Sequence record: MT161459.1
Reading direction: 5' to 3' (one strand)
Length of the DNA: 64,000 nt
In this document: in pieces, positions 1 to 64,000 of the stretch
Position numbering within the stretch: the first letter of the stretch is position 1
Layout of the letters: each line of letters starts with the position of its first letter
Notes under the pieces: generated by a model
Told to the model about the DNA's origin: nothing
Database searches by the model: none
The model's input: the letters and a program-made list of their open reading frames with translations, nothing else
Program-made: the position numbers and the translations under genes

Positions 1-10
1 GGGCCCACCA
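1..10 (+). tRNA. 3' end of a tRNA cut by the window edge
   Basis: GGGCCC-A-CCA immediately before the next tRNA. Confidence 0.6.
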
Positions 11-18
11 ATTTCAAC

Positions 19-93
19 GCGCTGATAGCCAAGCGGTTGGGCAAGTGATTGCAAATCACTTCTACATCGGTTCGAATCCGGTTCAGTGCTCCA
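19..93 (+). tRNA. tRNA-Cys(GCA)
   Basis: Acceptor GCGCTGA/TCAGTGC, anticodon arm AGTGA-TTGCAAA-TCACT, T loop TTCGAAT, encoded CCA. Confidence 0.93.
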
Positions 94-118
94 ATTTTAC
101 ATAGCCGAGAATTACACC

Positions 119-898
119 ATGAGCATGCCAAGTCGCATACATTTCTACAAGAATGGCTTTCCCGTTGCCTCTGCGTTTATCAACTGCGGTTGGTACTACG
201 ACGAGATCGAAATCATTAAGACTCTGCTCCGTTATGTGGATCAGGATTGGAACCATTGCGTAGCGTATAACGTCACGTACTACAAAGATCAACTCGAATG
301 TCAACTCGAGACACTGCTTCTTGCAAATGAAGCTCGTGCCGAATTAGCGAAGAAAGAACGCGAAGCTCGGGCACTGGACAATCGCACCACGATGATGACT
401 ATCGTGAAAGGACGTGCTATTCCCAAGCTAATTGCAGAGGAAATCTGTAGCGTTCAACCGATGGCTGATGCTAATGGGAAAATGTTCAAACCGGAAACGT
501 TCAGCAAATATGTAGATGAGCTTCCGCCATACACTGCGGTAGAGCACGTCAAACTCCGAGCTGAGCATTGGACTGTTATTACGACTGCAGCTTTGCAAGC
601 TCTACGTAATGTCTGGTCTGCTGATGTAATGCACGCGAAGGTCCATCACGCTACAGAGCGTTATCTGGCCGTCGAGCTCAGCATCGCTTACCCAACAAAT
701 CTATCGAAGAAGACTATCTTCTTTGGCAACATAGATCTTACATCCGCCGAGACTTTCAACAAAGATCTTCGCCGGTTGAAGAGTAATCTAGTGCTGAAAA
801 GCATTGGAATGAAGGATTCGTTTGTGATGGATAATGACGTAATGTTCATGTATCCGGATAGAATCGATTTCAGCAAAATCAAACACGAATTAAAGTGA
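119..898 (+). CDS. hypothetical protein
   Basis: Long ORF; the track start at 86 overlaps tRNA-Cys so ATG 119 is preferred. Confidence 0.75.
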   Translation: MSMPSRIHFYKNGFPVASAFINCGWYYDEIEIIKTLLRYVDQDWNHCVAYNVTYYKDQLECQLETLLLANEARAELAKKEREARALDNRTTMMTIVKGRAIPKLIAEEICSVQPMADANGKMFKPETFSKYVDELPPYTAVEHVKLRAEHWTVITTAALQALRNVWSADVMHAKVHHATERYLAVELSIAYPTNLSKKTIFFGNIDLTSAETFNKDLRRLKSNLVLKSIGMKDSFVMDNDVMFMYPDRIDFSKIKHELK

Positions 899-959
899 GG
901 TTGATTATGTCACCGCTAAACGCGATGGAAAGCCGCTAGGCAGAAAAGGTAAGAACACA

Positions 960-1265
960 GTGTACATCAGCGGGCATTCCAGCGATGGGAAGCCAGTGCT
1001 TCGGAACGTGTTTTACCAATACGAGACAAACGGCGTACCGCTAGATCTTTTGATCGAGCAATTCTATGCTAATGGGTATCTGATAGACTGGCTACAGTTC
1101 TACGATGATGCTGTTGCTATAGGATGGAAGTGCGAAACTATTCTCAAGCGTATTGGATATGCTTTTGAAGAAGTGTTTAGTCTTGATGAAAGTGAGCGGA
1201 TAATAGCTTCATTGAAGAGATTCAGAACTTACCCGACAGTTAGTCTGATGAAGACCTTACCTTAG
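960..1265 (+). CDS. small protein resembling a fragment of alanyl-tRNA synthetase
   Basis: VFYQYETNGVPLDLL..IDWLQF aligns by eye with the AlaRS motif AFxLYDTYGFPxDLT..VDxxGF. Confidence 0.55.
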   Translation: MYISGHSSDGKPVLRNVFYQYETNGVPLDLLIEQFYANGYLIDWLQFYDDAVAIGWKCETILKRIGYAFEEVFSLDESERIIASLKRFRTYPTVSLMKTLP

Positions 1266-1456
1266 GTCAGATCTTTGAATACCGAGAATCGTTACTGCAA
1301 CCAAAACTTAAAAACAATGGAAGCGTCCTCGTGATGCAATGGTAGTGAACTGAACCCAACAGTCCAAAATGCGTGGATTAGTCATCTACATGGGAACAAA
1401 CGATTCTGTCGACTACCTTAACTAATGCTTCATTTCGATGGAGCATGTGTTAAAGT

Positions 1457-1531
1457 GCCTGTATAGTGTTAATGGTAACATGCCGTCCTTCCAAGTCGGA
1501 GTTCCGAGTTCGAGTCTCGATACAGGCTCCA
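1457..1531 (+). tRNA. tRNA-Gly(TCC)
   Basis: Acceptor GCCTGTA/TACAGGC, loop CTTCCAA, T loop TTCGAGT, CCA. Confidence 0.9.
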
Positions 1532-1541
1532 AATTTATCAT

Positions 1542-1618
1542 GGGGAATTAGCTCAGCTGGAACGAGCACCTGCCTTGCACGCAGGGGGTCATCGGTTCGA
1601 ACCCGATATTCTCCACCA
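1542..1618 (+). tRNA. tRNA-Ala(TGC)
   Basis: CCTGC-CTTGCAC-GCAGG arm, G3:U70 identity pair, CCA. Confidence 0.95.
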
Positions 1619-1642
1619 ATTTCAAAAACGAGAAAATACACT

Positions 1643-1843
1643 ATGATCTTTCTTGCACGGATTGAATACAATGAAATGCACTATCAAGGTAAGATTCGCT
1701 ATCTATCAGCTACCAAGTTGGTACACGCAGAGACTGCCGATGACGTAGAGCAGAAAGTAATAGATTTCTACGACAAGAAGTCTCGCGAATATGACGTGTA
1801 TTACAGCGTCAGATCCGTCGAGGTGGAAGAACCAATTTTATAA
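1643..1843 (+). CDS. hypothetical protein
   Basis: 66-aa ORF between tRNAs, GAG before ATG 1643. Confidence 0.65.
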   Translation: MIFLARIEYNEMHYQGKIRYLSATKLVHAETADDVEQKVIDFYDKKSREYDVYYSVRSVEVEEPIL

Positions 1844-1903
1844 CCATTTGGCTATCAGCTCACCGTTGAAAGAATACGGACAAGTCGGCTCGACCAAACG
1901 GTT
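1842..1903 (+). ncRNA. candidate small structured RNA
   Basis: Closing stem AACCATTTGG/CCAAACGGTT and inner hairpin CCGT-TGAAAGAAT-ACGG. Confidence 0.35.
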
Positions 1904-1906
1904 CAT

Positions 1907-1980
1907 AGGGGATTAGCCTAGTGGTTAGGCAGCGGATTCCAAATCCGCCTAGGAGGTTTCGAATACTTCATCCCCTGCCA
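1907..1980 (+). tRNA. tRNA-Trp(CCA)
   Basis: AGGGGAT/ATCCCCT, GCGGA-TTCCAAA-TCCGC, CCA. Confidence 0.92.
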
Positions 1981-2030
1981 ATTTCAAGAGATCTCATCAT
2001 TCCCAATTAAAGATCTCGTATTTACAACAT

Positions 2031-2105
2031 CGGTGATTCGGCAAGGGGTATGTCACTTGCTTTGGGAGCAAGCATTCGTAGGTTCGATTCCTACATCACC
2101 GACCA
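2031..2105 (+). tRNA. tRNA-Pro(TGG)
   Basis: CGGTGAT/ATCACCG, CTTGC-TTTGGGA-GCAAG, T loop TTCGATT, CCA. Confidence 0.92.
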
Positions 2106-2113
2106 ATTTCAAC

Positions 2114-2190
2114 GCGTCCTTAGCTTAGCTGGTTAGAGCAGCAGACTCTTAATTTGAAGGTCCTCGGTTCGATCCCGAGAGGACGCACCA
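2114..2190 (+). tRNA. tRNA-Lys(CTT)
   Basis: GCGTCCT/AGGACGC, loop CTCTTAA, T loop TTCGATC, CCA. Confidence 0.88.
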
Positions 2191-2198
2191 ATTTCAAT

Positions 2199-2270
2199 AC
2201 CCGTTAGAGCTCAATGAGCGCCTGACAAATGTGATGGAGGAAACCAGTGAAAGACTGGTGACGGGTACCA
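2199..2270 (+). ncRNA. tRNA-like RNA with degenerate D loop, anticodon arm and T loop
   Basis: Acceptor ACCCGTT/GACGGGT + A-CCA; D stem GCTC-AAT-GAGC; T arm ACCAG-TGAAAGA-CTGGT; anticodon stem mostly unpaired. Confidence 0.65.
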
Positions 2271-2277
2271 TTTCAAT

Positions 2278-2354
2278 ACGCCTTTAGCTCAATTGGATAG
2301 AGCAATCGGCTTTTAACCGATAGGTTCTGGGATCATGCCCCAGAGGGCGTACCA
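2278..2354 (+). tRNA. tRNA-Lys(TTT), non-canonical T loop
   Basis: ATCGG-CTTTTAA-CCGAT; T arm CTGGG-ATCATGC-CCCAG; CCA. Confidence 0.85.
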
Positions 2355-2359
2355 TATTC

Positions 2360-2605
2360 GCAAGAATCGAGCTGGTATGAGTACCTCAGCTCGTTAAATT
2401 ATCAAACGGTATCCGCGATGCGCTCGGTCAGCCAATCCGTAATGGATAAGCAGACTATCAACAGTAAGCGGCTGTATTGGTTCAACCTTCTCCCACGTCA
2501 GTGGTGTCAGGGTAGGATGATGTGGGGTTTCCCAAGTAGGCCACAGAAAATGTGATGTCCCAACGAAACGACAGCGACCCACGTTAAACGTTCATGTCTG
2601 TCAAC
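2360..2605 (+). ncRNA. candidate ~240-nt structured RNA between tRNAs
   Basis: No + strand ORF in the track; hairpins CGAGCTG..CAGCTCG, ATCC-GTAAT-GGAT, ACAG..CTGT, CCAC-GTCA-GTGG, and AGCCAAT/ATTGGTT pairing. Confidence 0.45.
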
Positions 2606-2614
2606 AAATTTTAG

Positions 2615-2691
2615 AGGGGATTCGCCTAGCTGGCCTAAGGCAGTGGACTTTGAATTCACTATCACTGGTTCGAATCCAGTATCCCCCGCCA
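2615..2691 (+). tRNA. tRNA-Gln(TTG)
   Basis: GTGGA-CTTTGAA-TTCAC, T loop TTCGAAT, CCA; A1:C72 mismatch. Confidence 0.9.
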
Positions 2692-2694
2692 ATT

Positions 2695-2763
2695 TGGTTG
2701 CATTCTCGATAGCCGTCCTGAGAAAATGAGATCGGGACTAAGCTAAAGAACATAGTGCAACCA
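2695..2763 (+). ncRNA. tRNA-sized long hairpin ending in CCA
   Basis: TGGTTGCA/TGCAACCA terminal stem, inner TTCT/AGAA, TAGC/GCTA, GTCCTG/CGGGAC. Confidence 0.45.
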
Positions 2764-2771
2764 TTGCTTTT

Positions 2772-2863
2772 GGAAGTGTGCCAGAGAGGCTGAATGGGCC
2801 AGCTTGGAAAGCTGGTGACGGCCAACAGGTCGTCCGTAGGTTCGAATCCTACCACTTCCGCCA
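2772..2863 (+). tRNA. tRNA-Ser(GGA)
   Basis: GGAAGTG/CACTTCC, CCAGC-TTGGAAA-GCTGG, long variable arm, G73, CCA. Confidence 0.95.
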
Positions 2864-2906
2864 ATTATTCACGATCGTGCAGCAGCACGATGAGAGGTAT
2901 CAGTAG

Positions 2907-3338
2907 ATGCAAAACCTAGCAAGTCTCTACGTCGGTATGGTAGAGCACATTATGGAATTTCAAAAAGATCGAACCGACATCGATCCACGATGCTACTGCA
3001 AAGAAGCGTTCCTTCGGGATTGCAGGACAATTTCTATCGATATGGGTAGAATGACTTGCAAATCTGTAGCGGCAATGACCCTTGCTCAAAAGCATTGCGG
3101 AGCTGTTGTCGTTATGAATGGAGCTCTTCGAGATTGGATCCTGGGACACCCTGGCATTGATCGGAGTCGAGTATTCACAGCAAGGGACTTTATCAAAGAG
3201 CTGCAGGAGAATGGATCTCATTACCGTATTGTGGTAATCGATGAGCCTAAATTCATCTCTGAGAAAATGGTTCGCGAGATCGTCAAGTTGTCTGCCGACA
3301 CAGGCGTGGAACATATCGTTCGTCTTGGAACACAATGA
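2907..3338 (+). CDS. hypothetical protein with degenerate P-loop NTPase-like motifs
   Basis: GRMTCKS (Walker A-like) and IVVIDEP (Walker B-like); GAGG RBS. Confidence 0.6.
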   Translation: MQNLASLYVGMVEHIMEFQKDRTDIDPRCYCKEAFLRDCRTISIDMGRMTCKSVAAMTLAQKHCGAVVVMNGALRDWILGHPGIDRSRVFTARDFIKELQENGSHYRIVVIDEPKFISEKMVREIVKLSADTGVEHIVRLGTQ

Positions 3339-3343
3339 ACAAA

Positions 3344-3440
3344 GGAAGCGTGGCAGAGTCCGGCTTATTGCAACTGACTTGAAATCAGTCGACGGTGGCA
3401 ATCCCATCGTCCGTGGGTTCAAATCCTACCGCTTCCGCCA
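3344..3440 (+). tRNA. tRNA-Ser(TGA)
   Basis: GGAAGCG/CGCTTCC, ACTGA-CTTGAAA-TCAGT, long variable arm, CCA. Confidence 0.95.
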
Positions 3441-3446
3441 AACAAT

Positions 3447-3511
3447 GAGCTCTTAGGTTAGTGAAAACCGCTGGCTGTCCAATGCCAGAGACGCGTAAGC
3501 AGAGCTCGCCA
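3447..3511 (+). ncRNA. tRNA-like RNA with 8-nt anticodon loop and vestigial T arm
   Basis: Perfect GAGCTCT/AGAGCTC + G-CCA; D arm GGTT-AGTGAA-AACC; CTGGC-TGTCCAAT-GCCAG; T arm reduced to GC-GTAA-GC. Confidence 0.65.
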
Positions 3512-3516
3512 AACAC

Positions 3517-3601
3517 GCGGATGTGGTGAAATTGGCAGTCACACTAGATTTAGGATCTAGCGCCTTCGGGCATGTCGGTTCGAGTCCGACCATCCGCACC
3601 A
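3517..3601 (+). tRNA. tRNA-Leu(TAG)
   Basis: GCGGATG/CATCCGC, CTAGA-TTTAGGA-TCTAG, variable arm, CCA. Confidence 0.95.
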
Positions 3602-3608
3602 GAATTAC

Positions 3609-3634
3609 AAGAGCCCATATGGGCTCTTTTTGTT
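3609..3634 (+). terminator. intrinsic terminator after the tRNA run
   Basis: AAGAGCCC-ATAT-GGGCTCTT + U tract. Confidence 0.85.
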
Positions 3635-3637
3635 GCC

Positions 3638-3644
3638 CTAAATA
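3638..3644 (+). promoter_or_regulatory. putative late promoter CTAAATA (also 11669, 17479, 17872, 33568, 45395, 56370, 62010)
   Basis: Recurs in intergenic positions shortly upstream of starts; resembles T4 gp55 late promoter TATAAATA. Confidence 0.6.
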
Positions 3645-3662
3645 CAAGAAAAGGAGATCGTA

Positions 3663-4052
3663 ATGGACTTTGCAAACTTTTCTAGTACACAGTCTAAGTC
3701 ACCGGCCATCGGTAATCTCATTACCAAGTTGCTAAAGAGTGTTCCGTACGTTCACCACGAGCATCTGACTACTACGTCATACGAACGTCATATCACCCTT
3801 CAACAGTATTACGAAGGGATGCCAGGAGTAGTCGATACGCTAGCGGAAGCTAGTATTGCTCGTGGGTATCCACAGAGTTTCGATGCTCAGTTCAATCTGA
3901 TATCATTCGAGCAACTCTTAAACGACGCGATGTCGGAGTGTAATGCAGTTCACAAGATTCTCGAGAAAGATGGTATGTGGGATCTGACCAATGCTCTGGA
4001 AGATATCATGACCTTCATTTCATCCGTACAGTACAAATTGCGTTTGAAATAG
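3663..4052 (+). CDS. ferritin/Dps-like four-helix protein
   Basis: HHEHL...YERH..LQQYYE....D.LAE ferritin-like pattern; AGGAG RBS. Confidence 0.65.
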   Translation: MDFANFSSTQSKSPAIGNLITKLLKSVPYVHHEHLTTTSYERHITLQQYYEGMPGVVDTLAEASIARGYPQSFDAQFNLISFEQLLNDAMSECNAVHKILEKDGMWDLTNALEDIMTFISSVQYKLRLK

Positions 4053-4081
4053 TTGACTAAGCGGGTTATCCATGAGATGAT
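4053..4081 (+). promoter_or_regulatory. sigma70-like early promoter
   Basis: TTGACT-17-GATGAT. Confidence 0.55.
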
Positions 4082-4092
4082 CTGCTTTATAA

Positions 4093-4169
4093 GGCCCCTT
4101 ATCATAATCGGTTAGTGGAGCGTCCTCATAAGGCGTAACGTCTCGGTTCGAGTCCGAGAGGGGCCACCA
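4093..4169 (+). tRNA. tRNA-Ile2(CAT, lysidine type); Met less likely
   Basis: GGCCCCT/AGGGGCC-A-CCA acceptor as in enterobacterial Ile2; loop CTCATAA. Confidence 0.8.
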
Positions 4170-4189
4170 TATTCATTTGGGAGATTCTC

Positions 4190-4495
4190 GTGCACTATAG
4201 AGATGTCGATCGAAACAAACTCATTCGACTGTCGATGTACCAACGGATGTGCCTCGAGCACAAATACCACAACGGTAAGCAGGTTGGTCGATACATCAAC
4301 GAAATGCACCAGCTCAATAAGCTGGTGTACGTTGCGGAGTCTCCCTTTAACGCGATTAGCGATAAGAAGGTGCTAATTGCTATTGCCAACAAGGTCGCAT
4401 TCGATCGTGAGCTAGCTCGCCAGAAGGATGCATTCAACTTTCAACTTCACAAAGCGTTGCACGAAGCAAACTGGGAATACGAGCACGAGAGGTAA
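4190..4495 (+). CDS. hypothetical protein
   Basis: GTG start after GGAG. Confidence 0.6.
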   Translation: MHYRDVDRNKLIRLSMYQRMCLEHKYHNGKQVGRYINEMHQLNKLVYVAESPFNAISDKKVLIAIANKVAFDRELARQKDAFNFQLHKALHEANWEYEHER

Positions 4496-4498
4496 ATT

Positions 4499-4690
4499 AT
4501 GGCGCTAATACTGTCTGATCTTCGAGAGTACATCGACAAAGATCCAAAGACCTGTCGTCGGTGTGGATATTACGGAGCCAAGTATGCTCCACTTGGAGAT
4601 AGCTCCAATGGACTATTTTGTTACAACTGCATCGATGCAGCAACATATCGACTCCAACAACTTCGACGCGAAAACAACAACCGCAACTAA
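4499..4690 (+). CDS. small Cys-rich (zinc-binding) protein
   Basis: CxxC...CxxC; GAGG RBS. Confidence 0.6.
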   Translation: MALILSDLREYIDKDPKTCRRCGYYGAKYAPLGDSSNGLFCYNCIDAATYRLQQLRRENNNRN

Positions 4691-4701
4691 GCAGGTTTAC
4701 C

Positions 4702-4971
4702 ATGATTCTCAAAATTGATGGATTTAAAAAGACCACAGTTCATTCTCGTTGGGAGATCGTTGCATTCCTCGCTCGGAAGAACATCGTCGATGAAGACTAT
4801 ATAGACGACTGCGCTGACGAGATCCGAGATATCATGAAGCGTGGGGCTGAGGTCTGTTGGGGCCAGTTGTGTCCATATCATCTCGAGATCAATGAAACCA
4901 ATTACCTCATCGTGAGTGGTGACGAAGACGAGCTTCGGACCATGATTGCAAACGCGAGAGAAGAAATCTAA
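4702..4971 (+). CDS. hypothetical protein
   Basis: ATG 4702 after AGG. Confidence 0.6.
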   Translation: MILKIDGFKKTTVHSRWEIVAFLARKNIVDEDYIDDCADEIRDIMKRGAEVCWGQLCPYHLEINETNYLIVSGDEDELRTMIANAREEI

Positions 4972-4976
4972 AATTT

Positions 4977-5056
4977 GTGTTCTTTGTAAGTCTCAGTTGG
5001 AAGAGCTGCTTGGCCGAAACCAAGCGGAGGCGTGTTCGAATCGCGCCTTAGAACAC
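4977..5056 (+). ncRNA. tRNA-like element / pseudo-tRNA without CCA
   Basis: D-like TCTC-AGTTGGAA-GAGC, GCTTGG-CCGAAA-CCAAGC arm, canonical T arm GCGTG-TTCGAAT-CGCGC, outer stem GTGTTCT/AGAACAC. Confidence 0.6.
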
Positions 5057-5125
5057 TTTATTATCGAGGAGACTTTGTGTACGAAGTTCTGTTACTTCAT
5101 TAGAGTATTCTAATGGAGATCCAAA

Positions 5126-5329
5126 ATGTCAATACAACAAAGAAGTCGCTATATCCCATATCGCAATACCTGGGGAAGATATCTGAAAAACCTAACCAAT
5201 ACGGTATCCCGAGTAACGTGGAAGCGTGAGTGTCACCTCCTACTACTCGATCCTACGTTGGAGGTTACCGATGATGCTGCCCTGAGGAAGATCGCCAAGG
5301 CCAAAGACTCTTGGGATAGCGTATGGTGA
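5126..5329 (+). CDS. hypothetical protein
   Basis: GGAG RBS, followed by terminator. Confidence 0.6.
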   Translation: MSIQQRSRYIPYRNTWGRYLKNLTNTVSRVTWKRECHLLLLDPTLEVTDDAALRKIAKAKDSWDSVW

Positions 5330-5336
5330 AAAATCA

Positions 5337-5360
5337 AACCCACTTCGGTGGGTTTTCCTT
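5337..5360 (+). terminator. terminator type B, AACCCAC-TTCG-GTGGGTT (identical at 27536, 53869, 61712)
   Basis: UUCG hairpin + U tract, four identical copies. Confidence 0.9.
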
Positions 5361-5369
5361 TATCTACTG

Positions 5370-5397
5370 TTGACTGTCTTGTATACCTGCGTATACT
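5370..5397 (+). promoter_or_regulatory. sigma70-like early promoter
   Basis: TTGACT-16-TATACT directly after terminator. Confidence 0.65.
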
Positions 5398-5426
5398 TCC
5401 CTATACAGTTTTGGAGACTTTATATT

Positions 5427-5735
5427 ATGACATTTAACATCAAACTCGAGTTAATGTCGTCGGCTGAGAATGCCGCGAAGGATGGGATCCTCGCAAAGGA
5501 TTTGGCGCGATCGTACTACGTGGATGATGAACTGACGTCATACGTCGAATCTATCATGATGTGCACGTGCCTTCCAATCTTATCAACTCGAAGTGATGAC
5601 GTCATCATACTCACGCCCAACGGTTACGTACTGTGGGCTAGTGAAGATCTGATCGCTGTAACTGAAAGTCTCTATCGCAAGCCAATCTCATTATTTGAAC
5701 TAGGAAGAGAAATATGTCTGAAAAGCTCCAGTTGA
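5427..5735 (+). CDS. hypothetical protein
   Basis: ATG 5427 after GGAG. Confidence 0.65.
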   Translation: MTFNIKLELMSSAENAAKDGILAKDLARSYYVDDELTSYVESIMMCTCLPILSTRSDDVIILTPNGYVLWASEDLIAVTESLYRKPISLFELGREICLKSSS

Positions 5736-6040
5736 ATCTCAATAGCATCAACGAACTTGGGGATCAACCGTTCGACGATCTCGATCAATTCGAGTTTGTC
5801 CGATATGACTATGATCGATTCACAACTGTCCTGCTATCTCGCATTCGCGAACTCGAGGATCGGTTTACTCGGATGTTTGGGTCTCCATGCGTTGTGTTCG
5901 GAGATGGCACTGTCGACTCGTTGAATAACATCACAAGTGGATACTATGCTGAGTACTTCGTCGTGACTGCTAATGGGGTCATGGCAATGTACGGCGAGTC
6001 GCATGCTCTGTTTGTCAGTGGACCTCACTATGGACAATGA
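5714..6040 (+). CDS. hypothetical protein
   Basis: ORF overlapping neighbours, AGGA RBS. Confidence 0.65.
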   Translation: MSEKLQLNLNSINELGDQPFDDLDQFEFVRYDYDRFTTVLLSRIRELEDRFTRMFGSPCVVFGDGTVDSLNNITSGYYAEYFVVTANGVMAMYGESHALFVSGPHYGQ

Positions 6041-6236
6041 TCGCATCCGCTTTTTCAAAGAGCTTCTTGAGGATCATCCTCATCTGTATGGAACTACCGT
6101 GTCGTGTCCGGAGTGTCGGAATATGGAGGATGATCAGTACTGCTGCACTCTGTGCTGGGGACAGCAACAAATCAGTCTCGGTGATATGATCGGCGAATTG
6201 CTGACGGAGGTGGAAGCAAATGTCCAAACGTCTTAA
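6030..6236 (+). CDS. small CxxC-containing protein
   Basis: CPEC...CCTLC. Confidence 0.6.
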   Translation: MDNDRIRFFKELLEDHPHLYGTTVSCPECRNMEDDQYCCTLCWGQQQISLGDMIGELLTEVEANVQTS

Positions 6237-6444
6237 CGCTCATGTAGTGAGGCACCCTTATCTGTCGTCATTGCACAGATGGGCAGTTGTAGCAAATAAG
6301 AAGAACAGGGAACGAGAATGGAGCGACTTCTGGTGGCTGGCGTTCAAGCTGTATCCATGCTTAGCTCACCAGGGTACTGTAACTGTCCGGAGAATATCTC
6401 AATACTCCATCGAGCTGCTATTTGAAATAGAGGGCAACAAATGA
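6220..6444 (+). CDS. hypothetical protein
   Basis: GGAGG RBS. Confidence 0.6.
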   Translation: MSKRLNAHVVRHPYLSSLHRWAVVANKKNREREWSDFWWLAFKLYPCLAHQGTVTVRRISQYSIELLFEIEGNK

Positions 6445-6767
6445 AGTATCTGATAGTCGTGCTAGCGTTGTTGCTGGCAGGATGCGAAGAAGAGAAACCG
6501 TTCAAGTCGGTGGATGTGATCGGGACTGTGACTCGATACGTTCCGGAGGAGACGCGGATAAGGTACCACGCTGATCAGAAGATCATGATATCTATCCGCG
6601 ACAAAGAAGTGCATCAACTGTCTCTAGGCAAGTGCAGTCTGGAGATGAATACCGGATTGATTGGCCACGAGGTCAAGCTACGCCGCGATATCTACTACGA
6701 TCAAGGATCCAGATATCTCATTTACGAGGGAGAGAAAGAAAAGATTCTCGAGAAATACTGTTATTAA
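6441..6767 (+). CDS. putative lipoprotein
   Basis: Signal peptide with lipobox LLLAGC. Confidence 0.7.
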   Translation: MKYLIVVLALLLAGCEEEKPFKSVDVIGTVTRYVPEETRIRYHADQKIMISIRDKEVHQLSLGKCSLEMNTGLIGHEVKLRRDIYYDQGSRYLIYEGEKEKILEKYCY

Positions 6768-6778
6768 CAAGGGGTTAC

Positions 6779-7372
6779 ATGGCTAAACTTTTCTATTTTT
6801 ACGCAGCAATGAACAGTGGTAAGTCCACTCAACTGCTCCAAGTGGCACACAATTACACAGAACGCGATCAGAACGTGTTGCTACTGAAACCGAAGATCGA
6901 CACCAGAACGTCCAACACCATCGGATCTCGGATCGGGATCTCCAAAGCGTGCTTGTCCATCGACGTTGACGTCAATCTGGTTGACTTCTTCAAAGCGCAG
7001 ACGACCAAATACGATTGCATCCTCGTTGATGAAGCTCAGTTCCTGACGGAAGATCAAGTATGGCAACTGTCTGATATAGTGGATAAGCTCCACATCCCAG
7101 TCATGTGTTACGGACTGCGAACTGACTTCTTGGGCAATCTATTCGAAGGATCCAGGACGTTGTTGGCCATCGCTGATAGCATTACGGAAGTTCGCGGGAT
7201 CTGCGAATGTGGCCGGAAGGCTTGCATGGTTGCTCGGATTGACTCCAATGGAAATGCGATCCTCCGAGGAGAGCAGGTTTGCATTGGGGCTGAGGAGACG
7301 TACGTCAGTTTTTGTCGTGCTTGCTGGAAAAAGAAGTTGAAAACTAACTGGACTCGTAAGACAATCTATTAA
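6779..7372 (+). CDS. tdk: thymidine kinase (type II)
   Basis: YAAMNSGKS P-loop, VDEAQF, YGLRTDF, C-terminal Zn cysteines; ATG 6779 after GGGG. Confidence 0.95.
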   Translation: MAKLFYFYAAMNSGKSTQLLQVAHNYTERDQNVLLLKPKIDTRTSNTIGSRIGISKACLSIDVDVNLVDFFKAQTTKYDCILVDEAQFLTEDQVWQLSDIVDKLHIPVMCYGLRTDFLGNLFEGSRTLLAIADSITEVRGICECGRKACMVARIDSNGNAILRGEQVCIGAEETYVSFCRACWKKKLKTNWTRKTIY

Positions 7373-7394
7373 CTACAAACCAAAGGAAACTGAA

Positions 7395-8789
7395 ATGTCA
7401 ATGTTGTTCGATGCAATGTCTGAAAAAGACGCCCGCACTATGAACGGTGCAATCACGCACTCCACATCCGGTCAAGCCAACGTAGACTTGTTCTTCATCG
7501 TTGGCGCTTCTCGCGGCAAGAAAATTCGCGCTGAGTTTGCCAAAGCATATCGCGAGAATATGGACTACGCTGTCCGCATTCTTCAATGGGCGCGCGACGT
7601 TCGTGGTGGTGCTGGTGAGCGCGGTATCTTCATCGATTTGCTCCGCACCCTGTACACTCTGAATCGTGCGCATGCAGTATCCATTCTGTATAAGACTCCA
7701 GAGATTGGCCGCTGGAAGGATGTGGTTGAGATGTTCAACTCTCCTCTGCGCGCGGAAGTTCTGGATATGTTAGAGTTCGCTCTGCGTTCCGAGGACAGTC
7801 TGGCTGCTAAGTGGATCCCGCGTAAAGGTCCGGTAGCAAGCGCTCTGGCTCGCCGCATGAAGTGGAGCTCTAAACAGCTTCGTCAGACGCTGGTTGCTCT
7901 GAGCAACACAGTTGAGCAGAAGATGTGCGCGCGTCAGTGGAACGACATTGATTTCAGTAAGCTCCCGTCGATCGCATCCAGTCGCTACCAGAAGGCGTTC
8001 CATCGCCAAGCTCCAACCGCGTACACCAAGTACCTGGAGAGTCTGGAGAAAGGCGAGACCAAGATCAATGCCGGCGCCATCTATCCGCACACTATCGTCG
8101 GGAATCTGAGCAATGGCGTAGCTGCTGCTGCAGAGGCTCAGTGGAAAGCTCTTCCGAACTACATGGAAGGTACCAATGAGCGAATCCTGCCAGTGGTTGA
8201 CGTTTCTGGATCCATGAGCTGTCCGGCCGGCGGCAGCGGTTCGGTTAGTTGCATGACCGTAGCCATTTCGCTGGGTTTGTACATCTCCGAGCGCAATGAA
8301 GGGATTTTCCACAACCAGTTTGTGACGTTCAGCGAAGAACCAACATTCGTGACCCTGACCAAGCCGACTCTCCAAGGCCGTTGCAGCGAGATGTCTCGTT
8401 CGGATTGGGGTTACAATACCGATCTGCAGCGCACATTCTCTATCCTGTTGGATCGTGCAGTCAAATGCGCAGTCCCGCAAGATCAAATGCCGACCAAGAT
8501 CCTGATCTTGTCCGACATGGAGTTCGACGCAGCGTGTGATCGTGCCACCAACTACGACGCCATTGAGCGTAAGTATGCCGCCGCAGGATACGAGATGCCA
8601 TCCATCGTATTCTGGAACCTGAATGCTCGTGCCGGCAATGTACCAGTCAAGGCAGGCGTTCGCAACACTGCTCTGATCTCGGGTTTCTCTCCAGCTATCT
8701 TGACTTCTGTTCTGGGATGTCAGACAATGACTCCATTGTCAGTCATGCAAGACGCGATTATGAAAGATCGCTACGACTGGATTGTCTAA
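7395..8789 (+). CDS. DUF2828/TROVE(Ro60)-like helical protein with C-terminal vWA domain
   Basis: DLFF.VGASRG, RDVRGGAGER, LAAKWIPR, MIDAS DVSGS, ILSDMEFD, IVFWNL. Confidence 0.8.
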   Translation: MSMLFDAMSEKDARTMNGAITHSTSGQANVDLFFIVGASRGKKIRAEFAKAYRENMDYAVRILQWARDVRGGAGERGIFIDLLRTLYTLNRAHAVSILYKTPEIGRWKDVVEMFNSPLRAEVLDMLEFALRSEDSLAAKWIPRKGPVASALARRMKWSSKQLRQTLVALSNTVEQKMCARQWNDIDFSKLPSIASSRYQKAFHRQAPTAYTKYLESLEKGETKINAGAIYPHTIVGNLSNGVAAAAEAQWKALPNYMEGTNERILPVVDVSGSMSCPAGGSGSVSCMTVAISLGLYISERNEGIFHNQFVTFSEEPTFVTLTKPTLQGRCSEMSRSDWGYNTDLQRTFSILLDRAVKCAVPQDQMPTKILILSDMEFDAACDRATNYDAIERKYAAAGYEMPSIVFWNLNARAGNVPVKAGVRNTALISGFSPAILTSVLGCQTMTPLSVMQDAIMKDRYDWIV

Positions 8790-8826
8790 CCAATGTGGGC
8801 CCTCGGGCCCACTTCATAGAGGCATT

Positions 8827-9198
8827 ATGTTAACTAAATTTGAAGGTCAGGCTCGTGCATTTGCAACGTTCCTCGCAGCTGTTAAGCACGATCATAGGTC
8901 AGATTGGAGTTATCGCCACACCACACTGAGCCATCGAGCTTCGCAAATAGATGTATCATTCTATTCTCCGAATGGGGAATGTGGGGAGTGGTGTACATTC
9001 GAGCTTCCGGTGGCTGTGCTGTTCGACTCGGTGGCGGCAATTATGGCATTTCACGAGATCAAAACGCAAATGCAAGTTGCTACGCGAGAAAGGCAGATGA
9101 ACCAACTTCGAGATCGTCAACAACAGCGGATTGAAGATGAAGCTCGCGAACGCGCGCAATATGAGATCCTCAAGCAAAAATTCGGAGATGATGAATGA
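8827..9198 (+). CDS. hypothetical protein, C-terminal coiled coil
   Basis: GAGG RBS; ends ERAQYEILKQKFG. Confidence 0.65.
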   Translation: MLTKFEGQARAFATFLAAVKHDHRSDWSYRHTTLSHRASQIDVSFYSPNGECGEWCTFELPVAVLFDSVAAIMAFHEIKTQMQVATRERQMNQLRDRQQQRIEDEARERAQYEILKQKFGDDE

Positions 9199-9542
9199 AT
9201 CTGGATAACATCTACAGCTTCTGTGACCAGTTTGTGGTAGCATTGAATGAAGCTCAGTTGTATGACAGCAACGAGTGGGGAATGTACCACGATGTGGCCA
9301 TTTCGCGTCACAGTCGTGCTGCGAAGCTCACCTTTGCTATCCCATATTTCATGCCTGAAATGTACGACGTGTTGTTGCCACTCCACTGCTTCAACGATGA
9401 GCGTACTATGGAGAAGCATCTTGCGGACTCCATTCAGACCATGCGTCTCTTTGCAGCGAATCATAGGGCGTCTCAAACTGAATATCAAATGGCCCTAGAG
9501 CATCGCGCTCGTCAACGTAAATGGTGGATGTTTTGGAAATAG
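9195..9542 (+). CDS. hypothetical protein
   Basis: ATGA overlap with upstream gene. Confidence 0.6.
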   Translation: MNLDNIYSFCDQFVVALNEAQLYDSNEWGMYHDVAISRHSRAAKLTFAIPYFMPEMYDVLLPLHCFNDERTMEKHLADSIQTMRLFAANHRASQTEYQMALEHRARQRKWWMFWK

Positions 9543-9943
9543 AAACCCAATCTGATGTAGTCAAAACGCTAAAGATCCTGTACGACATGGGCGATCAAAT
9601 CGCCAAGATGTTGACCGATTCGTGCTACTATGCTCATTACACAGTCACATCGTGCAAATGGGAAATGGATGACGTTACCATCGATGACTCCGATGGTTGT
9701 TGTGCTATGAAGTTCGTTTCGCGAGAGGACAACGTATACCGTTGGTTTGCAGAGCTCGATCGAATGTTGGATCCGGAGTACGTACAATCCGAACTGCGGA
9801 GTGTCCGCAATCTGACCGATCAATACAAAGCTAAGATGGCAGAATCTCGTAGACTCAAGGCCGACTCTGTCATTGCTGAAACCGAACGTCGTGAACGTCG
9901 CGAGTTGGAACGTCTCCAAGCAAAGTATGGGACTCAGTCATGA
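9521..9943 (+). CDS. hypothetical protein, C-terminal coiled coil
   Basis: Ends ERRELERLQAKYG; start uncertain. Confidence 0.6.
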   Translation: MVDVLEIETQSDVVKTLKILYDMGDQIAKMLTDSCYYAHYTVTSCKWEMDDVTIDDSDGCCAMKFVSREDNVYRWFAELDRMLDPEYVQSELRSVRNLTDQYKAKMAESRRLKADSVIAETERRERRELERLQAKYGTQS

Positions 9944-10206
9944 GTACAGCCGAGAGTATCCGTAGCCTCAATCGGTATGCAATTGACCACGTATCGTTCC
10001 TGAACTCTATCGAGTTCATGGGATCCAACGAATGGCGTTTTGAGGACGCCATCGTTCATGCTAGCGGTCGCGGCACAATTAGAGTCAACTTCAAAAGTCA
10101 TTGCCGATCTGAGGTAGTTGAATTGAAATACAACGAGTTTGACTCGCCAGACCAAATCAAATTAGCGTTTCTGCATCGCAAAAACATCATTCTTGGCGTT
10201 GACTGA
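9940..10206 (+). CDS. hypothetical protein
   Basis: ATGA overlap. Confidence 0.6.
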   Translation: MSTAESIRSLNRYAIDHVSFLNSIEFMGSNEWRFEDAIVHASGRGTIRVNFKSHCRSEVVELKYNEFDSPDQIKLAFLHRKNIILGVD

Positions 10207-10252
10207 ATCATAATGTGCGGTACAATAGCTGCATCAACTAGAGGAAACGATT

Positions 10253-10453
10253 ATGACTGCACAACTGAGCAATGACCAAATCGAAATGATCTCTGGCCGT
10301 ATCCTGAAGCTGGATGCCCAACGCAACAGCCTCTTGATCCACGCCGAGAACGTTCGACTCGAGATGTTGGAACTCCGTAAGCTCCTGGCGGAGAATTTCA
10401 AAGACGATCTCCCGATGGAAATCCGACCACTCCCGTCGCGGATGCGAGCATGA
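10253..10453 (+). CDS. hypothetical protein
   Basis: GAGG RBS after TTGACT..TACAAT promoter. Confidence 0.65.
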   Translation: MTAQLSNDQIEMISGRILKLDAQRNSLLIHAENVRLEMLELRKLLAENFKDDLPMEIRPLPSRMRA

Positions 10454-10677
10454 TCGACTATGGGAAGTGGTTGATTGACAATCAAGGGATGTATACCGTA
10501 TCCATCGATGGGTCATCTTGGAGCACAGAAGATGGTACATCGTATACGTCTCCATGCTCGTTGTCATTTCGTGGTACTGGATTTCATGGGTATAGGACTT
10601 TGGAAGATGCCATCGAACATGCCGTATCGATGTATCCGGATTCAGTAAAATACGTCGATCTAATGTGCGATTGCTAA
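10450..10677 (+). CDS. hypothetical protein
   Basis: ATGA overlap. Confidence 0.6.
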   Translation: MIDYGKWLIDNQGMYTVSIDGSSWSTEDGTSYTSPCSLSFRGTGFHGYRTLEDAIEHAVSMYPDSVKYVDLMCDC

Positions 10678-10710
10678 GATAGTGATCGCACTTTTCAAGA
10701 GGAATAGATT

Positions 10711-11172
10711 ATGACTTTTGTAGATTTCCTGACTTCGGTATTTCCGAAGAGTACCAAAACCATTCGCCAAGCTGGATATTTGCTCGGTCAGCTGGATGGA
10801 GAGAAGAACCAACGCGATCGCGAGAAGATGTCACGCGATCTGATCCAACAAATTAAATTCCCAGTGGGATGCCTGGTTATCTCCTGCGATAGCTCCCATC
10901 CGATGCACCTCGTGGAGATCACCAGATACGAGGCCAACATGAATGGTATTCCGTTCGGTCGCGATCTGATCACCGGCGAAGACGTTATGCTGTTCAGCAC
11001 CATCTTCAACTACACAGAGAACACGGTACGCGCATTAGCTAAGCTCGAGATGCACGAGCGTCTGATGATCGCTAACAAGATGCACTGTCGGATCCCACAG
11101 ACTGCCATCCAAGAGTACGATGTGGAGATGTTGGTATCAATTGGCAACGCTTTCGTGGAGAATGAAGAATGA
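10711..11172 (+). CDS. hypothetical protein
   Basis: GAGG RBS, 153 aa. Confidence 0.7.
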   Translation: MTFVDFLTSVFPKSTKTIRQAGYLLGQLDGEKNQRDREKMSRDLIQQIKFPVGCLVISCDSSHPMHLVEITRYEANMNGIPFGRDLITGEDVMLFSTIFNYTENTVRALAKLEMHERLMIANKMHCRIPQTAIQEYDVEMLVSIGNAFVENEE

Positions 11173-11672
11173 TCTACGCTCAAGTTGCTCGGATGTTAGC
11201 CATCCAATCCAGTCGTCGGATCTATATCGGATCTAGTGCATTGTGGAAGTTTCGTCAGCGGGCATCAGAAGCTGTATGCATCAAGTGCCAGTATGAGGAT
11301 GACTGGAAGAAAAGCCATCCCGAGATGTATCCACTCGATCCTGCAGCAGTTGAAACGTGGCGCGCTTACACGGACTGTCTGTCTGGGACATTGATTCTTG
11401 GCGAGACTAAAGCTACATTGCGCGCAGAAATCGTCAATCCGAATATGTTCTCAGTTCGCGGTCGTTCGTTAGAGAAGACTATGGAGTTCGAATTGACTCC
11501 AGAGCTGACGATGGATATCTTTGGGGAATACATCAAATCTCACTGCCACCATGTAGTCGAAGATGAGTACGAGCGTCGAGAGATTGCTCGAGTGACTCAA
11601 GAACAAGAGGAGCTGATGGCTACCATGCTGTCCGAGGCCGCGTCAATGGATTGTGACTGGGAAAACTCCTAA
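11169..11672 (+). CDS. hypothetical protein
   Basis: ATGA overlap, 167 aa. Confidence 0.7.
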   Translation: MIYAQVARMLAIQSSRRIYIGSSALWKFRQRASEAVCIKCQYEDDWKKSHPEMYPLDPAAVETWRAYTDCLSGTLILGETKATLRAEIVNPNMFSVRGRSLEKTMEFELTPELTMDIFGEYIKSHCHHVVEDEYERREIARVTQEQEELMATMLSEAASMDCDWENS

Positions 11673-11683
11673 ATAAGTTTAGG

Positions 11684-11715
11684 TGTGGGGTAAGTCAGGA
11701 GATACTTACCCCACA
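11684..11715 (+). other. perfect 12-bp inverted repeat
   Basis: TGTGGGGTAAGT-N8-ACTTACCCCACA between CTAAATA and the tRNA-like RNA. Confidence 0.8.
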
Positions 11716-11720
11716 GAGAG

Positions 11721-11855
11721 ATAATACCGCGATCGAGTAGCTCAATGGTAGAGCAACGTAAAATGCATCCTGTCAAGGATGAATTCTGCAATCAAATCGC
11801 CTGTTAAGCCGTAGGTTGTGTGGTTCGAATCCGCGCCTCGATCGCAGTATTATTT
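11721..11855 (+). ncRNA. tRNA-Asn(GTT)-derived RNA with 40-nt insertion in the anticodon stem and extended acceptor stem
   Basis: GATCGAG/CTCGATC acceptor, GCTC-AATGGTA-GAGC D arm, ACG[40 nt]GC-CTGTTAA-GCCGT, T loop TTCGAAT, no CCA, flanks ATAATAC/GTATTAT pair. Confidence 0.75.
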
Positions 11856-11882
11856 CAACAAAGCACCACAAGGTAAAACGTC

Positions 11883-12155
11883 ATGGATTTTTTGACTGAG
11901 AAGCAGTTGCGTAATCTGACCACTGAACGTCTGAATGCTCTTCGCAAGACCGTTTTGAAAGCTCGTGCATCAGCTGAATACAACGCCGATCAAGATCCCA
12001 GCTCACAGGCTGACAAGGAACGCGCTCGCGGTTTGATCGAGTACTACGAACTGATCAAGTCCGTCATGGACGATCGTGAACACATTGAACGCAGCACCAA
12101 ACCGAAACAGAAGGGTCACAATCGTGATTCGATCAAAAGGATGACTTGGGAATGA
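11883..12155 (+). CDS. hypothetical protein
   Basis: AAGGT RBS. Confidence 0.65.
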   Translation: MDFLTEKQLRNLTTERLNALRKTVLKARASAEYNADQDPSSQADKERARGLIEYYELIKSVMDDREHIERSTKPKQKGHNRDSIKRMTWE

Positions 12156-12463
12156 CCCGAACAAAGAATAAACATTCTCCGGCACAACAACCGCCGAAGG
12201 GTGTCAAGAAGTTTCTCGGTATTGAGTTGACTACAGAGTTCAACTTCCGCCGATTCCGCAAACTATTGTACCTTGTGCTCAGCGCCGCGACGTTCCTCGC
12301 GTCCGTCGCGATGGTGATCAACGATAGCACGTGGAGTCCGTTCAATCTGGTTGTGAGTCATATCACGTTCATGATGATCTTTGCATCCACTATCCTGGAA
12401 CTGTTGTATAAGGATATGGTAGTGGCTGATCTGAAAGATCAACTGAAACTGGCAGGCAAGTAA
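12152..12463 (+). CDS. two-TM membrane protein
   Basis: Two hydrophobic segments; ATGA overlap. Confidence 0.65.
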   Translation: MTRTKNKHSPAQQPPKGVKKFLGIELTTEFNFRRFRKLLYLVLSAATFLASVAMVINDSTWSPFNLVVSHITFMMIFASTILELLYKDMVVADLKDQLKLAGK

Positions 12464-12509
12464 ACTAATGCGCTGACTACGGTCGGCGCATCTTCATAAG
12501 GGCAATATC

Positions 12510-12692
12510 GTGGCAATATTTGGATGGTTGGTTCTCGTTGCAATATCTCTGGGCGTATCTGCCGTCGCGGTAGTTGCGTTCATGGCATCCGGTTTCTTTC
12601 AAAAAGGAGAGCCACTGATTGCAGCAGTTGTGGCTGGGCTAATGTGGTGGCTTACTATTCACTTCACTCCGTTCACTGTGGTGATGTCGTAA
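12510..12692 (+). CDS. small membrane protein
   Basis: Hydrophobic 60 aa, GTG start. Confidence 0.6.
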   Translation: MAIFGWLVLVAISLGVSAVAVVAFMASGFFQKGEPLIAAVVAGLMWWLTIHFTPFTVVMS

Positions 12693-12862
12693 TGGGTTTA
12701 GAATTTCTGGGTTGGATACTGTTTCTCGTGTTGGCTGTGTTGGCCACATTCTCTTGGGTTGTCTGTCTCCTAGTTCCAGGAGCTGGTGCTGCTGAGGCGA
12801 TCATGTTCGGAGTAGTTTCTGTTATGTGGTTTGTCCTATCTCGCTACTCCCCATTCTTTTAG
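12692..12862 (+). CDS. small membrane protein
   Basis: Hydrophobic, TAATG overlap; similar architecture to upstream gene. Confidence 0.55.
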   Translation: MGLEFLGWILFLVLAVLATFSWVVCLLVPGAGAAEAIMFGVVSVMWFVLSRYSPFF

Positions 12863-12871
12863 GAGTCTCGC

Positions 12872-13144
12872 GTGACTAAGGTTAGAATGGCCGATGCGCT
12901 GGATATGGAACAAGAATCCGATGAGCTGGTGTGGGGATTTGATGAATTCCACCAACCGCATATCGATTATTCGAGGACCATATTCTCTGCAGTTGCTGCT
13001 CGTATAGCTGCTCGATATGACGTACATCCGCGTCAAGTAAGGATTACGTACTGCGCTCCCGAAGAAGAGTACTGCATATACGTCGATAACAAGTGGTGTG
13101 GGTACTATGACGTCACCGGTACTCCATATGAATTTAACAAATAG
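12872..13144 (+). CDS. hypothetical protein
   Basis: AGGAG RBS, GTG start. Confidence 0.6.
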   Translation: MTKVRMADALDMEQESDELVWGFDEFHQPHIDYSRTIFSAVAARIAARYDVHPRQVRITYCAPEEEYCIYVDNKWCGYYDVTGTPYEFNK

Positions 13145-13201
13145 GGTTGCCTCGTGCAACCCTTTCCTGTATCCTGCCTGCATCAACTGGAGGAAATAAC
13201 C

Positions 13202-13522
13202 ATGGCTAAGAATCAGATCAACCCCGAAGTTCAAACCATTCGTGCATTCCGTGCTGCTAAGAATCGGATCGGTGGTCACATGTCAATCAACGATGCGCTC
13301 GTGCACTTGTTGGGCGATCGTCATCACATTTGCCCCAAATGTAAAGGCCAAGGATTTGCTACCATTATGAAGGACTGTTATCCATCTGGACTTCCGGATA
13401 GCGGTTGGGCTACCGACATGAAACCTGTTGACGTCGATTGCTCCGTGTGCGAAGGTTATGGCTACACCAAGAAGAAACTGGTTCCGAAGATGGAGGTAGT
13501 TGATTATGTGGAAGAAATTTAA
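13202..13522 (+). CDS. protein with DnaJ-type CxxCxGxG zinc-finger motifs
   Basis: CPKCKGQG and CSVCEGYG; GGAGG RBS. Confidence 0.7.
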   Translation: MAKNQINPEVQTIRAFRAAKNRIGGHMSINDALVHLLGDRHHICPKCKGQGFATIMKDCYPSGLPDSGWATDMKPVDVDCSVCEGYGYTKKKLVPKMEVVDYVEEI

Positions 13523-13793
13523 GGGTAAGCTGTTTACAGCAGCTCGTACCACAAACCGATTCCGAATCCAGTATCGAATCCAAGCTCTGGATCATCTGGG
13601 ATGCTCTGTCATCTGGGACGAAGGAGAGCTAATTCACCGAACCATAGACAAAGTCCCAAATCCGGACGCGGTAATCTCTCAGATCCGCAGACATAGCGTG
13701 TCCGTAGATCGAATCAACCGGATCATGACTAGCATGAACATTCATCAGACTAGTCTGAATTATTCATATCAATACACAGAGGAAACCGAATGA
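13506..13793 (+). CDS. hypothetical protein
   Basis: ORF filling gap; start uncertain. Confidence 0.5.
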   Translation: MWKKFKGKLFTAARTTNRFRIQYRIQALDHLGCSVIWDEGELIHRTIDKVPNPDAVISQIRRHSVSVDRINRIMTSMNIHQTSLNYSYQYTEETE

Positions 13794-14353
13794 AACTGAT
13801 TGAAACAGTCGCTGGCGGCGGCAAGACTAACAAAGCTATCGATGTGATGATCGGGTACATGATGGAGAACAAAGGAGTCATCCTTTTCAACTCCGAAGAA
13901 GAACCAGCTGGCTTGACCGAACGTGTGGTCCAGAAATTCATCGCTGCTGGTGGCGATCTGAATCGTGCAAGAGGATATGTAGTCCGTGTAGGTCTGTACG
14001 ACACTGACGTCATGGAAGAAGCAGATCGTCGGATCGCAGCCTTTATGGACGAGTTCATTCGTCCGCCAAGTGCAGTTATCTTCGATACCAATCATGGCGG
14101 CAAGGTTCGCGAGTACTTCAAGGAGTACGCCGACAAACTCATCGCTAATGGGATGGAAGTGTACGTGACTGTCCAGATCCCACGCAGCGGTCGCGAAGTC
14201 GAGTTGCCGGAATATGTCAAGGCTGAGATCGATATGGCAGCTGCCGCGGTCGAGCCTTGGACAGCTCCACCTGCAGCTCCTGCAGTAGTTCGACGCGATC
14301 CAGCAGCTCAGCTGATGGAGTTCTTGGACGATGAAGGCGATGGAGCAATCTGA
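13790..14353 (+). CDS. P-loop NTPase-like protein
   Basis: N-terminal AGGGKT, later VIFD; GAGG RBS. Confidence 0.6.
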   Translation: MKLIETVAGGGKTNKAIDVMIGYMMENKGVILFNSEEEPAGLTERVVQKFIAAGGDLNRARGYVVRVGLYDTDVMEEADRRIAAFMDEFIRPPSAVIFDTNHGGKVREYFKEYADKLIANGMEVYVTVQIPRSGREVELPEYVKAEIDMAAAAVEPWTAPPAAPAVVRRDPAAQLMEFLDDEGDGAI

Positions 14354-14712
14354 TGGACAGAGACACTCCAGATCTGGTGGAGTACTGGCGGGATGTAATG
14401 TCCCGCCGGATGCCCGAGTGGTGCGAAGTTGACCGCTTGACTACAATGGCGTACGGTTACTACTACAAAGAACGTCTTAACGGAGAGAAGTTCTCGTTCC
14501 TGGAATTCCTCCAGACCGCTAAGCGTCCGTACGGCAACAAAGACAAACCGGCAAGTATCGCATATTCGCTTGGGTGGGACTGGAACCGACATCTATGTCA
14601 AGTAGTGGTTCCAAAGGATATCCAAGAAGAGGCTATGCGGTTGCACGCAATAGTTATCCAGAACGTCAAGCAGGAGATCGAAGATGAGCGTAGAAATCGA
14701 AAAAGCTATTGA
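14353..14712 (+). CDS. hypothetical protein
   Basis: TGATG overlap. Confidence 0.65.
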   Translation: MDRDTPDLVEYWRDVMSRRMPEWCEVDRLTTMAYGYYYKERLNGEKFSFLEFLQTAKRPYGNKDKPASIAYSLGWDWNRHLCQVVVPKDIQEEAMRLHAIVIQNVKQEIEDERRNRKSY

Positions 14713-15421
14713 GATCATGAAGCCGTTCGAAGGTCGCCATTATGGTGGACTTGAGATCTACTATGCTAGTTGCAAGGCGTTTGATGTGTTATTCGATAAT
14801 CCGTGGAAGAGGTCAATAGACGACGTTCAACGAGAAATCATCAAGTACAAGGCTCGTCCTTATCGCTGCACTCCTATGCCCGCTCGCAATCGCCAGTATC
14901 GAAATGTGGTAGCCGTTACACTTCCGGATATGTCGTACGTTATTGAGAAGCTGTATGGCAAAGTTGTGCTGAATGGAAAGACCATCAAACAATGGCTGAG
15001 TATATTCCGCCAAACTGGCCCGCTGAATCATCTGGCACGAAATCTATTCCAGTACAGCGGTCGTCATAGTATCGGAGTAAACGCTCAACGTTGCACTCAG
15101 GCTCTACACGACTTTATGCACGCTAGCTGTCTAGCTATGTTCCAAGACGGTCGGGGATTCCCAGTCTCAGCATCGCACAACACCATCTATTGGGTCGCAG
15201 ATCACGTCATCGACATCGATACTGTAGACTTTCACGATCTAGTAGTCGGATTCGACAACTTTGTCACATCTCGTGGGGCGTTAGTAGTCGGATTCGATAT
15301 GTGCCAAACTGCGTTCGGTCAAATGGAAACGGTTACTATGTTCGGGTTTGGACCCAAGATCACTATCGAATCGTGGATGCACTCCATCCAATTTGAACAA
15401 CCACAAATAAAGGTACAATGA
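14684..15421 (+). CDS. hypothetical protein
   Basis: 245-aa ORF, AGGAG RBS. Confidence 0.7.
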   Translation: MSVEIEKAIEIMKPFEGRHYGGLEIYYASCKAFDVLFDNPWKRSIDDVQREIIKYKARPYRCTPMPARNRQYRNVVAVTLPDMSYVIEKLYGKVVLNGKTIKQWLSIFRQTGPLNHLARNLFQYSGRHSIGVNAQRCTQALHDFMHASCLAMFQDGRGFPVSASHNTIYWVADHVIDIDTVDFHDLVVGFDNFVTSRGALVVGFDMCQTAFGQMETVTMFGFGPKITIESWMHSIQFEQPQIKVQ

Positions 15422-15969
15422 TGTTTTATCGCGCTAAAGATGTTACAGTTTCCGCTGACGAATTTGTTCGCTTGATTGATGCCAAAGTCGGCATGGTACT
15501 CTCAGTTCGATTGGATAAAGTTATGGTTGACTTTATCTATGACGGGATGTACAAACAAATCGACAATATTACAAACAGTGTGCTTGAACCTCGTTATTCG
15601 TTTAAGTCTGCTAATCCGGCAGAGACTATGATCCTGTTTATTAGTAGTGGCCGCGTGATCATGGATGTGCAGAATACCGTCACTCGAACCATCACTCGCT
15701 ACTCGGCCACCCCATCTAAGTTGGGTCTGACCAAGAAGGGCGCTTACTACGGTTTCTTGAACAAGGGCAAGACGATGGCTACTGGACGTCCCATTGACGT
15801 GGGCGATGTGCTCACTCGAACTAAATCGTCAGGTAGCGAGCTCTCTTATGAGGTCAAGTTGATCAACCGCACCAGTATGGTATGCGCTGTCGGAGATGAG
15901 TTCCGCACCATCAACTGGAAAGAGACTGAGGTCCTTGCTGCTCTCGGTGTCACGTTTATCCACGACTAA
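15418..15969 (+). CDS. paralogue family A member (MFYxxxD start)
   Basis: MFYRAKDV; RPIDVGDVLTRTKS shared with next gene. Confidence 0.7.
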   Translation: MMFYRAKDVTVSADEFVRLIDAKVGMVLSVRLDKVMVDFIYDGMYKQIDNITNSVLEPRYSFKSANPAETMILFISSGRVIMDVQNTVTRTITRYSATPSKLGLTKKGAYYGFLNKGKTMATGRPIDVGDVLTRTKSSGSELSYEVKLINRTSMVCAVGDEFRTINWKETEVLAALGVTFIHD

Positions 15970-15974
15970 AAATA

Positions 15975-16025
15975 AACCTCCTTCGGGAGGTTTTTTGTTG
16001 CCTTAGAGTTTAGAACCTGTAAAAT
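15975..16025 (+). terminator. terminator type A fused to early promoter (cassette repeated at 21549, 37788, 45964, 50913; terminator alone at 17224, 54331, 58223)
   Basis: ACCTCC-TTCG-GGAGGT + TTTTTGTTGCC whose TTGCC is a -35 box; -10 TAAAAT 16 nt later. Confidence 0.88.
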
Positions 16026-16050
16026 GATCGACATCAACTGAGGAGAACCT

Positions 16051-16614
16051 ATGTACTACAACAAATCGGATGTCAACCACTACCCATCGGAGTTCGTGCC
16101 GTTGGGCAAGAATCGAATGTACAAGCTATCGTTGGCGCATATCGAATCTGGATTTTTTACCCTATCGGATGTATTCAACGACGATCAATCCGGGTGTCGC
16201 GAGTATCACTTCAAGCACTTTAGTCGCGGATGGCAGTTTGTTGTTCTGACTGTATATCCCAACACCACATCGATCCGTGCCAAGATCTACAACGCGACGA
16301 GCGCGACTATCGCGTACGAATCTATTGATGTTCCGAAGAATCCGGTGCCTGGTCAATTCTACGTATCGAATGGCATATTGGGATTCGATTCCAGAGAACG
16401 AATCGATGTGGAAGGAGTCCGTCCAATCCAAGTTGGCGATACCGTCATTCGGAACAAAAGTGCCAGCACAAAGAAACAGACTAAAGAATGGACAGTCTGG
16501 GCCATCTCCCACAATGGCAATGAATTAGCATTGTCTCGTGGTGATAAGCAAGTAGTAATTCACGCAACCAATTCACAAGAAATGCAGGCATATGGCCTGA
16601 TCTGGAGCGAGTAA
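16051..16614 (+). CDS. paralogue family A member
   Basis: MYYNKSDV; RPIQVGDTVIRNKS; GAGGAG RBS. Confidence 0.75.
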   Translation: MYYNKSDVNHYPSEFVPLGKNRMYKLSLAHIESGFFTLSDVFNDDQSGCREYHFKHFSRGWQFVVLTVYPNTTSIRAKIYNATSATIAYESIDVPKNPVPGQFYVSNGILGFDSRERIDVEGVRPIQVGDTVIRNKSASTKKQTKEWTVWAISHNGNELALSRGDKQVVIHATNSQEMQAYGLIWSE

Positions 16615-17216
16615 TGTTTTACCATAAACGCGACTTTACCCCACATACCAACAACACAGTGTTCTGCATGCTGAAAGATATGAAGTCGGGCCACGTATTC
16701 CCAATGTTGGGAGATACCTGGATCCTCCAGAGTATCGATCAGCCTACCAAGAACAAATCCAGCGGCGATAGCGCTCCGCGGTATAAATTCCGGAACGCGG
16801 ATCTGACCAAGTCGTCTGTGCTGCACATCTCTCATGGGGAGGTTCACGTTGCAGTATTCGAGTGGCATTCAATGGAAACCGAGACTCACGTCTTGGCTCT
16901 GGCGGACCTTGGATTGAAGAAGTGCGGATCTTATTACGGTCGCGACTTTGTAATGAGTACAACCAAGGGCGTCATCACCGGCACTCCATATGAAGTAGAC
17001 GATCGTTTCGAAATCCGAGCTGCTGGCAAGCCGACTCGAAACGGGGTGGTACGAATGGTGACTGATAGATTCATGTTGGTGACCGACGAAGCTGGTGACC
17101 CTCTCGTATTCCGGAAAAGCGATTTCAGTACCATGAACCGACAAGGTATTGCGTTCCTGGACGAATCCAAATACGATCATCAGTTTACAACTCCTGGCTA
17201 TTTGGCCATAGATTGA
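16614..17216 (+). CDS. paralogue family A member
   Basis: MFYHKRDF; TAATG overlap. Confidence 0.7.
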   Translation: MFYHKRDFTPHTNNTVFCMLKDMKSGHVFPMLGDTWILQSIDQPTKNKSSGDSAPRYKFRNADLTKSSVLHISHGEVHVAVFEWHSMETETHVLALADLGLKKCGSYYGRDFVMSTTKGVITGTPYEVDDRFEIRAAGKPTRNGVVRMVTDRFMLVTDEAGDPLVFRKSDFSTMNRQGIAFLDESKYDHQFTTPGYLAID

Positions 17217-17379
17217 AAAAGTCAACCTCCTTCGGGAGGTTTTCTTTTATCTGTAGCATCAGATCTCAAATTGTAGCGTGTTATACCTGTGTATGAATCG
17301 TTTCTCATTAGCATCAGTACGATCTATCAGGTTAGCAATAGGATTCCGTATAGACGGTTATAGAGCGATGGAGCGTAGC

Positions 17380-17478
17380 GACATCTCCGACCGTAGGTCG
17401 GTAGGGGGACTTATAGAGTCTCTTTAAAGGGTATAAGGAGATTCTATTTCTCCCCCTTCGGGGAGTTCACTACGTTCA
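17380..17478. repeat. structured repeat copy 1 (53-bp core 17405-17457 identical to 54987-55039)
   Basis: GGGGACTTATAGAGTCTCTTTAAAGGGTATAAGGAGATTCTATTTCTCCCCCT within nested stems. Confidence 0.85.
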
Positions 17479-17499
17479 CTAAATAATTGTTTATAACCT

Positions 17500-17871
17500 A
17501 TGGTGAACTACATGACAATTGAAATCCTTAACTGGATTGGGCTGTTCGCTGTCATAGGGCTAGTGGGATCGGTACTACATCTGCACTGGTATCCAGACTC
17601 TAACGAGGCTCACCTCACCTACCTCCAAACCCGACTTGATGCTATCAATACTAAATTGGCAGACTACAATATCAAGCTCGAGATATGTGACAATCAGATC
17701 AGATTTGAGGTAATAGGGTGGCTCGCTACCTATGCAGTCGAGTTTAGACAATTGCAGTGTGTAACTGAATGGATGACGCCATCGGAAGCGTTCGCGCTAA
17801 CGCATTCATCTGATGGCATTGACGCGGTATCCATCTTCGAGCTGCTAAAACCAATCCCAGCTCTCTCGTAG
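17500..17871 (+). CDS. membrane-anchored hypothetical protein
   Basis: N-terminal TM; follows CTAAATA. Confidence 0.6.
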   Translation: MVNYMTIEILNWIGLFAVIGLVGSVLHLHWYPDSNEAHLTYLQTRLDAINTKLADYNIKLEICDNQIRFEVIGWLATYAVEFRQLQCVTEWMTPSEAFALTHSSDGIDAVSIFELLKPIPALS

Positions 17872-17890
17872 CTAAATAAGACCAAACTAC

Positions 17891-20800
17891 ATGGAGATTC
17901 AAATGAAGCTAAATCAAATGCTTGAGAGATCAGATGACCTGATGTACAAGCAATTCATCAACGAAAACACGCTGTACACCGACGAAACCAAAGAAGACTT
18001 CGTTGACGATGAATCCAAAATTGTCAACGCATTCGCAATGAATTTCGTTGGTATTCTAGGCGCGTACAACGCTGCCATCCAATCGAGCAATGATCGGAGC
18101 TTGAATCAGATCAAGCGGTACTTCAAGTCTGATGCATCGGTTCGTCCAGATGCAATTGGCGATACCAACCACAACATTAGTCTCGTCATCAAGTTGATGC
18201 GCGACAAGAAGATGTTTATTTCGGATGCGAAGGCGGTCCAGATGACACGCTTCTTAGCACTCGCCAAACAAGGCCAACTCGATCTGATTGATGATGCGAT
18301 CGTTCGCGATTGGGTCAATAATATCAAGCTCCCATCCATCACCAAAGCTGATAGCAAGATCAAAGACATCTTGATGAAGTTTAAAAATGATGTGTTTACG
18401 CTGGTAGACTCATCTCGAGAACTCAGACGCATTCGCGCGAAGGTGGGAAGTGTGTCTGATGAGTTCTGGAACGTCAGTAAGACTGTCCGGTACAAGACCA
18501 AAGGTGATGTTGAGCCAGAGACGTCCGAAGCTAAAGAAGCTCGCGATGCTAAAAAGGCTGCAGATGTAGAACCTGATGATGTGTCAGTTGTTACTCCAGT
18601 TGAACCTGAACCGGAAGTAGTTCCAGCTCCCCAAATGGGATTTGGATTGCCCGCAGATCCAATTCCGGCAGCTCCGACCGCGAATGTTGAACCGGAAGTG
18701 GTTCCAGATCCTGAACCAGAAGCTGCAGTTGTCCCAGCAGCATTGGTTGATGATCCGGAGTTGGTCCAAGATCGAGAACTGCGTCGCCGAATTGCCGACT
18801 ACTTCATTGCTCGTATCAATTCAGGCATGGACGGATTCCGTCTGGGATCTACCGTCGATCGCGCATATAAGATGGAACGAGATAAGAAAGAAGATCCTAT
18901 GTTCTTGGTTCGCGACATCGTTGATGATAAATCTCCAAATGCTGATCAGCGCGTTTCAGATCTTGAAACGAAAGCTGTTGCTATCATGTCAAGTTTAGCG
19001 TCCGCGGTTGGCCGATTCACTCAGTTTACAGACGCTTCTGTGAATGGGATCGATCTGACTAGTACCGATCTGCCATACGCTAGCGATTTCCGTGGGATTG
19101 CGGCCATGATTGGTACTGAACTACGTAGAAATCCAAAGCTCGCGTTCTCCGGTTCGATCACGAACTATATGACCAACGTTACGTTGCCGTACGATAAGGT
19201 CAGCTCATACTTCGGCATCAGCTCTCGTGAATACTACCACATGATGTTGGGAAATCCTGGAGTGTCCGTTACTCTGATGGATGACATCAGAAGTCCGTAT
19301 AACTTCACCATCGACGGTCTATTCACAGCAATTGCTCGTTCGTCGTCCGAAGACGATCGCAGCAAGTTCGCAAGTCTGATGCCTGACGTAGTGGAAGCAT
19401 ATTTCATACACAAGGCTCCGGACGTTCTGAATCTAGCTGGTACTGGATTGGTGCATGACTATGCGAAGTTTGCTCAGTATGGAATCCTGGGCAACGTGTA
19501 CAAGACGTACTCCGATACTCTGACGGCCCAATGGACCAAGATCAAGGACTCCGGATTTGATCGCAGCTTTGTAACTAGCGTCCCGAGAATGGTGAACATG
19601 ACCGCGCTGTTGATGGAGTGGGGCCAGCCTGATTTGTTGAAAGGATCTATCGCGGTATTGGCCACGATCAACGCACTCGACGACGCTGCCTTCACGGAAG
19701 CTACCGGTAGTCTGCTGATGATGGGCGAGCGTCTGATGACTGCGTGTATGGAAATTGGATCTCCGAGAATGGTTGAAGAGATCGAAGACATGATGATCCG
19801 CAATCTGAAGTTGGGCAATTTCTTCACAGCAACAGACTTCCAGCTTGTAACGGACAAGCAGATGGATCACCTGATGAAGGGTCATAAGGATGATGTGGAA
19901 CGTATCAGACAAACGATGTTCGACTATATTAGCAATGTGTCTCCGTCCAAGCTGAATAAGCTGAATGCAATCGGGTCGTATCTGATGGATGCCAATTCTC
20001 CGAGCAAGTCCATCGAACAGATCGTTAACCACGTATCTGAACACATCGATCCGAGTCTCCAAGGTCCGGTCCTGAATGCGCTGTTCGCTCGCCTGGGGTA
20101 CATTACCAATGCTGAGGCCAGAACTGAAATGTTCCTGACCATCCACGAGATGACGGACAAAGTCATGCCGCCACCTGCGGACTACTACGAGACGGTTGGT
20201 AGATATGTTCTCGAGGGGAAACAAGCGGTGCGATTCTTGAAGTTGGATCTGTCCCGAAATGGATTCATCTCCAAACTGGCTGGCGACATCAAAGGTCGCG
20301 AAGACAAGGCTATGTTCAAAGATGCTTTGTTTGACATGGCGTGGGACGCACTCGAATTGGATCCTGCGGTAGCTGATGAGTTCTACAACTCACTGCCGAC
20401 TGCCGACAAGACCAAGTTCCGTAACCGCGTATCGTCTGCAGGTGCGGTATCAGCTCAACTGGGTAGTGGTTTGATTGAGTTGGGTGCGAAGCTAGATGCG
20501 CATCGCATCAAAGAGATCTTCACGTACAACGATCTGGATGCGGATGCCATTGCAGCTGCGTATGACCTGAAAGCGAACAAGAACGAGAAGTTTTCCGAGT
20601 ATGCAGAGCGCGTCAACGTTGCATCCAGAGAGAAATCTCCGTTGATTGAGCCAGCAATCGAGGATCTGAATCTGACTCCTGCTGAGATGGCAGCTAAGGC
20701 AGATTTCATGATCAAGAATCATCACGCTGGGAAGCACGGTAACGTTTACCCGAAGATTACGCGTGCATTTGCTGTGAAGCTGCCAGACGAAGCGTTCCAG

Positions 20801-21544
20801 AAGTTCCGGAACGAGATGATTGCTCGAAATCTGAACGATAGCGTTGTGCCAGCATATCACGGAACTGGTGGTGTGGCAGCAAGCATGATTCTCCGTTACG
20901 GATTCAAGGTAATCAGCGCCAAGGATCAGTCCGTAGTCGGACGTGCCATCGGCGACGGTATCTACTTCAGTAACAAGATCGATAAGGTGCTACAGTACGT
21001 TGGGAATGCCGGATTCACTCGTGGTGTTGGAACCAAGGGATACATCTTTGAGATGGATACTACGTTGGGCCAACCGCATGTTGATTTCCAATCCGCTGGA
21101 TTTGAAGGATCTACCGACGTGGACGCAAACTTCATCTCTCCGGAGTGGGCAGTGTTCAATCCAGGAGCTCAACTGAAAATCCTGAAATGCTATGAGGTGG
21201 AAATCGTTACCAAGAAGGATGCTGATGCCCTGATTGCTCGCGATCTGATTGTGTCCGAGAGTCGCAAGAATTTTGCGAATTTCTTGACAGAAGCGAAGGC
21301 CGGAAACACCAACGCGATCACGTACAGATTCTTCGACAATCGAATCCCTGTCATTCGCGATGGCAAGTTGCGCATCGTTCGTGCTGAGGATTTTGAGCAT
21401 TGTGGATCCAAGGTGATTCGCGCATACTCCGACGGCAAGATTGCTACGGTAGTTATCAAGAACCCGAAGACTATGGTAATCGATACGATGCTGCGCAAGA
21501 TGTCAACGAAGGATGTTGAGACTTTCAATAACCTGATGTGCTAA
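17891..21544 (+). CDS. large putative virion protein with C-terminal PARP-like (H-Y-E) ADP-ribosyltransferase domain
   Basis: YHGT..A.SMILRYGF, GDGIYF...KVLQY, SPEWAVF; Pro/Glu-rich linker; CTAAATA upstream; start may be ATG 17903. Confidence 0.75.
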   Translation: MEIQMKLNQMLERSDDLMYKQFINENTLYTDETKEDFVDDESKIVNAFAMNFVGILGAYNAAIQSSNDRSLNQIKRYFKSDASVRPDAIGDTNHNISLVIKLMRDKKMFISDAKAVQMTRFLALAKQGQLDLIDDAIVRDWVNNIKLPSITKADSKIKDILMKFKNDVFTLVDSSRELRRIRAKVGSVSDEFWNVSKTVRYKTKGDVEPETSEAKEARDAKKAADVEPDDVSVVTPVEPEPEVVPAPQMGFGLPADPIPAAPTANVEPEVVPDPEPEAAVVPAALVDDPELVQDRELRRRIADYFIARINSGMDGFRLGSTVDRAYKMERDKKEDPMFLVRDIVDDKSPNADQRVSDLETKAVAIMSSLASAVGRFTQFTDASVNGIDLTSTDLPYASDFRGIAAMIGTELRRNPKLAFSGSITNYMTNVTLPYDKVSSYFGISSREYYHMMLGNPGVSVTLMDDIRSPYNFTIDGLFTAIARSSSEDDRSKFASLMPDVVEAYFIHKAPDVLNLAGTGLVHDYAKFAQYGILGNVYKTYSDTLTAQWTKIKDSGFDRSFVTSVPRMVNMTALLMEWGQPDLLKGSIAVLATINALDDAAFTEATGSLLMMGERLMTACMEIGSPRMVEEIEDMMIRNLKLGNFFTATDFQLVTDKQMDHLMKGHKDDVERIRQTMFDYISNVSPSKLNKLNAIGSYLMDANSPSKSIEQIVNHVSEHIDPSLQGPVLNALFARLGYITNAEARTEMFLTIHEMTDKVMPPPADYYETVGRYVLEGKQAVRFLKLDLSRNGFISKLAGDIKGREDKAMFKDALFDMAWDALELDPAVADEFYNSLPTADKTKFRNRVSSAGAVSAQLGSGLIELGAKLDAHRIKEIFTYNDLDADAIAAAYDLKANKNEKFSEYAERVNVASREKSPLIEPAIEDLNLTPAEMAAKADFMIKNHHAGKHGNVYPKITRAFAVKLPDEAFQKFRNEMIARNLNDSVVPAYHGTGGVAASMILRYGFKVISAKDQSVVGRAIGDGIYFSNKIDKVLQYVGNAGFTRGVGTKGYIFEMDTTLGQPHVDFQSAGFEGSTDVDANFISPEWAVFNPGAQLKILKCYEVEIVTKKDADALIARDLIVSESRKNFANFLTEAKAGNTNAITYRFFDNRIPVIRDGKLRIVRAEDFEHCGSKVIRAYSDGKIATVVIKNPKTMVIDTMLRKMSTKDVETFNNLMC

Positions 21545-21571
21545 CCAAAACCTCCTTCGGGAGGTTTTTTG

Positions 21572-21600
21572 TTGCCTATTGATAAGTCATCGCTGATAAT
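21572..21600 (+). promoter_or_regulatory. early promoter in terminator cassette
   Basis: TTGCCT-17-GATAAT. Confidence 0.7.
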
Positions 21601-21628
21601 AGCCGAACCTAATCTAAGGAGTTATCTC

Positions 21629-22333
21629 ATGGGTAAGAAAATCCTAAAGACTGACAAACTAGCATGCATCGATCGTCGGATCGCGCACATTCGCAAAAGT
21701 GTGACTACGAACGTCGAGTTGTTCTCGTTTGTGCACACGTTGACCACAAATCAAGATGCGATGCTTCGTGGAAAGAGCTTCTTGAGCCTAATAGCTCCAC
21801 TGGTTTCCGGTCACGAGAATCGCCCACATAAACGCTGGTATCCCGGCCATGCAGTCAATTCAATATTTCAGATGGGACAGACCGCATCATTTGAATTGAC
21901 TATGATTCCGGATAATGGGGTTCCGGTAGTCCGAGTGGTAACCGCTATTCACGGATCTCAACGCGGTAACCAGCTGGACGTTATTGTCCATTTGTATCGA
22001 CTGCTGGCTGCAATTTTCCATGTCCGCGTTCACGTGACGGACGAAAAGGCAACCATCTTGGTATCCGTGGATCCGACATTCAATTCAGCCGCGCTTGATG
22101 CGCAATCTGAATTTGGATCTGACGTTGACTTCCTCGAGAGTGTCATCAAGCAAGCCAACGAAGCGCACAAAGTGGTACTCCGGACTGAGGATGAGATCCG
22201 CACTCTGAATGCGCGACTCTCTATAGAGCGATCGCAATACAACCATTTGTCCAGCTTGGCCAATTCACACGCCGCTAAGCGACATCGAGTCAAACTGGTA
22301 TCCGAAATCATCAACAAACCTGTGAGGTCATAA
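21629..22333 (+). CDS. hypothetical protein, C-terminal coiled coil
   Basis: AAGGAG RBS. Confidence 0.7.
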   Translation: MGKKILKTDKLACIDRRIAHIRKSVTTNVELFSFVHTLTTNQDAMLRGKSFLSLIAPLVSGHENRPHKRWYPGHAVNSIFQMGQTASFELTMIPDNGVPVVRVVTAIHGSQRGNQLDVIVHLYRLLAAIFHVRVHVTDEKATILVSVDPTFNSAALDAQSEFGSDVDFLESVIKQANEAHKVVLRTEDEIRTLNARLSIERSQYNHLSSLANSHAAKRHRVKLVSEIINKPVRS

Positions 22334-22662
22334 TGCCACTACTCGTTACTTTCATCATCACCGCCACCGTTTTCGGATTGGCTTGGCTCGTGTGGTCATA
22401 TACCAAATCCCGATATGATGCTATCGCGTGGCTCGTTGATAACAATGAAGCCATTCAATCTCAACTGTCAGCGTTGACTCCGCCAATCGTTATGGCGTAC
22501 GGTCATAATTCGGTATCATTCGAATCTGATGGATGGGTCGTATCTAACTTGGATCTGATCGCGGCGTCTAAAGCACTGTGTAAAGTTCGAGATGGAGCCG
22601 ATCCACACAAAACGCTTCTCATCAAACTTGATGCTCGGAAGCCGTTTAAAGTTCCGGAATGA
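22333..22662 (+). CDS. membrane-anchored hypothetical protein
   Basis: N-terminal TM; TAATG overlap. Confidence 0.6.
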   Translation: MPLLVTFIITATVFGLAWLVWSYTKSRYDAIAWLVDNNEAIQSQLSALTPPIVMAYGHNSVSFESDGWVVSNLDLIAASKALCKVRDGADPHKTLLIKLDARKPFKVPE

Positions 22663-22868
22663 TCGTTGATATCAGCGGGAAATCGAAGGAGGAGGTATTG
22701 GACAACTGGAATCAATACCTCCTCGGAAATAAATCGTTTGACGTTAAGTATATTCCTGTGTACTGTACTCCTCAGACGGTTAAGCTAGCACAACCGCAGG
22801 TTAGCAACCAAACAGTTATTGCTGATCACGTAGAACCTAATCCATATTGGAGATCGCCAAGACAATGA
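22659..22868 (+). CDS. hypothetical protein
   Basis: ATGA overlap. Confidence 0.55.
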   Translation: MIVDISGKSKEEVLDNWNQYLLGNKSFDVKYIPVYCTPQTVKLAQPQVSNQTVIADHVEPNPYWRSPRQ

Positions 22869-23191
22869 TCTTAGAACCTAATGCAGTAATATTGCCCGAA
22901 CACATTCAACGCCTCGAGTATCGTTTTGGCGAGGATTTGACTGACATCGGCCTGCAATACAACGTCAGTACCATTTGCGGCTTTATGTGGGGATGCCCTG
23001 CATTGGCCAAATACGCTCCGGCGTACCAACAACGTCTCGATGAAGATAAGCAGTGCACATCTTTGTCTGATGTCTACGAAGATTTCTCTCGAGAAGAATA
23101 CTGGGAGTTCTGGGCTCTGTTGTGCAACGGCATTCCGCGGTACAAAGAGAGATTCATTGCGCTGTTCAACGAGAATATGGTGGACGAATGA
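22865..23191 (+). CDS. hypothetical protein
   Basis: ATGA overlap. Confidence 0.6.
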   Translation: MILEPNAVILPEHIQRLEYRFGEDLTDIGLQYNVSTICGFMWGCPALAKYAPAYQQRLDEDKQCTSLSDVYEDFSREEYWEFWALLCNGIPRYKERFIALFNENMVDE

Positions 23192-23427
23192 AAAACGTAA
23201 TCATCGCGCTCGGCGCACTGCTTCTGGTTGGTTGTGACAGCTACTCCAAATCATTGGATTCGGACTACACGCTCCCACCCGAACTGAGCGATTGTAAGAT
23301 CGTGAAGCTCGTTGGATCTGGAATGTCCAAAGATCTATATGTAGTCCGTTGCCCAAACAGCTCGACCACTACTCGGTATCACTGCGGCAAGAGCTGCGAA
23401 CAGTCTGTCACTACTGTCGACTACTAG
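23188..23427 (+). CDS. putative lipoprotein
   Basis: Lipobox LLVGC; additional Cys pairs. Confidence 0.7.
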   Translation: MKNVIIALGALLLVGCDSYSKSLDSDYTLPPELSDCKIVKLVGSGMSKDLYVVRCPNSSTTTRYHCGKSCEQSVTTVDY

Positions 23428-23435
23428 GAGGACTA

Positions 23436-24422
23436 ATGTCCCAACAACTGAACGTTATCATGAAGACCGTGTTTGGTTCGCACCTCTACGGCCTCAGCAC
23501 TCCAGAGTCGGATATGGATTTCAAAGGAGTGTTTATCCCGACAGCTCGAGAGATCATCTTGGGTGGTCGTGACGTATACAACGTATCGACTGGCGGTAGT
23601 GGCAAGAACACTGCCGAAGATACTGATACTGAAATGATGAGCCTACGTCAGTTCCTGAAACTGGCTTTCAAAGGCGAGACTATGTGCATCGATATGCTCC
23701 ATGCACCTAGTCACCACTTGGTAGAGACGACTGGATTGTGGGAGTTCATCCACGATCATCGCGAGATGTTCTACACGACCAAGATGGACGCCTTCCTAGG
23801 CTATGTGCGGAAGCAGGCAACAAAGTACGGCGTCAAAGGTACACGTCTGGCTGCTCTCGAGCGTGTCATGACTGTGATCAAAAGTGTTCCAGCCGATCAG
23901 CATGGTTACAAACTGCGCAGCTTCGTGGAGTTCCTGCCGAAGGACGAATTCACATTCTGTGGTGCGGAAGTGTCACGAACTGGCGAAACTGTATCGTTCT
24001 ACGAGGTACTTGGTCGCAAATACCTGTATGGGATCAAATTCTCTGAATTTGCTCAACAGGTGCAAAAGATCTGGGACGAGTATGGCGATCGAGCTCGTAA
24101 GGCCAAAGAGCAGGTGGGCGTAGACTGGAAGGCACTCTCCCACGCTGTGCGTGGTGGCGAGCAGCTTCTAGAGATCTATCAGACTGGCGATCTCAACTTC
24201 CCGCTGAAACATCGCGAGTATATCCTCGACGTCAAGTTGGGTAAGCGGAGTCTCGTGGATGATGTTCAGCCGTACCTCGAGTACCTGACTGATGAGGTCG
24301 AGAAAGCTGCTGTCATAGCTGGAAAGAACGGTATGCGCGACAAAGTTGATGTAGACTTCTGGAATAAGTTTCTGTACGATACTTATGTCGATGTGATCAA
24401 ATCCACTAAGGAGTTTGTATGA
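23436..24422 (+). CDS. Pol-beta superfamily nucleotidyltransferase (RlaP-like, T4 NrdC.11-like)
   Basis: FGSHLYGLSTPESDMDFKGVF (GS..YG...SD.D), DWKALSHAVR. Confidence 0.85.
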   Translation: MSQQLNVIMKTVFGSHLYGLSTPESDMDFKGVFIPTAREIILGGRDVYNVSTGGSGKNTAEDTDTEMMSLRQFLKLAFKGETMCIDMLHAPSHHLVETTGLWEFIHDHREMFYTTKMDAFLGYVRKQATKYGVKGTRLAALERVMTVIKSVPADQHGYKLRSFVEFLPKDEFTFCGAEVSRTGETVSFYEVLGRKYLYGIKFSEFAQQVQKIWDEYGDRARKAKEQVGVDWKALSHAVRGGEQLLEIYQTGDLNFPLKHREYILDVKLGKRSLVDDVQPYLEYLTDEVEKAAVIAGKNGMRDKVDVDFWNKFLYDTYVDVIKSTKEFV

Positions 24423-24670
24423 CTGACTTGACTGATGACGGGCTAACCGTGACTGGTGAGCTGACGATGGAACGGAAGACGTGGTCCGATAAGGAACTGC
24501 ACCTAGTTCCGATCAACCACGAACACGCTTTTATTGTGCCGAAAATGTATGAGCTGGATGTTGACAAAATCCAAGATCTCGATGACGTTAAGTCAGTCCT
24601 CCGAGCTCTGCAGATTCAATTTTCTGATCACTGTCATGGGTTTGCGAGCGTTGCTCATCTACTCAAATGA
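24419..24670 (+). CDS. hypothetical protein
   Basis: ATGA overlap. Confidence 0.55.
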   Translation: MTDLTDDGLTVTGELTMERKTWSDKELHLVPINHEHAFIVPKMYELDVDKIQDLDDVKSVLRALQIQFSDHCHGFASVAHLLK

Positions 24671-24885
24671 ATGAGTTGATCGATCTAGTGAGCCCAGTAA
24701 CTGCTGGGCTTATTATGACTCTCTGGCCGATCCCAACTGCTATTATTGCGATGTTGTTTACAAAGCTGATAGAGCGCAGGATAATCCAGGGAGTGTTTAA
24801 CGGCTACATGGACGCCATTCGAAATCCAGTATTTCTGATCGTGTTCTGGTTAGTAGTCATCGTTATGTGTGTCGGTTCACATTAA
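24667..24885 (+). CDS. small membrane protein
   Basis: Two hydrophobic segments. Confidence 0.55.
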   Translation: MNELIDLVSPVTAGLIMTLWPIPTAIIAMLFTKLIERRIIQGVFNGYMDAIRNPVFLIVFWLVVIVMCVGSH

Positions 24886-24908
24886 CCGTCAATCCAAAAG
24901 GAAGTTAA

Positions 24909-25598
24909 ATGTCTATGTCTATGATTCATCGGATTATCGTTGGTATGGCTATTATGGCCTCTGTTGTCGCTTGCACTCCGGCCAAAGCTGGTGTACTGAG
25001 TGATGTTACTGGCGCCTACCAAGCAACGTCCGTGTCCAAAGTATATGCAGAGCGCAACGTCGACTCTGGTGTGAGTGAGTTTGGTGTGGTTGTGGATCTG
25101 CCAGCTGACTACTTTCTGGAAGCTAAGCGCGACACCACCGGCTACACTGCTGGTACTCTGGGCAAGTCCGTCCAACTGTCCGACAGCTTCACTTTCGTTC
25201 CATCCGTCAAGTACGGCGTGCTGAATGTCAACAAGGAAGCAAACACCGATCATGAAACCTACTTCGAGGGCATTCTCGAGTACATGCCAGTGTCCGCGCT
25301 GTATGTGTATGGTGGCGCTGGTTACAGCTTCATGAATGAAGGTCAAGACTACAGCAAACTGAAAGCTGGCGTATCTTATGACATCCATCCAGAAATGACA
25401 GTTGGTTACAATTACACTCGTCAGATGCAAAACGCCCGCAACGATTTCGATCTGGGCCTGCCGACCTCCAATGAGCACGAAGTTGTTCTGACTCTGGTTG
25501 GCCACACCATCGAACCGTATGTCAAGATGCGTCACACTGTGACTACTGGTATCGGTTATGACAACTCAGCTGTTGCTGGTCTGGCTCTGGTGTTCTAA
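24909..25598 (+). CDS. putative outer-membrane beta-barrel protein
   Basis: Signal peptide ending AKA, amphipathic strands rich in Y/G, C-terminal Phe (LALVF). Confidence 0.65.
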   Translation: MSMSMIHRIIVGMAIMASVVACTPAKAGVLSDVTGAYQATSVSKVYAERNVDSGVSEFGVVVDLPADYFLEAKRDTTGYTAGTLGKSVQLSDSFTFVPSVKYGVLNVNKEANTDHETYFEGILEYMPVSALYVYGGAGYSFMNEGQDYSKLKAGVSYDIHPEMTVGYNYTRQMQNARNDFDLGLPTSNEHEVVLTLVGHTIEPYVKMRHTVTTGIGYDNSAVAGLALVF

Positions 25599-25599
25599 T

Positions 25600-25836
25600 A
25601 TGATCCCAGAAGCAGGTGTATCGTTTAGCAAGGCTCTCGAACTCGTCAAGACTGGGCAGAAGATTGCTCGTCTCGGTTGGAATGGCCAAGGTATGTGGAT
25701 CGAGATCCAGCGTCCTGACGCTAACAGCAAAATGACCATGCCGTATCTGTATCTGAATTATCCAGCCGGTGGCCGAGTGCCTTGGTTGGCATCTCAGACA
25801 GATCTCCTCTCCGAGGATTGGGTTCTGGTTATGTAA
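25600..25836 (+). CDS. tad2: DUF2829 family protein, Tad2-like signalling-molecule sponge
   Basis: F..AL..VK.G.KIAR.GWNG.GMW...PY...VPWLASQTDLLSEDW. Confidence 0.8.
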   Translation: MIPEAGVSFSKALELVKTGQKIARLGWNGQGMWIEIQRPDANSKMTMPYLYLNYPAGGRVPWLASQTDLLSEDWVLVM

Positions 25837-25950
25837 CGTGTCGGGGTAGAAATACCCCACACAAATGTGTTGTCTTGGAACCGATAAAGCTGAGACGATA
25901 CATTTGTGGCTAAAGTCACAATTCGATAATCATCAAAGGGAGTCTTTGAA

Positions 25951-27528
25951 ATGAACATGAAAAAAGCACAAATGGTCAAGCACTTGCGTGCACTGTTCCG
26001 TGGCGATGCAACTCTGCAAGCTGAGTACAAGAATTCGGACAATTTCATCCGAGCGGTACTCCAGCTGGGTAAAACTGACCCATTCAAACGGAATCTGTGC
26101 ACATCGAGCGACTCTTACAAAGCTAGTCATCCGAAGCAGTTCCCTCGCGGAACTACTCACACCAGCTATTACGTAGAAGCTCGTGGCGGCAAGTTTGATC
26201 AGATCATGGTACAAGGTTTGCATGGTGTTGCGCGTATCCTGGAGCAGGGTGTGACCGTCGAAGACGTCGAGCGTGCCAACAAATTATTCAAATCTCACTT
26301 CGGTCGTGACATCTTCGTATACAAGCAATGGTTGCGAATCGCTACCGAGTTTGACGGCAAAATCCCAGTCAATATGTTTGGCGTGAAAGAATGCACCGTT
26401 CTTCCGGTCAAGAACGCGATGGCTGTGTTGGAAAACACTCACGAAGACTACTACTGGTTGCCTGGTCACTTCGAACCGCTGTTGATGCGCGGTATCTGGT
26501 ATCCAACTGCGGTTGGTACAATCAGCTTCCACGTCAAAGAAGCCTTGCGTCGTGCATTCGAACGCACCTCTGATCTGACTGGTGCCGATCTGGACTTCGT
26601 TCTGAAAACTCGTCTGCACGACTTCGGTCTGCGTGGAGTGAGCTCAGAAGAATCTGCTCGCATTGGCGGTCTGGCCCATCTGATGAACTTCATCGGTACT
26701 GATACTGTAGAAGCTCTGATCATGGCCCAAGATCTGTACAATATGGCCGAAGAATTTGCTGCCGGTATCAGTATCCCAGCTCGGGAACACAGCACTACCA
26801 TCAGCTACGGCGATGACGGTGAATTGACTCCGGATCAGGAAGACGAAGCGTTCGAAAACAGTATCGATCAGTATGGCGATGGCGTTTACGCTTGCGTAAT
26901 GGATTCTAAGGACTTCGAAGCTGCAGTTCTGCGGGTATCTCGTAAGTTCAAGGCAAAGATCCTGGATATGGGTGGCGTATTCGTATTCCGTCCGGACTCG
27001 GGCGATATGTTTGCTAACATCAAATACGCTCTCGAGACTCTGTCCGAGGAGTTTGGCTACACTGTGAACAGCAAAGGGTTTAAGGTTCTGCATCCGAGTG
27101 TTCGCATCATCCAAGGTGATGGTCTGAATAAGGTCCACGATATTGTGGCAGTGACCGACTGCGTCGAAGATCTGGGATATAGCGTCGAGAACATCGCATT
27201 TGGTATGGGCGGCGGTCTGCTGCAACAAGTCAACCGCGACACTCACAAAGTCGCTATGAAAATGAGCGCACTGAAAGTGAATGGCGTATGGCGTAAGGTT
27301 CGTAAGACTCCGAAGGGAGCTGAGTGGAAGACCTCCAAAGCTGGCCGTCTCCGCCTGGTGAAGATCGACGGCGAGTATCGCACTGTGGACATCCTGGAGT
27401 TCCCAGAGTATGAGCACGTCAACGAATACGTGCAGTATCTGAGATCTGGTTATGGTATGTTCGAGTACAATGAGGAACTGTTCCTACGGATTCGCGCTTA
27501 CTCCGACACCCAAAGTCTGACTGCATAA
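25951..27528 (+). CDS. nadV: nicotinamide phosphoribosyltransferase family enzyme (Nampt/NadV; Namat not excluded)
   Basis: DSYKASH, LHDFG.RGVSS, GTDT, EHST, RPDSGD, IIQGDG, KTSKAG. Confidence 0.88.
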   Translation: MNMKKAQMVKHLRALFRGDATLQAEYKNSDNFIRAVLQLGKTDPFKRNLCTSSDSYKASHPKQFPRGTTHTSYYVEARGGKFDQIMVQGLHGVARILEQGVTVEDVERANKLFKSHFGRDIFVYKQWLRIATEFDGKIPVNMFGVKECTVLPVKNAMAVLENTHEDYYWLPGHFEPLLMRGIWYPTAVGTISFHVKEALRRAFERTSDLTGADLDFVLKTRLHDFGLRGVSSEESARIGGLAHLMNFIGTDTVEALIMAQDLYNMAEEFAAGISIPAREHSTTISYGDDGELTPDQEDEAFENSIDQYGDGVYACVMDSKDFEAAVLRVSRKFKAKILDMGGVFVFRPDSGDMFANIKYALETLSEEFGYTVNSKGFKVLHPSVRIIQGDGLNKVHDIVAVTDCVEDLGYSVENIAFGMGGGLLQQVNRDTHKVAMKMSALKVNGVWRKVRKTPKGAEWKTSKAGRLRLVKIDGEYRTVDILEFPEYEHVNEYVQYLRSGYGMFEYNEELFLRIRAYSDTQSLTA

Positions 27529-27624
27529 TAACGGAAACCCACTTCGGTGGGTTTTCTTTTATCTGTTGTGCTGCAAACGACAATAGCGTAGGATGTCCGT
27601 AATGAAACTAAAAGGAGTACAACC

Positions 27625-27948
27625 ATGATCGACATCAATCGCACATTCGCATTCGCGGACGGTTCAGTAGAAAAAGTTTGGAACCTGCGTGTAGACCGTG
27701 GGGACATCGTTGAAGTAGTGACTCCCGAAGGTCGTAGTGACGACTTCGTATGTTACATCCGTCTGACTAACGCGTTCGATGGCATAGAGTTCCAATTGAA
27801 GCACCATTTTTATGGCAAGACTGTATATACCGCCGACGACTCATATTACGTCAACGGTTACTCCGTAGCCGAGCACTTCATGAATAAGATCTTGGCTCAC
27901 GGTATCGTAGATCTCAATAACTGGGTTGAAGTTCCGGAGGGCGAATAA
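27625..27948 (+). CDS. hypothetical protein
   Basis: AAGGAG RBS. Confidence 0.7.
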   Translation: MIDINRTFAFADGSVEKVWNLRVDRGDIVEVVTPEGRSDDFVCYIRLTNAFDGIEFQLKHHFYGKTVYTADDSYYVNGYSVAEHFMNKILAHGIVDLNNWVEVPEGE

Positions 27949-27949
27949 T

Positions 27950-28234
27950 ATGAAGAAGACGTTCATGGAAATCTTGGTCGAGTCTCTAGCAGCAGCTGAC
28001 AAGGAGTTCGTTGGCAAATTCGCGGTTCAGGATAAGGACGGAACGTTCCACTTCTTTGCAGATCGACCTAGTCGGAAGCTCAAGACTCATCATTGGGATT
28101 CTACGATGGGACCAATTGATAGCTTGATTGGCACGCAATTGTATTCAGATTGGCATGGATCTCGTCTGAGTCGAGTTGGATACGATAGCTACACTGCGTA
28201 CATGCTTCGTAAGGAGAATAATGAAGACGTTTAA
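27950..28234 (+). CDS. hypothetical protein (xAVQDxDG motif)
   Basis: FAVQDKDG motif common in small phage proteins. Confidence 0.6.
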   Translation: MKKTFMEILVESLAAADKEFVGKFAVQDKDGTFHFFADRPSRKLKTHHWDSTMGPIDSLIGTQLYSDWHGSRLSRVGYDSYTAYMLRKENNEDV

Positions 28235-28712
28235 GAAGGTGCTGTTTCTGGATATGGACGGCGTCATTCACAATGATGCGTCCTACATGAAATATGGTCA
28301 AATGATCGACTTTGGAGGAGTCAAGATCCTATCGAAGTTGATACTGGAACAAGATCTTGGGATAGTATTCAGTTCCACTTGGAGAATTGGATTGGATCGC
28401 GACGTTGTATCAGACTATCTGAAATTGTGCGGATTCCCACCTAGTGTCCTGCACGAGGACTACAAGACTCGAGATCTGATCGGAGAGCACCGCGGTTCGC
28501 TGATCCAGGAATGGCTGGACGCTCATCCAGAAGTTGAGCAATACGTCATAGTGGATGACGATGACGACATGCTGCCCAGTCAGACTGAGAACTTCATCCA
28601 CGTAGATGGGATGAATGGATTTGGAGTTCGGGACTTCTACAGAGCAGAGAGTATCTTCAAAGGATATCGAACTGGGCAGTGCAAAGAGCACATCAACATG
28701 GGTAGGAAATAA
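28221..28712 (+). CDS. HAD-family phosphatase (HAD_SAK_2-like)
   Basis: VLFLDMDGV, VFSSTWR, RG..I..WL, YVIVDD. Confidence 0.85.
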   Translation: MKTFKKVLFLDMDGVIHNDASYMKYGQMIDFGGVKILSKLILEQDLGIVFSSTWRIGLDRDVVSDYLKLCGFPPSVLHEDYKTRDLIGEHRGSLIQEWLDAHPEVEQYVIVDDDDDMLPSQTENFIHVDGMNGFGVRDFYRAESIFKGYRTGQCKEHINMGRK

Positions 28713-28802
28713 TCGAGAATCTCTGAGATAATCGGTTGCATCAAAACGTAGTTCATGGGATTATATCTTCATTGGGACAGAAGTCCAAAACCAAACAGAG
28801 GA

Positions 28803-29234
28803 ATGACCATGAACTACTTCAACCTGACTACCAAAACTGTAATGACCTTCAAAGAAGCTGAAGCTGCTCGTCTGGCTGGTTCTACTGATCAAGTTGTATG
28901 TCGTCACGATTTCAACTCCTTTGAAGATGCTCAGGCAGTTGTAGATAGCTTTAGTGACGCTGGTATCGATCTGCTGGCTGTCGATAACGGCGCAAACGTA
29001 TCTCCACGATTCGATATCATTGAGACTCCGAAGGTTGGCGAAGATATCAGCTACGCATACAATGGTGACTACTATCCTTGCGGTCAGATCGCTTCTATCA
29101 GCAAGACCATGAAGCGTATTACCAGTACAACCGGTCGCGTTTTCACTCGTCGTAAACTGACTGGCGCTTGGAAGAATCAAGGCATGTGGACCATGGTTTC
29201 TGGTCACATCAACAAGTGGAACCCAGAGTTCTAA
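28803..29234 (+). CDS. hypothetical protein
   Basis: GAGG RBS after TTGCAT-17-GATTAT promoter. Confidence 0.7.
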   Translation: MTMNYFNLTTKTVMTFKEAEAARLAGSTDQVVCRHDFNSFEDAQAVVDSFSDAGIDLLAVDNGANVSPRFDIIETPKVGEDISYAYNGDYYPCGQIASISKTMKRITSTTGRVFTRRKLTGAWKNQGMWTMVSGHINKWNPEF

Positions 29235-29281
29235 GAATTAGGCCCTTCGGGGCCTTCCTCCACAATACAGAAGGAAATCAA

Positions 29282-30325
29282 ATGAACGAACTTCATGCAA
29301 TATTACGATCCCATAACGTTACTTGGCCTCTCGCGGCTGAGTTTGCAACCCAAAACCGAGATGGAGGCGTTGTATTCTCCAAACAACGGCCGATCCGTCG
29401 TTCCGGCCAGCCCATCTGGAACCATCCTCGTTACTCGAAGGTTGGGTTTGCATCACCAACTCGACTCAGCTCACGCTGGTATTCCAACATCGTTACCAAA
29501 GAACAATGGGAACGCGAGCAGTGGATCGAGTGGACTGAAGTGGATCGTCACAAGGGCGTTATGCCAGTACCGAAAGGCACCATCGTCGACGTTCTCTTTA
29601 ATGATGGTAGCCAGAGCCTCGGCGGTTCTGCGGGCACTCGTCGTACTGATGCCAACCACGTAGTTGGTATCGATCCGACTACTAATCAGCGTGGAACTCG
29701 CATCGCGCACTACTGGGGCAATTCAGCTGCGTTCCGTATTGTGGGTTATCGAGTATCCAATGTCAAACCTCTCGATGTGCAACCCGAGTGGATCGAGTGG
29801 ACCACGGACGATCGATCTCGTGACGTTATGCCAGTACCTCGCGGTACACTCATTGACGTTGAGTTTACTGACGGTCAAATTAGCATCGGGGTGTCGGCTG
29901 GTACCGATGGCATGGCATCAGATCACGTCGCTGGTGTAACTCCATCAGGCAGCCCAAGCTATCGTACAGCTGGTTACTGGGGATCTCATACATCGAATCC
30001 GATCGTTCGATATCGTCTGCATACTCCGTCAGCGGACGTCAAAAAACCGGCAGCGCCTATAGATCGCGGTGTTGTCGTCGCTGAGTCTTCGTATGAGCCG
30101 TGGAATACTCCAGCGTGCAAATCTGTCAGCGAAGAAGAATTCTCCATCAGCGCGACCATGCAACACATTCGCAATCTGGAATTGGCTGCCAACGAGAAGT
30201 TGGAGCAATCTGCTAAGCTGTTCGCTGAGGCTGAGACTATGACCAAAGAGCGACTGGATCTGCTGGCCCAACTGAATGTTCACTTGGCTGAACTGAATCT
30301 GGTTGTCGACTTTAAGGACAAATAA
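29282..30325 (+). CDS. protein with two tandem internal repeats
   Basis: WIEWT..DR...VMPVP.GT..DV.F.DG twice; C-terminal coiled coil. Confidence 0.75.
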   Translation: MNELHAILRSHNVTWPLAAEFATQNRDGGVVFSKQRPIRRSGQPIWNHPRYSKVGFASPTRLSSRWYSNIVTKEQWEREQWIEWTEVDRHKGVMPVPKGTIVDVLFNDGSQSLGGSAGTRRTDANHVVGIDPTTNQRGTRIAHYWGNSAAFRIVGYRVSNVKPLDVQPEWIEWTTDDRSRDVMPVPRGTLIDVEFTDGQISIGVSAGTDGMASDHVAGVTPSGSPSYRTAGYWGSHTSNPIVRYRLHTPSADVKKPAAPIDRGVVVAESSYEPWNTPACKSVSEEEFSISATMQHIRNLELAANEKLEQSAKLFAEAETMTKERLDLLAQLNVHLAELNLVVDFKDK

Positions 30326-30328
30326 CAG

Positions 30329-30362
30329 TTGACGCTAACGGGGTATCCGATGACGATACCCC
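30329..30362 (+). promoter_or_regulatory. early promoter with inverted repeat over -10
   Basis: TTGACG-17-GACGAT; GGGGTATC/GATACCCC. Confidence 0.6.
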
Positions 30363-30384
30363 TATCAATCGATAGGAGATCATT

Positions 30385-30660
30385 ATGATCCAGCAAGGCA
30401 CTAAATTCCGTCTCCGTCCAGAACGGAAGGCGATGTTTATCAACCTTCATCCAGACAATGCTGAGAACTACCAGCTTATGGGTGACGGCATCCTGACAGT
30501 CAAAGATCTCCGACCGGAGAAAAGCGTCATTGACAGCGTGTACCAAGAAGACGGATCTGTAGTAGTTGGGATCGCGCACGGTTGCGATGCTCTGCTCACA
30601 TTCTACGAATTTGCAAGTTTCTTTGAAGAGGTTGTTGCTACCGAACCTGAGTCTGTGTAG
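30385..30660 (+). CDS. hypothetical protein
   Basis: AGGAG RBS. Confidence 0.65.
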   Translation: MIQQGTKFRLRPERKAMFINLHPDNAENYQLMGDGILTVKDLRPEKSVIDSVYQEDGSVVVGIAHGCDALLTFYEFASFFEEVVATEPESV

Positions 30661-30692
30661 ACTTAATCGTATCGCGCAACAGGTATAAAACT

Positions 30693-31019
30693 ATGCACAC
30701 CACTTCTCGATACAAGTCTATTCTGGCTCACAACCAAAGTGTCATCCCTAGTGGGAGCTATTCCGATATAGGCAACCGTAAACGGGCCGACAATGCAGCC
30801 AAACGAAGTGCAGTTCGGAATAGGTTGTTTCAAGTGATCGTCCCAAGATCTGACTTGGATTACGGATACGACAACTGTATCGGGATTAATCTCGGTGCGT
30901 GCAGATCGAGGGATGGCAAACCGGAAGTTATGTTGCTTATCCCAACCAGCGGCAAAAACTTCGATATCGTATCGTTTCTATTTGAAAATGTGAAACTTGC
31001 CGATCAACAGTTTAAATAA
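30693..31019 (+). CDS. hypothetical protein
   Basis: AGGT RBS. Confidence 0.55.
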   Translation: MHTTSRYKSILAHNQSVIPSGSYSDIGNRKRADNAAKRSAVRNRLFQVIVPRSDLDYGYDNCIGINLGACRSRDGKPEVMLLIPTSGKNFDIVSFLFENVKLADQQFK

Positions 31020-31028
31020 GAGGTTACT

Positions 31029-31493
31029 ATGACTACCACCACTATGGGCCAAGCCTACGCTCTCGTTTCGAAGTTGTTCGCTGATAAAACTGACAAGGGT
31101 GGCAACCCTTACTTTGAGCATTGTCTGTCTGTCATGAACGGACTGTGCTGCAACGCTACATTCATCGAACGACTAGCCGCTCTAGGTCACGATGTGATCG
31201 AAGACATCGAGGGCGGTCGCGACATCCTGCTGTGCAATGGTTGGCCGCTGGAAGCTATCGAGATCATCGAATCCGTTAGCAAGGTTCCTGGCGAAACCGA
31301 CGCGCAGTATAAGGCGAAGGTCAAGGCCAACGATCGCGGGATCAAAGTCAAGATGTCAGATCTGCGCAATAACAGCGACATTCGTCGTATGAAGAACAAG
31401 ATCCCAACCGCTCGCGACATCCAACGTGTCATTGGGTACATGGAGTTCTATGGCGAGCTGGAAATCCTTGCCAAAGAACGTGGATTGATCTAA
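31029..31493 (+). CDS. HD-domain hydrolase, Mesh1/RelA-SpoT-hydrolase-like
   Basis: DKGGNPY.EH...V, ALGHDVIED, VKMSD..NN. Confidence 0.8.
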   Translation: MTTTTMGQAYALVSKLFADKTDKGGNPYFEHCLSVMNGLCCNATFIERLAALGHDVIEDIEGGRDILLCNGWPLEAIEIIESVSKVPGETDAQYKAKVKANDRGIKVKMSDLRNNSDIRRMKNKIPTARDIQRVIGYMEFYGELEILAKERGLI

Positions 31494-31537
31494 GATGCTA
31501 CTGGGGCGAATGTGCCCCATTATCAAGAGGGTGTATC

Positions 31538-32050
31538 ATGAAAGCGAAGACTGAAATCACTGCTGAGATGTTCAAAGCTGCTACTGGCCGCGATCACGAA
31601 CAAGACGATCTGGAGCGTTGCAACTGTCATAAGGCTGGAACCAGTGGACACAATCACTGTGGGTGGAACTACAAGCACAACTGCCCGATGTTCGAATCTT
31701 CGGACGAAGGCATGTTCCTCGGTCTGATTACTCGCCATCGTCACACTTACGATATTCACGTTCCGATGAAATCGTTCAACCTGCTGTCGAAAGAGCAGCA
31801 GAAGATCCTGCAATGCAATGGCGGACGTCTCAAAATTCGCGAGGAGATGCACTCGCGATTCAAAGACGAGTATAGCCGTCAACCGTTCATCGGCCTGTCA
31901 GTAACTCTGATGGTTCGAAATGGCGTGAAACTGAGAGCTGCTCGGTTGAAGTGGGATCGAATCATGACCTACGTTGACTCCATCGGAATGTTAGATGATG
32001 ATGTTGCAGCACAATGGCGTGCGAGTCGATGTGAGGCCAGATACCTATGA
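31538..32050 (+). CDS. Cys/His-rich hypothetical protein
   Basis: DDLERCNC..AG..GH.HCGW motif. Confidence 0.7.
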   Translation: MKAKTEITAEMFKAATGRDHEQDDLERCNCHKAGTSGHNHCGWNYKHNCPMFESSDEGMFLGLITRHRHTYDIHVPMKSFNLLSKEQQKILQCNGGRLKIREEMHSRFKDEYSRQPFIGLSVTLMVRNGVKLRAARLKWDRIMTYVDSIGMLDDDVAAQWRASRCEARYL

Positions 32051-32196
32051 ACCAACCAACGCAACATCCAACCCAGTTGCCGAGAACTCCAGTACCGGTT
32101 TGCGAGACGAACACAGCATACTACTGTCCCCATCGTCCCAAGACTGAATCTGATGAACCGAATACCAAACCGCAGATAGTTCTGCACTAGGAGATT

Positions 32197-32616
32197 ATGA
32201 TGGTAGATCACCACTACACTGGATACGTTCGTGTAAACACCCAGCGTTCCAAACACCATGGCAAGATTGGCGAGATGATCACATGGAGCTACAAATCTGG
32301 CGTGAAGTTTGGCAAGGTCCGTTTTGAAGACAAAACTGTTGCCAGCATCGTCCTGACCAATCTGGACAAAGCCAGCAAACCTGTAACTCTGTCAGTCGAT
32401 GACGATCGCAAGGTATACCGCGTGCGTTCTGTTATCACCAAGGCATCCGACGGTTCCAAGATCGAGTCTATGTCCGAAGATATGACCGAAGCGGATGCAA
32501 TCGAACTGGCTACGAAGCGGAAGATCGCTAACCCAGAAGATCTGATCAGCATCTGGAAAATGACTGCTGTGATCGGCACTCCGCGTACTCTGGCTGACGT
32601 CATTCCGGTAATTTAA
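32197..32616 (+). CDS. hypothetical protein (KOW/SH3-like N-terminus)
   Basis: AGGAG RBS. Confidence 0.65.
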   Translation: MMVDHHYTGYVRVNTQRSKHHGKIGEMITWSYKSGVKFGKVRFEDKTVASIVLTNLDKASKPVTLSVDDDRKVYRVRSVITKASDGSKIESMSEDMTEADAIELATKRKIANPEDLISIWKMTAVIGTPRTLADVIPVI

Positions 32617-32619
32617 AAG

Positions 32620-32652
32620 TTGCAAGGATTGTATTGACGATGTATAATCCTT
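32620..32652 (+). promoter_or_regulatory. sigma70-like promoter of queE with inverted repeat
   Basis: TTGCAA-17-TATAAT; AAGGATTGTA/TATAATCCTT. Confidence 0.7.
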
Positions 32653-32678
32653 CTCTATTCAACGTAAAGGTAAAAAGC

Positions 32679-33545
32679 ATGGCTCGTGAAATTACTTATT
32701 CAGAGGAATTCTTTAGCTTCCAGGGAGAAGGCCAATATACCGGTCGTCCAACTGTGTGGCTTCGTCTCCATGGTTGTAATCTGGAGTGTCCTGGCTTCGG
32801 TCGTTCTAACCCAGCTCGTCCTGATCTGTACGCAGACCAAGATCCGTTGGGCGACATCGATGTCAAGATGATCAATTCGTACGCAGATCTGCCGATCCCA
32901 GAGTTTGGTTGCGACTCCAGTTATTCGTGGTCTCGTAAATTCAAACATCTGGCTCACAAAGACACTGCAACGGATCTGGTTGACAAGCTCGTGGCACTAG
33001 CTCCTGGTGGGTTCTTTGGGGATAACATCCACTTCTGTATCACTGGCGGTGAGCCGATGATGAACCAGAACGCAGTGATCGATATCTTCGAAGAGCTGAT
33101 GGCCCGCGGAGAGCTTCCGAAGTTTGTGACTATTGAGACTAATGGTACTCGTCCACTGAAGCAAGATATGATCGATCTGATCGGTCGCGTCAAGCGTGAA
33201 GGTACTGAATGGTTCTGGTCTATCAGTCCGAAATTGCTTCACGTATCCGGTGAACAGAACGCGAAAGCAATCCGTCCGGAAGTAGTAGCTCAATACTTCG
33301 ATGTATCTGAGACTGGCCAGTTGAAGTTCGTGTGCAACGGTACTCCAGAGTGCTGGCACGAATTGGAATGGGCAGCTGATCAGTTTGATCGCGTATATCC
33401 GATCTGGGTTATGCCTGTTGGCGCTCGTCTGGAACACCAGGAGTCCAGCAGCATCGCTGGGATCAGCAACGAAGCACTTCGTCGTCGTTATAATGTAGCT
33501 GCTCGCGTTCACGTTTATGTGTACGGCAACTCTATTGGCACCTGA
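32679..33545 (+). CDS. queE: 7-carboxy-7-deazaguanine synthase (radical SAM)
   Basis: F.SFQGEG..TGRP.V.LRL.GCNL.C....CDS.YSW, ITGGEP, TIETNG, SISPK. Confidence 0.9.
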   Translation: MAREITYSEEFFSFQGEGQYTGRPTVWLRLHGCNLECPGFGRSNPARPDLYADQDPLGDIDVKMINSYADLPIPEFGCDSSYSWSRKFKHLAHKDTATDLVDKLVALAPGGFFGDNIHFCITGGEPMMNQNAVIDIFEELMARGELPKFVTIETNGTRPLKQDMIDLIGRVKREGTEWFWSISPKLLHVSGEQNAKAIRPEVVAQYFDVSETGQLKFVCNGTPECWHELEWAADQFDRVYPIWVMPVGARLEHQESSSIAGISNEALRRRYNVAARVHVYVYGNSIGT

Positions 33546-33597
33546 TCGATGGGTCTCTTCGGAGACCCTAAATAACGGACCGACAAAGGAGAATTAC

Positions 33598-33810
33598 ATG
33601 AAGACGTTCGATGAATACCTCGCCGAGGCAAAAGGGTTGTCTACTGCAGATAAGCAGAAGATTGCTAAAGATATCGTCAAAGAGATGTCCGACGATGATG
33701 ACGTGAATGAGCTGATTGGGATGTACCTGGAAAATACTCCAGGCGCAGAGCACGCTACCGATCGGGATCATAAAGACATCCTGAAGATGATCGAGAAGCT
33801 GCGCAAGTAA
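33598..33810 (+). CDS. putative internal head protein
   Basis: MKTFDEYLAEA resembles T4 capsid-targeting leader MKTYQEFIAE; CTAAATA upstream. Confidence 0.6.
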   Translation: MKTFDEYLAEAKGLSTADKQKIAKDIVKEMSDDDDVNELIGMYLENTPGAEHATDRDHKDILKMIEKLRK

Positions 33811-33952
33811 GTTTACAGCGTAGCGATATCGCAGTAAGATAGACAGACAAAGTCATTCTCGTTGTGTTGTCCGAAAGGTTTTGAACGAGCAAGTACGGAT
33901 GCCCTTGACTCTTCCGCATCCACATTAACCAACCTGAAGAAAGGAATTTTAA

Positions 33953-34618
33953 ATGAAAAACAACGCTGAATTGGGCCGTGCAGTAAACCAACATCTGACC
34001 GATCTGGGCATCAACACTCCCACCACCGATCTGCTCTACGTAGGTCGCGATGAGAAGGTTGAGAAGATCAAAGGTCATATGAAGTCCATCCTGGAAACTC
34101 TGGGTCTGGATCTGACAGATGACAGTCTGGAAGAAACCCCAATTCGTGTGGCGAAGATGTTCGTCGACGAGATCTACTCTGGTCTGGTACCGGATACCTT
34201 CCCGAAGTGCACCACTGTAGAAAACAAATTCGCTAACCATAACGAATTTGTCATGGAGCGTGATATCACTTTGTTCTCTGACTGCGAACATCACCTGCGT
34301 ACCATTCATGGCGTTGCTCATGTAGCATACGTGCCGACTGATAAGGTTCTCGGTCTGAGTAAGTTGAACCGTATCGTTCAATACTTCGGTCAGCGGCCGC
34401 AGGTTCAGGAACGACTGACTCAACAGATTGCTCACGCAATTCAGTTCATCACTGGTTCTGATCACGTCTGCGTAGCTATCGATGCTAAGCATATGTGTGT
34501 CAGTCAACGCGGTATCAAGGACTCCAAGAGCTCCACTGTTACTCTGGCTGCTCTGGGCAAGTTCGGCGAGGCGGATAGCAATCTGCGTCGCGAGTTTATG
34601 GCTGCTACTAAGCAGTAA
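33953..34618 (+). CDS. folE: GTP cyclohydrolase I
   Basis: ETP.RVAKM, CEHH, LGLSKL.R, RPQVQERLT, H.C...RG. Confidence 0.95.
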   Translation: MKNNAELGRAVNQHLTDLGINTPTTDLLYVGRDEKVEKIKGHMKSILETLGLDLTDDSLEETPIRVAKMFVDEIYSGLVPDTFPKCTTVENKFANHNEFVMERDITLFSDCEHHLRTIHGVAHVAYVPTDKVLGLSKLNRIVQYFGQRPQVQERLTQQIAHAIQFITGSDHVCVAIDAKHMCVSQRGIKDSKSSTVTLAALGKFGEADSNLRREFMAATKQ

Positions 34619-34623
34619 CGACA

Positions 34624-34652
34624 AAGGCCACCTTCGGGTGGCTTTTCTTTTG
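34624..34652 (+). terminator. intrinsic terminator
   Basis: GCCACC-TTCG-GGTGGC + U tract. Confidence 0.85.
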
Positions 34653-34683
34653 GAAATTATTTCATTTTATTTTGTTTAAGCGG

Positions 34684-34727
34684 TTGTCCGAGACATCATA
34701 GTATCAGATACTATCTTCATTGGGACG
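34684..34727 (+). promoter_or_regulatory. early promoter with 23-bp box shared with 54421-54443
   Basis: TTGTCC-17-GATACT; CAGATACTATCTTCATTGGGACG identical in both; 15 bp also at 28764. Confidence 0.7.
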
Positions 34728-34766
34728 GAAGACCGAACCACAAACACAACCACAGAGAGATACATT

Positions 34767-35210
34767 ATGACCACCATGACCCAAATCCAAGTTGTTGAAG
34801 CCTTCGCTACCACTACCCTGACCAAGACTGCTTTCGCTGCAGAACACGGTATCAGTACTCGTACTCTGGGTCGTTGGGTAGAGAAGTTCAACGGCGTAAC
34901 TGCTAACGATGCCGAAGAAGTGATCGAAGTTCTGACCGCTACCGCCGATCCGGTTGTTGTAGTCGAAGATACTCCGGTAGTAGAAACCAACGACGCGATC
35001 GTCGTACCGGTTGTTGAAGAAGTGATCGAGACTCCGGTAGTAGTTGAAGAGAAGACCAACAAACGTGCTCTGGCTGCTGCTGCATACTTCGGTAACGTTG
35101 GTATGAAGCGTAAGGATCTGATCGCGATGATGGTTGCTACCTGCGGTCTGACTGCTGCTGGTGCTTCCACTTACATCTCCAACTTCAAAACCGGTAAGTG
35201 GACTGCATAA
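34767..35210 (+). CDS. putative DNA-binding protein (HTH N-terminus + family B C-terminal domain)
   Basis: FAAEHGISTRTLGRW; RKDLIAMM...GLTAAGASTYISNFKTGKW. Confidence 0.7.
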   Translation: MTTMTQIQVVEAFATTTLTKTAFAAEHGISTRTLGRWVEKFNGVTANDAEEVIEVLTATADPVVVVEDTPVVETNDAIVVPVVEEVIETPVVVEEKTNKRALAAAAYFGNVGMKRKDLIAMMVATCGLTAAGASTYISNFKTGKWTA

Positions 35211-35215
35211 GGCAC

Positions 35216-35262
35216 TTTAGATCGGCTGTAGGACGGTGTATAATCGATCCTACAGCCGATCT
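35216..35262 (+). promoter_or_regulatory. promoter with -10 in the loop of a 15-bp perfect inverted repeat
   Basis: TTTAGA-17-TATAAT; AGATCGGCTGTAGGA/TCCTACAGCCGATCT. Confidence 0.6.
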
Positions 35263-35351
35263 GATAGATTGCTCGGATCAAGAATAAAACGGTTGTATAC
35301 GCAGAATGAAGTGTGTACAATCTCTTTTCATTACGTATAAAAGGTAAAGTT

Positions 35352-35744
35352 ATGAATCAGGTATTCAAGAAGAAAGCGTTTGTCTACTGTTCCTTCCAGC
35401 TTGAAGGTTATCACATGTATCCTGGCGCAGATGTCAATCCATCGACGGCGACTGGCGACTATCTGGACGTTTCTCATCTGGGCGATCGACATTTCCATTA
35501 TTTCAACGTACGAGTGTGGATAGAAGTCAAGCACGAAGAGCGCGATATCGAGTTTATTCAGCTGCGTCGTCGTATCGTAGCTGAATATCAGAAGGGCGGT
35601 CTGGAGATGAACGGTAAGTCCTGCGAGACTCTATCCGATGAGCTGTTCAAAACCCTGAATGAATGGTATCCGAACCGCGACATCAAGATCGATATCTCCG
35701 AAGAAGGTATCAATGGCGCGTATGTAGAATACAGCGTAGCGTAA
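35352..35744 (+). CDS. QueD-like T-fold protein, DpdL (CDG decarboxylase)-type motif
   Basis: GYH.YP, LGDRHFHYF (LxxxHxHxF rather than CxxxHGH), RDIEF, SCE...D, ISEEG.NGA. Confidence 0.7.
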   Translation: MNQVFKKKAFVYCSFQLEGYHMYPGADVNPSTATGDYLDVSHLGDRHFHYFNVRVWIEVKHEERDIEFIQLRRRIVAEYQKGGLEMNGKSCETLSDELFKTLNEWYPNRDIKIDISEEGINGAYVEYSVA

Positions 35745-35797
35745 TGTCAACGGCTCTCTTCGGAGAGCCTTCTTAAACCAAATCCAAAGGATAACGA

Positions 35798-36670
35798 ATG
35801 TCTATCAATTTCTGTCACATTTCTCCGACTCCACATCTGTCTCAACTGACCGCATTCAATGGCAGTCATCTGCTTCTGGCTCACCTGATCGAAGAAGATC
35901 CTCATTACCAGGAGTTCTACGCAAAGCTGGATGACGGTCGCGAGAAGATCATGGACAACAGCGGCTTTGAGATGTTCAAGATGGGTCGCGAAATGTACAA
36001 TCCATCCAAACTGGTTCAGATGGCTGCTTCTGTGCACGCTGACATCATCGTACTGCCAGACTATCCGATGCAACCAGCTCACGTCACGATGGATGCTGCT
36101 GCGAAGATGCTGCCTGTCTTCAAAGACAACGGCTTCGGTGCTTTCTACGTACCACAATCCGAAGTAGGCGATCTGGAAGGTTATCTGACCTCCATGAATT
36201 GGGCTCTGAACAATCCGGACATCAAAGTCATCGGGCTTAGCATTCTGGGTTGTCCGATCGCTCTGGGCATGAAGGAGCAGAAGTTCGACAGTCTGGATCA
36301 GATTGACGGCGCATACAAAATGCAACGCTTCCTGAGTCGTTGGAAGATTCTCAGCATCATGAAAGAACGTGGCATGCTGGATGAACGAGCTGTCAAGAAG
36401 TTCCACTGCTTGGGTCTCGTTGATGGGCCTAATGAAATCGATCTGCTCCAAGAGTTTGTGCCATATATCCGTAGTTGGGATACCAGCTCAGCAGTGTGGT
36501 TGGGTCTGAGCGGTAACATGACCTACGATAGCTCTCCGACTGGTCTGCGCAACGGCAAGTACGAGAAAGAAGTTGACTTTGACTTCTCTACCTCTGACGC
36601 TGATCGTATCAACAAGGCAATCAGCAATATCCAGTTTATCAACAGCAAGCCTGGTATCACCAAACTCTAA
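35798..36670 (+). CDS. dpdA: TGT-fold 7-deazaguanine transglycosylase (DpdA-like)
   Basis: IMDNSGFE, VLPD, FHCLG, WDTSSA motifs of TGT/DpdA barrels; embedded in que cluster. Confidence 0.65.
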   Translation: MSINFCHISPTPHLSQLTAFNGSHLLLAHLIEEDPHYQEFYAKLDDGREKIMDNSGFEMFKMGREMYNPSKLVQMAASVHADIIVLPDYPMQPAHVTMDAAAKMLPVFKDNGFGAFYVPQSEVGDLEGYLTSMNWALNNPDIKVIGLSILGCPIALGMKEQKFDSLDQIDGAYKMQRFLSRWKILSIMKERGMLDERAVKKFHCLGLVDGPNEIDLLQEFVPYIRSWDTSSAVWLGLSGNMTYDSSPTGLRNGKYEKEVDFDFSTSDADRINKAISNIQFINSKPGITKL

Positions 36671-36678
36671 GGAACCAA

Positions 36679-37248
36679 ATGTCAATGCATCTCATTGGCA
36701 TCAGCGGATTCAAGCGCAGCGGTAAGGATACCGCTGCTGACTTCATTCAGCTGATGGCAGAAAAACACAGAATCCCATCGAATCGGTTTGCGATTGCAGA
36801 TACTGTCATCGAGAAAGCGAGTGCAGTATTTGGATTCAAACGGGAAGATTGGGACAAGCTGAAAGTCAACGGCGTAATGTCTATTGGCGATGGTAGCATC
36901 TATCGCGATGTCCGAGATGTTGTCCGAGACTTCGGAATGGCTCTCATCGATGCAGATGAGACGTACCTGATTCGGAACGCAGAGGCCAAACTCCAACCAT
37001 TCATGCTAAACATCGTCACTGACGTTCGATTCGATCGAGAGATTGATATGATCAAACGTAATGGCGGACTGCTGATCAAGATCGTGCGGCCAGGAGTTGG
37101 GTCGGATGGTCATGTCACCGAGCAGCATCTGGATGACGACAAATACGATGCTATCGTCGTAAACGATGGCGATCTCGATCAATTGGAACGACGCGTAGCT
37201 AATGTGTGTCGGTGCCACTACAAAACTATGTTCAAGGACAACAAATGA
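36679..37248 (+). CDS. deoxynucleoside monophosphate kinase (T4 gp1-like)
   Basis: LIGISGFKRSGKDT, VTDVRF..E, GG.LIKI.R. Confidence 0.85.
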   Translation: MSMHLIGISGFKRSGKDTAADFIQLMAEKHRIPSNRFAIADTVIEKASAVFGFKREDWDKLKVNGVMSIGDGSIYRDVRDVVRDFGMALIDADETYLIRNAEAKLQPFMLNIVTDVRFDREIDMIKRNGGLLIKIVRPGVGSDGHVTEQHLDDDKYDAIVVNDGDLDQLERRVANVCRCHYKTMFKDNK

Positions 37249-37781
37249 TTCACATCAAAGGCGAAACCTCCAAATCCAAAGTGACTGGCGTAGAGTCGCG
37301 TCACATTCAACCAAACGCTGTTGACATTACCGTCGACAAGATCTTCGCGTTCTCCAAACCGGAGCTCGGCGAACTGTCTAACGTGGTAGTCATCTCAAAC
37401 AACCAAAAGCAACATCGCAGAGTGGAACAACTGCTTCCAATTCCTGGTTCTGATGGCGAATGGGCAGATGGCGAATACTGGATCCTGCCAGAAGGGGTTT
37501 ACGACTGTCTGTCTAGCTCCGAGGTTACCATAGCCGAAGGTGAAGCAGCGTTCGTCATTCAACGCAGCACGTTGAATCGCAACGGTCTTCGTTGCACTTC
37601 TGGGCTGTATGACAGCGGATTCAGCGGGAAGATCGGATTCAGTCTGACCGTGCAAGGTGGTCCAGCCAAGATCTATCGTGGCGTGGCATTGTGCCAACTG
37701 TTGACTTTCCAGGCTGAGACTCTGGGGCTGTACAATGGCAGCTACGGAACTGGCAAAGAAGGCGAAGCGCGTTACCAATGA
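37245..37781 (+). CDS. trimeric dUTPase / dCTP deaminase family
   Basis: QPNAVD, RSTLNRNG, YDSGFSG, CQL, YNG.Y. Confidence 0.8.
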   Translation: MIHIKGETSKSKVTGVESRHIQPNAVDITVDKIFAFSKPELGELSNVVVISNNQKQHRRVEQLLPIPGSDGEWADGEYWILPEGVYDCLSSSEVTIAEGEAAFVIQRSTLNRNGLRCTSGLYDSGFSGKIGFSLTVQGGPAKIYRGVALCQLLTFQAETLGLYNGSYGTGKEGEARYQ

Positions 37782-37870
37782 TTTTTAAACCTCCTTCGGG
37801 AGGTTTTTTGTTGCCTTGGATTCTGAATCATGTAAGATCTCCATATCGAAACAAACATCTGGAGAGTAAA

Positions 37871-38059
37871 ATGATTTCATTCAACGTAGCTCTGTTCGCA
37901 TTCTTGTGTTTCATGACATTCGTGAGCGCGATCTATACAGTTTGGTGGTCGTCTAACGGTCTGCAAAATTGTATGATCAAAGTTACCTGGGCATGTATCT
38001 TTGGCGCGAATGTGTACTTCGTAGCTTCGGGTCGCATCCTGACTCTGATTGCAGCGTAA
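37871..38059 (+). CDS. small membrane protein
   Basis: Hydrophobic, GGAG RBS. Confidence 0.6.
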   Translation: MISFNVALFAFLCFMTFVSAIYTVWWSSNGLQNCMIKVTWACIFGANVYFVASGRILTLIAA

Positions 38060-38071
38060 GGGGTTACGATC

Positions 38072-38287
38072 GTGGATAAGTTAGACAGTTCGATTATTCA
38101 GATCGCGATATTCCTAGTGGCATTTTGCACCTGGTTGTACATCTGGGACATGATGGCAATATGTCGTCGTAAGAACACTGATCGGAATCTCGATTTCGCG
38201 GAAGCTATCTGGGATACTATCGTTGTACTGATCAAGATTGCTATCATTGCAATCCCAACTTACATCTTCATCCACCGAGGAGCTTAA
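38072..38287 (+). CDS. small membrane protein
   Basis: Two TM segments. Confidence 0.6.
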   Translation: MDKLDSSIIQIAIFLVAFCTWLYIWDMMAICRRKNTDRNLDFAEAIWDTIVVLIKIAIIAIPTYIFIHRGA

Positions 38288-38289
38288 AA

Positions 38290-38490
38290 ATGCCAATGTT
38301 TTTGTGCACCATCGCTATTAACGTAGCGGCGTTCTTGGGGACTGTAATCACAGTATTTTGGATATGTTCTCTCCGAGATGACGCTAGCGCTAAAAATTGG
38401 CCTGGCGCATTTACATCGCTAGCGTGTGCTGGGATCATGTTCACATTCACATTCCTGATCGTTAAAATCATTATCAAATATCAACTGTGA
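38290..38490 (+). CDS. small membrane protein
   Basis: Two TM segments, GGAG RBS. Confidence 0.6.
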   Translation: MPMFLCTIAINVAAFLGTVITVFWICSLRDDASAKNWPGAFTSLACAGIMFTFTFLIVKIIIKYQL

Positions 38491-38497
38491 GAATATT

Positions 38498-39448
38498 ATG
38501 ATAGAAAGAAATTGGACTATTTGGCATACCATCGAAGAACATCAATCCCACGACGTTGATGTGAAGAAGTACATCTTCAAGTCTCCGGATGCTATTGCTG
38601 AGGCTGTACTTTACAAATACGGATCGTATGAAGAGCGTACTGTAATGTGTATCAGCACCCAAACCGGTTGCCCGATGGGCTGCACATTCTGCGGTACCGG
38701 CAAGTTCTTTGGTCGCAATCTGACTACCCAAGAGATTGTGGATCAAGTCGCGTACATGATCGATGTGAACAACATCGATGCAGAGAACGTCAAGAAGCTG
38801 CAGATCATGGTCATGTCAATGGGCGAGCCGTTGCTCAATATGCCAAACGTGGCAGAGGCTTTCTTTACCTTCAATCGTTGGTACAAGAATGCTGCTCTGT
38901 TGGTATCTACATCTGCGCCGAAGACCCACGATGGTTGGGATCAGTTCTTCGAGTTGGCGAGCTGTCTCCCGCAAGTAGGTCTGCAGTTTAGCGTTCACGA
39001 GAGCACCGACGAAGCTCGCGATCTGATCATGCCAATGAAAGCGAAGTTGAATCTGGAACAGATTGCACTCCGCGGAGAATACTTCCATGAGTTGACTGGT
39101 CGTCGTCCGTACTTCAACTACTGCGTGGGCGAACACAATAACTCCGCAGAAGATGCGCAGCGTCTGGCTGGTCTCTTCGATCCAACCATATGGGAAGCTA
39201 CTCTGAGCGTGATCTGTGAAGCGGATGTTAACATGAAGGACGCTGTTCAAGATCAATTTGAAATGGTATCCGCGTTCAGTTCCAACCTGGTTGAGCTTGG
39301 TTTCAACACCCGCGTGTTCAATCCAAGTGGACAAGGGGATGTTGGGGGTGGGTGTGGGCAGTTGTGGTCGGTTCAAGAATACGCCAAGGCCAACCCACAA
39401 TCCTTCAAGCAATCTGCCGGCAATAAGATCGCCTGTCGCCAAGTATAA
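38498..39448 (+). CDS. RlmN/Cfr-family (class A) radical SAM methyltransferase
   Basis: CISTQTGCPMGCTFCGTG, MSMGEPLLN, SVH, C-terminal GGGCGQL; both extra catalytic Cys present. Confidence 0.85.
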   Translation: MIERNWTIWHTIEEHQSHDVDVKKYIFKSPDAIAEAVLYKYGSYEERTVMCISTQTGCPMGCTFCGTGKFFGRNLTTQEIVDQVAYMIDVNNIDAENVKKLQIMVMSMGEPLLNMPNVAEAFFTFNRWYKNAALLVSTSAPKTHDGWDQFFELASCLPQVGLQFSVHESTDEARDLIMPMKAKLNLEQIALRGEYFHELTGRRPYFNYCVGEHNNSAEDAQRLAGLFDPTIWEATLSVICEADVNMKDAVQDQFEMVSAFSSNLVELGFNTRVFNPSGQGDVGGGCGQLWSVQEYAKANPQSFKQSAGNKIACRQV

Positions 39449-39452
39449 ACAG

Positions 39453-39487
39453 TTGTCGAGGACATCGAGCTAAGGTAAGATGTCCTC
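39453..39487 (+). promoter_or_regulatory. early promoter with inverted repeat
   Basis: TTGTCG-17-TAAGAT; GAGGACATC/GATGTCCTC. Confidence 0.6.
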
Positions 39488-39523
39488 ATTGAAACGAATC
39501 CAACCAATCTTAGAGGTAGTATC

Positions 39524-39994
39524 ATGTCACACATCACTGAATTCGCAATGGGTCAAATGGCAGTCAAGTTCATCCGCGAACGTAACCGTAACACTCCAAC
39601 CCTGACCATTATCGATCACATCAAAAACCATCCGGACTTGGGTCCAGATGACTTGGTGGAGTACAAGTCCGGTATTCCTCGTTGGTACGAGATTCTGCAG
39701 AACGCGTTCGTCCGTCAAATGGATAACCACGACGGGATCATCCGTACTCCATCAGGCTTTGACGTATCCGAAGAATACAAACTCAAACAACGTGTCAACG
39801 ACGAGGTAGTGAAAATGCAAGGTACTTTCAAGTTTCCAGAAGGCCATACCCGTCAGTCTCTGTTCAGTCTGGCTCAAAAAGCTGGTATCAATCCTGCTGA
39901 CATCAACGACTTCATCACCGAAGCGTTTGAAGATAGTGAGGTCGTCACCGAAGCTGATGTCCAGACCCTCCTCTCTCAATATAAGGATCTCTAA
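39524..39994 (+). CDS. hypothetical protein
   Basis: GAGGT RBS. Confidence 0.7.
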   Translation: MSHITEFAMGQMAVKFIRERNRNTPTLTIIDHIKNHPDLGPDDLVEYKSGIPRWYEILQNAFVRQMDNHDGIIRTPSGFDVSEEYKLKQRVNDEVVKMQGTFKFPEGHTRQSLFSLAQKAGINPADINDFITEAFEDSEVVTEADVQTLLSQYKDL

Positions 39995-40353
39995 TGATTA
40001 AAGTCGGTACGAATGTGCGAGTCGTAGAAGGCTCGCGCAAATCCAAGCACGTAGGTAAAGTGGGCGTGGTGGTCGGATCTCGGATGGTTAAGCCGAATGG
40101 GATCCGGTACGAACTCTTCAAAGTGGAGAGCGACAACATTACGTTCGAGCTAACTGCCAAGAGTCTGGTCAGCCTGGATGTAGCTATCGGTATCGATAAG
40201 ATCGAAGCTCCCAAGGTATATCAGGTCCAGATCCCAGATCGCGTACCGCCGTATATCTCTCCGCTGATCGAATATAAGGTCGCGAAGGTCATCGCAGAGC
40301 GTCTGATCGAAGACGGTATCAAGTTCCAACTGATGCAGGCAGTTACCTTCTGA
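39994..40353 (+). CDS. KOW-motif protein
   Basis: IKVG..V.V..G...K.VGKVG.V. Confidence 0.6.
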   Translation: MIKVGTNVRVVEGSRKSKHVGKVGVVVGSRMVKPNGIRYELFKVESDNITFELTAKSLVSLDVAIGIDKIEAPKVYQVQIPDRVPPYISPLIEYKVAKVIAERLIEDGIKFQLMQAVTF

Positions 40354-40430
40354 TGTTGTGATACGCTAAAGGATTCTGGTATAATAGAATCCTTTGTCGA
40401 AATCATAACTAATATAATGAGGTTAGTATC

Positions 40431-40925
40431 ATGAACGGTCGCAGAATTCGCAGAGTACGTCCGAGTTCGATTACAAAGTACAATCGACAACTACAGGACA
40501 TCAATGACAGCATCGCCGAATGTCAGCGTATTCTCACAGCCGTTGAGCGTTCCGTCCTTCCTGGAGATTGGCTCAGCGGACGAATCGAAGACACCTACCA
40601 GTATAAAACGTGGCGCACAGTAGGTTGTCTCAACTTAACAGATCATTTCATCATTCGATATATGGAACGAGTCCTCAAGATCCGATTCAATGAAGATGCA
40701 ATCAAACTCGAGTACGGCGGATACGCAGAGGAAGATGCAGATCGAGCTAAGCTCCGTTATGCTGATGATCATCTGATGATCAATGACGATTTCAAGGCCA
40801 GCATCCGCGAGTTCGTCAAGAATCCGCCGACTCACGTTCGAATTGTTCGGAAGGAGGATCGTGTGATTACCCTCCTGACGTTCGATGACGATGATTGGAA
40901 AGTGGTTGACTACATCTCAAAGTGA
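40431..40925 (+). CDS. hypothetical protein
   Basis: GAGGT RBS; LTDHFIIRYMERV motif. Confidence 0.7.
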   Translation: MNGRRIRRVRPSSITKYNRQLQDINDSIAECQRILTAVERSVLPGDWLSGRIEDTYQYKTWRTVGCLNLTDHFIIRYMERVLKIRFNEDAIKLEYGGYAEEDADRAKLRYADDHLMINDDFKASIREFVKNPPTHVRIVRKEDRVITLLTFDDDDWKVVDYISK

Positions 40926-40960
40926 TGGATAATCTCCACATCAACCAAGAGGAATACATT

Positions 40961-41116
40961 ATGAAATATGATTTGGTATACATCGACAAGAATGGTTCTC
41001 GGGCAGCGTTGGTCTGTGGCATTTCCAAGAAGGAAGCTGAGACTGAACGTACCAAGTACATGGAAGTGTTCGACGACGTCGAATCTGATTACGATATCGC
41101 TCCATCCACCAATTAA
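40961..41116 (+). CDS. hypothetical protein
   Basis: GAGGA RBS. Confidence 0.55.
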   Translation: MKYDLVYIDKNGSRAALVCGISKKEAETERTKYMEVFDDVESDYDIAPSTN

Positions 41117-41159
41117 CATACGTGGGGACACTGAGTCCCCATCTCAAAAAGGTTCTATC

Positions 41160-41825
41160 ATGAAAAAGTTCGCTATTGCCGCTCTGCTGTTTGTCGGTTC
41201 CGTTAACGCTGCTGGATTCGATTGTAATCTGGCATCATCCGAAGTTGAGAATCAGATCTGCTCGGACTCCGTGTTGTCCAAGCTGGATGAAGATCTGAAC
41301 GCAGTGTATCGTCAAGCGGTGAAAATTGACGAATCGGTCAAAGTCAACCAGCGGACTTGGGTTCGTGAAGTTCGTAACGTCACTCCGGATCTGGAATCCG
41401 CGTACCGCCAACGCATCGCTGACTTGAAGTCTCGAATCAAAGACGGTGAGACCAAAAAGCCAGTAGATCCAGTCAAAGCTGTTCAAGCTCGCGAAGTTCG
41501 TCGCGGTAACGTGGATGCAGATCTCAAAGCAATGGCCGAGAGTGCTATCGGTTTGGGCATGTCCAAGGCTTGCGTCGATGAGTATCTGATGACTGATGAG
41601 CAATTCAGTTACTACAAATCCACTCTGGTCAAAGAGCTGAAATCCATGTATGGCGACAAATACAGTTCCACTGCCGTCAAGAATGGTTACAACGCTGGAT
41701 ACAATATGGGCAAGCAACTCAAGTCTCTGAGCTACGAAGAGTTGTCTAGCACTTGTACCTCATATCAGACTGAGATCCAAAAGATGATGTCTGCAGCTAG
41801 CACCACCAGCGAAGACTTCGAATAA
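41160..41825 (+). CDS. secreted LprI-like lysozyme-inhibitor domain protein
   Basis: Signal peptide; AGFDCNLASS.VE..ICSD..LSKLD..L..VY...Q..W. Confidence 0.75.
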   Translation: MKKFAIAALLFVGSVNAAGFDCNLASSEVENQICSDSVLSKLDEDLNAVYRQAVKIDESVKVNQRTWVREVRNVTPDLESAYRQRIADLKSRIKDGETKKPVDPVKAVQAREVRRGNVDADLKAMAESAIGLGMSKACVDEYLMTDEQFSYYKSTLVKELKSMYGDKYSSTAVKNGYNAGYNMGKQLKSLSYEELSSTCTSYQTEIQKMMSAASTTSEDFE

Positions 41826-41880
41826 CGGTTGCCCAGATCGCAATTTGTTGGATAATGATCAGCATCAACGGAGAGAACTC

Positions 41881-42042
41881 ATGCACGTCGTAGCTATTAT
41901 CATCGTTCTAGTTGGAATTGTGGGGTTGTGTCGATCTCGTAACAATCGAATCGAGCAAGCTGATCGTGAGTATGATGCTCGTATGGCTGCTGACACTCTT
42001 GATACGTATCGTCGGATGTACCAAATTGGGGAACTGAAATGA
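41881..42042 (+). CDS. small membrane-anchored protein
   Basis: N-terminal TM, GGAG RBS. Confidence 0.55.
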   Translation: MHVVAIIIVLVGIVGLCRSRNNRIEQADREYDARMAADTLDTYRRMYQIGELK

Positions 42043-42470
42043 AATCTGCGGCAGCGTTACTCATGATGGCATTGTGTGGGGTTGTTCTTACTGTCATAGA
42101 AAAGGAACAATCTCAGCAGGATTACGTTACGGTGTGCAAAATGCCTGACGTCGAAATCGGTGCTCGGTTGTTGGAATCTGGAGAGTATCAACCAGAAGTC
42201 CGAGCTACTGGAGTAGATTCAGATATGGTTCTGGATATCACAAGATCCAATGCTGTTGACGTTGCGGTGATGTTCCACGATGAGTTTGGTCGGTTCAAGA
42301 ATGGTAACGGTGATGCACTATCGGTATCCACTGGCGATCCTGAAGATGATCCGATTATCGTGGTAGTTCCAAAGGGCGCTAATGGATTGAATATCATTCG
42401 GATCACATCCGACGAATCCAAGCATCTAGCGCGCTGCGTCATCGATGCAAACAAGAAATTCAATAAGTAG
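42039..42470 (+). CDS. exported/membrane-anchored protein
   Basis: N-terminal hydrophobic segment. Confidence 0.65.
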   Translation: MKSAAALLMMALCGVVLTVIEKEQSQQDYVTVCKMPDVEIGARLLESGEYQPEVRATGVDSDMVLDITRSNAVDVAVMFHDEFGRFKNGNGDALSVSTGDPEDDPIIVVVPKGANGLNIIRITSDESKHLARCVIDANKKFNK

Positions 42471-42596
42471 GGTCCATCGGCCCTTCTATGACAAGACTGA
42501 CCCAACTCAAACATTAATTTTTCGTTTGTCGTAGGTGTAGTGTGGCGCTTTTCAGTCTTGTCATATAAGTGTCGATAACAACCAAAGGGGTATAAA

Positions 42597-42941
42597 ATGA
42601 AAAAGATTATGGGTCTGGTGGTAGCTAGCATGTTCGTTTCAATGGCTGCTGATGCCGCGATGGTTATGTCTCGTCCTATGACGATGTCTCGTCCTATGAC
42701 CATTAGTCGACCATCAACTCCGGTAGTACGTCCGAGCATGAGCGCAACTCATAGCATCAACAACACTATGATGAACGCAGCCGTTCTGATGTCTATCCTG
42801 AATAGCCAGAATGCGTACGAGGTGTCTACTCAATCCAGCGAGGTAGAGGCTTTGGTAGAGCGTTGCAAGTCACTGGATTCTCCAGAAACCGATCCACATT
42901 GTGTGGAACTCGCTACTGCTATCCAGAATGGTGATGAGTGA
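42597..42941 (+). CDS. secreted protein with SRP(M/S)T repeats
   Basis: Signal peptide; MSRPMTMSRPMTISRPST. Confidence 0.65.
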   Translation: MKKIMGLVVASMFVSMAADAAMVMSRPMTMSRPMTISRPSTPVVRPSMSATHSINNTMMNAAVLMSILNSQNAYEVSTQSSEVEALVERCKSLDSPETDPHCVELATAIQNGDE

Positions 42942-43465
42942 TGGTCCGATTGTTGTTCGTTGTAATCGGCCTACTGGTTTGTTCCGGAGTCCGAGCTGAG
43001 GTTATTCTCGAGGAGGATCTCATTCAGCAGATGATCGCAAAGAACAACGATCAATCAGGAGAGATCCTCGCTTGTACTGGAGTTGGTGAGAATACAGGGT
43101 ATGATGTAACCCTAATGAAGATGGATGGCCGTTACGTGACGGCCATTAACGTCACCGATATGAAGTCGAAGATCACATACGCGCTGTCGCAACAGCAAAT
43201 GCATGATCAGTTCATTGGGATGGTGGAGCGGAGTTGGAACATCATCAACCAAGATCTATACTCCAAAATGAATGTTCGAATCGGCTACGTGGATGGAGAT
43301 TGGTACACAGCTGACTTTAGAACGGTCAAAGAAACTTTCGTTCTTGCGTTGACCCTCGAAGATGAAAGTGCGACACTAGTCACTAGTAAAGTACAGGTTG
43401 AGGACCTCAACGAGTGCCTTCAACGAGTCAATCGAACCATGCAAACGTATTACGAGAGGTATTAA
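42938..43465 (+). CDS. secreted protein
   Basis: Signal peptide ending VRA. Confidence 0.65.
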   Translation: MMVRLLFVVIGLLVCSGVRAEVILEEDLIQQMIAKNNDQSGEILACTGVGENTGYDVTLMKMDGRYVTAINVTDMKSKITYALSQQQMHDQFIGMVERSWNIINQDLYSKMNVRIGYVDGDWYTADFRTVKETFVLALTLEDESATLVTSKVQVEDLNECLQRVNRTMQTYYERY

Positions 43466-43467
43466 CT

Positions 43468-43728
43468 ATGACCGCAATGTTCGAAGTAGTCAGTGCTCAG
43501 AAGATCGCCGGCCTGGTAAAGGTGTACGATCAATCTCGATTCATTCTCAAACGCGATGGATCATACTGTGTAGTTGAAATGGCCAACGGCCAAAGCTATC
43601 ACGTAGGTCGTCGGTTCGATTCGGATCTGGGAATGCAGATCTTCTACGTACAAGACAACCAGTGGGTTGGGGAAGAGTCCGCCAACTTCGCTGACATCAT
43701 CAAATATTTGGAGAGCTTTAATGGGTAG
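43468..43728 (+). CDS. hypothetical protein
   Basis: GAGGT RBS. Confidence 0.6.
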   Translation: MTAMFEVVSAQKIAGLVKVYDQSRFILKRDGSYCVVEMANGQSYHVGRRFDSDLGMQIFYVQDNQWVGEESANFADIIKYLESFNG

Positions 43729-44596
43729 CAGTATTCGTAAGGATTTCAAGTACGCGTCAGTTCGAGCAAACCGACTTGCATTCATCGAGAGCAAGATCTG
43801 GTTTGATCACGACAAGAATCCGCGTAGCGTTGAAGATGCTAAGTGTCAACTGGGCTATTTCATGACTGCGATGTCCGTTATCAAACCTCCAGTTACCAAG
43901 TCTGAGGTTGCGTATTACTGGGCCACTGAATCGATGCGTGGTTTGTTTCACGATCGCCCGATTGCTGATCTGATCGTTCCTCACTTAGTGTCGCGCGTGA
44001 ATGCTTTCGATGCGTACAAAGACTTCGATCTATCGCCCATCCGCGACTGCAGCGTGACAGCGGCAGGTGACGATACTATGTCGGTCAGCTTCGCTGTAAT
44101 TGGAACATCGCTGCTGACTCGTTCGGTATTCAACTCCAACGGTTGTCGCATTCCATCATTCTTCGACCTTCGTGCAACCGATCTGAATGGCGAAGTCAAG
44201 TTTATGATGACGTTTAAGCGGCCAGCTGAGTATCCGACTATGGGCACCATCTGTCTATCTCGATACCGCGAAGAGGAAAAGGCGCGAGAGGCTGCTAAAC
44301 TAGCTAAACCCAAGCCTCCCAAACCTGCAGCCGTCAATGATCCATCCGTAGAGGTTGGAGTTGCTAATGTGGCGAGTCTGACTCGCAGAGCTGTCAAGGC
44401 TGTCAACCAAACCATCCAGGAATACCTCGAACGGTTGAAGATGGAAGAAGCTGCTGCTGCAACTGCCGCGAAGGAAGCTAGTGCCAAACTGGTGGAAGCT
44501 CGTCGTGTAGCAGAACAGACGCGCCTTCGTCACGAAGAGCTCCAAGCAAGTATCAAGAATTTCCAAGAAACGATCGTTGCATCGATCAAACCGTAA
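43721..44596 (+). CDS. hypothetical protein, C-terminal coiled coil
   Basis: N-terminus similar to next gene (RK..K.A.V..NR...WFD.D). Confidence 0.7.
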   Translation: MGSSIRKDFKYASVRANRLAFIESKIWFDHDKNPRSVEDAKCQLGYFMTAMSVIKPPVTKSEVAYYWATESMRGLFHDRPIADLIVPHLVSRVNAFDAYKDFDLSPIRDCSVTAAGDDTMSVSFAVIGTSLLTRSVFNSNGCRIPSFFDLRATDLNGEVKFMMTFKRPAEYPTMGTICLSRYREEEKAREAAKLAKPKPPKPAAVNDPSVEVGVANVASLTRRAVKAVNQTIQEYLERLKMEEAAAATAAKEASAKLVEARRVAEQTRLRHEELQASIKNFQETIVASIKP

Positions 44597-44637
44597 GATC
44601 AAGGCCCTTCGGGGCCTTTCGTCACAGGAAACGTATT

Positions 44638-45402
44638 ATGTCCAATGCAGCTAGAAAGCATATCAAATTTGCAGCAGTTCAAACCAATCGGATCAATTAC
44701 CTCAACCGTCTTGTGTGGTTTGACGCTGATGGGGATAGTGTGAGGATCGAACAAGCTCGGCACACTATGATGTCGCTGTTCTCCCAGTGGAGCGTCAATC
44801 CCAACGAGCGGAAGTTTCAGACTTGGATGGGTCGCAAGGTATCTCGGATTCTCCATCCGTTATTCAGTAAGTCATTCACTCAGCAGCTTAGTCGGTTTGG
44901 CCTAGCGTGTGTCAGGGAATTATCTTACGATCAGATCTCTGAGCGCCGAGATGAGTTTACTCTCCGATTCGAGACCGATGTAGAGTTCCACGATCATGAT
45001 GTGGATACCATGTCAATCCGATGCACTGGCAGCGATCGACATCTGCTACTGAGACGATTTAACGTAACGATTACGTTCCGCCGACCATCTCAAAGTTTCT
45101 CGGAACTGACTCCTATCAGCATTCGCAACAAGACTGCATCCGCTGGGAGCTACGCAAATCCAGTCAGTGCCAAACTGTATGCATCGAGTGATGTCAAGGC
45201 TCAGATCGATCGACTGATCGGAGCTGAGCTGAGCACGTTTGCCAATGCTGACCATCAGTTCAAAGCTCAGATGGCAGATCTGGACAAACAAGTCAAGAAT
45301 CTGATTTTGAAGCGTCAGGATCTAGAGACTAAGATCCGAGTCAATAACCGGAACAAGGACGCAGCTGTGAAGAATCTGTTGGGCGACTGGTTCCCTAAAT
45401 AA
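44638..45402 (+). CDS. hypothetical protein, C-terminal coiled coil
   Basis: AGGA RBS; paralogous N-terminus. Confidence 0.7.
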   Translation: MSNAARKHIKFAAVQTNRINYLNRLVWFDADGDSVRIEQARHTMMSLFSQWSVNPNERKFQTWMGRKVSRILHPLFSKSFTQQLSRFGLACVRELSYDQISERRDEFTLRFETDVEFHDHDVDTMSIRCTGSDRHLLLRRFNVTITFRRPSQSFSELTPISIRNKTASAGSYANPVSAKLYASSDVKAQIDRLIGAELSTFANADHQFKAQMADLDKQVKNLILKRQDLETKIRVNNRNKDAAVKNLLGDWFPK

Positions 45403-45419
45403 CGATAAAAGGGGAATCT

Positions 45420-45959
45420 ATGAGAGACATCAAACCGTTCAGCAGCTTCTTGGAAGCAGTCATTGGAACCGACGAACCTTCCACTCTCCAAGTTAGCGAT
45501 AACGTGAAGGTGGAGTTGACCAAGGCAGAAGAATTCGAACTCAGCAAGAAGAGTCATCTGCCAGTCAAAATGAAAGTGGGAATGTACGACTTCCGCGCAT
45601 CCATTCATGCACAAGCTCGTGCTGCACAACGCCGATCTAGTATGTCACCCATCGATTGGAAGGACCTTGCTCGCAAGATCGCTCACTATGTGGAAGACAA
45701 CGGCATCCGTCGTGGTACTTACATGTTCCACGATAGTGCTACTGGAGAGTCGATTGTGTGCGGAGTCAAGGACAGATTGATCGAGATTGTGACTGTGTAC
45801 CCGAAAGGTACTGGCGGCCGCGTAAGTCATAAACAGACTGCGGCAGGAGTCAAGAGCGCAATTATGGAAGCTCTATATGAGAGCGTCGAGATGGAAGATT
45901 GGCTAGATGAAGCGCTTGCGCTGACTGGTCGAGAACTCAATGACGTAATCGTTCTGTAA
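45420..45959 (+). CDS. putative internal head protein
   Basis: KPFSSFLEA leader and internal IMEALYE; CTAAATA upstream. Confidence 0.55.
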   Translation: MRDIKPFSSFLEAVIGTDEPSTLQVSDNVKVELTKAEEFELSKKSHLPVKMKVGMYDFRASIHAQARAAQRRSSMSPIDWKDLARKIAHYVEDNGIRRGTYMFHDSATGESIVCGVKDRLIEIVTVYPKGTGGRVSHKQTAAGVKSAIMEALYESVEMEDWLDEALALTGRELNDVIVL

Positions 45960-46041
45960 TTTAAACCTCCTTCGGGAGGTTTTTTGTTGCCTCGAAATCG
46001 AAATTGCGTAGAATAGGCTGTACACAACCAAGGAGAGTATT

Positions 46042-47022
46042 ATGAATCCCAATCATTACTGGAAAATCGAAGACGGCCGTATCGTAGCATTGATGGGCAT
46101 GTCGTTTGGCGTTAATGATATCCCCGTCGGATCCATCGGAGCTATTATCCCAGCTCACGTCAAACTTCCAGATCCTGGATATGATGTGTGGATTGCCGCA
46201 GATGTCAAGTTCGATACACCATCGTGCGAGCGTAGTCAAATCGCAATCGAATCTGGAACGTACATCGGTCCGCGGTGTCACGTTGGTATTGAGGTTGAGA
46301 TCGGCGAAGGATGTTTCATCGATCGCGAAGTAACTATTCGCAATCGCGTTCGCATCGGTAACGGTTCGTCGATTGGCGAAAACAGTAACATTCGCGGATT
46401 CGCTACCATCTCCAACGCGGTTGATATTGGTCGCGATGTATCCATCGGAGAATTCGCCGTCATTGGCGATGGCTCTAGCGTTGGTCACGACACCAAGATC
46501 GATAACGGTTGCGTCATCGGCCGTATGGTTCATATCGGAGACGATTGTCGCATCAACGTATGCGCTAACATTCTCGATAAGTGCAATCTTCGCAATGGTG
46601 TATCTCTGGGCAACTACGTGTATGTTGGAGATCGGACTACTATCGGCAACTACACACACATCGGTAATGACGTGAAACTCGATCGCGAACTGATTGTGAC
46701 TGCGCATTCCACTCTGATCAACGGCAAAATCGTCCAACTGCATAATATTGGTGGGAATGGTCGGAACATGATCATCTACGTAGATCGATATGGCGATGTG
46801 GTTATGAGCATTGGATGCCAAAATGGGATCTCGTTGAAATCGTTCAAGAGTCGCATCAAGCGTAAGATGACGTCCAATGATAGCATCGAGATCTATCGTA
46901 ACCAGATGGAGATCATTGAAGCTGCATTCAAATCCGTTGGTCGAGCCAATGGGGTCAGTACGATCTACAAAGTATTTCAATTCGCTAAAAAGATGTTTGG
47001 CATTGTTGAGCTGGGGAGATAG
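46042..47022 (+). CDS. left-handed beta-helix (hexapeptide repeat) protein
   Basis: Many IGxxxx hexapeptide repeats; AAGGAG RBS. Confidence 0.85.
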   Translation: MNPNHYWKIEDGRIVALMGMSFGVNDIPVGSIGAIIPAHVKLPDPGYDVWIAADVKFDTPSCERSQIAIESGTYIGPRCHVGIEVEIGEGCFIDREVTIRNRVRIGNGSSIGENSNIRGFATISNAVDIGRDVSIGEFAVIGDGSSVGHDTKIDNGCVIGRMVHIGDDCRINVCANILDKCNLRNGVSLGNYVYVGDRTTIGNYTHIGNDVKLDRELIVTAHSTLINGKIVQLHNIGGNGRNMIIYVDRYGDVVMSIGCQNGISLKSFKSRIKRKMTSNDSIEIYRNQMEIIEAAFKSVGRANGVSTIYKVFQFAKKMFGIVELGR

Positions 47023-47026
47023 TACA

Positions 47027-47314
47027 GTGACTGATAAAACTGAATTACTGGAGGCACTCGAATCGGCCCTGAAATCGAAAGGGGTCCAGTACTTCCACGC
47101 GGTAGTCTCGGAGAACAACCACGGTCGGTATGTGCTGTCTGTACGCACGAAGCGCGATCAGGCTGAGATTGTGGCCCAGATGTTCCGAGATCTGACCAAT
47201 TTCAGCTGCACATCGACATCCAGCTACAAACGCAACGCGTGTACGGAAGTCAAGACGTTTATTCGCAGCAGTGTATATCTCACAGGAGCAATAGCATGGT
47301 TCAGAACCTTATGA
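47027..47314 (+). CDS. hypothetical protein
   Basis: GGAG RBS, GTG start. Confidence 0.5.
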   Translation: MTDKTELLEALESALKSKGVQYFHAVVSENNHGRYVLSVRTKRDQAEIVAQMFRDLTNFSCTSTSSYKRNACTEVKTFIRSSVYLTGAIAWFRTL

Positions 47315-47508
47315 GCAACGTTTACGTTCGCGTTTTGCTAACCTTAGTTGCTAATGGATTGATCTGGATCCCCAACGCACTTGGGCTCGATAAGGTCAGC
47401 CCCATTGCATTCTGGGTGACGTGGGGAATCGGAATGGTACTAGCGTTTGGGATGCTCATTTATCACATTCAACGGGGAGTCAGCAATGAAGCTATCCGAC
47501 CTTCGTGA
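47296..47508 (+). CDS. small membrane protein
   Basis: Two TM segments, AGGAG RBS. Confidence 0.6.
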   Translation: MVQNLMSNVYVRVLLTLVANGLIWIPNALGLDKVSPIAFWVTWGIGMVLAFGMLIYHIQRGVSNEAIRPS

Positions 47509-47731
47509 TATAGTGGAGCTGAGTCGAAGTACTCGGTCCATCAGCTTCACGGATAAGAAGTCATTCGCCGTCCATCTAATCGACGGATCCAAGTTTGTTG
47601 TTACCAAGGTATTGTGGTGGTACAACATCAAGATGATTGGAACCAACCAAGGGTTGTGGCATCTGCCTGCAGCCGAAGTAGTCCGTACCTTAGATTGGTA
47701 CGCCACTGAACTTAACGAGGCACTGAGATGA
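47486..47731 (+). CDS. hypothetical protein
   Basis: GGGAG RBS. Confidence 0.6.
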   Translation: MKLSDLRDIVELSRSTRSISFTDKKSFAVHLIDGSKFVVTKVLWWYNIKMIGTNQGLWHLPAAEVVRTLDWYATELNEALR

Positions 47732-47967
47732 GTAGTTTAGATATTGTCAAGAAAATGCAGATCAACGATGAATTCATCGAGTTGGTCAGCTACGCTTCCA
47801 TCATCGTTCGATGCACAGAGGCTCCAGTTCGATCTGAAACTGGCGCGTGGACATGGAAGGGGGTTCGCGTAGACAATGGCCAGGAGATCGATTACCTGAT
47901 CACTGAGGGTTACGAGCACTACGGTCCGAAACTGTATCCAGTATCAAACTTTCCGGTGTACATGTAA
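47728..47967 (+). CDS. hypothetical protein
   Basis: ATGA overlap. Confidence 0.6.
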   Translation: MSSLDIVKKMQINDEFIELVSYASIIVRCTEAPVRSETGAWTWKGVRVDNGQEIDYLITEGYEHYGPKLYPVSNFPVYM

Positions 47968-48305
47968 TGGCAGCGCTTAACTTCTATCAGGTATCCGAGA
48001 GGATGCCCGATCACGATGACGAGGTCGTGTGGTGCAATCGTCATAACGGAGTTCCGATCGTTGGTACTGTGGAGCGTTTCTGGGACGAAGTGGATCTGTC
48101 TGGAGAGTCCACTGGATTCTCCATGACGTACACCGACAAAGAGGTAGAGGTCCACGAGGATCCTGATCTACGTTGGAGACTTGGTGTATCGGTAAACGGC
48201 GTCGAAATGGACCAAAAAGATTTCTGGATTGATATGAAATCTTATGTGAAATTCGTTGCCCAGAAATCCAAAGTATCGGATCATAGCTCCATCGGTAGGG
48301 AATAA
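47967..48305 (+). CDS. hypothetical protein (DUF551-like start VSERMP)
   Basis: TAATG overlap. Confidence 0.6.
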   Translation: MAALNFYQVSERMPDHDDEVVWCNRHNGVPIVGTVERFWDEVDLSGESTGFSMTYTDKEVEVHEDPDLRWRLGVSVNGVEMDQKDFWIDMKSYVKFVAQKSKVSDHSSIGRE

Positions 48306-48332
48306 CCCCTACCGCAAACGGGAGTAACGATC

Positions 48333-48707
48333 ATGCATACATTCACCAAAGGTCAAAATTGTGTAGTGTTCCACTGTGGTACTGCCCCAGTCATGAATTT
48401 GTCCGGTAAGATGCGCGTCGTTAAATCCCACGGTCGTAAGTGGGTCACCACCGAAGACAACTTCAAAGGTGAAGCGTGGGATGGGATAACTTTCGGTTCA
48501 TCAGCAACCCATCGTATCCTGACTCCGAACCAAGCTATTGAATACCGTCTGCACTACCAGTGGAACGCTACTGCAGAACAAATTGCTGATATCATGATGG
48601 ATCAAGCTACCGCGTTGACCAAATGGGAAAACTACGGTATGCACATGAACGACGCGATCCCAGGCGTAATTGCTGAGCTGTTTGTTTGGGCCAGTTTCGA
48701 TTATTAA
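48333..48707 (+). CDS. hypothetical protein
   Basis: GGAG RBS. Confidence 0.65.
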   Translation: MHTFTKGQNCVVFHCGTAPVMNLSGKMRVVKSHGRKWVTTEDNFKGEAWDGITFGSSATHRILTPNQAIEYRLHYQWNATAEQIADIMMDQATALTKWENYGMHMNDAIPGVIAELFVWASFDY

Positions 48708-48711
48708 TATG

Positions 48712-48740
48712 TTGACTCTGAGGATAGCTTCGGCTATCCT
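48712..48740 (+). promoter_or_regulatory. early promoter with inverted repeat
   Basis: TTGACT-17-TATCCT; AGGATAGC-TTCG-GCTATCCT. Confidence 0.6.
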
Positions 48741-48767
48741 GTCTCTGAAACGAACAAGGAGATTACC

Positions 48768-48998
48768 ATGTGTGAAGAAATCAAGGTTAACCGTGTCACT
48801 ATCTATGAATATGAAATGGATGACGAGACTCACTATGGTGTAAAGCTGGAAGGCGATGTAGCTGAGATTTTCGGTCAGGAAGTATTTGAGAGCTTTGAAG
48901 ATAGTCTGGTCGACGCACACGAACTTGCTGAACAAGCAGCAGATGCAGGCGATTGTGAAATCACCTGGGAATGTTACAAACCAGGTTGGGCCAAATAA
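48768..48998 (+). CDS. acidic hypothetical protein
   Basis: AAGGAG RBS. Confidence 0.65.
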   Translation: MCEEIKVNRVTIYEYEMDDETHYGVKLEGDVAEIFGQEVFESFEDSLVDAHELAEQAADAGDCEITWECYKPGWAK

Positions 48999-49008
48999 GG
49001 AGAATATC

Positions 49009-49389
49009 ATGAAGAAGATGTGTGTCAAGAATATCAAAGCTGGTAAAACTGTGTACTACGTCCATGCACTAGGCGAGAACACATCTGTGACCAAGTACAT
49101 CGTGACTGGTCGTCCGAAGTTATATCGGTTTAAGCACGTAAAGAGCTTGGCGGATAGTCTGTTTGTACCATCTCGCTACGTATTCCGAGATGGAACCGTC
49201 GCGAAGATCAATAGCGACTTCAGTCTGGTGGATGCCAACGTACAGCGTCAGAACCATTACAACAAGCATCGTCTGTTCTTTAGTCGTAAAGCTGCCAATC
49301 GCTACGTTGAGCTGTGCAAGCACCATAACATCAATCTGGTTCACAGCGGTGACGACGCCGATCCGTTCTGGGACTATCGCTATGACTAA
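49009..49389 (+). CDS. hypothetical protein
   Basis: AAGGAG RBS. Confidence 0.65.
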   Translation: MKKMCVKNIKAGKTVYYVHALGENTSVTKYIVTGRPKLYRFKHVKSLADSLFVPSRYVFRDGTVAKINSDFSLVDANVQRQNHYNKHRLFFSRKAANRYVELCKHHNINLVHSGDDADPFWDYRYD

Positions 49390-49645
49390 CCAACTGACTG
49401 GTATTGCCAGATCTCGAGCTCTTCAAGTAGCAGTGAATGAGGTTCTTCAAGCGACAGTGTACTCACACCGACCCAACATTCACGTGGACATCGTCGATGT
49501 AATGTACGGCCGGAAGCTGACCAAAGCAATGGATCACGTATGTCGACATATGTTCGTACATGGGACTCCAGCTGGACTGGAGGCTCAAGTGACGATGATC
49601 GTCGAAGCTCAACGCGAGTTGGATAGCCTGGGGTTCTTCTCATGA
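49382..49645 (+). CDS. hypothetical protein
   Basis: Overlaps neighbours. Confidence 0.55.
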   Translation: MTNQLTGIARSRALQVAVNEVLQATVYSHRPNIHVDIVDVMYGRKLTKAMDHVCRHMFVHGTPAGLEAQVTMIVEAQRELDSLGFFS

Positions 49646-49878
49646 ATCTCAGCCAAGGTCACAAGGACTTCAAATTCGTTATATCGAATCTGCAGATCGT
49701 GTCCAAAGTATCAGCTATCAATATCCGATTGAAGATAGGTATCACTGTCAAATACCGGATCGCCGATCTCGTCGGCGTTCCAAAAGTGATCCTAACTTAC
49801 CCCAACCTGAAAATGGAGGTCTTCGAGCTCTCCGATCTAGCTGGGGTAGTCAAGAAGTTAAAAGAATATGCTGGATAA
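49642..49878 (+). CDS. hypothetical protein
   Basis: ATGA overlap. Confidence 0.55.
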   Translation: MNLSQGHKDFKFVISNLQIVSKVSAINIRLKIGITVKYRIADLVGVPKVILTYPNLKMEVFELSDLAGVVKKLKEYAG

Positions 49879-49954
49879 AGTTTAAACCGATCGCAAGATC
49901 ACCGAAACTGGCTTACATAGCCGAAACAAACACAAACCAATAGGAAACTGTTAA

Positions 49955-50902
49955 ATGCGTACTGAACTGAAATATGGCGTGACTGGTATTGCTGCTGTCC
50001 TGGCAATGATCATTGGCTTCAACAGCTATACCATCGTCGATGCTGGTACCACCAAAGTGGAAACTTTGTTTGGTGTCGTCAATCCGAAGCATCTGGGCGA
50101 AGGTCCGCACATGGTCAACCCATTCGCATCTTTCGATGTGTTCGACACTCGTAACAACAAGCACATCGTCGAGAACATGCAAATCCCAACTCGCGACCGA
50201 TTCAACAGTACTGGTAAAGTTACCCTGCTGTATCGCGTAGACAATGCCAAGACTCCGTACATCAAGACCAACTACGGTACCATGGAGATGTTCGTCGACA
50301 AAGCGATGAGTCAGTTCCTGAGCTCCATCCTGAAAGATGAAGGTCGTAAGGTTGATGACTCCCGCGGTCTGGCTGACTCCGGTAACATCACCACCATGCA
50401 AGAGAACACCAAACGCCGTCTGCAGGAAGCTCTGGAAGGTACTGGTATCACTCTGCAAGAAGTGCTGATCCAAGACATCACTTTCGATCCGCGCATCGCT
50501 AACCAGATTCTGCAGACTCAGGATCGCATCCAGAAAGAAGAGTCTGAGAAGTCTCAGCTGCGTATCGCCAAGACTCAAGCAGACAAAGACATCGCGATCG
50601 CTCAAGGTAAAGCTGGTGCCGATAAGGCCAAGTACGATGCTGACGCATACAAGACCGCTGTGAACGCTACCGCAAATGCGAACGCTACCAAAGCAATGGC
50701 TGACGCAGATCGTTACATGGCTGAACAGACTGCTGCTGGTAACAAGAAGCTGGCTGAGAGCTTGACTCCGCAGATCGTTCGCCTGAAAGAGATCGAAGTT
50801 GAGAAAGTGAAAGCTGGTCAAGGCTGGAACGGTCAAGTACCGACCAACTTCACCATGATGGGTGAAGGTCAAGCACCGCTCTTCATGAAGCAGATGCAGT
50901 GA
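49955..50902 (+). CDS. SPFH (band 7/prohibitin) domain membrane protein
   Basis: N-terminal TM, FG.V....L.EG.H..NP, D.R, coiled-coil AxAEA tail. Confidence 0.85.
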   Translation: MRTELKYGVTGIAAVLAMIIGFNSYTIVDAGTTKVETLFGVVNPKHLGEGPHMVNPFASFDVFDTRNNKHIVENMQIPTRDRFNSTGKVTLLYRVDNAKTPYIKTNYGTMEMFVDKAMSQFLSSILKDEGRKVDDSRGLADSGNITTMQENTKRRLQEALEGTGITLQEVLIQDITFDPRIANQILQTQDRIQKEESEKSQLRIAKTQADKDIAIAQGKAGADKAKYDADAYKTAVNATANANATKAMADADRYMAEQTAAGNKKLAESLTPQIVRLKEIEVEKVKAGQGWNGQVPTNFTMMGEGQAPLFMKQMQ

Positions 50903-51003
50903 TTTAAAAATTAGACCTCCTTCGGGAGGTCTTTTTGTTGCCCCAAAATCCATATGCCCTGATAATCTCTTCATCGAAACAAACTCAACCAAAGGAAAGA
51001 ATC

Positions 51004-51285
51004 ATGTTCAACCCTACCGCACCAGTCAAGTACACCGTAGGTCAACCTAACGTCATCCTGTGTAACGTCGTCGAGCTGATCGAAGCTCTGGTAGAAGAGT
51101 GCGATCTGACCGATCTGTGTAGCGCTCGTCTGCTGACTGCTCGCGGTAAGAAGACTCCGATTATGGTTCTGGGCGAAGCAACTGACGACTACTACGACAT
51201 CGCCGTTCCGTATATCGATGCTGACCACAACATCCAGTTCATCTACCTGGATGCGATCAGCGAATATCATCTGACCTCCAAATAA
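51004..51285 (+). CDS. hypothetical protein
   Basis: TTGCCC-17-GATAAT promoter and AGGA RBS. Confidence 0.65.
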   Translation: MFNPTAPVKYTVGQPNVILCNVVELIEALVEECDLTDLCSARLLTARGKKTPIMVLGEATDDYYDIAVPYIDADHNIQFIYLDAISEYHLTSK

Positions 51286-51288
51286 TAG

Positions 51289-51321
51289 TTGTACCGTAAT
51301 GAGGGATTAGCGATAATCCCT
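51289..51321 (+). promoter_or_regulatory. early promoter with inverted repeat
   Basis: TTGTAC-17-GATAAT; AGGGATTA/TAATCCCT; ATCGAAC leader. Confidence 0.65.
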
Positions 51322-51347
51322 TTATCGAACCAAGTAGAGGAATTACT

Positions 51348-51791
51348 ATGAACCGTTTGTCCCAACTCGCATCCATCCTGAATGCAGCCGATTTCGATCG
51401 CGAAGCAGCTATCGCTGAGAGCATCTACCGCAGTTCGTACGTTGGGACAGAAGAGTTCATCGTTGATTCCTCTGACGATTTAGAACTCCAGGATCAGGCT
51501 ATCCGCGAGGTCAAGAAGTATCTGGCTACTATGGCTGGTCACAATATCATTAATGAATTTGCCGGTTCTGATGAATGGAGCATGATGGCCGAAGACGACT
51601 TCGCGTGCGAGATTCGTGATGATGAGATTGAAGCTATTCTGAATCGATATTCCGACGAAGCTCAGGATCTGGTAAATCGAGGAGCTATGTTTGTGGTCCT
51701 CGTGAACTATAAGGGCGAGGAGGAAGGTATCGGGTACGCTCCAGCGTGTAAGCGTCTGCAAAAGTTCATAGGAAAATACAATTATCGCTAA
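51348..51791 (+). CDS. acidic hypothetical protein
   Basis: GAGGA RBS. Confidence 0.7.
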   Translation: MNRLSQLASILNAADFDREAAIAESIYRSSYVGTEEFIVDSSDDLELQDQAIREVKKYLATMAGHNIINEFAGSDEWSMMAEDDFACEIRDDEIEAILNRYSDEAQDLVNRGAMFVVLVNYKGEEEGIGYAPACKRLQKFIGKYNYR

Positions 51792-51860
51792 TAAACTGGT
51801 TGCACCGTCTATCAGTTTGACGGATAATCCCTTTATCGAAACCAAGCAGAGGAATACATC

Positions 51861-52694
51861 ATGAACACCATGTCCCAATATCAAGTTCTGGCAGTAGCTC
51901 AACAACAGATCATCGAACGCGTTAAACTGGAAGTAGCTCGTGCTAACCAGATCTTTGGTCTGAACATGAATCCTGTCATCAAGACCGATTTGACTGGTGC
52001 TTCTGCTGGTCTGGCCGGTCGTCGTAACGGTCAACTGTATACCAATATCAATGCTCAGATGATGACTATCTCCGAATCCAACTGGTGGGAGATTCTGGAC
52101 AACACCATCTCTCATGAAGTAGCTCATCTGGTAGACTACGCAACTCGCGGTCGTTCTGATCATAGCCCCATTTGGAAAGCTATTCACAAACGTCTGGGCG
52201 GTTCTGCTGAGCGTTGTCACACAATGGATACCATCAAACGCGGCGGTTCGTTCAAATACGTAGTTGAAGGTAAGGAAGTGACTCTGTCTGCTACTCAGCA
52301 CAAACGCGTCATCAGTGGTACCACTTACTCGACGTCTGTAGCGAATGGTCGTCGTGCTACCATCGACAAAACCAAGTACGTAGGTCCGACTCGCGTCGAA
52401 TTCCTGACTCACGTTCCAACTCGCGCGAATGGTCCAGAATCTGCTGTTGTGATCGAAACTCCAGTAGTAGTTGAAGCACCGAAAAAAGTCAAGGCTCCTT
52501 ACCCGAAAGCTCCAGCGCTGACCGTCAAAGTGGTGTCTAGTTCTTCCAAGCGTGATCAGGCTGCTGCTCTATTCGCTGCAAATCCGAATGCTGCTCGTAA
52601 GGATCTGATTGCGATGATGGTTGAAATCGGTTTGACTGCTGCTGGTGCAAGCACTTATATCAGCAACTTCAAAACTGGTAAGTGGGCAATTTAA
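51861..52694 (+). CDS. SprT-like zinc metalloprotease fused to family B C-terminal domain
   Basis: TISHEVAHL, H...WK.I; ends RKDLIAMM..GLTAAGASTYISNFKTGKW. Confidence 0.8.
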   Translation: MNTMSQYQVLAVAQQQIIERVKLEVARANQIFGLNMNPVIKTDLTGASAGLAGRRNGQLYTNINAQMMTISESNWWEILDNTISHEVAHLVDYATRGRSDHSPIWKAIHKRLGGSAERCHTMDTIKRGGSFKYVVEGKEVTLSATQHKRVISGTTYSTSVANGRRATIDKTKYVGPTRVEFLTHVPTRANGPESAVVIETPVVVEAPKKVKAPYPKAPALTVKVVSSSSKRDQAAALFAANPNAARKDLIAMMVEIGLTAAGASTYISNFKTGKWAI

Positions 52695-52698
52695 TCCG

Positions 52699-52731
52699 TT
52701 GACGTTAGGGGTCATCTCAAGGATGATCCCT
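52699..52731 (+). promoter_or_regulatory. early promoter with inverted repeat
   Basis: TTGACG-17-GATGAT; AGGGGTCATC/GATGATCCCT. Confidence 0.65.
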
Positions 52732-52758
52732 CTATCGAAACAAAGCCAGGAGAATCCC

Positions 52759-53061
52759 ATGTTCGCATCTACCATTCAAGTCAATCGTTATTTCTTCGAA
52801 GGCGCGACACACAACGAGGTCATGGACGTCGAATTCATGAGCTCCCACAGCAACCCAGATCAGGTGGATGCTGATCGCGAAGCTTTGGATTGTGAGATCC
52901 AGGAGATCGTCAATGCTCTGATGGATGAGTACGAGAACGGTCAATACCATGTATTCATCTCTGGTGGTGTAGTCCATAGTAAGCATTGGACCGATTACGG
53001 TTATGAGTATGACAGCGATGTCGAAATTCGCATTTCGTCTGTCCAGAGTATCGCAGAATGA
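52759..53061 (+). CDS. acidic hypothetical protein
   Basis: AGGAG RBS. Confidence 0.65.
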   Translation: MFASTIQVNRYFFEGATHNEVMDVEFMSSHSNPDQVDADREALDCEIQEIVNALMDEYENGQYHVFISGGVVHSKHWTDYGYEYDSDVEIRISSVQSIAE

Positions 53062-53282
53062 AACCATTCAACGTAGTCGACTACATGAGGTTCCAGGCGA
53101 AGATGCAATCGTCTGTTGACTTCAAAGATCCGTGGATCGAGTTTATAGATGAGGTCATCGATTGCGAGAATACCAACACCGATCTGGTGCTGACTGAGGT
53201 AGCCGAAGAGTTCGGCGTTCTCGATCAGTTCCTAGATTTTCAATCCAAATGCCTACAGGAGTACATGAATGGTCAACGTTGA
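53058..53282 (+). CDS. hypothetical protein
   Basis: ATGA overlap. Confidence 0.6.
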   Translation: MKPFNVVDYMRFQAKMQSSVDFKDPWIEFIDEVIDCENTNTDLVLTEVAEEFGVLDQFLDFQSKCLQEYMNGQR

Positions 53283-53640
53283 ATTAGCAGTAGCTCGTGG
53301 ACTGTCTGACGAAGACATCAAAGCGATCGAGGAGCGACATAAGTTCCGAGATGTTACCGAAACCGCTTTGGAGATGATCGCCCTTGGTCAAGGCCGAGGT
53401 GTCCCAGACGATCGCTGGATTCTCCTCAAAGCGTGGAGAGCGAATGAGAGCGAACTACAAAAGCTGTGGGGGTTCCAGCCCAATCCGCACTATCATAAAG
53501 AGTTCCGAATTGCTGGGTGCACTTGCCCCAAAGAAGACAACGAGCAGTTTGTTGGCACCGAATACAGGTACGTCAGCAAGGTCTGCCCCTTCCACGGAAT
53601 CGAAGCCAAAGCAGAAGTTGATACTAAGGATATCAAATGA
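53269..53640 (+). CDS. hypothetical protein with CTCP..DN...CP.HG zinc motif
   Basis: AGGAG RBS. Confidence 0.65.
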   Translation: MVNVELAVARGLSDEDIKAIEERHKFRDVTETALEMIALGQGRGVPDDRWILLKAWRANESELQKLWGFQPNPHYHKEFRIAGCTCPKEDNEQFVGTEYRYVSKVCPFHGIEAKAEVDTKDIK

Positions 53641-53870
53641 ACGTGAAACTGATCCCACTGTACGAAGACGAGATTCGATACATTGAAGAGCGTCGAATCG
53701 CGTTTGTGCCTGTCATCAAGACCTTCACTGTTGGCGGTCTGACAATGGATAAATTGACTGTGGTTGATGGTCACGTTATGCCCGAGATCGATATCATCCC
53801 AGTAGAGCACATCGTTCGGATCCCAGTAGTGGTTCGAGTTCTCCAAGGTTACATTGTCAAAAGAATTTAA
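53637..53870 (+). CDS. hypothetical protein
   Basis: ATGA overlap, followed by terminator. Confidence 0.6.
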   Translation: MNVKLIPLYEDEIRYIEERRIAFVPVIKTFTVGGLTMDKLTVVDGHVMPEIDIIPVEHIVRIPVVVRVLQGYIVKRI

Positions 53871-53953
53871 CCCACTTCGGTGGGTTTTCTCGTTGCCCAT
53901 TTCTTCAATTCAAGTAAGATACCCATATCGAAACAACAACTGAGGAAAGCACA

Positions 53954-54157
53954 ATGTCCAACCAAATCGTAAACGTTACCGTAATCGCTCAAGCTGCTCT
54001 GAACAATCTGAACGTCGAAACGTGTGACATCTTCGAGGTTGAAGCTGCTTGTCAAACTGCTTGTGCTGCCGCCGGTTACGATAACGTCGAATATGTTGCT
54101 GATCTGGTGTTAGAATTGATCGACGCGAAGTGCGAAGAGCTTGGGATCGAGGGCTAA
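53954..54157 (+). CDS. small acidic protein
   Basis: GAGGA RBS after early promoter. Confidence 0.65.
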   Translation: MSNQIVNVTVIAQAALNNLNVETCDIFEVEAACQTACAAAGYDNVEYVADLVLELIDAKCEELGIEG

Positions 54158-54160
54158 GAC

Positions 54161-54325
54161 ATGACAGACGTTCAAAAAGCTCTGCAGAGTATCAGCGAAG
54201 GGTTGTCAGCTCTGAAAGGAGAGAAGGTCGAGGTCACATGCGATCGAACCAGAGAAGGCGTTGTGTTGAAGTTTGGTCAGCGACCGCAGTGTAACATCTG
54301 GCTCAAGATGAAAGACAAGAAATGA
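54161..54325 (+). CDS. hypothetical protein (54 aa)
   Basis: Read manually; ends at terminator 54331. Confidence 0.5.
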   Translation: MTDVQKALQSISEGLSALKGEKVEVTCDRTREGVVLKFGQRPQCNIWLKMKDKK

Positions 54326-54480
54326 AACCAAACCTCCTTCGGGAGGTTTTTTGTTTCCAGAACAATCCAAAAATAATCAAAAAACTTTTGTCAAAGTGGT
54401 TGTCCCAAACTCCAGTCCATCAGATACTATCTTCATTGGGACGAAACAAGTCCAACCAACCAAACACTGAGGAATGAATC

Positions 54481-54837
54481 ATGAACACCACCAAAATCCA
54501 AGTAGTTGCTACCTTCCTGAAAGCTAACGTAAACGGTACCGTTGTTAAGAGCCAGTTCGCTGCCGAGCACAACATCAGTACTCGTACTCTGGGTCGTTGG
54601 ATCGAAGCGTTCTCCGATGCTGCCAACGATCTGATCGAGGCTGAATCCAAACAGGCTGACGATAACGTAGCTCCTACCACCAAACGTGGTGCTGCTCAAG
54701 CGGTTTATACCTCTAACCCAGGCATGAAGCGTAAGGATCTGATTGCTCTGATGATGTCCGAAGCTGGTTTGACTGCTGCTGGTGCAAGCACCTATATCTC
54801 CAACTTCAAAACTGGTAAATGGGATCTGGCTGCGTAA
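54481..54837 (+). CDS. putative DNA-binding protein, paralogue of 34767-35210
   Basis: FAAEHNISTRTLGRW; RKDLIALM...GLTAAGASTYISNFKTGKW. Confidence 0.75.
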   Translation: MNTTKIQVVATFLKANVNGTVVKSQFAAEHNISTRTLGRWIEAFSDAANDLIEAESKQADDNVAPTTKRGAAQAVYTSNPGMKRKDLIALMMSEAGLTAAGASTYISNFKTGKWDLAA

Positions 54838-54972
54838 GCGTATAGAAACGCGTATAAACGATCGTACATCGAGCTGGTGGGATCTATCGGATAGCGATGT
54901 ACGATTCATTATAGCGAGTTCTAGGCTGATAGAATCGCGTTAGAAATAGGTTGACATCCGAAGGATGTTCCT

Positions 54973-55062
54973 GGAGCGAAGCGACAGGGGACTTATAGAG
55001 TCTCTTTAAAGGGTATAAGGAGATTCTATTTCTCCCCCTCCTACGGAGTGTCGCTACGCTCC
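54973..55062. repeat. structured repeat copy 2
   Basis: GGAGCGAAGCGACA/TGTCGCTACGCTCC outer stem around the 53-bp core. Confidence 0.85.
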
Positions 55063-55081
55063 ACCACTTAACGGAGAGCTT

Positions 55082-55255
55082 ATGAAATACTACTGCTATC
55101 CACTTCGTCATCTAAAGCTGGTTCCAGTGTTGCCTATCAACACTAACTGTATGAAGATCATGTCTCATAATGCTTCGATCTGCACTCCGTGTTGGTTTGC
55201 GTTCAAGGCTCGTATCAAACGGCTGAAAGCCGAACTGCTATCAAACAGAGGTTAA
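55082..55255 (+). CDS. hypothetical protein (57 aa)
   Basis: GGAGAG RBS; read manually. Confidence 0.5.
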   Translation: MKYYCYPLRHLKLVPVLPINTNCMKIMSHNASICTPCWFAFKARIKRLKAELLSNRG

Positions 55256-55256
55256 C

Positions 55257-55811
55257 ATGTTCTATCGCAAGTCAGACGTCCTCGAGATTCCGATCGGCGG
55301 ACACATTCACGTCAATAACACCAGAGGAGTGCTGACCAAGATCGACGGCACTCTGATCCAAGTCACCTTCCACGGTATCGCTTATTCGGAGTTCGTCTGG
55401 GTCGAGAATGCACGTTGGTATAATACCAAGGAGAAATCTCCTCGCGCTCGGTTGACCGATCTGGACGAGCACTTCCTCGATGAAGGCAAGCTGTACTACC
55501 ACGATGTCGAAGCTTTGACTGTTGGCAAGACTGTGAGCCTCTTCCTGGATGGAGATAAGCCTACCAACGTTCGCATCATGAACGAGACGTGCATTGATCT
55601 TATCTGGGATTTCAATGGCAACGACGTTGAAGAGATTCGTCTCGGGAACACACTAGCTTGGCCATGTCTGATCATGATCGATGATAAGGGTCAGGCGTAC
55701 TACGCGATCTACAACACAGATGGCGACTATGAAGCGGTTGACTTATACACCAACGTCAATGGCACGTTTACCCAACTGGATACCAAGCTAAGCTGGAGCT
55801 TCGAAGACTAA
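55257..55811 (+). CDS. paralogue family A member
   Basis: MFYRKSDV start; GAGG RBS. Confidence 0.7.
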   Translation: MFYRKSDVLEIPIGGHIHVNNTRGVLTKIDGTLIQVTFHGIAYSEFVWVENARWYNTKEKSPRARLTDLDEHFLDEGKLYYHDVEALTVGKTVSLFLDGDKPTNVRIMNETCIDLIWDFNGNDVEEIRLGNTLAWPCLIMIDDKGQAYYAIYNTDGDYEAVDLYTNVNGTFTQLDTKLSWSFED

Positions 55812-56365
55812 TGTTCCGATACATGAGCCAGAGTTTCACCAACCGCGTTGGCGATAAAATCAACATCCTTGACCGCTTTCCTGATGCGGAAGTGTGGGAA
55901 ATCCTCGTGGACGAAAAGATTGTTATCTTGAAGCACGAGGGCACCAAAATTCAGTTGACATTCAACTGTTCGTCGTGTGTAGAGTTCAACTACGAGGTGT
56001 GCGGTCACAACCATCATGGATACTGCCATCAGTACCGATACAAGTGGGTGGATGACCTAGGTCTCGTGGACTCTGGTCCCCTCAATGTAGTTCGTGTTGG
56101 TGATGTTCTCCAAGTGCACTTTGATGGGAAGTACTATGACGTCAAGGTCAAAGCGTTTGGCCGAGTCGTGTGTGCAGGTCGTTGGGAGTTCGATGAGCTC
56201 AGCAGTGATGATCAAGCTATGCTCTTGGAAGATGGGGACATCATTTTCGATAGCGGGCTGACACATCGATTCTCACTGATCCGCAATGGCAGCGACATCG
56301 GCAGCGTTGTCATCAACAACGTAGCTGGATACAAGAACCGAACCGACAATCGCGGCAACTTCTGA
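55811..56365 (+). CDS. hypothetical protein, possible family A member
   Basis: TAATG overlap; VRVGDVL motif. Confidence 0.65.
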   Translation: MFRYMSQSFTNRVGDKINILDRFPDAEVWEILVDEKIVILKHEGTKIQLTFNCSSCVEFNYEVCGHNHHGYCHQYRYKWVDDLGLVDSGPLNVVRVGDVLQVHFDGKYYDVKVKAFGRVVCAGRWEFDELSSDDQAMLLEDGDIIFDSGLTHRFSLIRNGSDIGSVVINNVAGYKNRTDNRGNF

Positions 56366-56369
56366 TAAC

Positions 56370-56404
56370 CTAAATAAGGTCTCGCACAACAACGAGACCT
56401 TATT
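56370..56404 (+). promoter_or_regulatory. late promoter inside an RBS-sequestering hairpin
   Basis: CTAAATA overlapping AATAAGGTCTCG/CGAGACCTTATT, 2 nt before ATG. Confidence 0.7.
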
Positions 56405-56406
56405 CT

Positions 56407-56895
56407 ATGCTGCTCACACCAAAAACCTACAAAGCTGAAAAAGAACGCCTCTACGCATCCCAACAAGGGATCTGCCCCATCTGCCACCGAGAGCTTGATC
56501 TCGATATCCAAAAGAACCATCTAGACCACGATCACGAATTGGTTGGTCCGAATGCTGGCAAGATCCGAGGTCTGCTCTGCAACCTTTGCAATGGATCCGA
56601 AGGACGCACTAGACACGAGTTTATGCGATCTGGATTGGCAGGACGTGGGATCGAGTACATCGCGTACTTGGAATCGCTTGTAGCGTATTTGAAGCAAGAT
56701 ACAACCGCTAATAACCTACATCCAAACTTGGTATCAGATCTAAAGAAACGGTTTTCCCGAATGGACAAAACTGGTATGATGGGAGAGCTCGACTCCTATG
56801 GATTTGTGTACTCCGAAGACAATACCAAGGCTGAGATGTGCAAGATCTTCAACAAAGAGCTTCCAAAGCATCTGAAATCCAAACACAACAGTTGA
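56407..56895 (+). CDS. 49: recombination endonuclease VII (T4 gp49-like)
   Basis: Q.G.CPIC, HLDHDH, G.IRGLLC..CN..EG, LHP. Confidence 0.93.
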   Translation: MLLTPKTYKAEKERLYASQQGICPICHRELDLDIQKNHLDHDHELVGPNAGKIRGLLCNLCNGSEGRTRHEFMRSGLAGRGIEYIAYLESLVAYLKQDTTANNLHPNLVSDLKKRFSRMDKTGMMGELDSYGFVYSEDNTKAEMCKIFNKELPKHLKSKHNS

Positions 56896-56947
56896 TCGTC
56901 TATTACTCCTCTGTATAATGAGGCACATCAACAAAGAGGAATACACC

Positions 56948-57385
56948 ATGACTATCCAAATCGATCGACTGTTTCTCAACCCAAACGTCCCAGATGACGT
57001 CAGATTCTACGCCGCGAACAAAGCGCGTATTGATATTACGTACGCTAAACTCAACGCCATCCTGGAAGGTGAGATCGGCCGGAGCGAGTGTCGTCGTGGA
57101 CTGTGTCGACTAGTTGGTCCAGATGTTGGTGGCATGGATATGGCTGACAATCGATTCCTTCGCGGATACAAGTATTGGAGTGGATACCGCGGATATATGA
57201 TCGTTGTCGATAGAGGTGCGTGTGACGATAAACTTATTGAGTCGATTAAACAGTTTGAAGAAGAACGCGATGACTATAACCACGACGATAAGTTTTGGGA
57301 AGCGCGAATTGAGCTTGCTCGTCATTGGATGCGGCGTATCCTGACACTCCACGCTGCGTACAAAATCGCAATTCGAACTTTGTAA
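56948..57385 (+). CDS. paralogue family C member
   Basis: GLC..., YKYWSG, FWEAR.ELARHW. Confidence 0.7.
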   Translation: MTIQIDRLFLNPNVPDDVRFYAANKARIDITYAKLNAILEGEIGRSECRRGLCRLVGPDVGGMDMADNRFLRGYKYWSGYRGYMIVVDRGACDDKLIESIKQFEEERDDYNHDDKFWEARIELARHWMRRILTLHAAYKIAIRTL

Positions 57386-57399
57386 TGATGGGAGTCATC

Positions 57400-57825
57400 G
57401 TGAACATTTTCAACAAAATCCGATATGCCATCGATCGACGTAAATTCTTAATATCGGTCAAGATGGATTCCAGCAAAGCTAGTGCAATTGAGCATCTTCA
57501 AAAAGATCGAGCTGCCGTTGACCGCGATCTGAAAATTCTGGATGATGTAATTTCTGGAGAGATTAGCCGATACGCAATTCGATCTGGTTTGTGTTCGGTA
57601 CTGGAGATCGTAGGCCTACTGTATGTCAAGATCTATACCAATGTTGGATACAAGCACTTCTCTGGAAGCAACGTGTACCCCATCGATGGATCTATAATCT
57701 GGTTCTACCGAGAATCCAACTGCGCGAATTTGTCCACTGAGTTCTATGAACGTCGTGTGGAACTAGCTCGCCATTGGGCCATTCAAGTTCGGAAACTTCT
57801 GTCCGATATGGACAAATACCTGTAA
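57400..57825 (+). CDS. paralogue family C member
   Basis: GLC, YKHFSG, FYERR.ELARHW; GTG after GGAG. Confidence 0.65.
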   Translation: MNIFNKIRYAIDRRKFLISVKMDSSKASAIEHLQKDRAAVDRDLKILDDVISGEISRYAIRSGLCSVLEIVGLLYVKIYTNVGYKHFSGSNVYPIDGSIIWFYRESNCANLSTEFYERRVELARHWAIQVRKLLSDMDKYL

Positions 57826-57837
57826 GAGGATTTTGTT

Positions 57838-58218
57838 ATGGATTTTCAAACCCACGTAAGTCGCTGCCAAAGTGATAGCAGTTCGTACATCAAGGTCCGA
57901 GAGATCCTGAACAAGGTCGTGACTGGAGAAACTTCCCGCGATTATTGTAAGCAAGGTCTGTGCGATCTGATTTGTGATTATGAGCTGAATCTGTTCATGG
58001 ATGACGTCATGGAGGGATATAAATATTGGTCCGAGTTCAATGGATACATCATACTCGTTGGTCCAAAGAATTGGGATGTGTCCGTTAATCGTTCAAAAGC
58101 GATTGCTCAATTCAGCCAAGAAGCCATCTACGGCAACGATGAATATTGGGAAGCTCGACTCGAGCTCGCCCGACACTGGATCCGCTTCCTCGACAAAGTA
58201 ATCGAGGCAGCCAAGTAA
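57838..58218 (+). CDS. paralogue family C member
   Basis: GLC, YKYWS, YWEAR.ELARHW. Confidence 0.7.
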   Translation: MDFQTHVSRCQSDSSSYIKVREILNKVVTGETSRDYCKQGLCDLICDYELNLFMDDVMEGYKYWSEFNGYIILVGPKNWDVSVNRSKAIAQFSQEAIYGNDEYWEARLELARHWIRFLDKVIEAAK

Positions 58219-58336
58219 ATAGAGACCTCCTTCGGGAGGTCTTCTTTTCTGCTAAAGATGTAGATAGTTTACATTTCAGGTATCGTCTGTATAATCAAAC
58301 CTAACCCCACACCACTAACCAAGAGGGTTTCAACCT

Positions 58337-60568
58337 TTGCAAACAGTTCTAAAGTCCTCCGGCATTACGGAACCGTATAACGTCAACAAGATCTTCAAAG
58401 TCGTACAGAATGCGTGTATTGGCACTGACGTCGATCCGTACGACATTATCAATAGTCTGCCCAACATCCTGAACGATGGAATGTCAACAGCTGACATCCA
58501 ACAAGCTGTCACGAAGATGTGCGCGGATCGAATCTCCCCCGATACTCCTGACTACCAGTACGTAGCAGCTCGTCTCGCGATGTATGGGTTGCGCAAGAGC
58601 GTATACAGTCAGTTTGATCCGCCGTCTTTGTACAACCACACGCGACCGCTGGTTGAGCGTGGGATCTACGATCCGGAACTGCTAACTAAGTGGACTGCTA
58701 ATGACTTCGATCGCATCAATCGTCACATTATCCACGATCGTGACATGAATATCTCGTACGCTGGTGTGATGCAGTGGATTGAGAAGTATTTGGTCAAAGA
58801 TCGATCTACTGGGACAATCTACGAGACTCCGCAGTTTGCTTACATGTTGATCGCGATGTGCCTGCACCAAGACGAAAAGCACGATCGGATTGCTCATGTA
58901 TTGAACTACTACGACGCGATCAGCTCTGGCAAGTTAAGCCTGCCTACTCCAATTCTGTCCGGTGCACGTACTCCAACGCGTCAATTCAGTTCGTGTGTGA
59001 AAATCGAATCCGGCGATAGTTTGGAATCTATCAATGCGACTGCAGCATCTATAATTGGATACATTAGTCAGCGTGCCGGCATTGGTCTGAATGGTGGAGC
59101 GATTCGAGCAGAGGGATCCAAGATCCGATCTGGCGAAGTCAAACACACTGGCGTCATTCCGTTCTGGAAACACTTCCAGACTGCGGTAAAAAGTTGCAGC
59201 CAAGGCGGAGTTCGCGGAGGTGCTGCCAACCTGAACTACCCGATGTGGCACCTAGAGTTCGAGAAGCTGATCGTTCTCAAGAACAACAAAGGCGTTGAAG
59301 AAAACAGGATCCGTCAGCTGGACTACACTGTGCAGATCAACCGGCTAATGTTGGAACGTCTCCGCGACGATGACTATATCACTCTGTTCAGCCCAGATGT
59401 TGATGGCGGTCAATTGTACTTGGACTACTTCGACGACCCAGAACGCTTCAAGGCTCGATACGAAGAGCTCGAGAAGAATCCGGTTGTCCGCAAGAAGCGT
59501 ATCAAAGCATCCGATCTGTTCGGTCAGCTGGGTCAGGAACGAACTGGCACTGGTCGGATCTACATTCAGTTTGTCGATAATGTCAATGCTCAGGGTCCAT
59601 ATATTGAGCCTATCCGGATGACGAACTTGTGTGTCGAGATCTGTCTGCCGACAACTCCTGTCGGTACTCCGGATGCCGAAATAAGCCTCTGTACGTTGTC
59701 TGCATACAATCTGGGTCTCATCGAAGGCTACGACGACTTCCTCAAAGTAGCTCGTGCTGCCGTTCGCGGTCTGGATAATTTGCTTGACTATCAGGACTAC
59801 CCTGTAGAAGAAGCTCTCAAGGCCAAGCTCCGCAGATCGTTGGGTATGGGAGTGACTAACTTCGCGTACTTCCTGGCTAAGAATTATGTCAAGTACTCCG
59901 ATGGCAGTGCAAACAAGCTAGTCCACAGAACGTTCGAGATGATGCAATTTGCTAACCTCGTTGCTTCTATGGAGCTCGCTAAAGAACGCGGAGCAAGTGA
60001 ATGGCATTACAAGACGCGTTGGGCACAAGGTCAACTACCGATCGATTGGTATAACAAGAACGTTGACAAGCTCGTTCCGAATGATCTACAGTGTGATTGG
60101 GAATGGCTTCGCGGTCAGATCAAAGAACACGGTCTTCGTAACGATACACTGTCCGCTCTCATGCCATGCGAGAGTAGCAGCCAATTGACGAATAGTACGA
60201 ATGGTATTGAACCTCCTCGTAGTCTAGTCAGCGTCAAGAGCTCCAAAGATGGAGTCTTCAACCAAGTCGTTCCAGAGATCTTCATGCTCGGCGATGAGTA
60301 CGAGACCGCTTGGGCAATGACCAAGCACGGAATGAAAGGTTACCTGTCGCTAGTTGCTATTATGCAGAAGTTTGTGGATCAAGGAATCTCCGCTAACACT
60401 TATTCTGATCCGTCCAACACTGGCGGTAAGATCTCAATGGAAACTGTTCTCGAGGACATCGCGTTCTGCAGTCACTACGGGATCAAGAGTTTGTACTATA
60501 GCAATGTACGAGATGGAGCTGACGGTTCCGAAGAGTCCAAGTCCGATTGCGATAGCTGCAAAGTATAA
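58337..60568 (+). CDS. nrdA: class Ia ribonucleotide reductase alpha subunit
   Basis: ATP cone, PTP...GAR...RQFSSC, SCSQGG.R.G, TNLC.EI, MPCESSS, C-terminal CDSCKV; TTG start. Confidence 0.97.
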   Translation: MQTVLKSSGITEPYNVNKIFKVVQNACIGTDVDPYDIINSLPNILNDGMSTADIQQAVTKMCADRISPDTPDYQYVAARLAMYGLRKSVYSQFDPPSLYNHTRPLVERGIYDPELLTKWTANDFDRINRHIIHDRDMNISYAGVMQWIEKYLVKDRSTGTIYETPQFAYMLIAMCLHQDEKHDRIAHVLNYYDAISSGKLSLPTPILSGARTPTRQFSSCVKIESGDSLESINATAASIIGYISQRAGIGLNGGAIRAEGSKIRSGEVKHTGVIPFWKHFQTAVKSCSQGGVRGGAANLNYPMWHLEFEKLIVLKNNKGVEENRIRQLDYTVQINRLMLERLRDDDYITLFSPDVDGGQLYLDYFDDPERFKARYEELEKNPVVRKKRIKASDLFGQLGQERTGTGRIYIQFVDNVNAQGPYIEPIRMTNLCVEICLPTTPVGTPDAEISLCTLSAYNLGLIEGYDDFLKVARAAVRGLDNLLDYQDYPVEEALKAKLRRSLGMGVTNFAYFLAKNYVKYSDGSANKLVHRTFEMMQFANLVASMELAKERGASEWHYKTRWAQGQLPIDWYNKNVDKLVPNDLQCDWEWLRGQIKEHGLRNDTLSALMPCESSSQLTNSTNGIEPPRSLVSVKSSKDGVFNQVVPEIFMLGDEYETAWAMTKHGMKGYLSLVAIMQKFVDQGISANTYSDPSNTGGKISMETVLEDIAFCSHYGIKSLYYSNVRDGADGSEESKSDCDSCKV

Positions 60569-60609
60569 CCATTCACAGAGTGGGACTTCGGTCCCACATT
60601 AGAGGTATT

Positions 60610-61707
60610 ATGTCCACAGTTTTTAACCAAGATGTAGTAGACCACATGACCCAGCCAATGTTCTTTGGCGAGGCAACCAACGTGGTTCGATTTGAAACGG
60701 TCAAGCACCAAGTGTTTGATGATCTTACTGAACGTCAGTTGTCATTCTTCTGGAGACCGCAGGAAGTGGATCTGACCAAAGATGCCATCGACTTCCAACA
60801 GCTATCTGCCCGCGAGCAACGGATCTTTACCGAGAACTTGAAGTACCAGAGTCTGTTGGACTCTATTCAGGGTCGCGGACCGAACCTCGCTCTGCTTCCA
60901 ATTGCTTCTGACGTCGCGCTGGAGACTTGGATCGAGACTTGGAGCTTCTCGGAGACTATCCATTCCAGATCATATACCCACATGATCCGCAACGTGTATC
61001 CGGATCCATCTGCTGTGTTCGATCAGATCATGCTTACTCCGCAGATCATGGATCGTGCATCGGCAGTGACCAAGTATTATGACAAGCTGCTTGACGCGAT
61101 CGTTGGTTATCAGTTTGCTCCGAGCAAGAAATCGATGACTGCTGCCAAGAAAGCTCTGTACTTGTGCATGCATGCTATCAACGCGTTGGAAGCAGTTCGA
61201 TTCTACGTCAGCTTTGCGTGCACATTCTCGTTTGGTGAGCGGAAGTTGATGGAAGGTAGTTCCAAGATCATGAAGCTGATCGCGCGCGACGAACAACTTC
61301 ATTTGAAGGGGACGCAGTACATTCTCCGTCAGTGGCAGAATGGCAAAGATGATAGCGAGATGGCTCAGATTGCTATCGAGATGAAGGAAGAAGCGGAAGC
61401 TCTGTTCGTTGAGATGGTAGGTCAAGAGAACGACTGGGTAGATCACCTTATGGTAGATGGTCCAATCCCGATGTTGAATGCATCTGGCCTGAAAAGCTAC
61501 GTGCAGTACGTGGCCAATAGCCGAATGAAATCTGTTGGTCTGGATCCGCAGTTCGAGAAGATCGCTCATCCTTATCCGTGGATGAATAAGTGGCTCAACT
61601 CTGACTCTGTTCAGGTTGCAGCACAAGAAGCAGAGCTCAGTTCATATCTGGTCGGTCAAATGGATAGTACCATTCGCCCAGAGTTTATGAAATCCCTGGA
61701 AGTATAA
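60610..61707 (+). CDS. nrdB: class Ia ribonucleotide reductase beta subunit
   Basis: FFWRPQEVDL, LLDSIQ, ETIHSRSY, RFYVSF, IARDEQLH, AAQEAE. Confidence 0.97.
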   Translation: MSTVFNQDVVDHMTQPMFFGEATNVVRFETVKHQVFDDLTERQLSFFWRPQEVDLTKDAIDFQQLSAREQRIFTENLKYQSLLDSIQGRGPNLALLPIASDVALETWIETWSFSETIHSRSYTHMIRNVYPDPSAVFDQIMLTPQIMDRASAVTKYYDKLLDAIVGYQFAPSKKSMTAAKKALYLCMHAINALEAVRFYVSFACTFSFGERKLMEGSSKIMKLIARDEQLHLKGTQYILRQWQNGKDDSEMAQIAIEMKEEAEALFVEMVGQENDWVDHLMVDGPIPMLNASGLKSYVQYVANSRMKSVGLDPQFEKIAHPYPWMNKWLNSDSVQVAAQEAELSSYLVGQMDSTIRPEFMKSLEV

Positions 61708-62028
61708 TATAAACCCACTTCGGTGGGTTTTCTTTTATCTGTTGTTGACATAGGTCGCGTCTACCGCTAAAATAACCGCATCAACAAGATCAAGCACATC
61801 GCTATCGTTGACAGGGTAACAAGGCATAATCCGCTGACATCTACTTCGACAATGTTCGTAGTATCCCACTCTCATCTCTGGAAAAAGCTGGCATCGATGT
61901 GAACTCCGGCCGTTGTTCCATCCGATATGCAACTCTGGCTCCTATCGTGGGTAAGCCGACCAAAGCTGACCAAAGCTGCTTTCTTTGTTCGGTTAAGTTT
62001 ATCAGCTCTCTAAATAGCGATACAATAC

Positions 62029-62057
62029 AACGAGTCCTAGCGACTCGTTTTCTTTTT
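62029..62057 (+). terminator. terminator-like hairpin upstream of nrdD
   Basis: AACGAGTC-CTAGC-GACTCGTT + TTCTTTTT. Confidence 0.6.
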
Positions 62058-62085
62058 CCAATCACCTACGACAACGGAAAACTCA

Positions 62086-64000
62086 ATGCAAGTACAAAAA
62101 CGTGACGGTCGCATCGTCAACTTTGACCGATCCTTTATTGAAAATGCAGTAACTAAAGCAGTGCACACCGCTGGAGTACTGGATTCAAATTTCCCATTGC
62201 ATGTTACTAATGCAGTAGTTCGCAAGCTCCCACAAGATGGCGTTCTATCCATCTCCGATATCCAGAATGCTGTTGAAACCGTCCTAATGAAATCCCGCTA
62301 TCCAAACGTAGCTCGTGAGTACATCGAATATCGACACGATCGTGATCAAGCTCGCGAAATGACGAGTGACATGACCAAGCAGATTGACGGTCTCATGAAC
62401 GTGACCAATGATGACATCATCAATGAGAATGCCAACAAAGACGGCAACGTCATCCCCACCCAACGAGACCTACTCGCAGGCATCGTCAGCAAGCACTACG
62501 CGAACCACATGATCCCGAAACATATCATGCAAGCGCACAAATCTGGCGTTCTCCACTTCCACGATCTGGATTACAGTCCGCTGTTCCCTATGTTCAACTG
62601 TATGTTGATCGACATTGAGAACATGATGACCAACGGGTTCCGGATGGGCAATGCTTGGATCGAGACTCCACGCAGTATCGGTACAGCGTGTGCAGTTACC
62701 GCTCAGATCATTGCGCAAGTAGCTAGTCACATCTATGGCGGCAACACTATCAACCGTATCGATGAAGTCCTAGCTCCATATGTAACAGCTACCCACAAAA
62801 AGAACATCGAGTTCTTGGCATATGCTAAGTGTCCGGATGTTGAACGTGTAGCGATGGAAAAGACGCGCAAAGATGTGTACGATGCTATCCAAGCACTCGA
62901 GTACGAAGTGAATACCATGCACACTGCCAACGGCCAGACTCCGTTCTGTACGTTTGGTTTTGGTCTGGGAGACTCCTGGGAGTCTGCACTGATCCAAGAA
63001 AGCATCTTGAAGATCCGAATGGCTGGGTTGGGTAAGGATAAGCACACCGCCATCTTCCCGAAACTGGTATTCGCTATCAAGCAAGGTCACAATGCAAATC
63101 CAGGAGATCCGTTGTATCGTATCAAGCAACTGGCTCTCGAGTGTGCGTCCAAGCGTATGTATCCAGACATCGTCAGCTACGAGAAGATTGTTGAGCAAAC
63201 TGGATCCTTCAAGTTCCCGATGGGCTGCCGCAGTTTCCTACATCGTTGGACCAACGAAGAAGGCAAAGAGATTCATGAAGGTCGCAACAACCTCGGTGTG
63301 GTGACCTTGAACCTTCCTCGCATCGCGTTGGACTCGAATGGTGATCCGTCCAAGTTTATGGATCTGCTGGACGAACGAATGGAGCTGATCCGTCAAGCTC
63401 TGCAAGTTCGGATCGATCGTCTGAAAGGCGTCAAGGCTAAAGTGGCTCCAATCCTGTACGTGGAAGGTGCGTGTGGTGTTCGTCTGGATCCAGAAGACTA
63501 CGTTATGGACATCTTTGTCAATAAGCGTGCAAGCGTCTCAGCTGGTTACATTGGGCTGCACGAAGTCAGCGAGCTTATGAATCTTGGTGACGACCATGTA
63601 TTCGATAGTCCGACCAAGCAACGGTTCCTCGTTGATGTCATGGAACGAATGAAGTCTTGGATCCAGAAATGGAACGACTCCAGTACATTTGCATACAGCT
63701 TGTATGGTACTCCGTCCGAGAGCCTGTGCGATCGATTCTGCCGTCTGGACAAAGCTGTGTATGGCGATGTCGTTCCTGGCATCTTCGAGAAGGGATACTA
63801 CACCAACAGTTTCCACCTCGATGTCAACAAGAAAGTCAATCCGTACGAGAAGATGATCTTCGAGAAGCAATTCCTTTCGTCAACTACTGGTGGGTTTATC
63901 TGCTACGGAGAGTTTCCGAATATGCAGCACAATCTAGAAGCTCTGGAGGATGTCTGGGACTTCGCGTGTGCTAACGTTCCGTACTACGGCACCAATACTC
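62086..64000 (+). CDS. nrdD: class III anaerobic ribonucleotide reductase, truncated by window end
   Basis: MQVQKRDG ATP cone, HFHDLDY, FNC, MGCRSFL, GRNNLGVVTLNLP, YGTP.ESLC.RF, YYTNSFH; absent from ORF track because no stop. Confidence 0.95.
   Translation, partial: MQVQKRDGRIVNFDRSFIENAVTKAVHTAGVLDSNFPLHVTNAVVRKLPQDGVLSISDIQNAVETVLMKSRYPNVAREYIEYRHDRDQAREMTSDMTKQIDGLMNVTNDDIINENANKDGNVIPTQRDLLAGIVSKHYANHMIPKHIMQAHKSGVLHFHDLDYSPLFPMFNCMLIDIENMMTNGFRMGNAWIETPRSIGTACAVTAQIIAQVASHIYGGNTINRIDEVLAPYVTATHKKNIEFLAYAKCPDVERVAMEKTRKDVYDAIQALEYEVNTMHTANGQTPFCTFGFGLGDSWESALIQESILKIRMAGLGKDKHTAIFPKLVFAIKQGHNANPGDPLYRIKQLALECASKRMYPDIVSYEKIVEQTGSFKFPMGCRSFLHRWTNEEGKEIHEGRNNLGVVTLNLPRIALDSNGDPSKFMDLLDERMELIRQALQVRIDRLKGVKAKVAPILYVEGACGVRLDPEDYVMDIFVNKRASVSAGYIGLHEVSELMNLGDDHVFDSPTKQRFLVDVMERMKSWIQKWNDSSTFAYSLYGTPSESLCDRFCRLDKAVYGDVVPGIFEKGYYTNSFHLDVNKKVNPYEKMIFEKQFLSSTTGGFICYGEFPNMQHNLEALEDVWDFACANVPYYGTNT

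Follow-up and report, generated by a model that had tools for sequence, protein, structure and literature searches.

The 64,000-nucleotide window that we analyzed derives from Aeromonas phage Ahp1_CNU-2021 (MT161459.1; 218,317 bp), a T4-like myovirus of the Straboviridae. On its plus strand we identified a cluster that begins with a 301-aa QueE-like radical SAM protein, the predicted synthase of 7-carboxy-7-deazaguanine (CDG) (32640..33545; phrog_2076, E 1.3e-53). The queE-folE interval contains a small annotated CDS of 70 aa (33598..33810); a longer 97-aa frame at this ORF has no family match in Pfam, PHROG, or NCBIfam. FolE, a 221-aa GTP cyclohydrolase I (33953..34618), matches PF01227 (E 2.3e-58) and the NCBIfam equivalog NF006824 (276 bits, cut-off 202). 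Between folE and a QueD paralog lies a gene for a 147-aa HTH protein with an IS66 TnpA-like N terminus (34767..35210; HTH_28 and HTH_Tnp_1, E ~1e-3; NF047593, 28.2 bits), which was rejected as a QueD candidate based on these profile matches. The QueD paralog itself (130 aa, 35352..35744) was recognized by tblastn, hhalign, and motif. It is followed by a 290-aa TGT-fold enzyme predicted to exchange guanine and 7-deazaguanine (35798..36670), a short, 189-aa paralog of the T4-gp1-type dNMP kinase (36679..37248; PF21448, 64.3 bits; phrog_139, E 3.9e-36), and a 178-aa (d)NTP pyrophosphatase-like protein of the DCD/dUTPase superfamily (37245..37781; PF22769, 48.7 bits). These last genes are tightly packed: the kinase gene starts 8 bp past the TGT-like gene, and 4 bp are shared between its stop and the start of the DCD-like gene. 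All frames of the module are intact and conserved over 80 related loci. The six genes named in a preliminary description (queE, folE, the QueD paralog, and the TGT/DpdA-like, dNMP kinase, and dUTPase-like genes) were all recovered on the plus strand, close to the positions it assigned.

Potentially supplying CDG are FolE, QueE, and a QueD encoded outside the window. The QueE-like protein matches the NCBIfam QueE equivalogs partially and far under their cut-offs, and the Pfam Radical_SAM match is likewise below cut-off; in 42 of the 80 related loci, a QueE homolog is found at the corresponding position. The probable QueD (record 86697-87575) was identified by a match of its C-terminal half to the PTPS domain PF01242 (38 bits, cut-off 22.4). 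Its motif, C-QNIA-HGH (C-x4-HGH), is one residue longer than the canonical CxxxHGH. As shown by homology, FolE, the QueD at 86.7 kb, and QueE are predicted to convert GTP to CDG. Neither a QueC/Gat-QueC domain (PF06508) nor a Pfam-type TGT was found in the whole 218,317-bp record. A single sub-threshold QueF match is located within FolE, and a single DUF6610/DpdA4 match (13 bits) is riddled with stop codons; both were rejected. The reported absence of QueC, QueF, and Gat-QueC from the window is thus correct and holds for the entire record, and the genome-wide search proposed at that stage yielded a queD candidate beyond the window and no queC. Because queC was missing, the product had been expected to derive from CDG, as 2'-deoxy-7-deazaguanosine (dDG) or dCDG, and not to be preQ0/G+. 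That expectation gains support from the genome-wide absence of QueC and from the assignment of the QueD paralog.

We identify the QueD paralog, from its sequence, as DpdL, a proposed CDG decarboxylase. In tblastn alignments it is 42.7% identical to the DpdL of ACP17 and 33.7% identical to that of phiST, and its family profile matches phiST DpdL (CGPG_00067) in hhalign (99.2%, E 2.4e-19). The published DpdL signature, LxxxHRHxF, replaces the CxxxHGH of QueD (PMC10516641). The Ahp1 motif, L43-GDR-H47-F-H49-Y-F51, aligns with those of the named DpdLs, with Leu in place of the QueD Cys and, as in PA5oct, F at the R position; L43, H47, H49, and F51 are invariant among 20 relatives. DpdL adjoins DpdA3 in 76 of 80 relatives. 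The genome context also fits, with FolE, QueD, QueE, and DpdA present and QueC absent. Ahp1 DpdL has no Pfam PTPS match, no PDB match by sequence or profile, and no significant hhalign match to 9g QueD; the relation of DpdL to PTPS/QueD (T-fold) rests on the HHpred result for phiST DpdL (PMC10516641).

The TGT-like protein has no Pfam match, and sequence comparison and structural modeling assign it to the DpdA3 subfamily. Z. mobilis TGT makes up nearly all of the best 50 Foldseek matches to its AF2 model (pLDDT 92, pTM 0.90), with two archaeosine TGT chains also among them (E from 8e-7). Comparison of the model with Z. mobilis TGT by VIA gave Z 16.4 and an rmsd of 3.2 Å, with 237-240 residues aligned. 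In hhalign the protein matches the DpdA3 of immuto (98.5%, E 2.5e-15) and phiST (CGPG_00065; 96.3%, E 1.5e-9), and reciprocal tblastn matches with the named DpdA3 proteins were found at E ~1e-4; hhalign detected no sequence relation to 9g DpdA1. Two acidic blocks, D-N-S and W/L-D-S/T-S, are present; 40 relatives all retain their residues D53, N54, and D228, which have identical counterparts in the alignments to phiST and immuto DpdA3. From motif position only, we infer that the D53 and D228 blocks are equivalent to TGT Asp102 and Asp280. Given that the QueD paralog is DpdL and the TGT-like gene is DpdA3, the Ahp1 module is, by sequence, the already published DpdA3/DpdL (phiST-type) system (Hutinet 2023, PMC10516641).

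Elsewhere the genome encodes a full-length gp1-type kinase (record 210755-211375; 168 bits) and a canonical dUTPase (record 85547-86014), so the kinase and DCD-like protein of the cluster are extra paralogs. The match of the cluster kinase to PF21448 (cut-off 27.1 bits) involves just the model ends, 2-38 and 167-231, and its middle, substrate-side part is unlike the full-length copy. The DCD-like protein matches NF002598 below cut-off (E 1e-16), and the most similar chain of known structure is that of an archaeal-type dUTPase (E 1e-5). In a set of 50,697 phage records, only four phages have full-length homologs of the DCD-like protein, all of them carrying an Ahp1-type DpdA3 (4/4 isolates), and a homolog follows DpdA3 in 78 of 80 IMG/VR metagenomic loci. 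The slot 3' of DpdA3 is occupied in 44 of these loci by a DNMK-type P-loop kinase and in 35 by a DUF3310 protein, never by both, and one contig ends there. DUF3310 is the sole Pfam domain of T7 gp1.7, a dTMP/dGMP kinase (PMC11897194), with the activity assigned to gp1.7 and not mapped to DUF3310. DpdA3::DUF3310 fusions were found in RHph_I1_18 and at least four 50%-identity clusters. The best tree has six changes between kinase and DUF3310, of which well-supported branches force only one, and the switch may have been a single event. In relatives the module is followed by gp45/44/62/regA. It thus lies in a T4-type replication and nucleotide-metabolism region, where kinase and dUTPase genes could cluster for unrelated reasons, a consideration that counts against a nucleotide-level route.

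A small kinase-class or P-loop gene also adjoins DpdA3 in four further lineages (phiST, immuto, CP220, and BSTP10/Youna2), whose DpdA3 proteins share only 22-26% identity among themselves or with Ahp1 DpdA3, except for the CP220-immuto pair (44%). The kinase families differ among the lineages, and mostly a dNTP-hydrolase-type gene is present too: MazG with AAA_18 in phiST, NTP-PPase with AAA_28 in immuto, and an HD+AAA_33 fusion with AAA_28 in CP220. For BSTP10 and Youna2, support for the P-loop gene is weak, consisting of a Pfam match below cut-off and the depositors' annotation. Including Ahp1, hydrolase-type and kinase-type genes are tightly linked with DpdA3 in the five lineages examined. 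Four DpdA1-type control clusters contain no kinase and no DUF3310; one of these, S0112, has a weak MazG. The nucleotide-level route that the preliminary description had raised from the adjacent kinase is therefore, by comparative genomics, a serious hypothesis, as yet unproven.

We tentatively favor, with confidence just short of even, a working DpdA3/DpdL 7-deazaguanine module in which exchange occurs on a free deoxyguanosine nucleotide and the product is dDG. Following Hutinet 2023, DpdL would decarboxylate CDG to the free base 7-deazaguanine (DG), and DpdA3 would swap guanine for DG, so that dDG would replace most or all of the dG in virion DNA and thereby shield it against restriction. Instead of DNA, DpdA3 would act on a free deoxyguanosine nucleotide, in the simplest case dGMP. 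The DCD/dUTPase-like enzyme, with a putative specificity for this base, would convert dGTP to dGMP, both removing a competitor and feeding DpdA3. The module's kinase would phosphorylate dDGMP, host NDP kinase would form dDGTP, and the phage polymerase would then incorporate it. Such a route would parallel the T4 gp56/gp42/gp1 path to hydroxymethyl-dCTP. Phage phiST, which carries this gene set, has 100% dDG (PMC10516641), and dDG is therefore the favored Ahp1 product.

More broadly, DpdA3 may be a nucleotide-level exchanger (dGMP + 7-deazaguanine -> dDGMP + guanine) and not a DNA transglycosylase, one member of an obligatory three-enzyme unit whose others are a pyrophosphatase that removes dGTP and a dedicated kinase (P-loop or gp1.7-like DUF3310), a generalization that we hold to be plausible without quite calling it probable. 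The phages with complete G replacement are DpdA3 phages, and cells infected with CP220 contained the ADG nucleoside (PMC10516641). If the generalization is true, phages with completely substituted 7-deazaguanine genomes (dDG, dADG, fdPreQ1) make the substitution before replication, and the small DUF3310 proteins act as nucleotide kinases. Synthesis at the nucleotide level contradicts the currently published model of exchange on finished DNA; the kinase and dNTP-hydrolase-type neighbors suggest a swap on free nucleotides.

The published route would have the same module make the same dDG, with DpdA3 acting as a transglycosylase on replicated DNA and the kinase and DCD-like genes being general T4-type early-region genes. 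We regard this as possible, at a likelihood well under even. DpdA3 has a TGT fold, the characterized TGT/DpdA enzymes all act on polynucleotides, and exchange on DNA is what has been proposed in print for DpdA3 (PMC10516641). Replisome genes border the module in relatives. RHph_I1_18 and Bakedbeans have no dUTPase-family gene besides the DCD-like one, and D479 and Bakedbeans have no DNMK besides the cluster kinase; in those phages these could therefore be housekeeping enzymes. However, Ahp1 already has the canonical dUTPase and gp1 kinase, and the published route leaves several observations unexplained: the restriction of the DCD-like family to DpdA3 phages, the kinase-or-DUF3310 slot with its repeated fusions, and the different kinase families in unrelated DpdA3 lineages with none in DpdA1 clusters. 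A further point against it is that DpdA3 and DpdL alone produced no dDG in E. coli (PMC10516641).

We consider it improbable that the DNA carries a product other than dDG, either dCDG, if DpdL is no decarboxylase, or a preQ0-derived base made via host QueC. Gammaproteobacterial hosts normally have queC, which counts for the preQ0-derived product. As for dCDG, this base occurs in a Sulfolobus virus, and the decarboxylase activity of DpdL is a proposal that has never been demonstrated (PMC10516641). Against both products stand the clear motif and homology of DpdL, its retention beside DpdA3 in nearly all relatives, and the sole tested case of FolE-QueD-QueE-DpdL-DpdA3 without QueC, the phiST group, which has dDG (PMC10516641). 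It is very unlikely that the genes have a role outside genome modification (for instance, queuosine-type modification of the many phage tRNAs or pterin/folate supply) or form an inactive module. A large tRNA operon is present in the same window, and pterin pathways also use FolE and PTPS, but the genome has no tRNA-type TGT, the frames are intact and conserved, and the phages phiST, immuto, and CP220, which carry DpdA3 homologs, have fully modified DNA (PMC10516641).

Compared with known systems, the Ahp1 module resembles that of the Cellulophaga phage phiST (PMC10516641) in having FolE, QueD, QueE, DpdL, and DpdA3 functions and no QueC, a homologous DpdL with the Leu-for-Cys motif, a homologous DpdA3, and a dNTP-hydrolase-type and a small P-loop kinase-class gene in the cluster. 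The DpdA3 proteins are only ~26% identical, however, and the NTPase is of the DCD/dUTPase fold in Ahp1 versus the MazG fold in phiST, the kinase of T4-gp1 (DNMK) type versus AAA_18, and the variable DpdL motif residue F versus R. Ahp1 is a 218-kb T4-like myovirus whose two-domain QueD is encoded 50 kb away, and it is known from genes alone, whereas phiST DNA has been analyzed (dDG). The Campylobacter phage CP220 (dADG) and the Flavobacterium phage immuto_2-6A (fdPreQ1) are likewise DpdA3 systems with complete G replacement, with homologous DpdA3 proteins adjoined by kinase-class P-loop and dNTP-hydrolase-type genes. They differ in their final bases, in encoding QueC*/QueC/QueF/DpdN without DpdL, and in having AAA_28/AAA_33 kinases and HD or MazG hydrolases.

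The DpdA1, DpdA2, and bDpdA systems (phage 9g, CAjan, and Salmonella Dpd) share the TGT-superfamily fold and the upstream FolE/QueD/QueE pathway. In contrast to the Ahp1 module, they use preQ0, and therefore need QueC; they modify 0.1-30% of G, and their clusters have no kinase or DUF3310 partner. The T4 hydroxymethylcytosine pathway (gp56 dCTPase, gp42 dCMP hydroxymethylase, and gp1 dNMP kinase) and the Z-genome pathway (MazZ, DatZ, and PurZ) share a logic with the proposed route: the canonical dNTP is destroyed, the dNMP is modified, and the product is re-phosphorylated. The folds also match those of the Ahp1 cluster genes, T4 gp56 being a member of the dUTPase superfamily and gp1 a DNMK. 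The base changer of Ahp1 would instead be a TGT-fold exchanger, a class for which we know of no nucleotide-level activity, and the relationship is one of analogy, not membership. By that analogy, the Ahp1 module would work like a pre-replicative pathway to a modified dNTP.

The deazaguanine genes of Aeromonas phage Ahp1_CNU-2021 (Ahp1; MT161459.1), a 218,317-bp member of the Straboviridae with A. hydrophila as its host, lie on the + strand in a region that the record annotates almost entirely as 'hypothetical'. Window coordinates equal record coordinates, and the 8 kb around the module is 100% identical to MT161459.1. Every gene named in the preliminary description (queE, folE, a QueD paralogue, a TGT/DpdA-like gene, a kinase and a dUTPase-like gene) was confirmed. 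The QueE-like radical SAM protein (32640-33545) matches phrog_2076 (E 1.3e-53), and curated bacterial QueE models match it weakly and in part. FolE (33953-34618) was identified via Pfam (E 2.3e-58) and an NCBIfam equivalog (276 bits, above cut-off). Downstream are the 130-aa QueD paralogue (35352-35744), recognized by tblastn and motif alignment, and a 290-aa TGT-fold protein (35798-36670) that has no Pfam or NCBIfam match and a marginal PHROG match to a family of unknown function. The module ends with a dNMP kinase (36679-37248; PF21448, 64 bits; phrog_139, E 4e-36) and a DCD/dUTPase-superfamily protein (37245-37781; PF22769, 48.7 bits). The three last genes are tightly packed: the kinase gene starts after a gap of 8 bp from dpdA3 and overlaps the DCD-like gene by 4 bp.

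Two further genes in this region were examined. A 147-aa protein encoded on the + strand between folE and dpdL (34767-35210) resembles IS66 TnpA at its N-terminus and is acidic and rich in valine in its middle part; it is unrelated to QueD, and its Pfam and NCBIfam matches, which identify it as an HTH protein, ruled it out as the QueD paralogue. An intact RlmN/Cfr-like radical SAM methyltransferase (38498-39448; TIGR00048, E 1.4e-37, below cut-off) is encoded 0.7 kb downstream of the module and is missing from the conserved module neighbourhood in 80 related IMG/VR loci. The GT2-like gene, gp45, gp44, gp62 and regA that are conserved 3' of the module in metagenomic relatives have no counterpart in the window.

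The lack of QueC, QueF and Gat-QueC, initially noted for the window, extends to the whole record. Profile search of all 218,317 bp detected no QueC domain, hence no Gat-QueC, and the sole QueF signal is a sub-threshold match within FolE. The same record has no Pfam-type TGT and nothing credible for DUF6610/DpdA4. The preliminary description had left queC and queD to be sought in the rest of the genome; queC is absent there, and a candidate queD was identified outside the window (record 86697-87575). It encodes a 292-aa, two-domain protein (PF01242, 38 bits) with the motif C-x4-HGH, versus the canonical CxxxHGH. This probable QueD is grouped with a canonical dUTPase and an Rv2179c-like 3'-5' exoribonuclease-domain protein (record 85547-87575; L008:3548-5576), around 50 kb from the remaining deazaguanine genes. 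A sub-threshold PTPS match (window 48171-48629) was dismissed as chance, as it straddles two unrelated small ORFs.

By sequence comparison, the 130-aa protein is a DpdL, the proposed CDG (7-carboxy-7-deazaguanine) decarboxylase of phages encoding FolE, QueD, QueE and DpdA and lacking QueC (Hutinet et al. 2023, PMC10516641). It shares 42.7% identity with DpdL of Acidovorax phage ACP17 (tblastn, E 3e-22) and 33.7% with that of Cellulophaga phage phiST (tblastn), and a profile built from 20 relatives matched phiST DpdL at 99.2% (E 2.4e-19). The signature LxxxH-x-HxF is invariant at L43, H47, H49 and F51 in the aligned relatives, with Leu in place of the catalytic Cys of QueD. PDB searches with the DpdL sequence and profile returned nothing useful, and a Pfam search did not recover kinship to QueD. 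Since hhalign of the DpdL family against phage 9g QueD was below significance, the link to QueD rests on the HHpred result of PMC10516641. In Vibrio phage Bakedbeans, a DpdL-like segment forms the C-terminus of a 383-aa ORF with no Pfam match (gp176, L007:1105-2256), which is either a true fusion or an ORF annotated too long. In Pseudomonas phage PA5oct (L010, 219762-232121) and in ACP17 (L009), the genes preceding DpdL encode a GT4-like glycosyltransferase and a large protein of unknown family, and in PA5oct an epimerase-like gene and a phosphoribosyltransferase lie 3' of it. The Ahp1-type DpdA3 was not found in either phage by tblastn; they may make the same base by another route or with another DpdA.

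The 290-aa protein is assigned as a DpdA3 from its predicted fold and family profile. The best structural matches to the predicted structure (pLDDT 92) are all tRNA-guanine transglycosylases (Foldseek E 8e-7; VIA-align Z 16.4, rmsd 3.2 Å over 240 residues). The family profile matched DpdA3 of Flavobacterium phage immuto_2-6A at 98.5% (E 2.5e-15) and of phiST at 96.3% (E 1.5e-9), with alignment of the D-N-S and W-D-S/T-S blocks to both. A PDB sequence search with DpdA3 gave nothing useful, and hhalign of the family detected no sequence kinship to phage 9g DpdA1; as that comparison was below significance, the connection to TGT rests on fold. The family is widespread in metagenomes, with 1,466 representatives in a 50%-identity library (E <= 0.001), and the 120 DpdA3 matches listed from a 90% collection are all without a precomputed Pfam domain. 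DNA binders and small-substrate enzymes cannot be told apart by net charge, pI or the CxCxxC zinc motif, because DpdA3 proteins and a DNA-acting DpdA1 are all acidic and all lack the motif.

Overall, the Ahp1 cluster is, on gene content, of the published DpdA3/DpdL type of 7-deazaguanine DNA modification, with a different partner set. Phage phiST encodes FolE, QueD, QueE, DpdL and DpdA3 without QueC, and its dG is fully replaced by dDG (2'-deoxy-7-deazaguanosine; PMC10516641). Because Ahp1 has this same set, and QueC is absent genome-wide, the earlier proposal of a CDG-derived base, rather than preQ0 or G+, is supported, and dDG is the favoured predicted product. As the decarboxylase activity of DpdL is itself a proposal, a less likely alternative is dCDG or some other derivative. 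Vibrio phage D479 (OZ195776.1, 153872-154066) has a partial match to the QueC family (32.8 bits, model positions 133-201). The 278-aa ORF that contains it lies well away from the DpdL/DpdA3 module of that phage and may encode a different PP-loop enzyme.

What takes this module beyond published accounts is the pair of genes that follows DpdA3. Ahp1 encodes a canonical dUTPase elsewhere (record 85547-86014; PF00692, 88 bits) as well as a full-length gp1-type dNMP kinase (record 210755-211375, 168 bits), and only the terminal parts of the DNMK model align to the cluster kinase. By homology, the module kinase and DCD-like gene are thus additional, divergent paralogues in this phage. The closest solved relative of the DCD-like protein is an archaeal-type dUTPase (E 1e-5). 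A search of 50,697 phage records placed its full-length homologues in just four phages (Ahp1, D479, Rhizobium phage RHph_I1_18 and Bakedbeans), and the same four carry the Ahp1-type DpdA3.

We also identified 80 IMG/VR loci, all of one clade, selected for a DpdA3 48-60% identical to that of Ahp1. Gene order is conserved (QueE ... FolE ... DpdL, DpdA3, a variable gene, DCD-like), and 78 loci have the DCD-like gene, the two exceptions being contig ends. The slot after DpdA3 holds a DNMK-type kinase (44 loci) or a DUF3310 protein of about 93 aa (35 loci), never both; one contig ends there. Examples of the latter are L046:1371-1652 and L081:7503-7790, and DUF3310 was also noted at locus L006 (7001-8269). 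DUF3310 is the sole Pfam domain of T7 gp1.7 (E 4.5e-23), an enzyme that phosphorylates dTMP and dGMP according to PMC11897194, citing Tran et al. 2012. In RHph_I1_18, which has no DNMK, the domain is fused to the DpdA3 C-terminus, and at least four more 50%-identity clusters share this fusion; the three isolates with the P-loop kinase have DUF3310 nowhere. The pattern suggests that DUF3310 may have nucleotide kinase activity or assist it. Six changes between kinase and DUF3310 are needed on the best DpdA3 tree, only one of them forced by well-supported branches.

In more divergent lineages (22-26% identity), too, DpdA3 adjoins a small kinase-class P-loop gene; the families of this gene differ, and most of the lineages have a dNTP-hydrolase-type gene as well. 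The arrangements are MazG, DpdL, AAA_18, DpdA3 in phiST; NTP-PPase, DpdA3, AAA_28 in immuto_2-6A; an HD+AAA_33 fusion, DpdA3, AAA_28 in Campylobacter phage CP220; and a P-loop gene, DpdA3, PolA in Bacillus phage BSTP10 and Weizmannia phage Youna2, where the P-loop call is weak (Pfam below cut-off plus the depositors' annotation). Neither a kinase nor DUF3310 was found beside DpdA in four DpdA1-type clusters (9g, Microcystis Me-ZS1, Mycobacterium Cracklewink and Shewanella S0112), with hypothetical neighbours also scanned. An NTP pyrophosphatase alone was rejected as a mark of DpdA3 clusters, given that the preQ0 cluster of S0112 (L100, 54031-61876) contains, between its queC and queD genes, a weak MazG-like pyrophosphohydrolase. 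That cluster also has a DUF3268 zinc-finger protein directly upstream of dpdA.

Non-homologous kinases, mutually exclusive slot partners and repeated fusion are, as genomic patterns, classic signs of functional coupling. A kinase would serve a base-exchange enzyme only if the product were a nucleoside monophosphate. In the simplest scheme, the DCD-like enzyme (its place taken by MazG or HD in other lineages) would convert dGTP to dGMP, DpdA3 would swap G for 7-deazaguanine on dGMP, the module kinase would form dDGDP and host NDP kinase dDGTP, and the polymerase would incorporate it. Such a route would explain why DpdA3 phages are those with complete G replacement, why the ADG nucleoside was observed in cells infected with CP220, and why E. 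coli with DpdA3 and DpdL alone made no dDG (all PMC10516641). We put forward this whole pre-replicative scheme tentatively, as a prospect slightly short of even.

The same product could arise by the published post-replicative route, which we hold to be possible, if doubtful. The module of the relatives borders on the T4-type replisome genes gp45/44/62/regA, a region in which genes of nucleotide metabolism tend to cluster. The argument from extra paralogues applies in full to Ahp1 only, and in D479 to dUTPase alone: no second dUTPase-family gene was found in RHph_I1_18 or Bakedbeans and no second DNMK in D479 or Bakedbeans, so the DCD-like gene of the former pair and the kinase of the latter could be housekeeping enzymes. 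To our knowledge, all TGT-family enzymes act on polynucleotides.

We found no paper on isolate Ahp1_CNU-2021 and no statement of the pre-replicative reading in the literature searched. By either route, dDG genomes are predicted for a T4-like Aeromonas phage and for its uncultured aquatic relatives, which form a large clade. These would be resistant to many restriction enzymes, with consequences for aquaculture phage therapy, sequencing and cloning. Reconstitution with DpdA3 and DpdL has so far been unsuccessful, and the DpdA3 partners (a kinase or fused DUF3310, and a dNTP-hydrolase-type enzyme) are probable missing components for 100% G replacement. If correct, pre-replicative exchange would be a new reaction type for the TGT superfamily and would allow 7-deaza-dGTP analogues, reagents in wide use, to be made enzymatically. 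The proposed DCD-like/DpdA3/kinase sequence would mirror the gp56/gp42/gp1 pathway of T4, and likewise the way in which Z-genome phages combine MazZ, DatZ and PurZ.

Follow-up and report, generated by a model that had tools for sequence, protein, structure and literature searches.

This locus raises the question of what a phage enzyme resembling RlmN and Cfr might methylate. RlmN is a dual-specificity radical-SAM methylase that makes m2A2503 in 23S rRNA and m2A37 in tRNA, and Cfr, a clinically important resistance enzyme, makes m8A2503 in 23S rRNA and confers antibiotic resistance. To our knowledge, no class-A radical-SAM methylases other than these two have been characterised, and the targets of both are RNA adenosines. 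The window analysed here, a stretch of 64,000 nucleotides, corresponds to positions 1-64000 of record MT161459.1 (Aeromonas phage Ahp1_CNU-2021), which annotates the gene in question merely as hypothetical protein AHP1_741. It is an open reading frame of 316 aa in the ORF list, with its ATG start 7 nt past the stop codon of the preceding small ORF. The first-pass annotation had read it as an RlmN/Cfr-type radical-SAM methylase with CxxxCxxC, both catalytic cysteines and MGEP between divergent flanks. All of these elements were found (C58/C62/C65, C51, C286 and residues 106-111), and the flanks do diverge, with no RlmN_N domain at the N-terminus and a different C-terminus. The features of the gene are as follows.

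38498-39448, plus strand: predicted RlmN/Cfr-like class-A radical-SAM methylase gene without the N-terminal domain (AHP1_741), from the ORF, the annotation, TIGR00048, PDB and AF2/Foldseek
38528-38617, plus strand: three-stranded beta extension ahead of the radical-SAM core, residues 11-40 (model strands E11-16, E22-29 and E32-40)
38648-38650, plus strand: codon of C51, the equivalent of E. coli RlmN C118, which resolves the enzyme-substrate crosslink (alignments)
38669-38692, plus strand: C58-x3-C62-x2-C65, predicted [4Fe-4S] ligands for SAM cleavage (motif and alignment)
38819-38830, plus strand: M108-G-E-P111, the SAM-binding motif common to RlmN/Cfr (GMGEP) (alignment)
39314-39367, plus strand: loop VFNPSGQGDVGGGCGQLW, residues 273-290, which holds C286 (alignment)

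We searched for relatives with both the amino acid sequence and the predicted structure of the Ahp1 protein. The RlmN profile TIGR00048 matched with an E value of 1.4e-37, RlmN in the PDB (3rf9) with 4e-20 over query residues 12-290, Cfr with 2e-17 in phmmer, and the radical-SAM core family PF04055 of Pfam with 4e-8. The PHROGs search returned a weak match alone, to the unnamed family phrog_24834 (E value of 5e-14). The AlphaFold (AF2) model had a pLDDT of 94.2, and its best Foldseek matches were RlmN (3rfa, E value of 1.9e-20, TM 0.73) and Cfr (9p0p, 8e-14), whereas the next radical-SAM enzyme, SuiB, reached only 1.5e-6. The modelled fold, whose radical-SAM core is a partial TIM barrel, is thus far better matched by RlmN/Cfr than by any other radical-SAM enzyme. 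Judged by these profile and model scores, the resemblance is not due to chance, and the gene is a genuine, intact RlmN/Cfr relative, a predicted class-A radical-SAM methylase.

In the alignments, all predicted catalytic parts of the Ahp1 protein are in place: the [4Fe-4S] site for SAM cleavage, C286 and C51. The pattern C-x6-CxxxCxxC was kept in all 119 close full-length homologues. The sequence MSMGEP spans residues 106-111; G109 was invariant in alignment A1, M108, E110 and P111 were at least 90% conserved, and MGEP was found in 118 of the 119 close homologues. C286 (codon 39353-39355) sits in GGGCGQL and aligns with RlmN C355, the methyl-carrying cysteine; CGQL was kept in 115/119 and GGGCGQLW in 96/119 of the same homologues. 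The presence of the catalytic motifs in 115 to 119 of these 119 proteins indicates purifying selection on catalysis. The loop around C286 is family-specific, with F-N-P-x-G-Q where RlmN has the basic RKTRG. The alignment with RlmN opens at RlmN residue 83, and the beta extension is kept although the HhH2 domain expected before it is absent. Such an extension before the radical-SAM core has been described in the architecture of Cfr (10.64898/2026.02.27.707579).

By its sequence features, the Ahp1 protein is neither RlmN nor Cfr, because it lacks the HhH2 domain, scores far below the family cut-offs, falls outside the clade of the two enzymes, is acidic and has replaced R206 and R344. The RlmN_N domain (PF21016, HhH2) was absent from the query and from the longer relatives scanned, including all seven in-family members, while the E. 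coli control scored 110 bits; a hidden RlmN_N domain in the longer family members is thereby ruled out. The extra-long ORFs at three loci (L071, L072 and L079) were over-extended reading frames, and those at two others (L097 and L037) lay on the wrong strand. Of the RlmN models, TIGR00048 (cut-off 290) gave 129.5 bits and PRK11194 (cut-off 633) gave 85.3 bits, and the Cfr models (NF000424, TIGR04432 and PRK14453) gave 84-91 bits against cut-offs of 468-550. A phylogeny against the RlmN and Cfr clades, which the first-pass annotation had proposed, placed the query in a separate group of 54 rows, apart from the clade that RlmN and Cfr form together (SH-aLRT 98, 54 rows including four references), although this tree is unrooted and comes from a quick search. 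The Ahp1 protein has a pI of 5.0 and a charge of -13, and the median pI was 5.96 in its family compared with 8.77 in RlmN/Cfr.

The losses extend to residues that touch RNA. The position of E. coli R206 is Ala in the family and that of R344 (Cfr R327) is Phe or Tyr; the two positions are 96-98% basic in the canonical clade and 0-2% basic in the family. Cfr R327 is a ribose contact. RlmN R206 touches G29 of the tRNA (PMC5130265), and the missing N-terminal domain binds H91/H92 and has been called crucial for rRNA binding (10.64898/2026.02.27.707579). On tRNA, this domain holds the enzyme to the acceptor/D-arm. The family keeps seven of the ten basic core positions that are conserved in RlmN/Cfr; it also keeps the beta extension and the C-terminal loop, which hold the target nucleotide in RlmN/Cfr.

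The family to which the protein belongs is large and mostly viral. A search of IMG/VR with the family alignment A2 gave 303 relatives, and the sequence clusters at 54% identity or above numbered more than 120; single-protein patterns were too specific and gave no matches. Two relatives with complete genomes were Vibrio phage 496E54-1 (protein 64% identical) and Salmonella phage Arash (56%). Our literature search for a phage RlmN/Cfr-like enzyme returned nothing relevant. From the alignments and the tree, the family is a mostly viral sister of RlmN and Cfr with nearly invariant catalytic motifs.

Three further features of the window describe the surroundings of the gene.

25951-27528, plus strand: NAMPT (nicotinamide phosphoribosyltransferase; annotation), 11 kb upstream of the methylase gene
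37787-37806, plus strand: intrinsic-terminator-like hairpin AAACCTCC-TTCG-GGAGGTTT with an 8-bp GC-rich stem, then a T run
38440-38468, plus strand: promoter-like site TTCACA-17-TAAAAT, 30 nt before the start codon and within the preceding small ORF (consensus match alone)

The hairpin follows directly after a dCTP-deaminase-like gene and closes an operon of DpdA-like, dNMP-kinase and dCTP-deaminase-like genes; it is followed by small ORFs ahead of the methylase gene. This agrees with the earlier mention of a terminator and small genes at this place and with the remark that the linkage to the dpdA operon is loose. The count of promoter-like sites in the region was not above the shuffled expectation. 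The window neighbours at 39524-40925 and the small ORFs at 37871-38490 had no homologues beside any other family member, and the immediate neighbours were thus discarded as a clue to function; the methylase gene in Ahp1 appears to stand alone among unique small genes. Gene neighbourhood is circumstantial in any case, and the accessory and anti-defence genes of phages tend to be found together irrespective of the reactions involved. No NAD+ or other riboswitches were found in the window or in nine loci with the methylase among NAD genes, where the only hits were tRNAs.

We surveyed the neighbours of the family by unbiased clustering of flanking ORFs at 148 loci from 113 lineages. The commonest neighbour was NAMPT/NAPRT, found within 5 kb in 29 of the 113 lineages, followed at the same distance by PncA-like isochorismatase (13 lineages), NMNAT-Nudix (12), NUDIX (12), Adps/PRS-like genes (8), two NadE clusters (6 each) and NaMNAT (6). 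A NAD gene lay within 300 nt in 22/113 lineages and within 3 kb in 36/113, and the latter held in both independent sets (22/57 and 14/56 lineages). For the genome-contig set, tblastn with divergent queries undercounted such loci (3/72), and the figure of 14/56 lineages was obtained by all-against-all clustering. Of the 22 lineages with a NAD gene in the flanks at all, 17 had it within 1.5 kb (binomial p of 1e-10 against uniform placement). The NAD neighbours were often co-oriented, belonged to three pathway types (NARP1-like, NARP2-like and Preiss-Handler) and were scattered over the family tree, so that at least 14 changes are needed.

Some of these associations are physically very close. At locus L163, the methylase ORF overlaps both NAPRT and NadE in a PncA-NAPRT-[methylase]-NadE-NaMNAT-PncC-NadK operon. 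One family member (P0126) is fused to a NUDIX domain, with NAMPT and then NMNAT directly after, and a 520-aa isochorismatase fusion cluster of the ESM Atlas matched the model with a TM of 0.81. More distant relatives without the N-terminal domain included fusions to a phosphoribosyltransferase domain, with an adenosine deaminase gene beside it, and to an HD dNTPase-like domain. A length-restricted fusion search with P0189 returned mostly long canonical RlmN, largely eukaryotic; it recovered the phosphoribosyltransferase fusion and a TsaD fusion, and not the isochorismatase fusion. NAMPT-type genes were present in all three isolate genomes examined (Ahp1, Vibrio phage 496E54-1 and Arash); for comparison, NMNAT-Nudix homologues occurred in 460 of 50,697 phage records, and the frequency of NARP1 among phages is about 4.3% (PMC13464706). 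In Vibrio phage 496E54-1, the methylase gene comes immediately after an Adps-like/Namat-like pair. The family also has cellular copies, in Saccharibacteria and in a Bacilli MAG, which sit within NAD operons. The methylase family is linked to NAD genes beyond chance, through close co-oriented linkage and fusion, and this context suggests that it has a role in NAD pathways. In Ahp1 itself, the NAMPT is 50% identical to the NAMPT adjoining the homologue at locus L005, and the nearest relatives of the Ahp1 protein (L002, L005 and L007) adjoin NAD genes.

We tentatively propose, with a probability of about 0.4, that the Ahp1 protein is a class-A radical-SAM C-methylase acting in NAD(P)/adenine-nucleotide metabolism during infection. 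The NAD-linked job is suggested by the lost HhH2 domain, the two lost RNA-contact arginines, the acidity and the recurrent NAD+ gene partners taken together. By the established mechanism of RlmN/Cfr, C286 would first be methylated by one SAM, and a 5'-deoxyadenosyl radical from a second SAM would turn this methyl group into a Cys-S-CH2 radical. A heteroaromatic ring with an electron-poor sp2 C-H would then receive the radical, and C51 would free the methylated product. The likeliest reaction would be C-methylation of a nucleotide-level substrate, for example NAD+, NaAD or ADP-ribose, on its adenine ring (or its pyridine ring). However, about two thirds of the lineages lack a NAD gene within 3 kb, and the NAD genes of Ahp1 are themselves distant, with the NAMPT 11 kb away and the NMNAT-Nudix gene outside the window (record positions 132607-133656), about 94 kb from the methylase gene. 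Furthermore, we know of no class-A radical-SAM methylase that acts beyond RNA adenosines, and a small-molecule substrate would be without precedent.

An RNA target is a serious rival, and the first-pass annotation had suggested methylation of tRNA or rRNA. It is possible that the enzyme makes m2A or m8A at A37 of phage or host tRNAs, or in another stem-loop RNA, with a simplified recognition that dispenses with the N-terminal domain; it would then tune decoding or shield tRNAs from anticodon nucleases, and NAD genes would be its neighbours as members of one counter-defence or host-takeover island rather than through a common chemistry. RNA adenosines are the only substrates known for the superfamily, the fold and the catalytic residues are conserved, and most of the basic core is kept (the seven of ten positions above). 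In several lineages (ANB28, L009, L011, L033, L038 and L097), tRNA clusters enclose or adjoin the gene, the distance being 295 nt in ANB28, 604 nt from a 31-tRNA cluster in L097 and about 1 kb from 28 tRNAs in L038. Genes for the CCA-adding enzyme, RlaP, Rnl2 and RtcB occur nearby in some loci, the window holds RlaP (23436-24422) and HAD_SAK_2 (28221-28712), and the TsaD fusion joins one distant relative to a tRNA-A37 enzyme. Ahp1 has about 27 tRNAs, of which those for His (A37, U38) and Asp (A37, C38) fit the canonical RlmN determinants. However, the idea is weakened by the loss of the HhH2 domain and of the two conserved RNA-contact arginines, R206 and R344, and the net charge of -13 also speaks against it. 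RlmN requires the entire L-shaped tRNA and leaves a 17-mer anticodon stem-loop unmodified (PMC5130265). Where a tRNA was present in the flanks, it lay within 1.5 kb in 6 of 23 lineages (p of 0.12), so proximity to tRNAs, though striking in a few lineages, is without statistical support as an explanation. Vibrio phage 496E54-1 carries the methylase gene and a single tRNA (Gly-UCC), the tRNA-Gln of the window and the tRNA-Glu of Ahp1 outside it have A38, which blocks RlmN in vitro, and the Saccharibacteria and Bacilli copies lie within NAD operons. As for rRNA, homology to both RlmN and Cfr, and some public annotations of homologues as 23S rRNA (adenine2503-C2)-methyltransferase, would fit an enzyme that methylates A2503 and remodels the host ribosome during infection. 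We consider this highly improbable, given the scores far below the RlmN and Cfr cut-offs, the placement outside their clade and the absence of the domain that binds H91/H92; moreover, the host already possesses an RlmN, and identity to the Aeromonas homologue is just about 29%.

Like A2503, 7-deazaguanine is an unlikely target. It had been proposed, as a more speculative reading, that the enzyme works with the deazaguanine pathway and methylates an sp2 carbon of 7-deazaguanine, as the free base or in DNA, which would give a new DNA base in Ahp1. The QueE-like gene (32640-33545) and FolE (33953-34618) were confirmed in the window, whereas the gene read as dpdA (35798-36670) can only be called putative, as it had no Pfam or PDB match and only a weak match to a PHROG family of unknown function. 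In favour of the proposal, the methylase gene lies 0.7 kb downstream of the DpdA-like operon and 4-5 kb from FolE and the QueE-like gene, one other lineage (L054) has FolE and a QueE-like gene within 9 kb, and the loss of RNA-binding features is compatible with a non-RNA substrate. However, the strong terminator separates the operons. We surveyed co-occurrence with deazaguanine genes, as had been suggested earlier: no FolE, QueE-like or DpdA-like homologues were found in the complete genomes of Vibrio phage 496E54-1 and Salmonella phage Arash, and deazaguanine genes lay within 10 kb of the methylase in only 2 of 60 lineages. Conversely, the three other phages with the DpdA-like gene of the window had no full-length methylase copy. 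A lack of co-occurrence was among the outcomes that the first-pass annotation had named as speaking against its proposal. Since family members are 45-68% identical across phages of unrelated architecture, the substrate must be one that all these phages share. We therefore regard methylation of 7-deazaguanine as the most improbable of these readings and take the position beside the deazaguanine operon in Ahp1 to be fortuitous, which removes a tempting but unsupported link between the methylase and 7-deazaguanine DNA modification.

Returning to NAD/adenine-nucleotide methylation, depleting NAD+ is a major way in which bacteria defend themselves, and phages have recently been discovered to counter it by NAD+ reconstitution. 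The family defined here has kept its chemistry, shed its RNA-anchoring parts and become embedded in three types of NAD+ salvage or reconstitution loci, and an unrecognised radical-SAM partner of NAD+ pathways could point to new NAD chemistry. In a bolder version, which we hold to be rather improbable, it would be the first class-A radical-SAM methylase to act on a free nucleotide: by C-methylating NAD+, one of its precursors or one of its breakdown products on the adenine or nicotinamide ring, it would let phages rebuild a methylated NAD+ that immune NADases (SIR2, TIR and similar) could neither cleave nor turn into signals. If true, this would add a layer of chemical escape to the known NAD+ reconstitution pathways. 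If the target is RNA instead, tRNA modification may be connected with NAD-centred defence.

Three kinds of known systems can be compared with the family. Phage NAD+ reconstitution comprises NARP1 (Adps and Namat) and NARP2 (Nampt and Nmnat) (bioRxiv 10.1101/2024.02.11.579819), and these genes, together with the bacterial Preiss-Handler genes PncA/PncB/NadD/NadE, are recurrent neighbours of the methylase family. However, NARP1 and NARP2 as described are complete without a radical-SAM enzyme, the NARP literature that we searched made no mention of such a partner, and the methylase shares no homology with NAD enzymes. Cfr (PDB 9P0P), for which a cryo-EM complex has been reported (bioRxiv 10.64898/2026.02.27.707579), shares the superfamily, the mechanism and the core fold. 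In contrast to Cfr, the Ahp1 protein has no N-terminal domain, falls outside the Cfr clade and is missing the elongated, positively charged alpha5/beta6 loop, seen in the alignment as the absence of the Cfr(C)/Cfr(D) insertion, and nothing in the present data suggests a resistance function.

RlmN (E. coli YfgB; PDB 3RFA and 5HR7) is alike in its fold, in CX3CX2C and the GMGEP-type motif, and in the two catalytic cysteines (C118 and C355, equivalent to C51 and C286). It also shares E105 (E35 in the Ahp1 protein), the three-stranded beta extension and R114, where Cfr has Trp, at about 25% identity overall. However, the loop before the methyl-carrying cysteine is one residue longer in the family, with GGGC for the DAAC of RlmN; PF21016 is absent, R206 is replaced by Ala and R344 by Phe or Tyr, and the Ahp1 protein is acidic. 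Furthermore, the genomic context of the family is phage NAD genes, whereas that of E. coli rlmN is ndk/rodZ/hisS.

The window covers positions 1-64000 of the record of Aeromonas phage Ahp1_CNU-2021 (MT161459.1; 218 kb, T4-like Straboviridae). The methylase gene is an uninterrupted ORF that begins 7 nt past the stop codon of the small ORF before it:

38498-39448, + strand, 316 aa, labelled in the record only as hypothetical protein AHP1_741

The first-pass annotation had placed its product in the RlmN/Cfr class, and all the motifs it listed (CxxxCxxC, both catalytic cysteines and MGEP) were found in the ORF. The cluster motif is C58-x3-C62-x2-C65, with C51 upstream of it; MSMGEP occupies residues 106-111, and C286 sits in GGGCGQL. 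HMMER alignments matched C51 and C286 with C118 and C355 of E. coli RlmN, which are both cysteines of the RlmN/Cfr methyl-transfer mechanism. The top family match was RlmN TIGR00048 (E 1.4e-37), and Cfr models matched at E 1e-24 to 1e-26. The AlphaFold model (pLDDT 94.2, pTM 0.92, with 80 homologues as input) was structurally closest to RlmN 3rfa (E 1.9e-20, TM 0.73) and Cfr 9p0p (E 8e-14), and the next radical-SAM enzyme scored 14 orders of magnitude worse. The first-pass observation is confirmed. Window 39460-39489, 12 nt past the methylase stop, holds a perfect inverted repeat of 9 bp (GAGGACATC, 12 nt, GATGTCCTC). No T run follows, and the loop was too long for the terminator scan to report the repeat, which may form a hairpin that ends or stabilises the transcript.

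The protein is nevertheless neither RlmN nor Cfr. It scored far under the curated cut-offs for RlmN (129.5 vs 290 bits) and Cfr (84-91 vs 468-550 bits), and its RlmN alignment begins only at RlmN residue 83. Searches for the N-terminal HhH2 domain (Pfam RlmN_N) were negative for it and for all seven in-family members scanned, longer ones included, with E. coli RlmN as positive control at 110 bits. In a maximum-likelihood tree of 122 sequences, a single clade (SH-aLRT 98) united Cfr(C) and Cfr(D) with the RlmN of E. coli and of Bacillus and with 50 representatives of canonical length, and AHP1_741 fell in a separate group of 54 rows, mostly proteins of 280-320 aa. AHP1_741 is acidic (pI 5.0, net charge -13), and the median pI is 5.96 for the family vs 8.77 for the canonical clade. 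The N-terminal part hardly shifts the latter value, which is 8.75 once the first 70 residues are trimmed. Ten core positions are Lys or Arg in 60% or more of the canonical enzymes, and the family retains seven of these.

The family is a distinct, mostly viral RlmN/Cfr variant without the N-terminal domain. In metagenomes it comprised over 120 sequence clusters (≥54% identity), all of ~310 aa and often on 60-370-kb contigs; IMG/VR held at least 303 relatives, and the ESM Atlas clusters were 82-100% viral. Among 185,579 species-representative genomes, only ~90 places carried it. The phage carriers are diverse, including 137-kb Vibrio phages (64% identity to AHP1_741), Salmonella phage Arash (181 kb, with a virion RNA polymerase; 56%), Stenotrophomonas phages ANB28 and BUCTxx99 and Xanthomonas phage JGB6 (49%), and a 462-kb uncultured phage. 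Recent capture from the host was ruled out, because the RlmN homologue of Aeromonas is only ~29% identical. Among 119 full-length close homologues, picked by overall similarity, C-x6-CxxxCxxC was kept in 119, MGEP in 118 and CGQL in 115, and catalysis is therefore under selection: AHP1_741 has an intact class-A radical-SAM methylase site. Some more distant relatives, which lack the N-terminal domain too, carry other nucleotide-handling domains as fusions: a phosphoribosyltransferase domain in one and an HD dNTPase-like domain in another. A further one, by contrast, is fused to the tRNA-A37 enzyme TsaD. In three contigs (L107, at 3836-6453, L108 and L109), the gene with the phosphoribosyltransferase domain is always preceded by an adenosine/AMP deaminase gene, which suggests purine-salvage chemistry in another branch of these enzymes.

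The first-pass annotation had also suggested, more speculatively, that the methylase might serve 7-deazaguanine DNA, with loose linkage to a dpdA operon. The region upstream reads as follows:

32640-33545, QueE-like
33953-34618, FolE
35798-36670, DpdA-like candidate, weak match to a PHROG family of unknown function
36679-37248, dNMP kinase
37245-37781, dCTP-deaminase/dUTPase-like
37787-37806, strong terminator-like hairpin closing the DpdA-like operon
37871-38059, 38150-38287 and 38290-38490, small ORFs (record annotation)

The linkage is loose indeed, since the terminator and the small ORFs intervene. Three small ORFs were counted both in the record and in our ORF list, where the first two start earlier; their sequences are hydrophobic and membrane-like. 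The last may be co-translated with the methylase, because it ends 7 nt short of its start. The module at 32640-37781 also holds an HTH protein, and neither QueC nor QueD was recognisable among the ORFs scanned there. The product of 35798-36670 had no match in Pfam and PDB searches. None of the immediate neighbours of the methylase in the window, small ORFs included, recurs beside other family members. Co-occurrence came out against the partnership: homologues of FolE, the QueE-like and the DpdA-like protein were absent from two complete genomes, those of Arash and of Vibrio phage 496E54-1 (tblastn E ≤0.01), and deazaguanine-type genes lay within 10 kb in only 2 of 60 lineages, the window itself and L054. 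Just three other phages carry homologues of the DpdA-like gene (Vibrio D479, Rhizobium RHph_I1_18 and Vibrio Bakedbeans), none with a full-length methylase copy. The proposed enzyme class held, the deazaguanine partnership is not supported, and methylation of deazaguanine or DNA is very improbable.

We then surveyed the neighbours of the family. ORFs were called within ±8-10 kb in 148 loci from phage isolates, metagenome assemblies, IMG/VR and genome contigs, clustered all-against-all and annotated afterwards; loci with methylases ≥85% identical were merged into 113 lineages.

Neighbour clusters within 5 kb of the methylase (lineages out of 113)
NAMPT/NAPRT family (commonest), 29
Isochorismatase family (PncA-like), 13
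NMNAT-Nudix, 12
NUDIX, 12
PRPP-synthetase/Adps-like, 8
Glutamine-dependent NadE, 6
NadE, 6
Small NMN/NaMN adenylyltransferase, 6
Two unannotated small-protein clusters, 6
RtcB and metallophosphoesterase (next annotated), 5

Not counting a lone NUDIX, 22 of the 113 lineages had an NAD gene within 300 nt and 36 had one within 3 kb, at similar rates in two independently gathered sets (22/57 and 14/56). Of 22 lineages with such a gene in the flanks at all, 17 had it within 1.5 kb (first survey, 60 lineages; binomial p ~1e-10 vs uniform placement). Three distinct biochemical routes are represented among the partners: NARP1 type (Adps-like and Namat-like pair; L002, L009, L011, L035, L054, L085, L112), NARP2 type (Nampt and Nmnat-Nudix; L005, L007, L043, L075, L105 and others) and Preiss-Handler type (PncA-NAPRT-NadD-NadE; L116, L135, L163 and Saccharibacteria loci). 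Gene order varies between loci, and the linkage is scattered across the methylase tree (at least 14 changes required); the sister leaves L005 and L002 differ in pathway type. In L163, the methylase ORF overlaps the NAPRT end and the NadE start in the run PncA-NAPRT-[methylase]-NadE-(small radical-SAM-like ORF)-NaMNAT-CinA/PncC-NAD kinase. Fusions occur as well: P0126, a member 45% identical to AHP1_741 (L025), ends in a NUDIX domain, with NAMPT and NMNAT as the next genes, and an ESM Atlas cluster of 520-aa Elusimicrobiota proteins (TM 0.81 across the whole AHP1_741 model) has an isochorismatase domain in 100% of members. For comparison, NMNAT-Nudix homologues were found in 460 of 50,697 phage records, and NARP1 in ~4.3% of phages (PMC13464706). 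All three isolate genomes examined carry NAMPT-type genes, 83-92 nt upstream of the methylase in the Vibrio phage, 13 kb away in Arash, and at 25951-27528 in Ahp1, which has NMNAT-Nudix at 132.6 kb. The association with NAD+ salvage/reconstitution genes is statistically robust and previously unreported; a radical-SAM partner is mentioned in neither of the two NARP papers searched.

Two further observations concern these loci. The small ORF in the NAD operon of L163, a Bacilli MAG, encodes a second radical-SAM-like protein of 233 aa (10833-11534). L012 has an Acb2/Tad1-hairpin-family gene (anti-CBASS/anti-Thoeris sponge type) at 14950-15171, 4 kb downstream of the methylase homologue, which fits these regions being counter-defence islands.

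Ahp1 also carries RNA-related genes, with ~27 tRNAs in total:

19-4169, 12 tRNAs
record 212445-218208, continuation of the cluster at the opposite end of the linear record
11731-11843, 113-nt weak tRNA-like element annotated 'tRNA-Pseudo' (Rfam tRNA 31.2 bits, barely over the gathering score)
23436-24422, RlaP-like RNA-repair-pathway nucleotidyltransferase (Pfam RlaP E 3e-13), annotated 'thioredoxin'
28221-28712, HAD_SAK_2, match (E 4e-19) to the HAD domain found in 'Swiss Army Knife' RNA-repair proteins

Several tRNAs labelled pseudo in the record, such as Trp-CCA (1907-1980) and Ser-GGA (2772-2863), were normal by ARAGORN and Rfam. The element at 11731-11843 may be an interrupted or degenerate tRNA, because it is over-long for a normal one. 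The RlaP-like and HAD_SAK_2 genes, together with a CCA-adding enzyme and an RNA ligase encoded elsewhere in the genome, suggest an RNA-repair toolkit. ARAGORN called 25 tRNAs in Arash vs 21 in its publication; by its reading, the annotated tRNA-Phe at 49173-49247 (L021) has anticodon CUA (reported as 'Pyl'), which would make it a possible amber suppressor.

By the established enzymology of RlmN and Cfr, the C-terminal cysteine would be methylated by SAM, a 5'-deoxyadenosyl radical would take hydrogen from its methyl group, the methylene radical would attack an electron-poor aromatic carbon adjoining a ring nitrogen, and the second cysteine would resolve the covalent adduct. The best-supported substrate is a nucleotide-level adenine (or pyridinium) related to NAD+, which we favour tentatively, at a probability of about 0.4, because the RNA-anchoring parts are lost, the surface is acidic, nucleotide domains are fused and NAD genes lie nearby. 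Action on tRNA or other RNA is a serious rival, possible though doubtful. The tRNA and RNA-repair genes of Ahp1 and the TsaD fusion speak for it, as do the ANB28 methylase gene within a tRNA cluster and four loci (L009, L011, L038, L097) with the methylase 0.6-2 kb off clusters of 10-31 tRNAs. E. coli RlmN requires A37 plus a pyrimidine at position 38 (PMC5130265); tRNA-His (A37 U38) and one tRNA-Asp (A37 C38) of Ahp1 would qualify, and its tRNA-Gln and tRNA-Glu (A38) would fail. However, the only tRNA of the Vibrio phage is tRNA-Gly, and tRNA genes, when in the flanks, were within 1.5 kb in only 6 of 23 lineages (first survey, 60 lineages), which is no better than chance (p 0.12). Canonical A2503 methylation is unlikely, and the remaining probability goes to something unforeseen.

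Residue-level comparison with the known enzymes bears on how RNA is held. R206 of RlmN, which pairs with tRNA G29 in the crystal structure (summarised in PMC5130265), is Ala in the family, and R344 of RlmN, whose Cfr counterpart R327 touches the A2503 ribose, is Phe/Tyr. The loop ahead of the methyl-carrying cysteine is VRKTRGDDIDAACGQL in RlmN, as opposed to FNPxGQDDIGGGCGQLW in the family. A cryo-EM preprint on Cfr describes its N-terminal domain as crucial to rRNA binding and as anchored on H91/H92, which correspond to the acceptor stem and D-arm of a tRNA (bioRxiv 10.64898/2026.02.27.707579). The family keeps the chemistry of RlmN and Cfr but not their mode of holding RNA.
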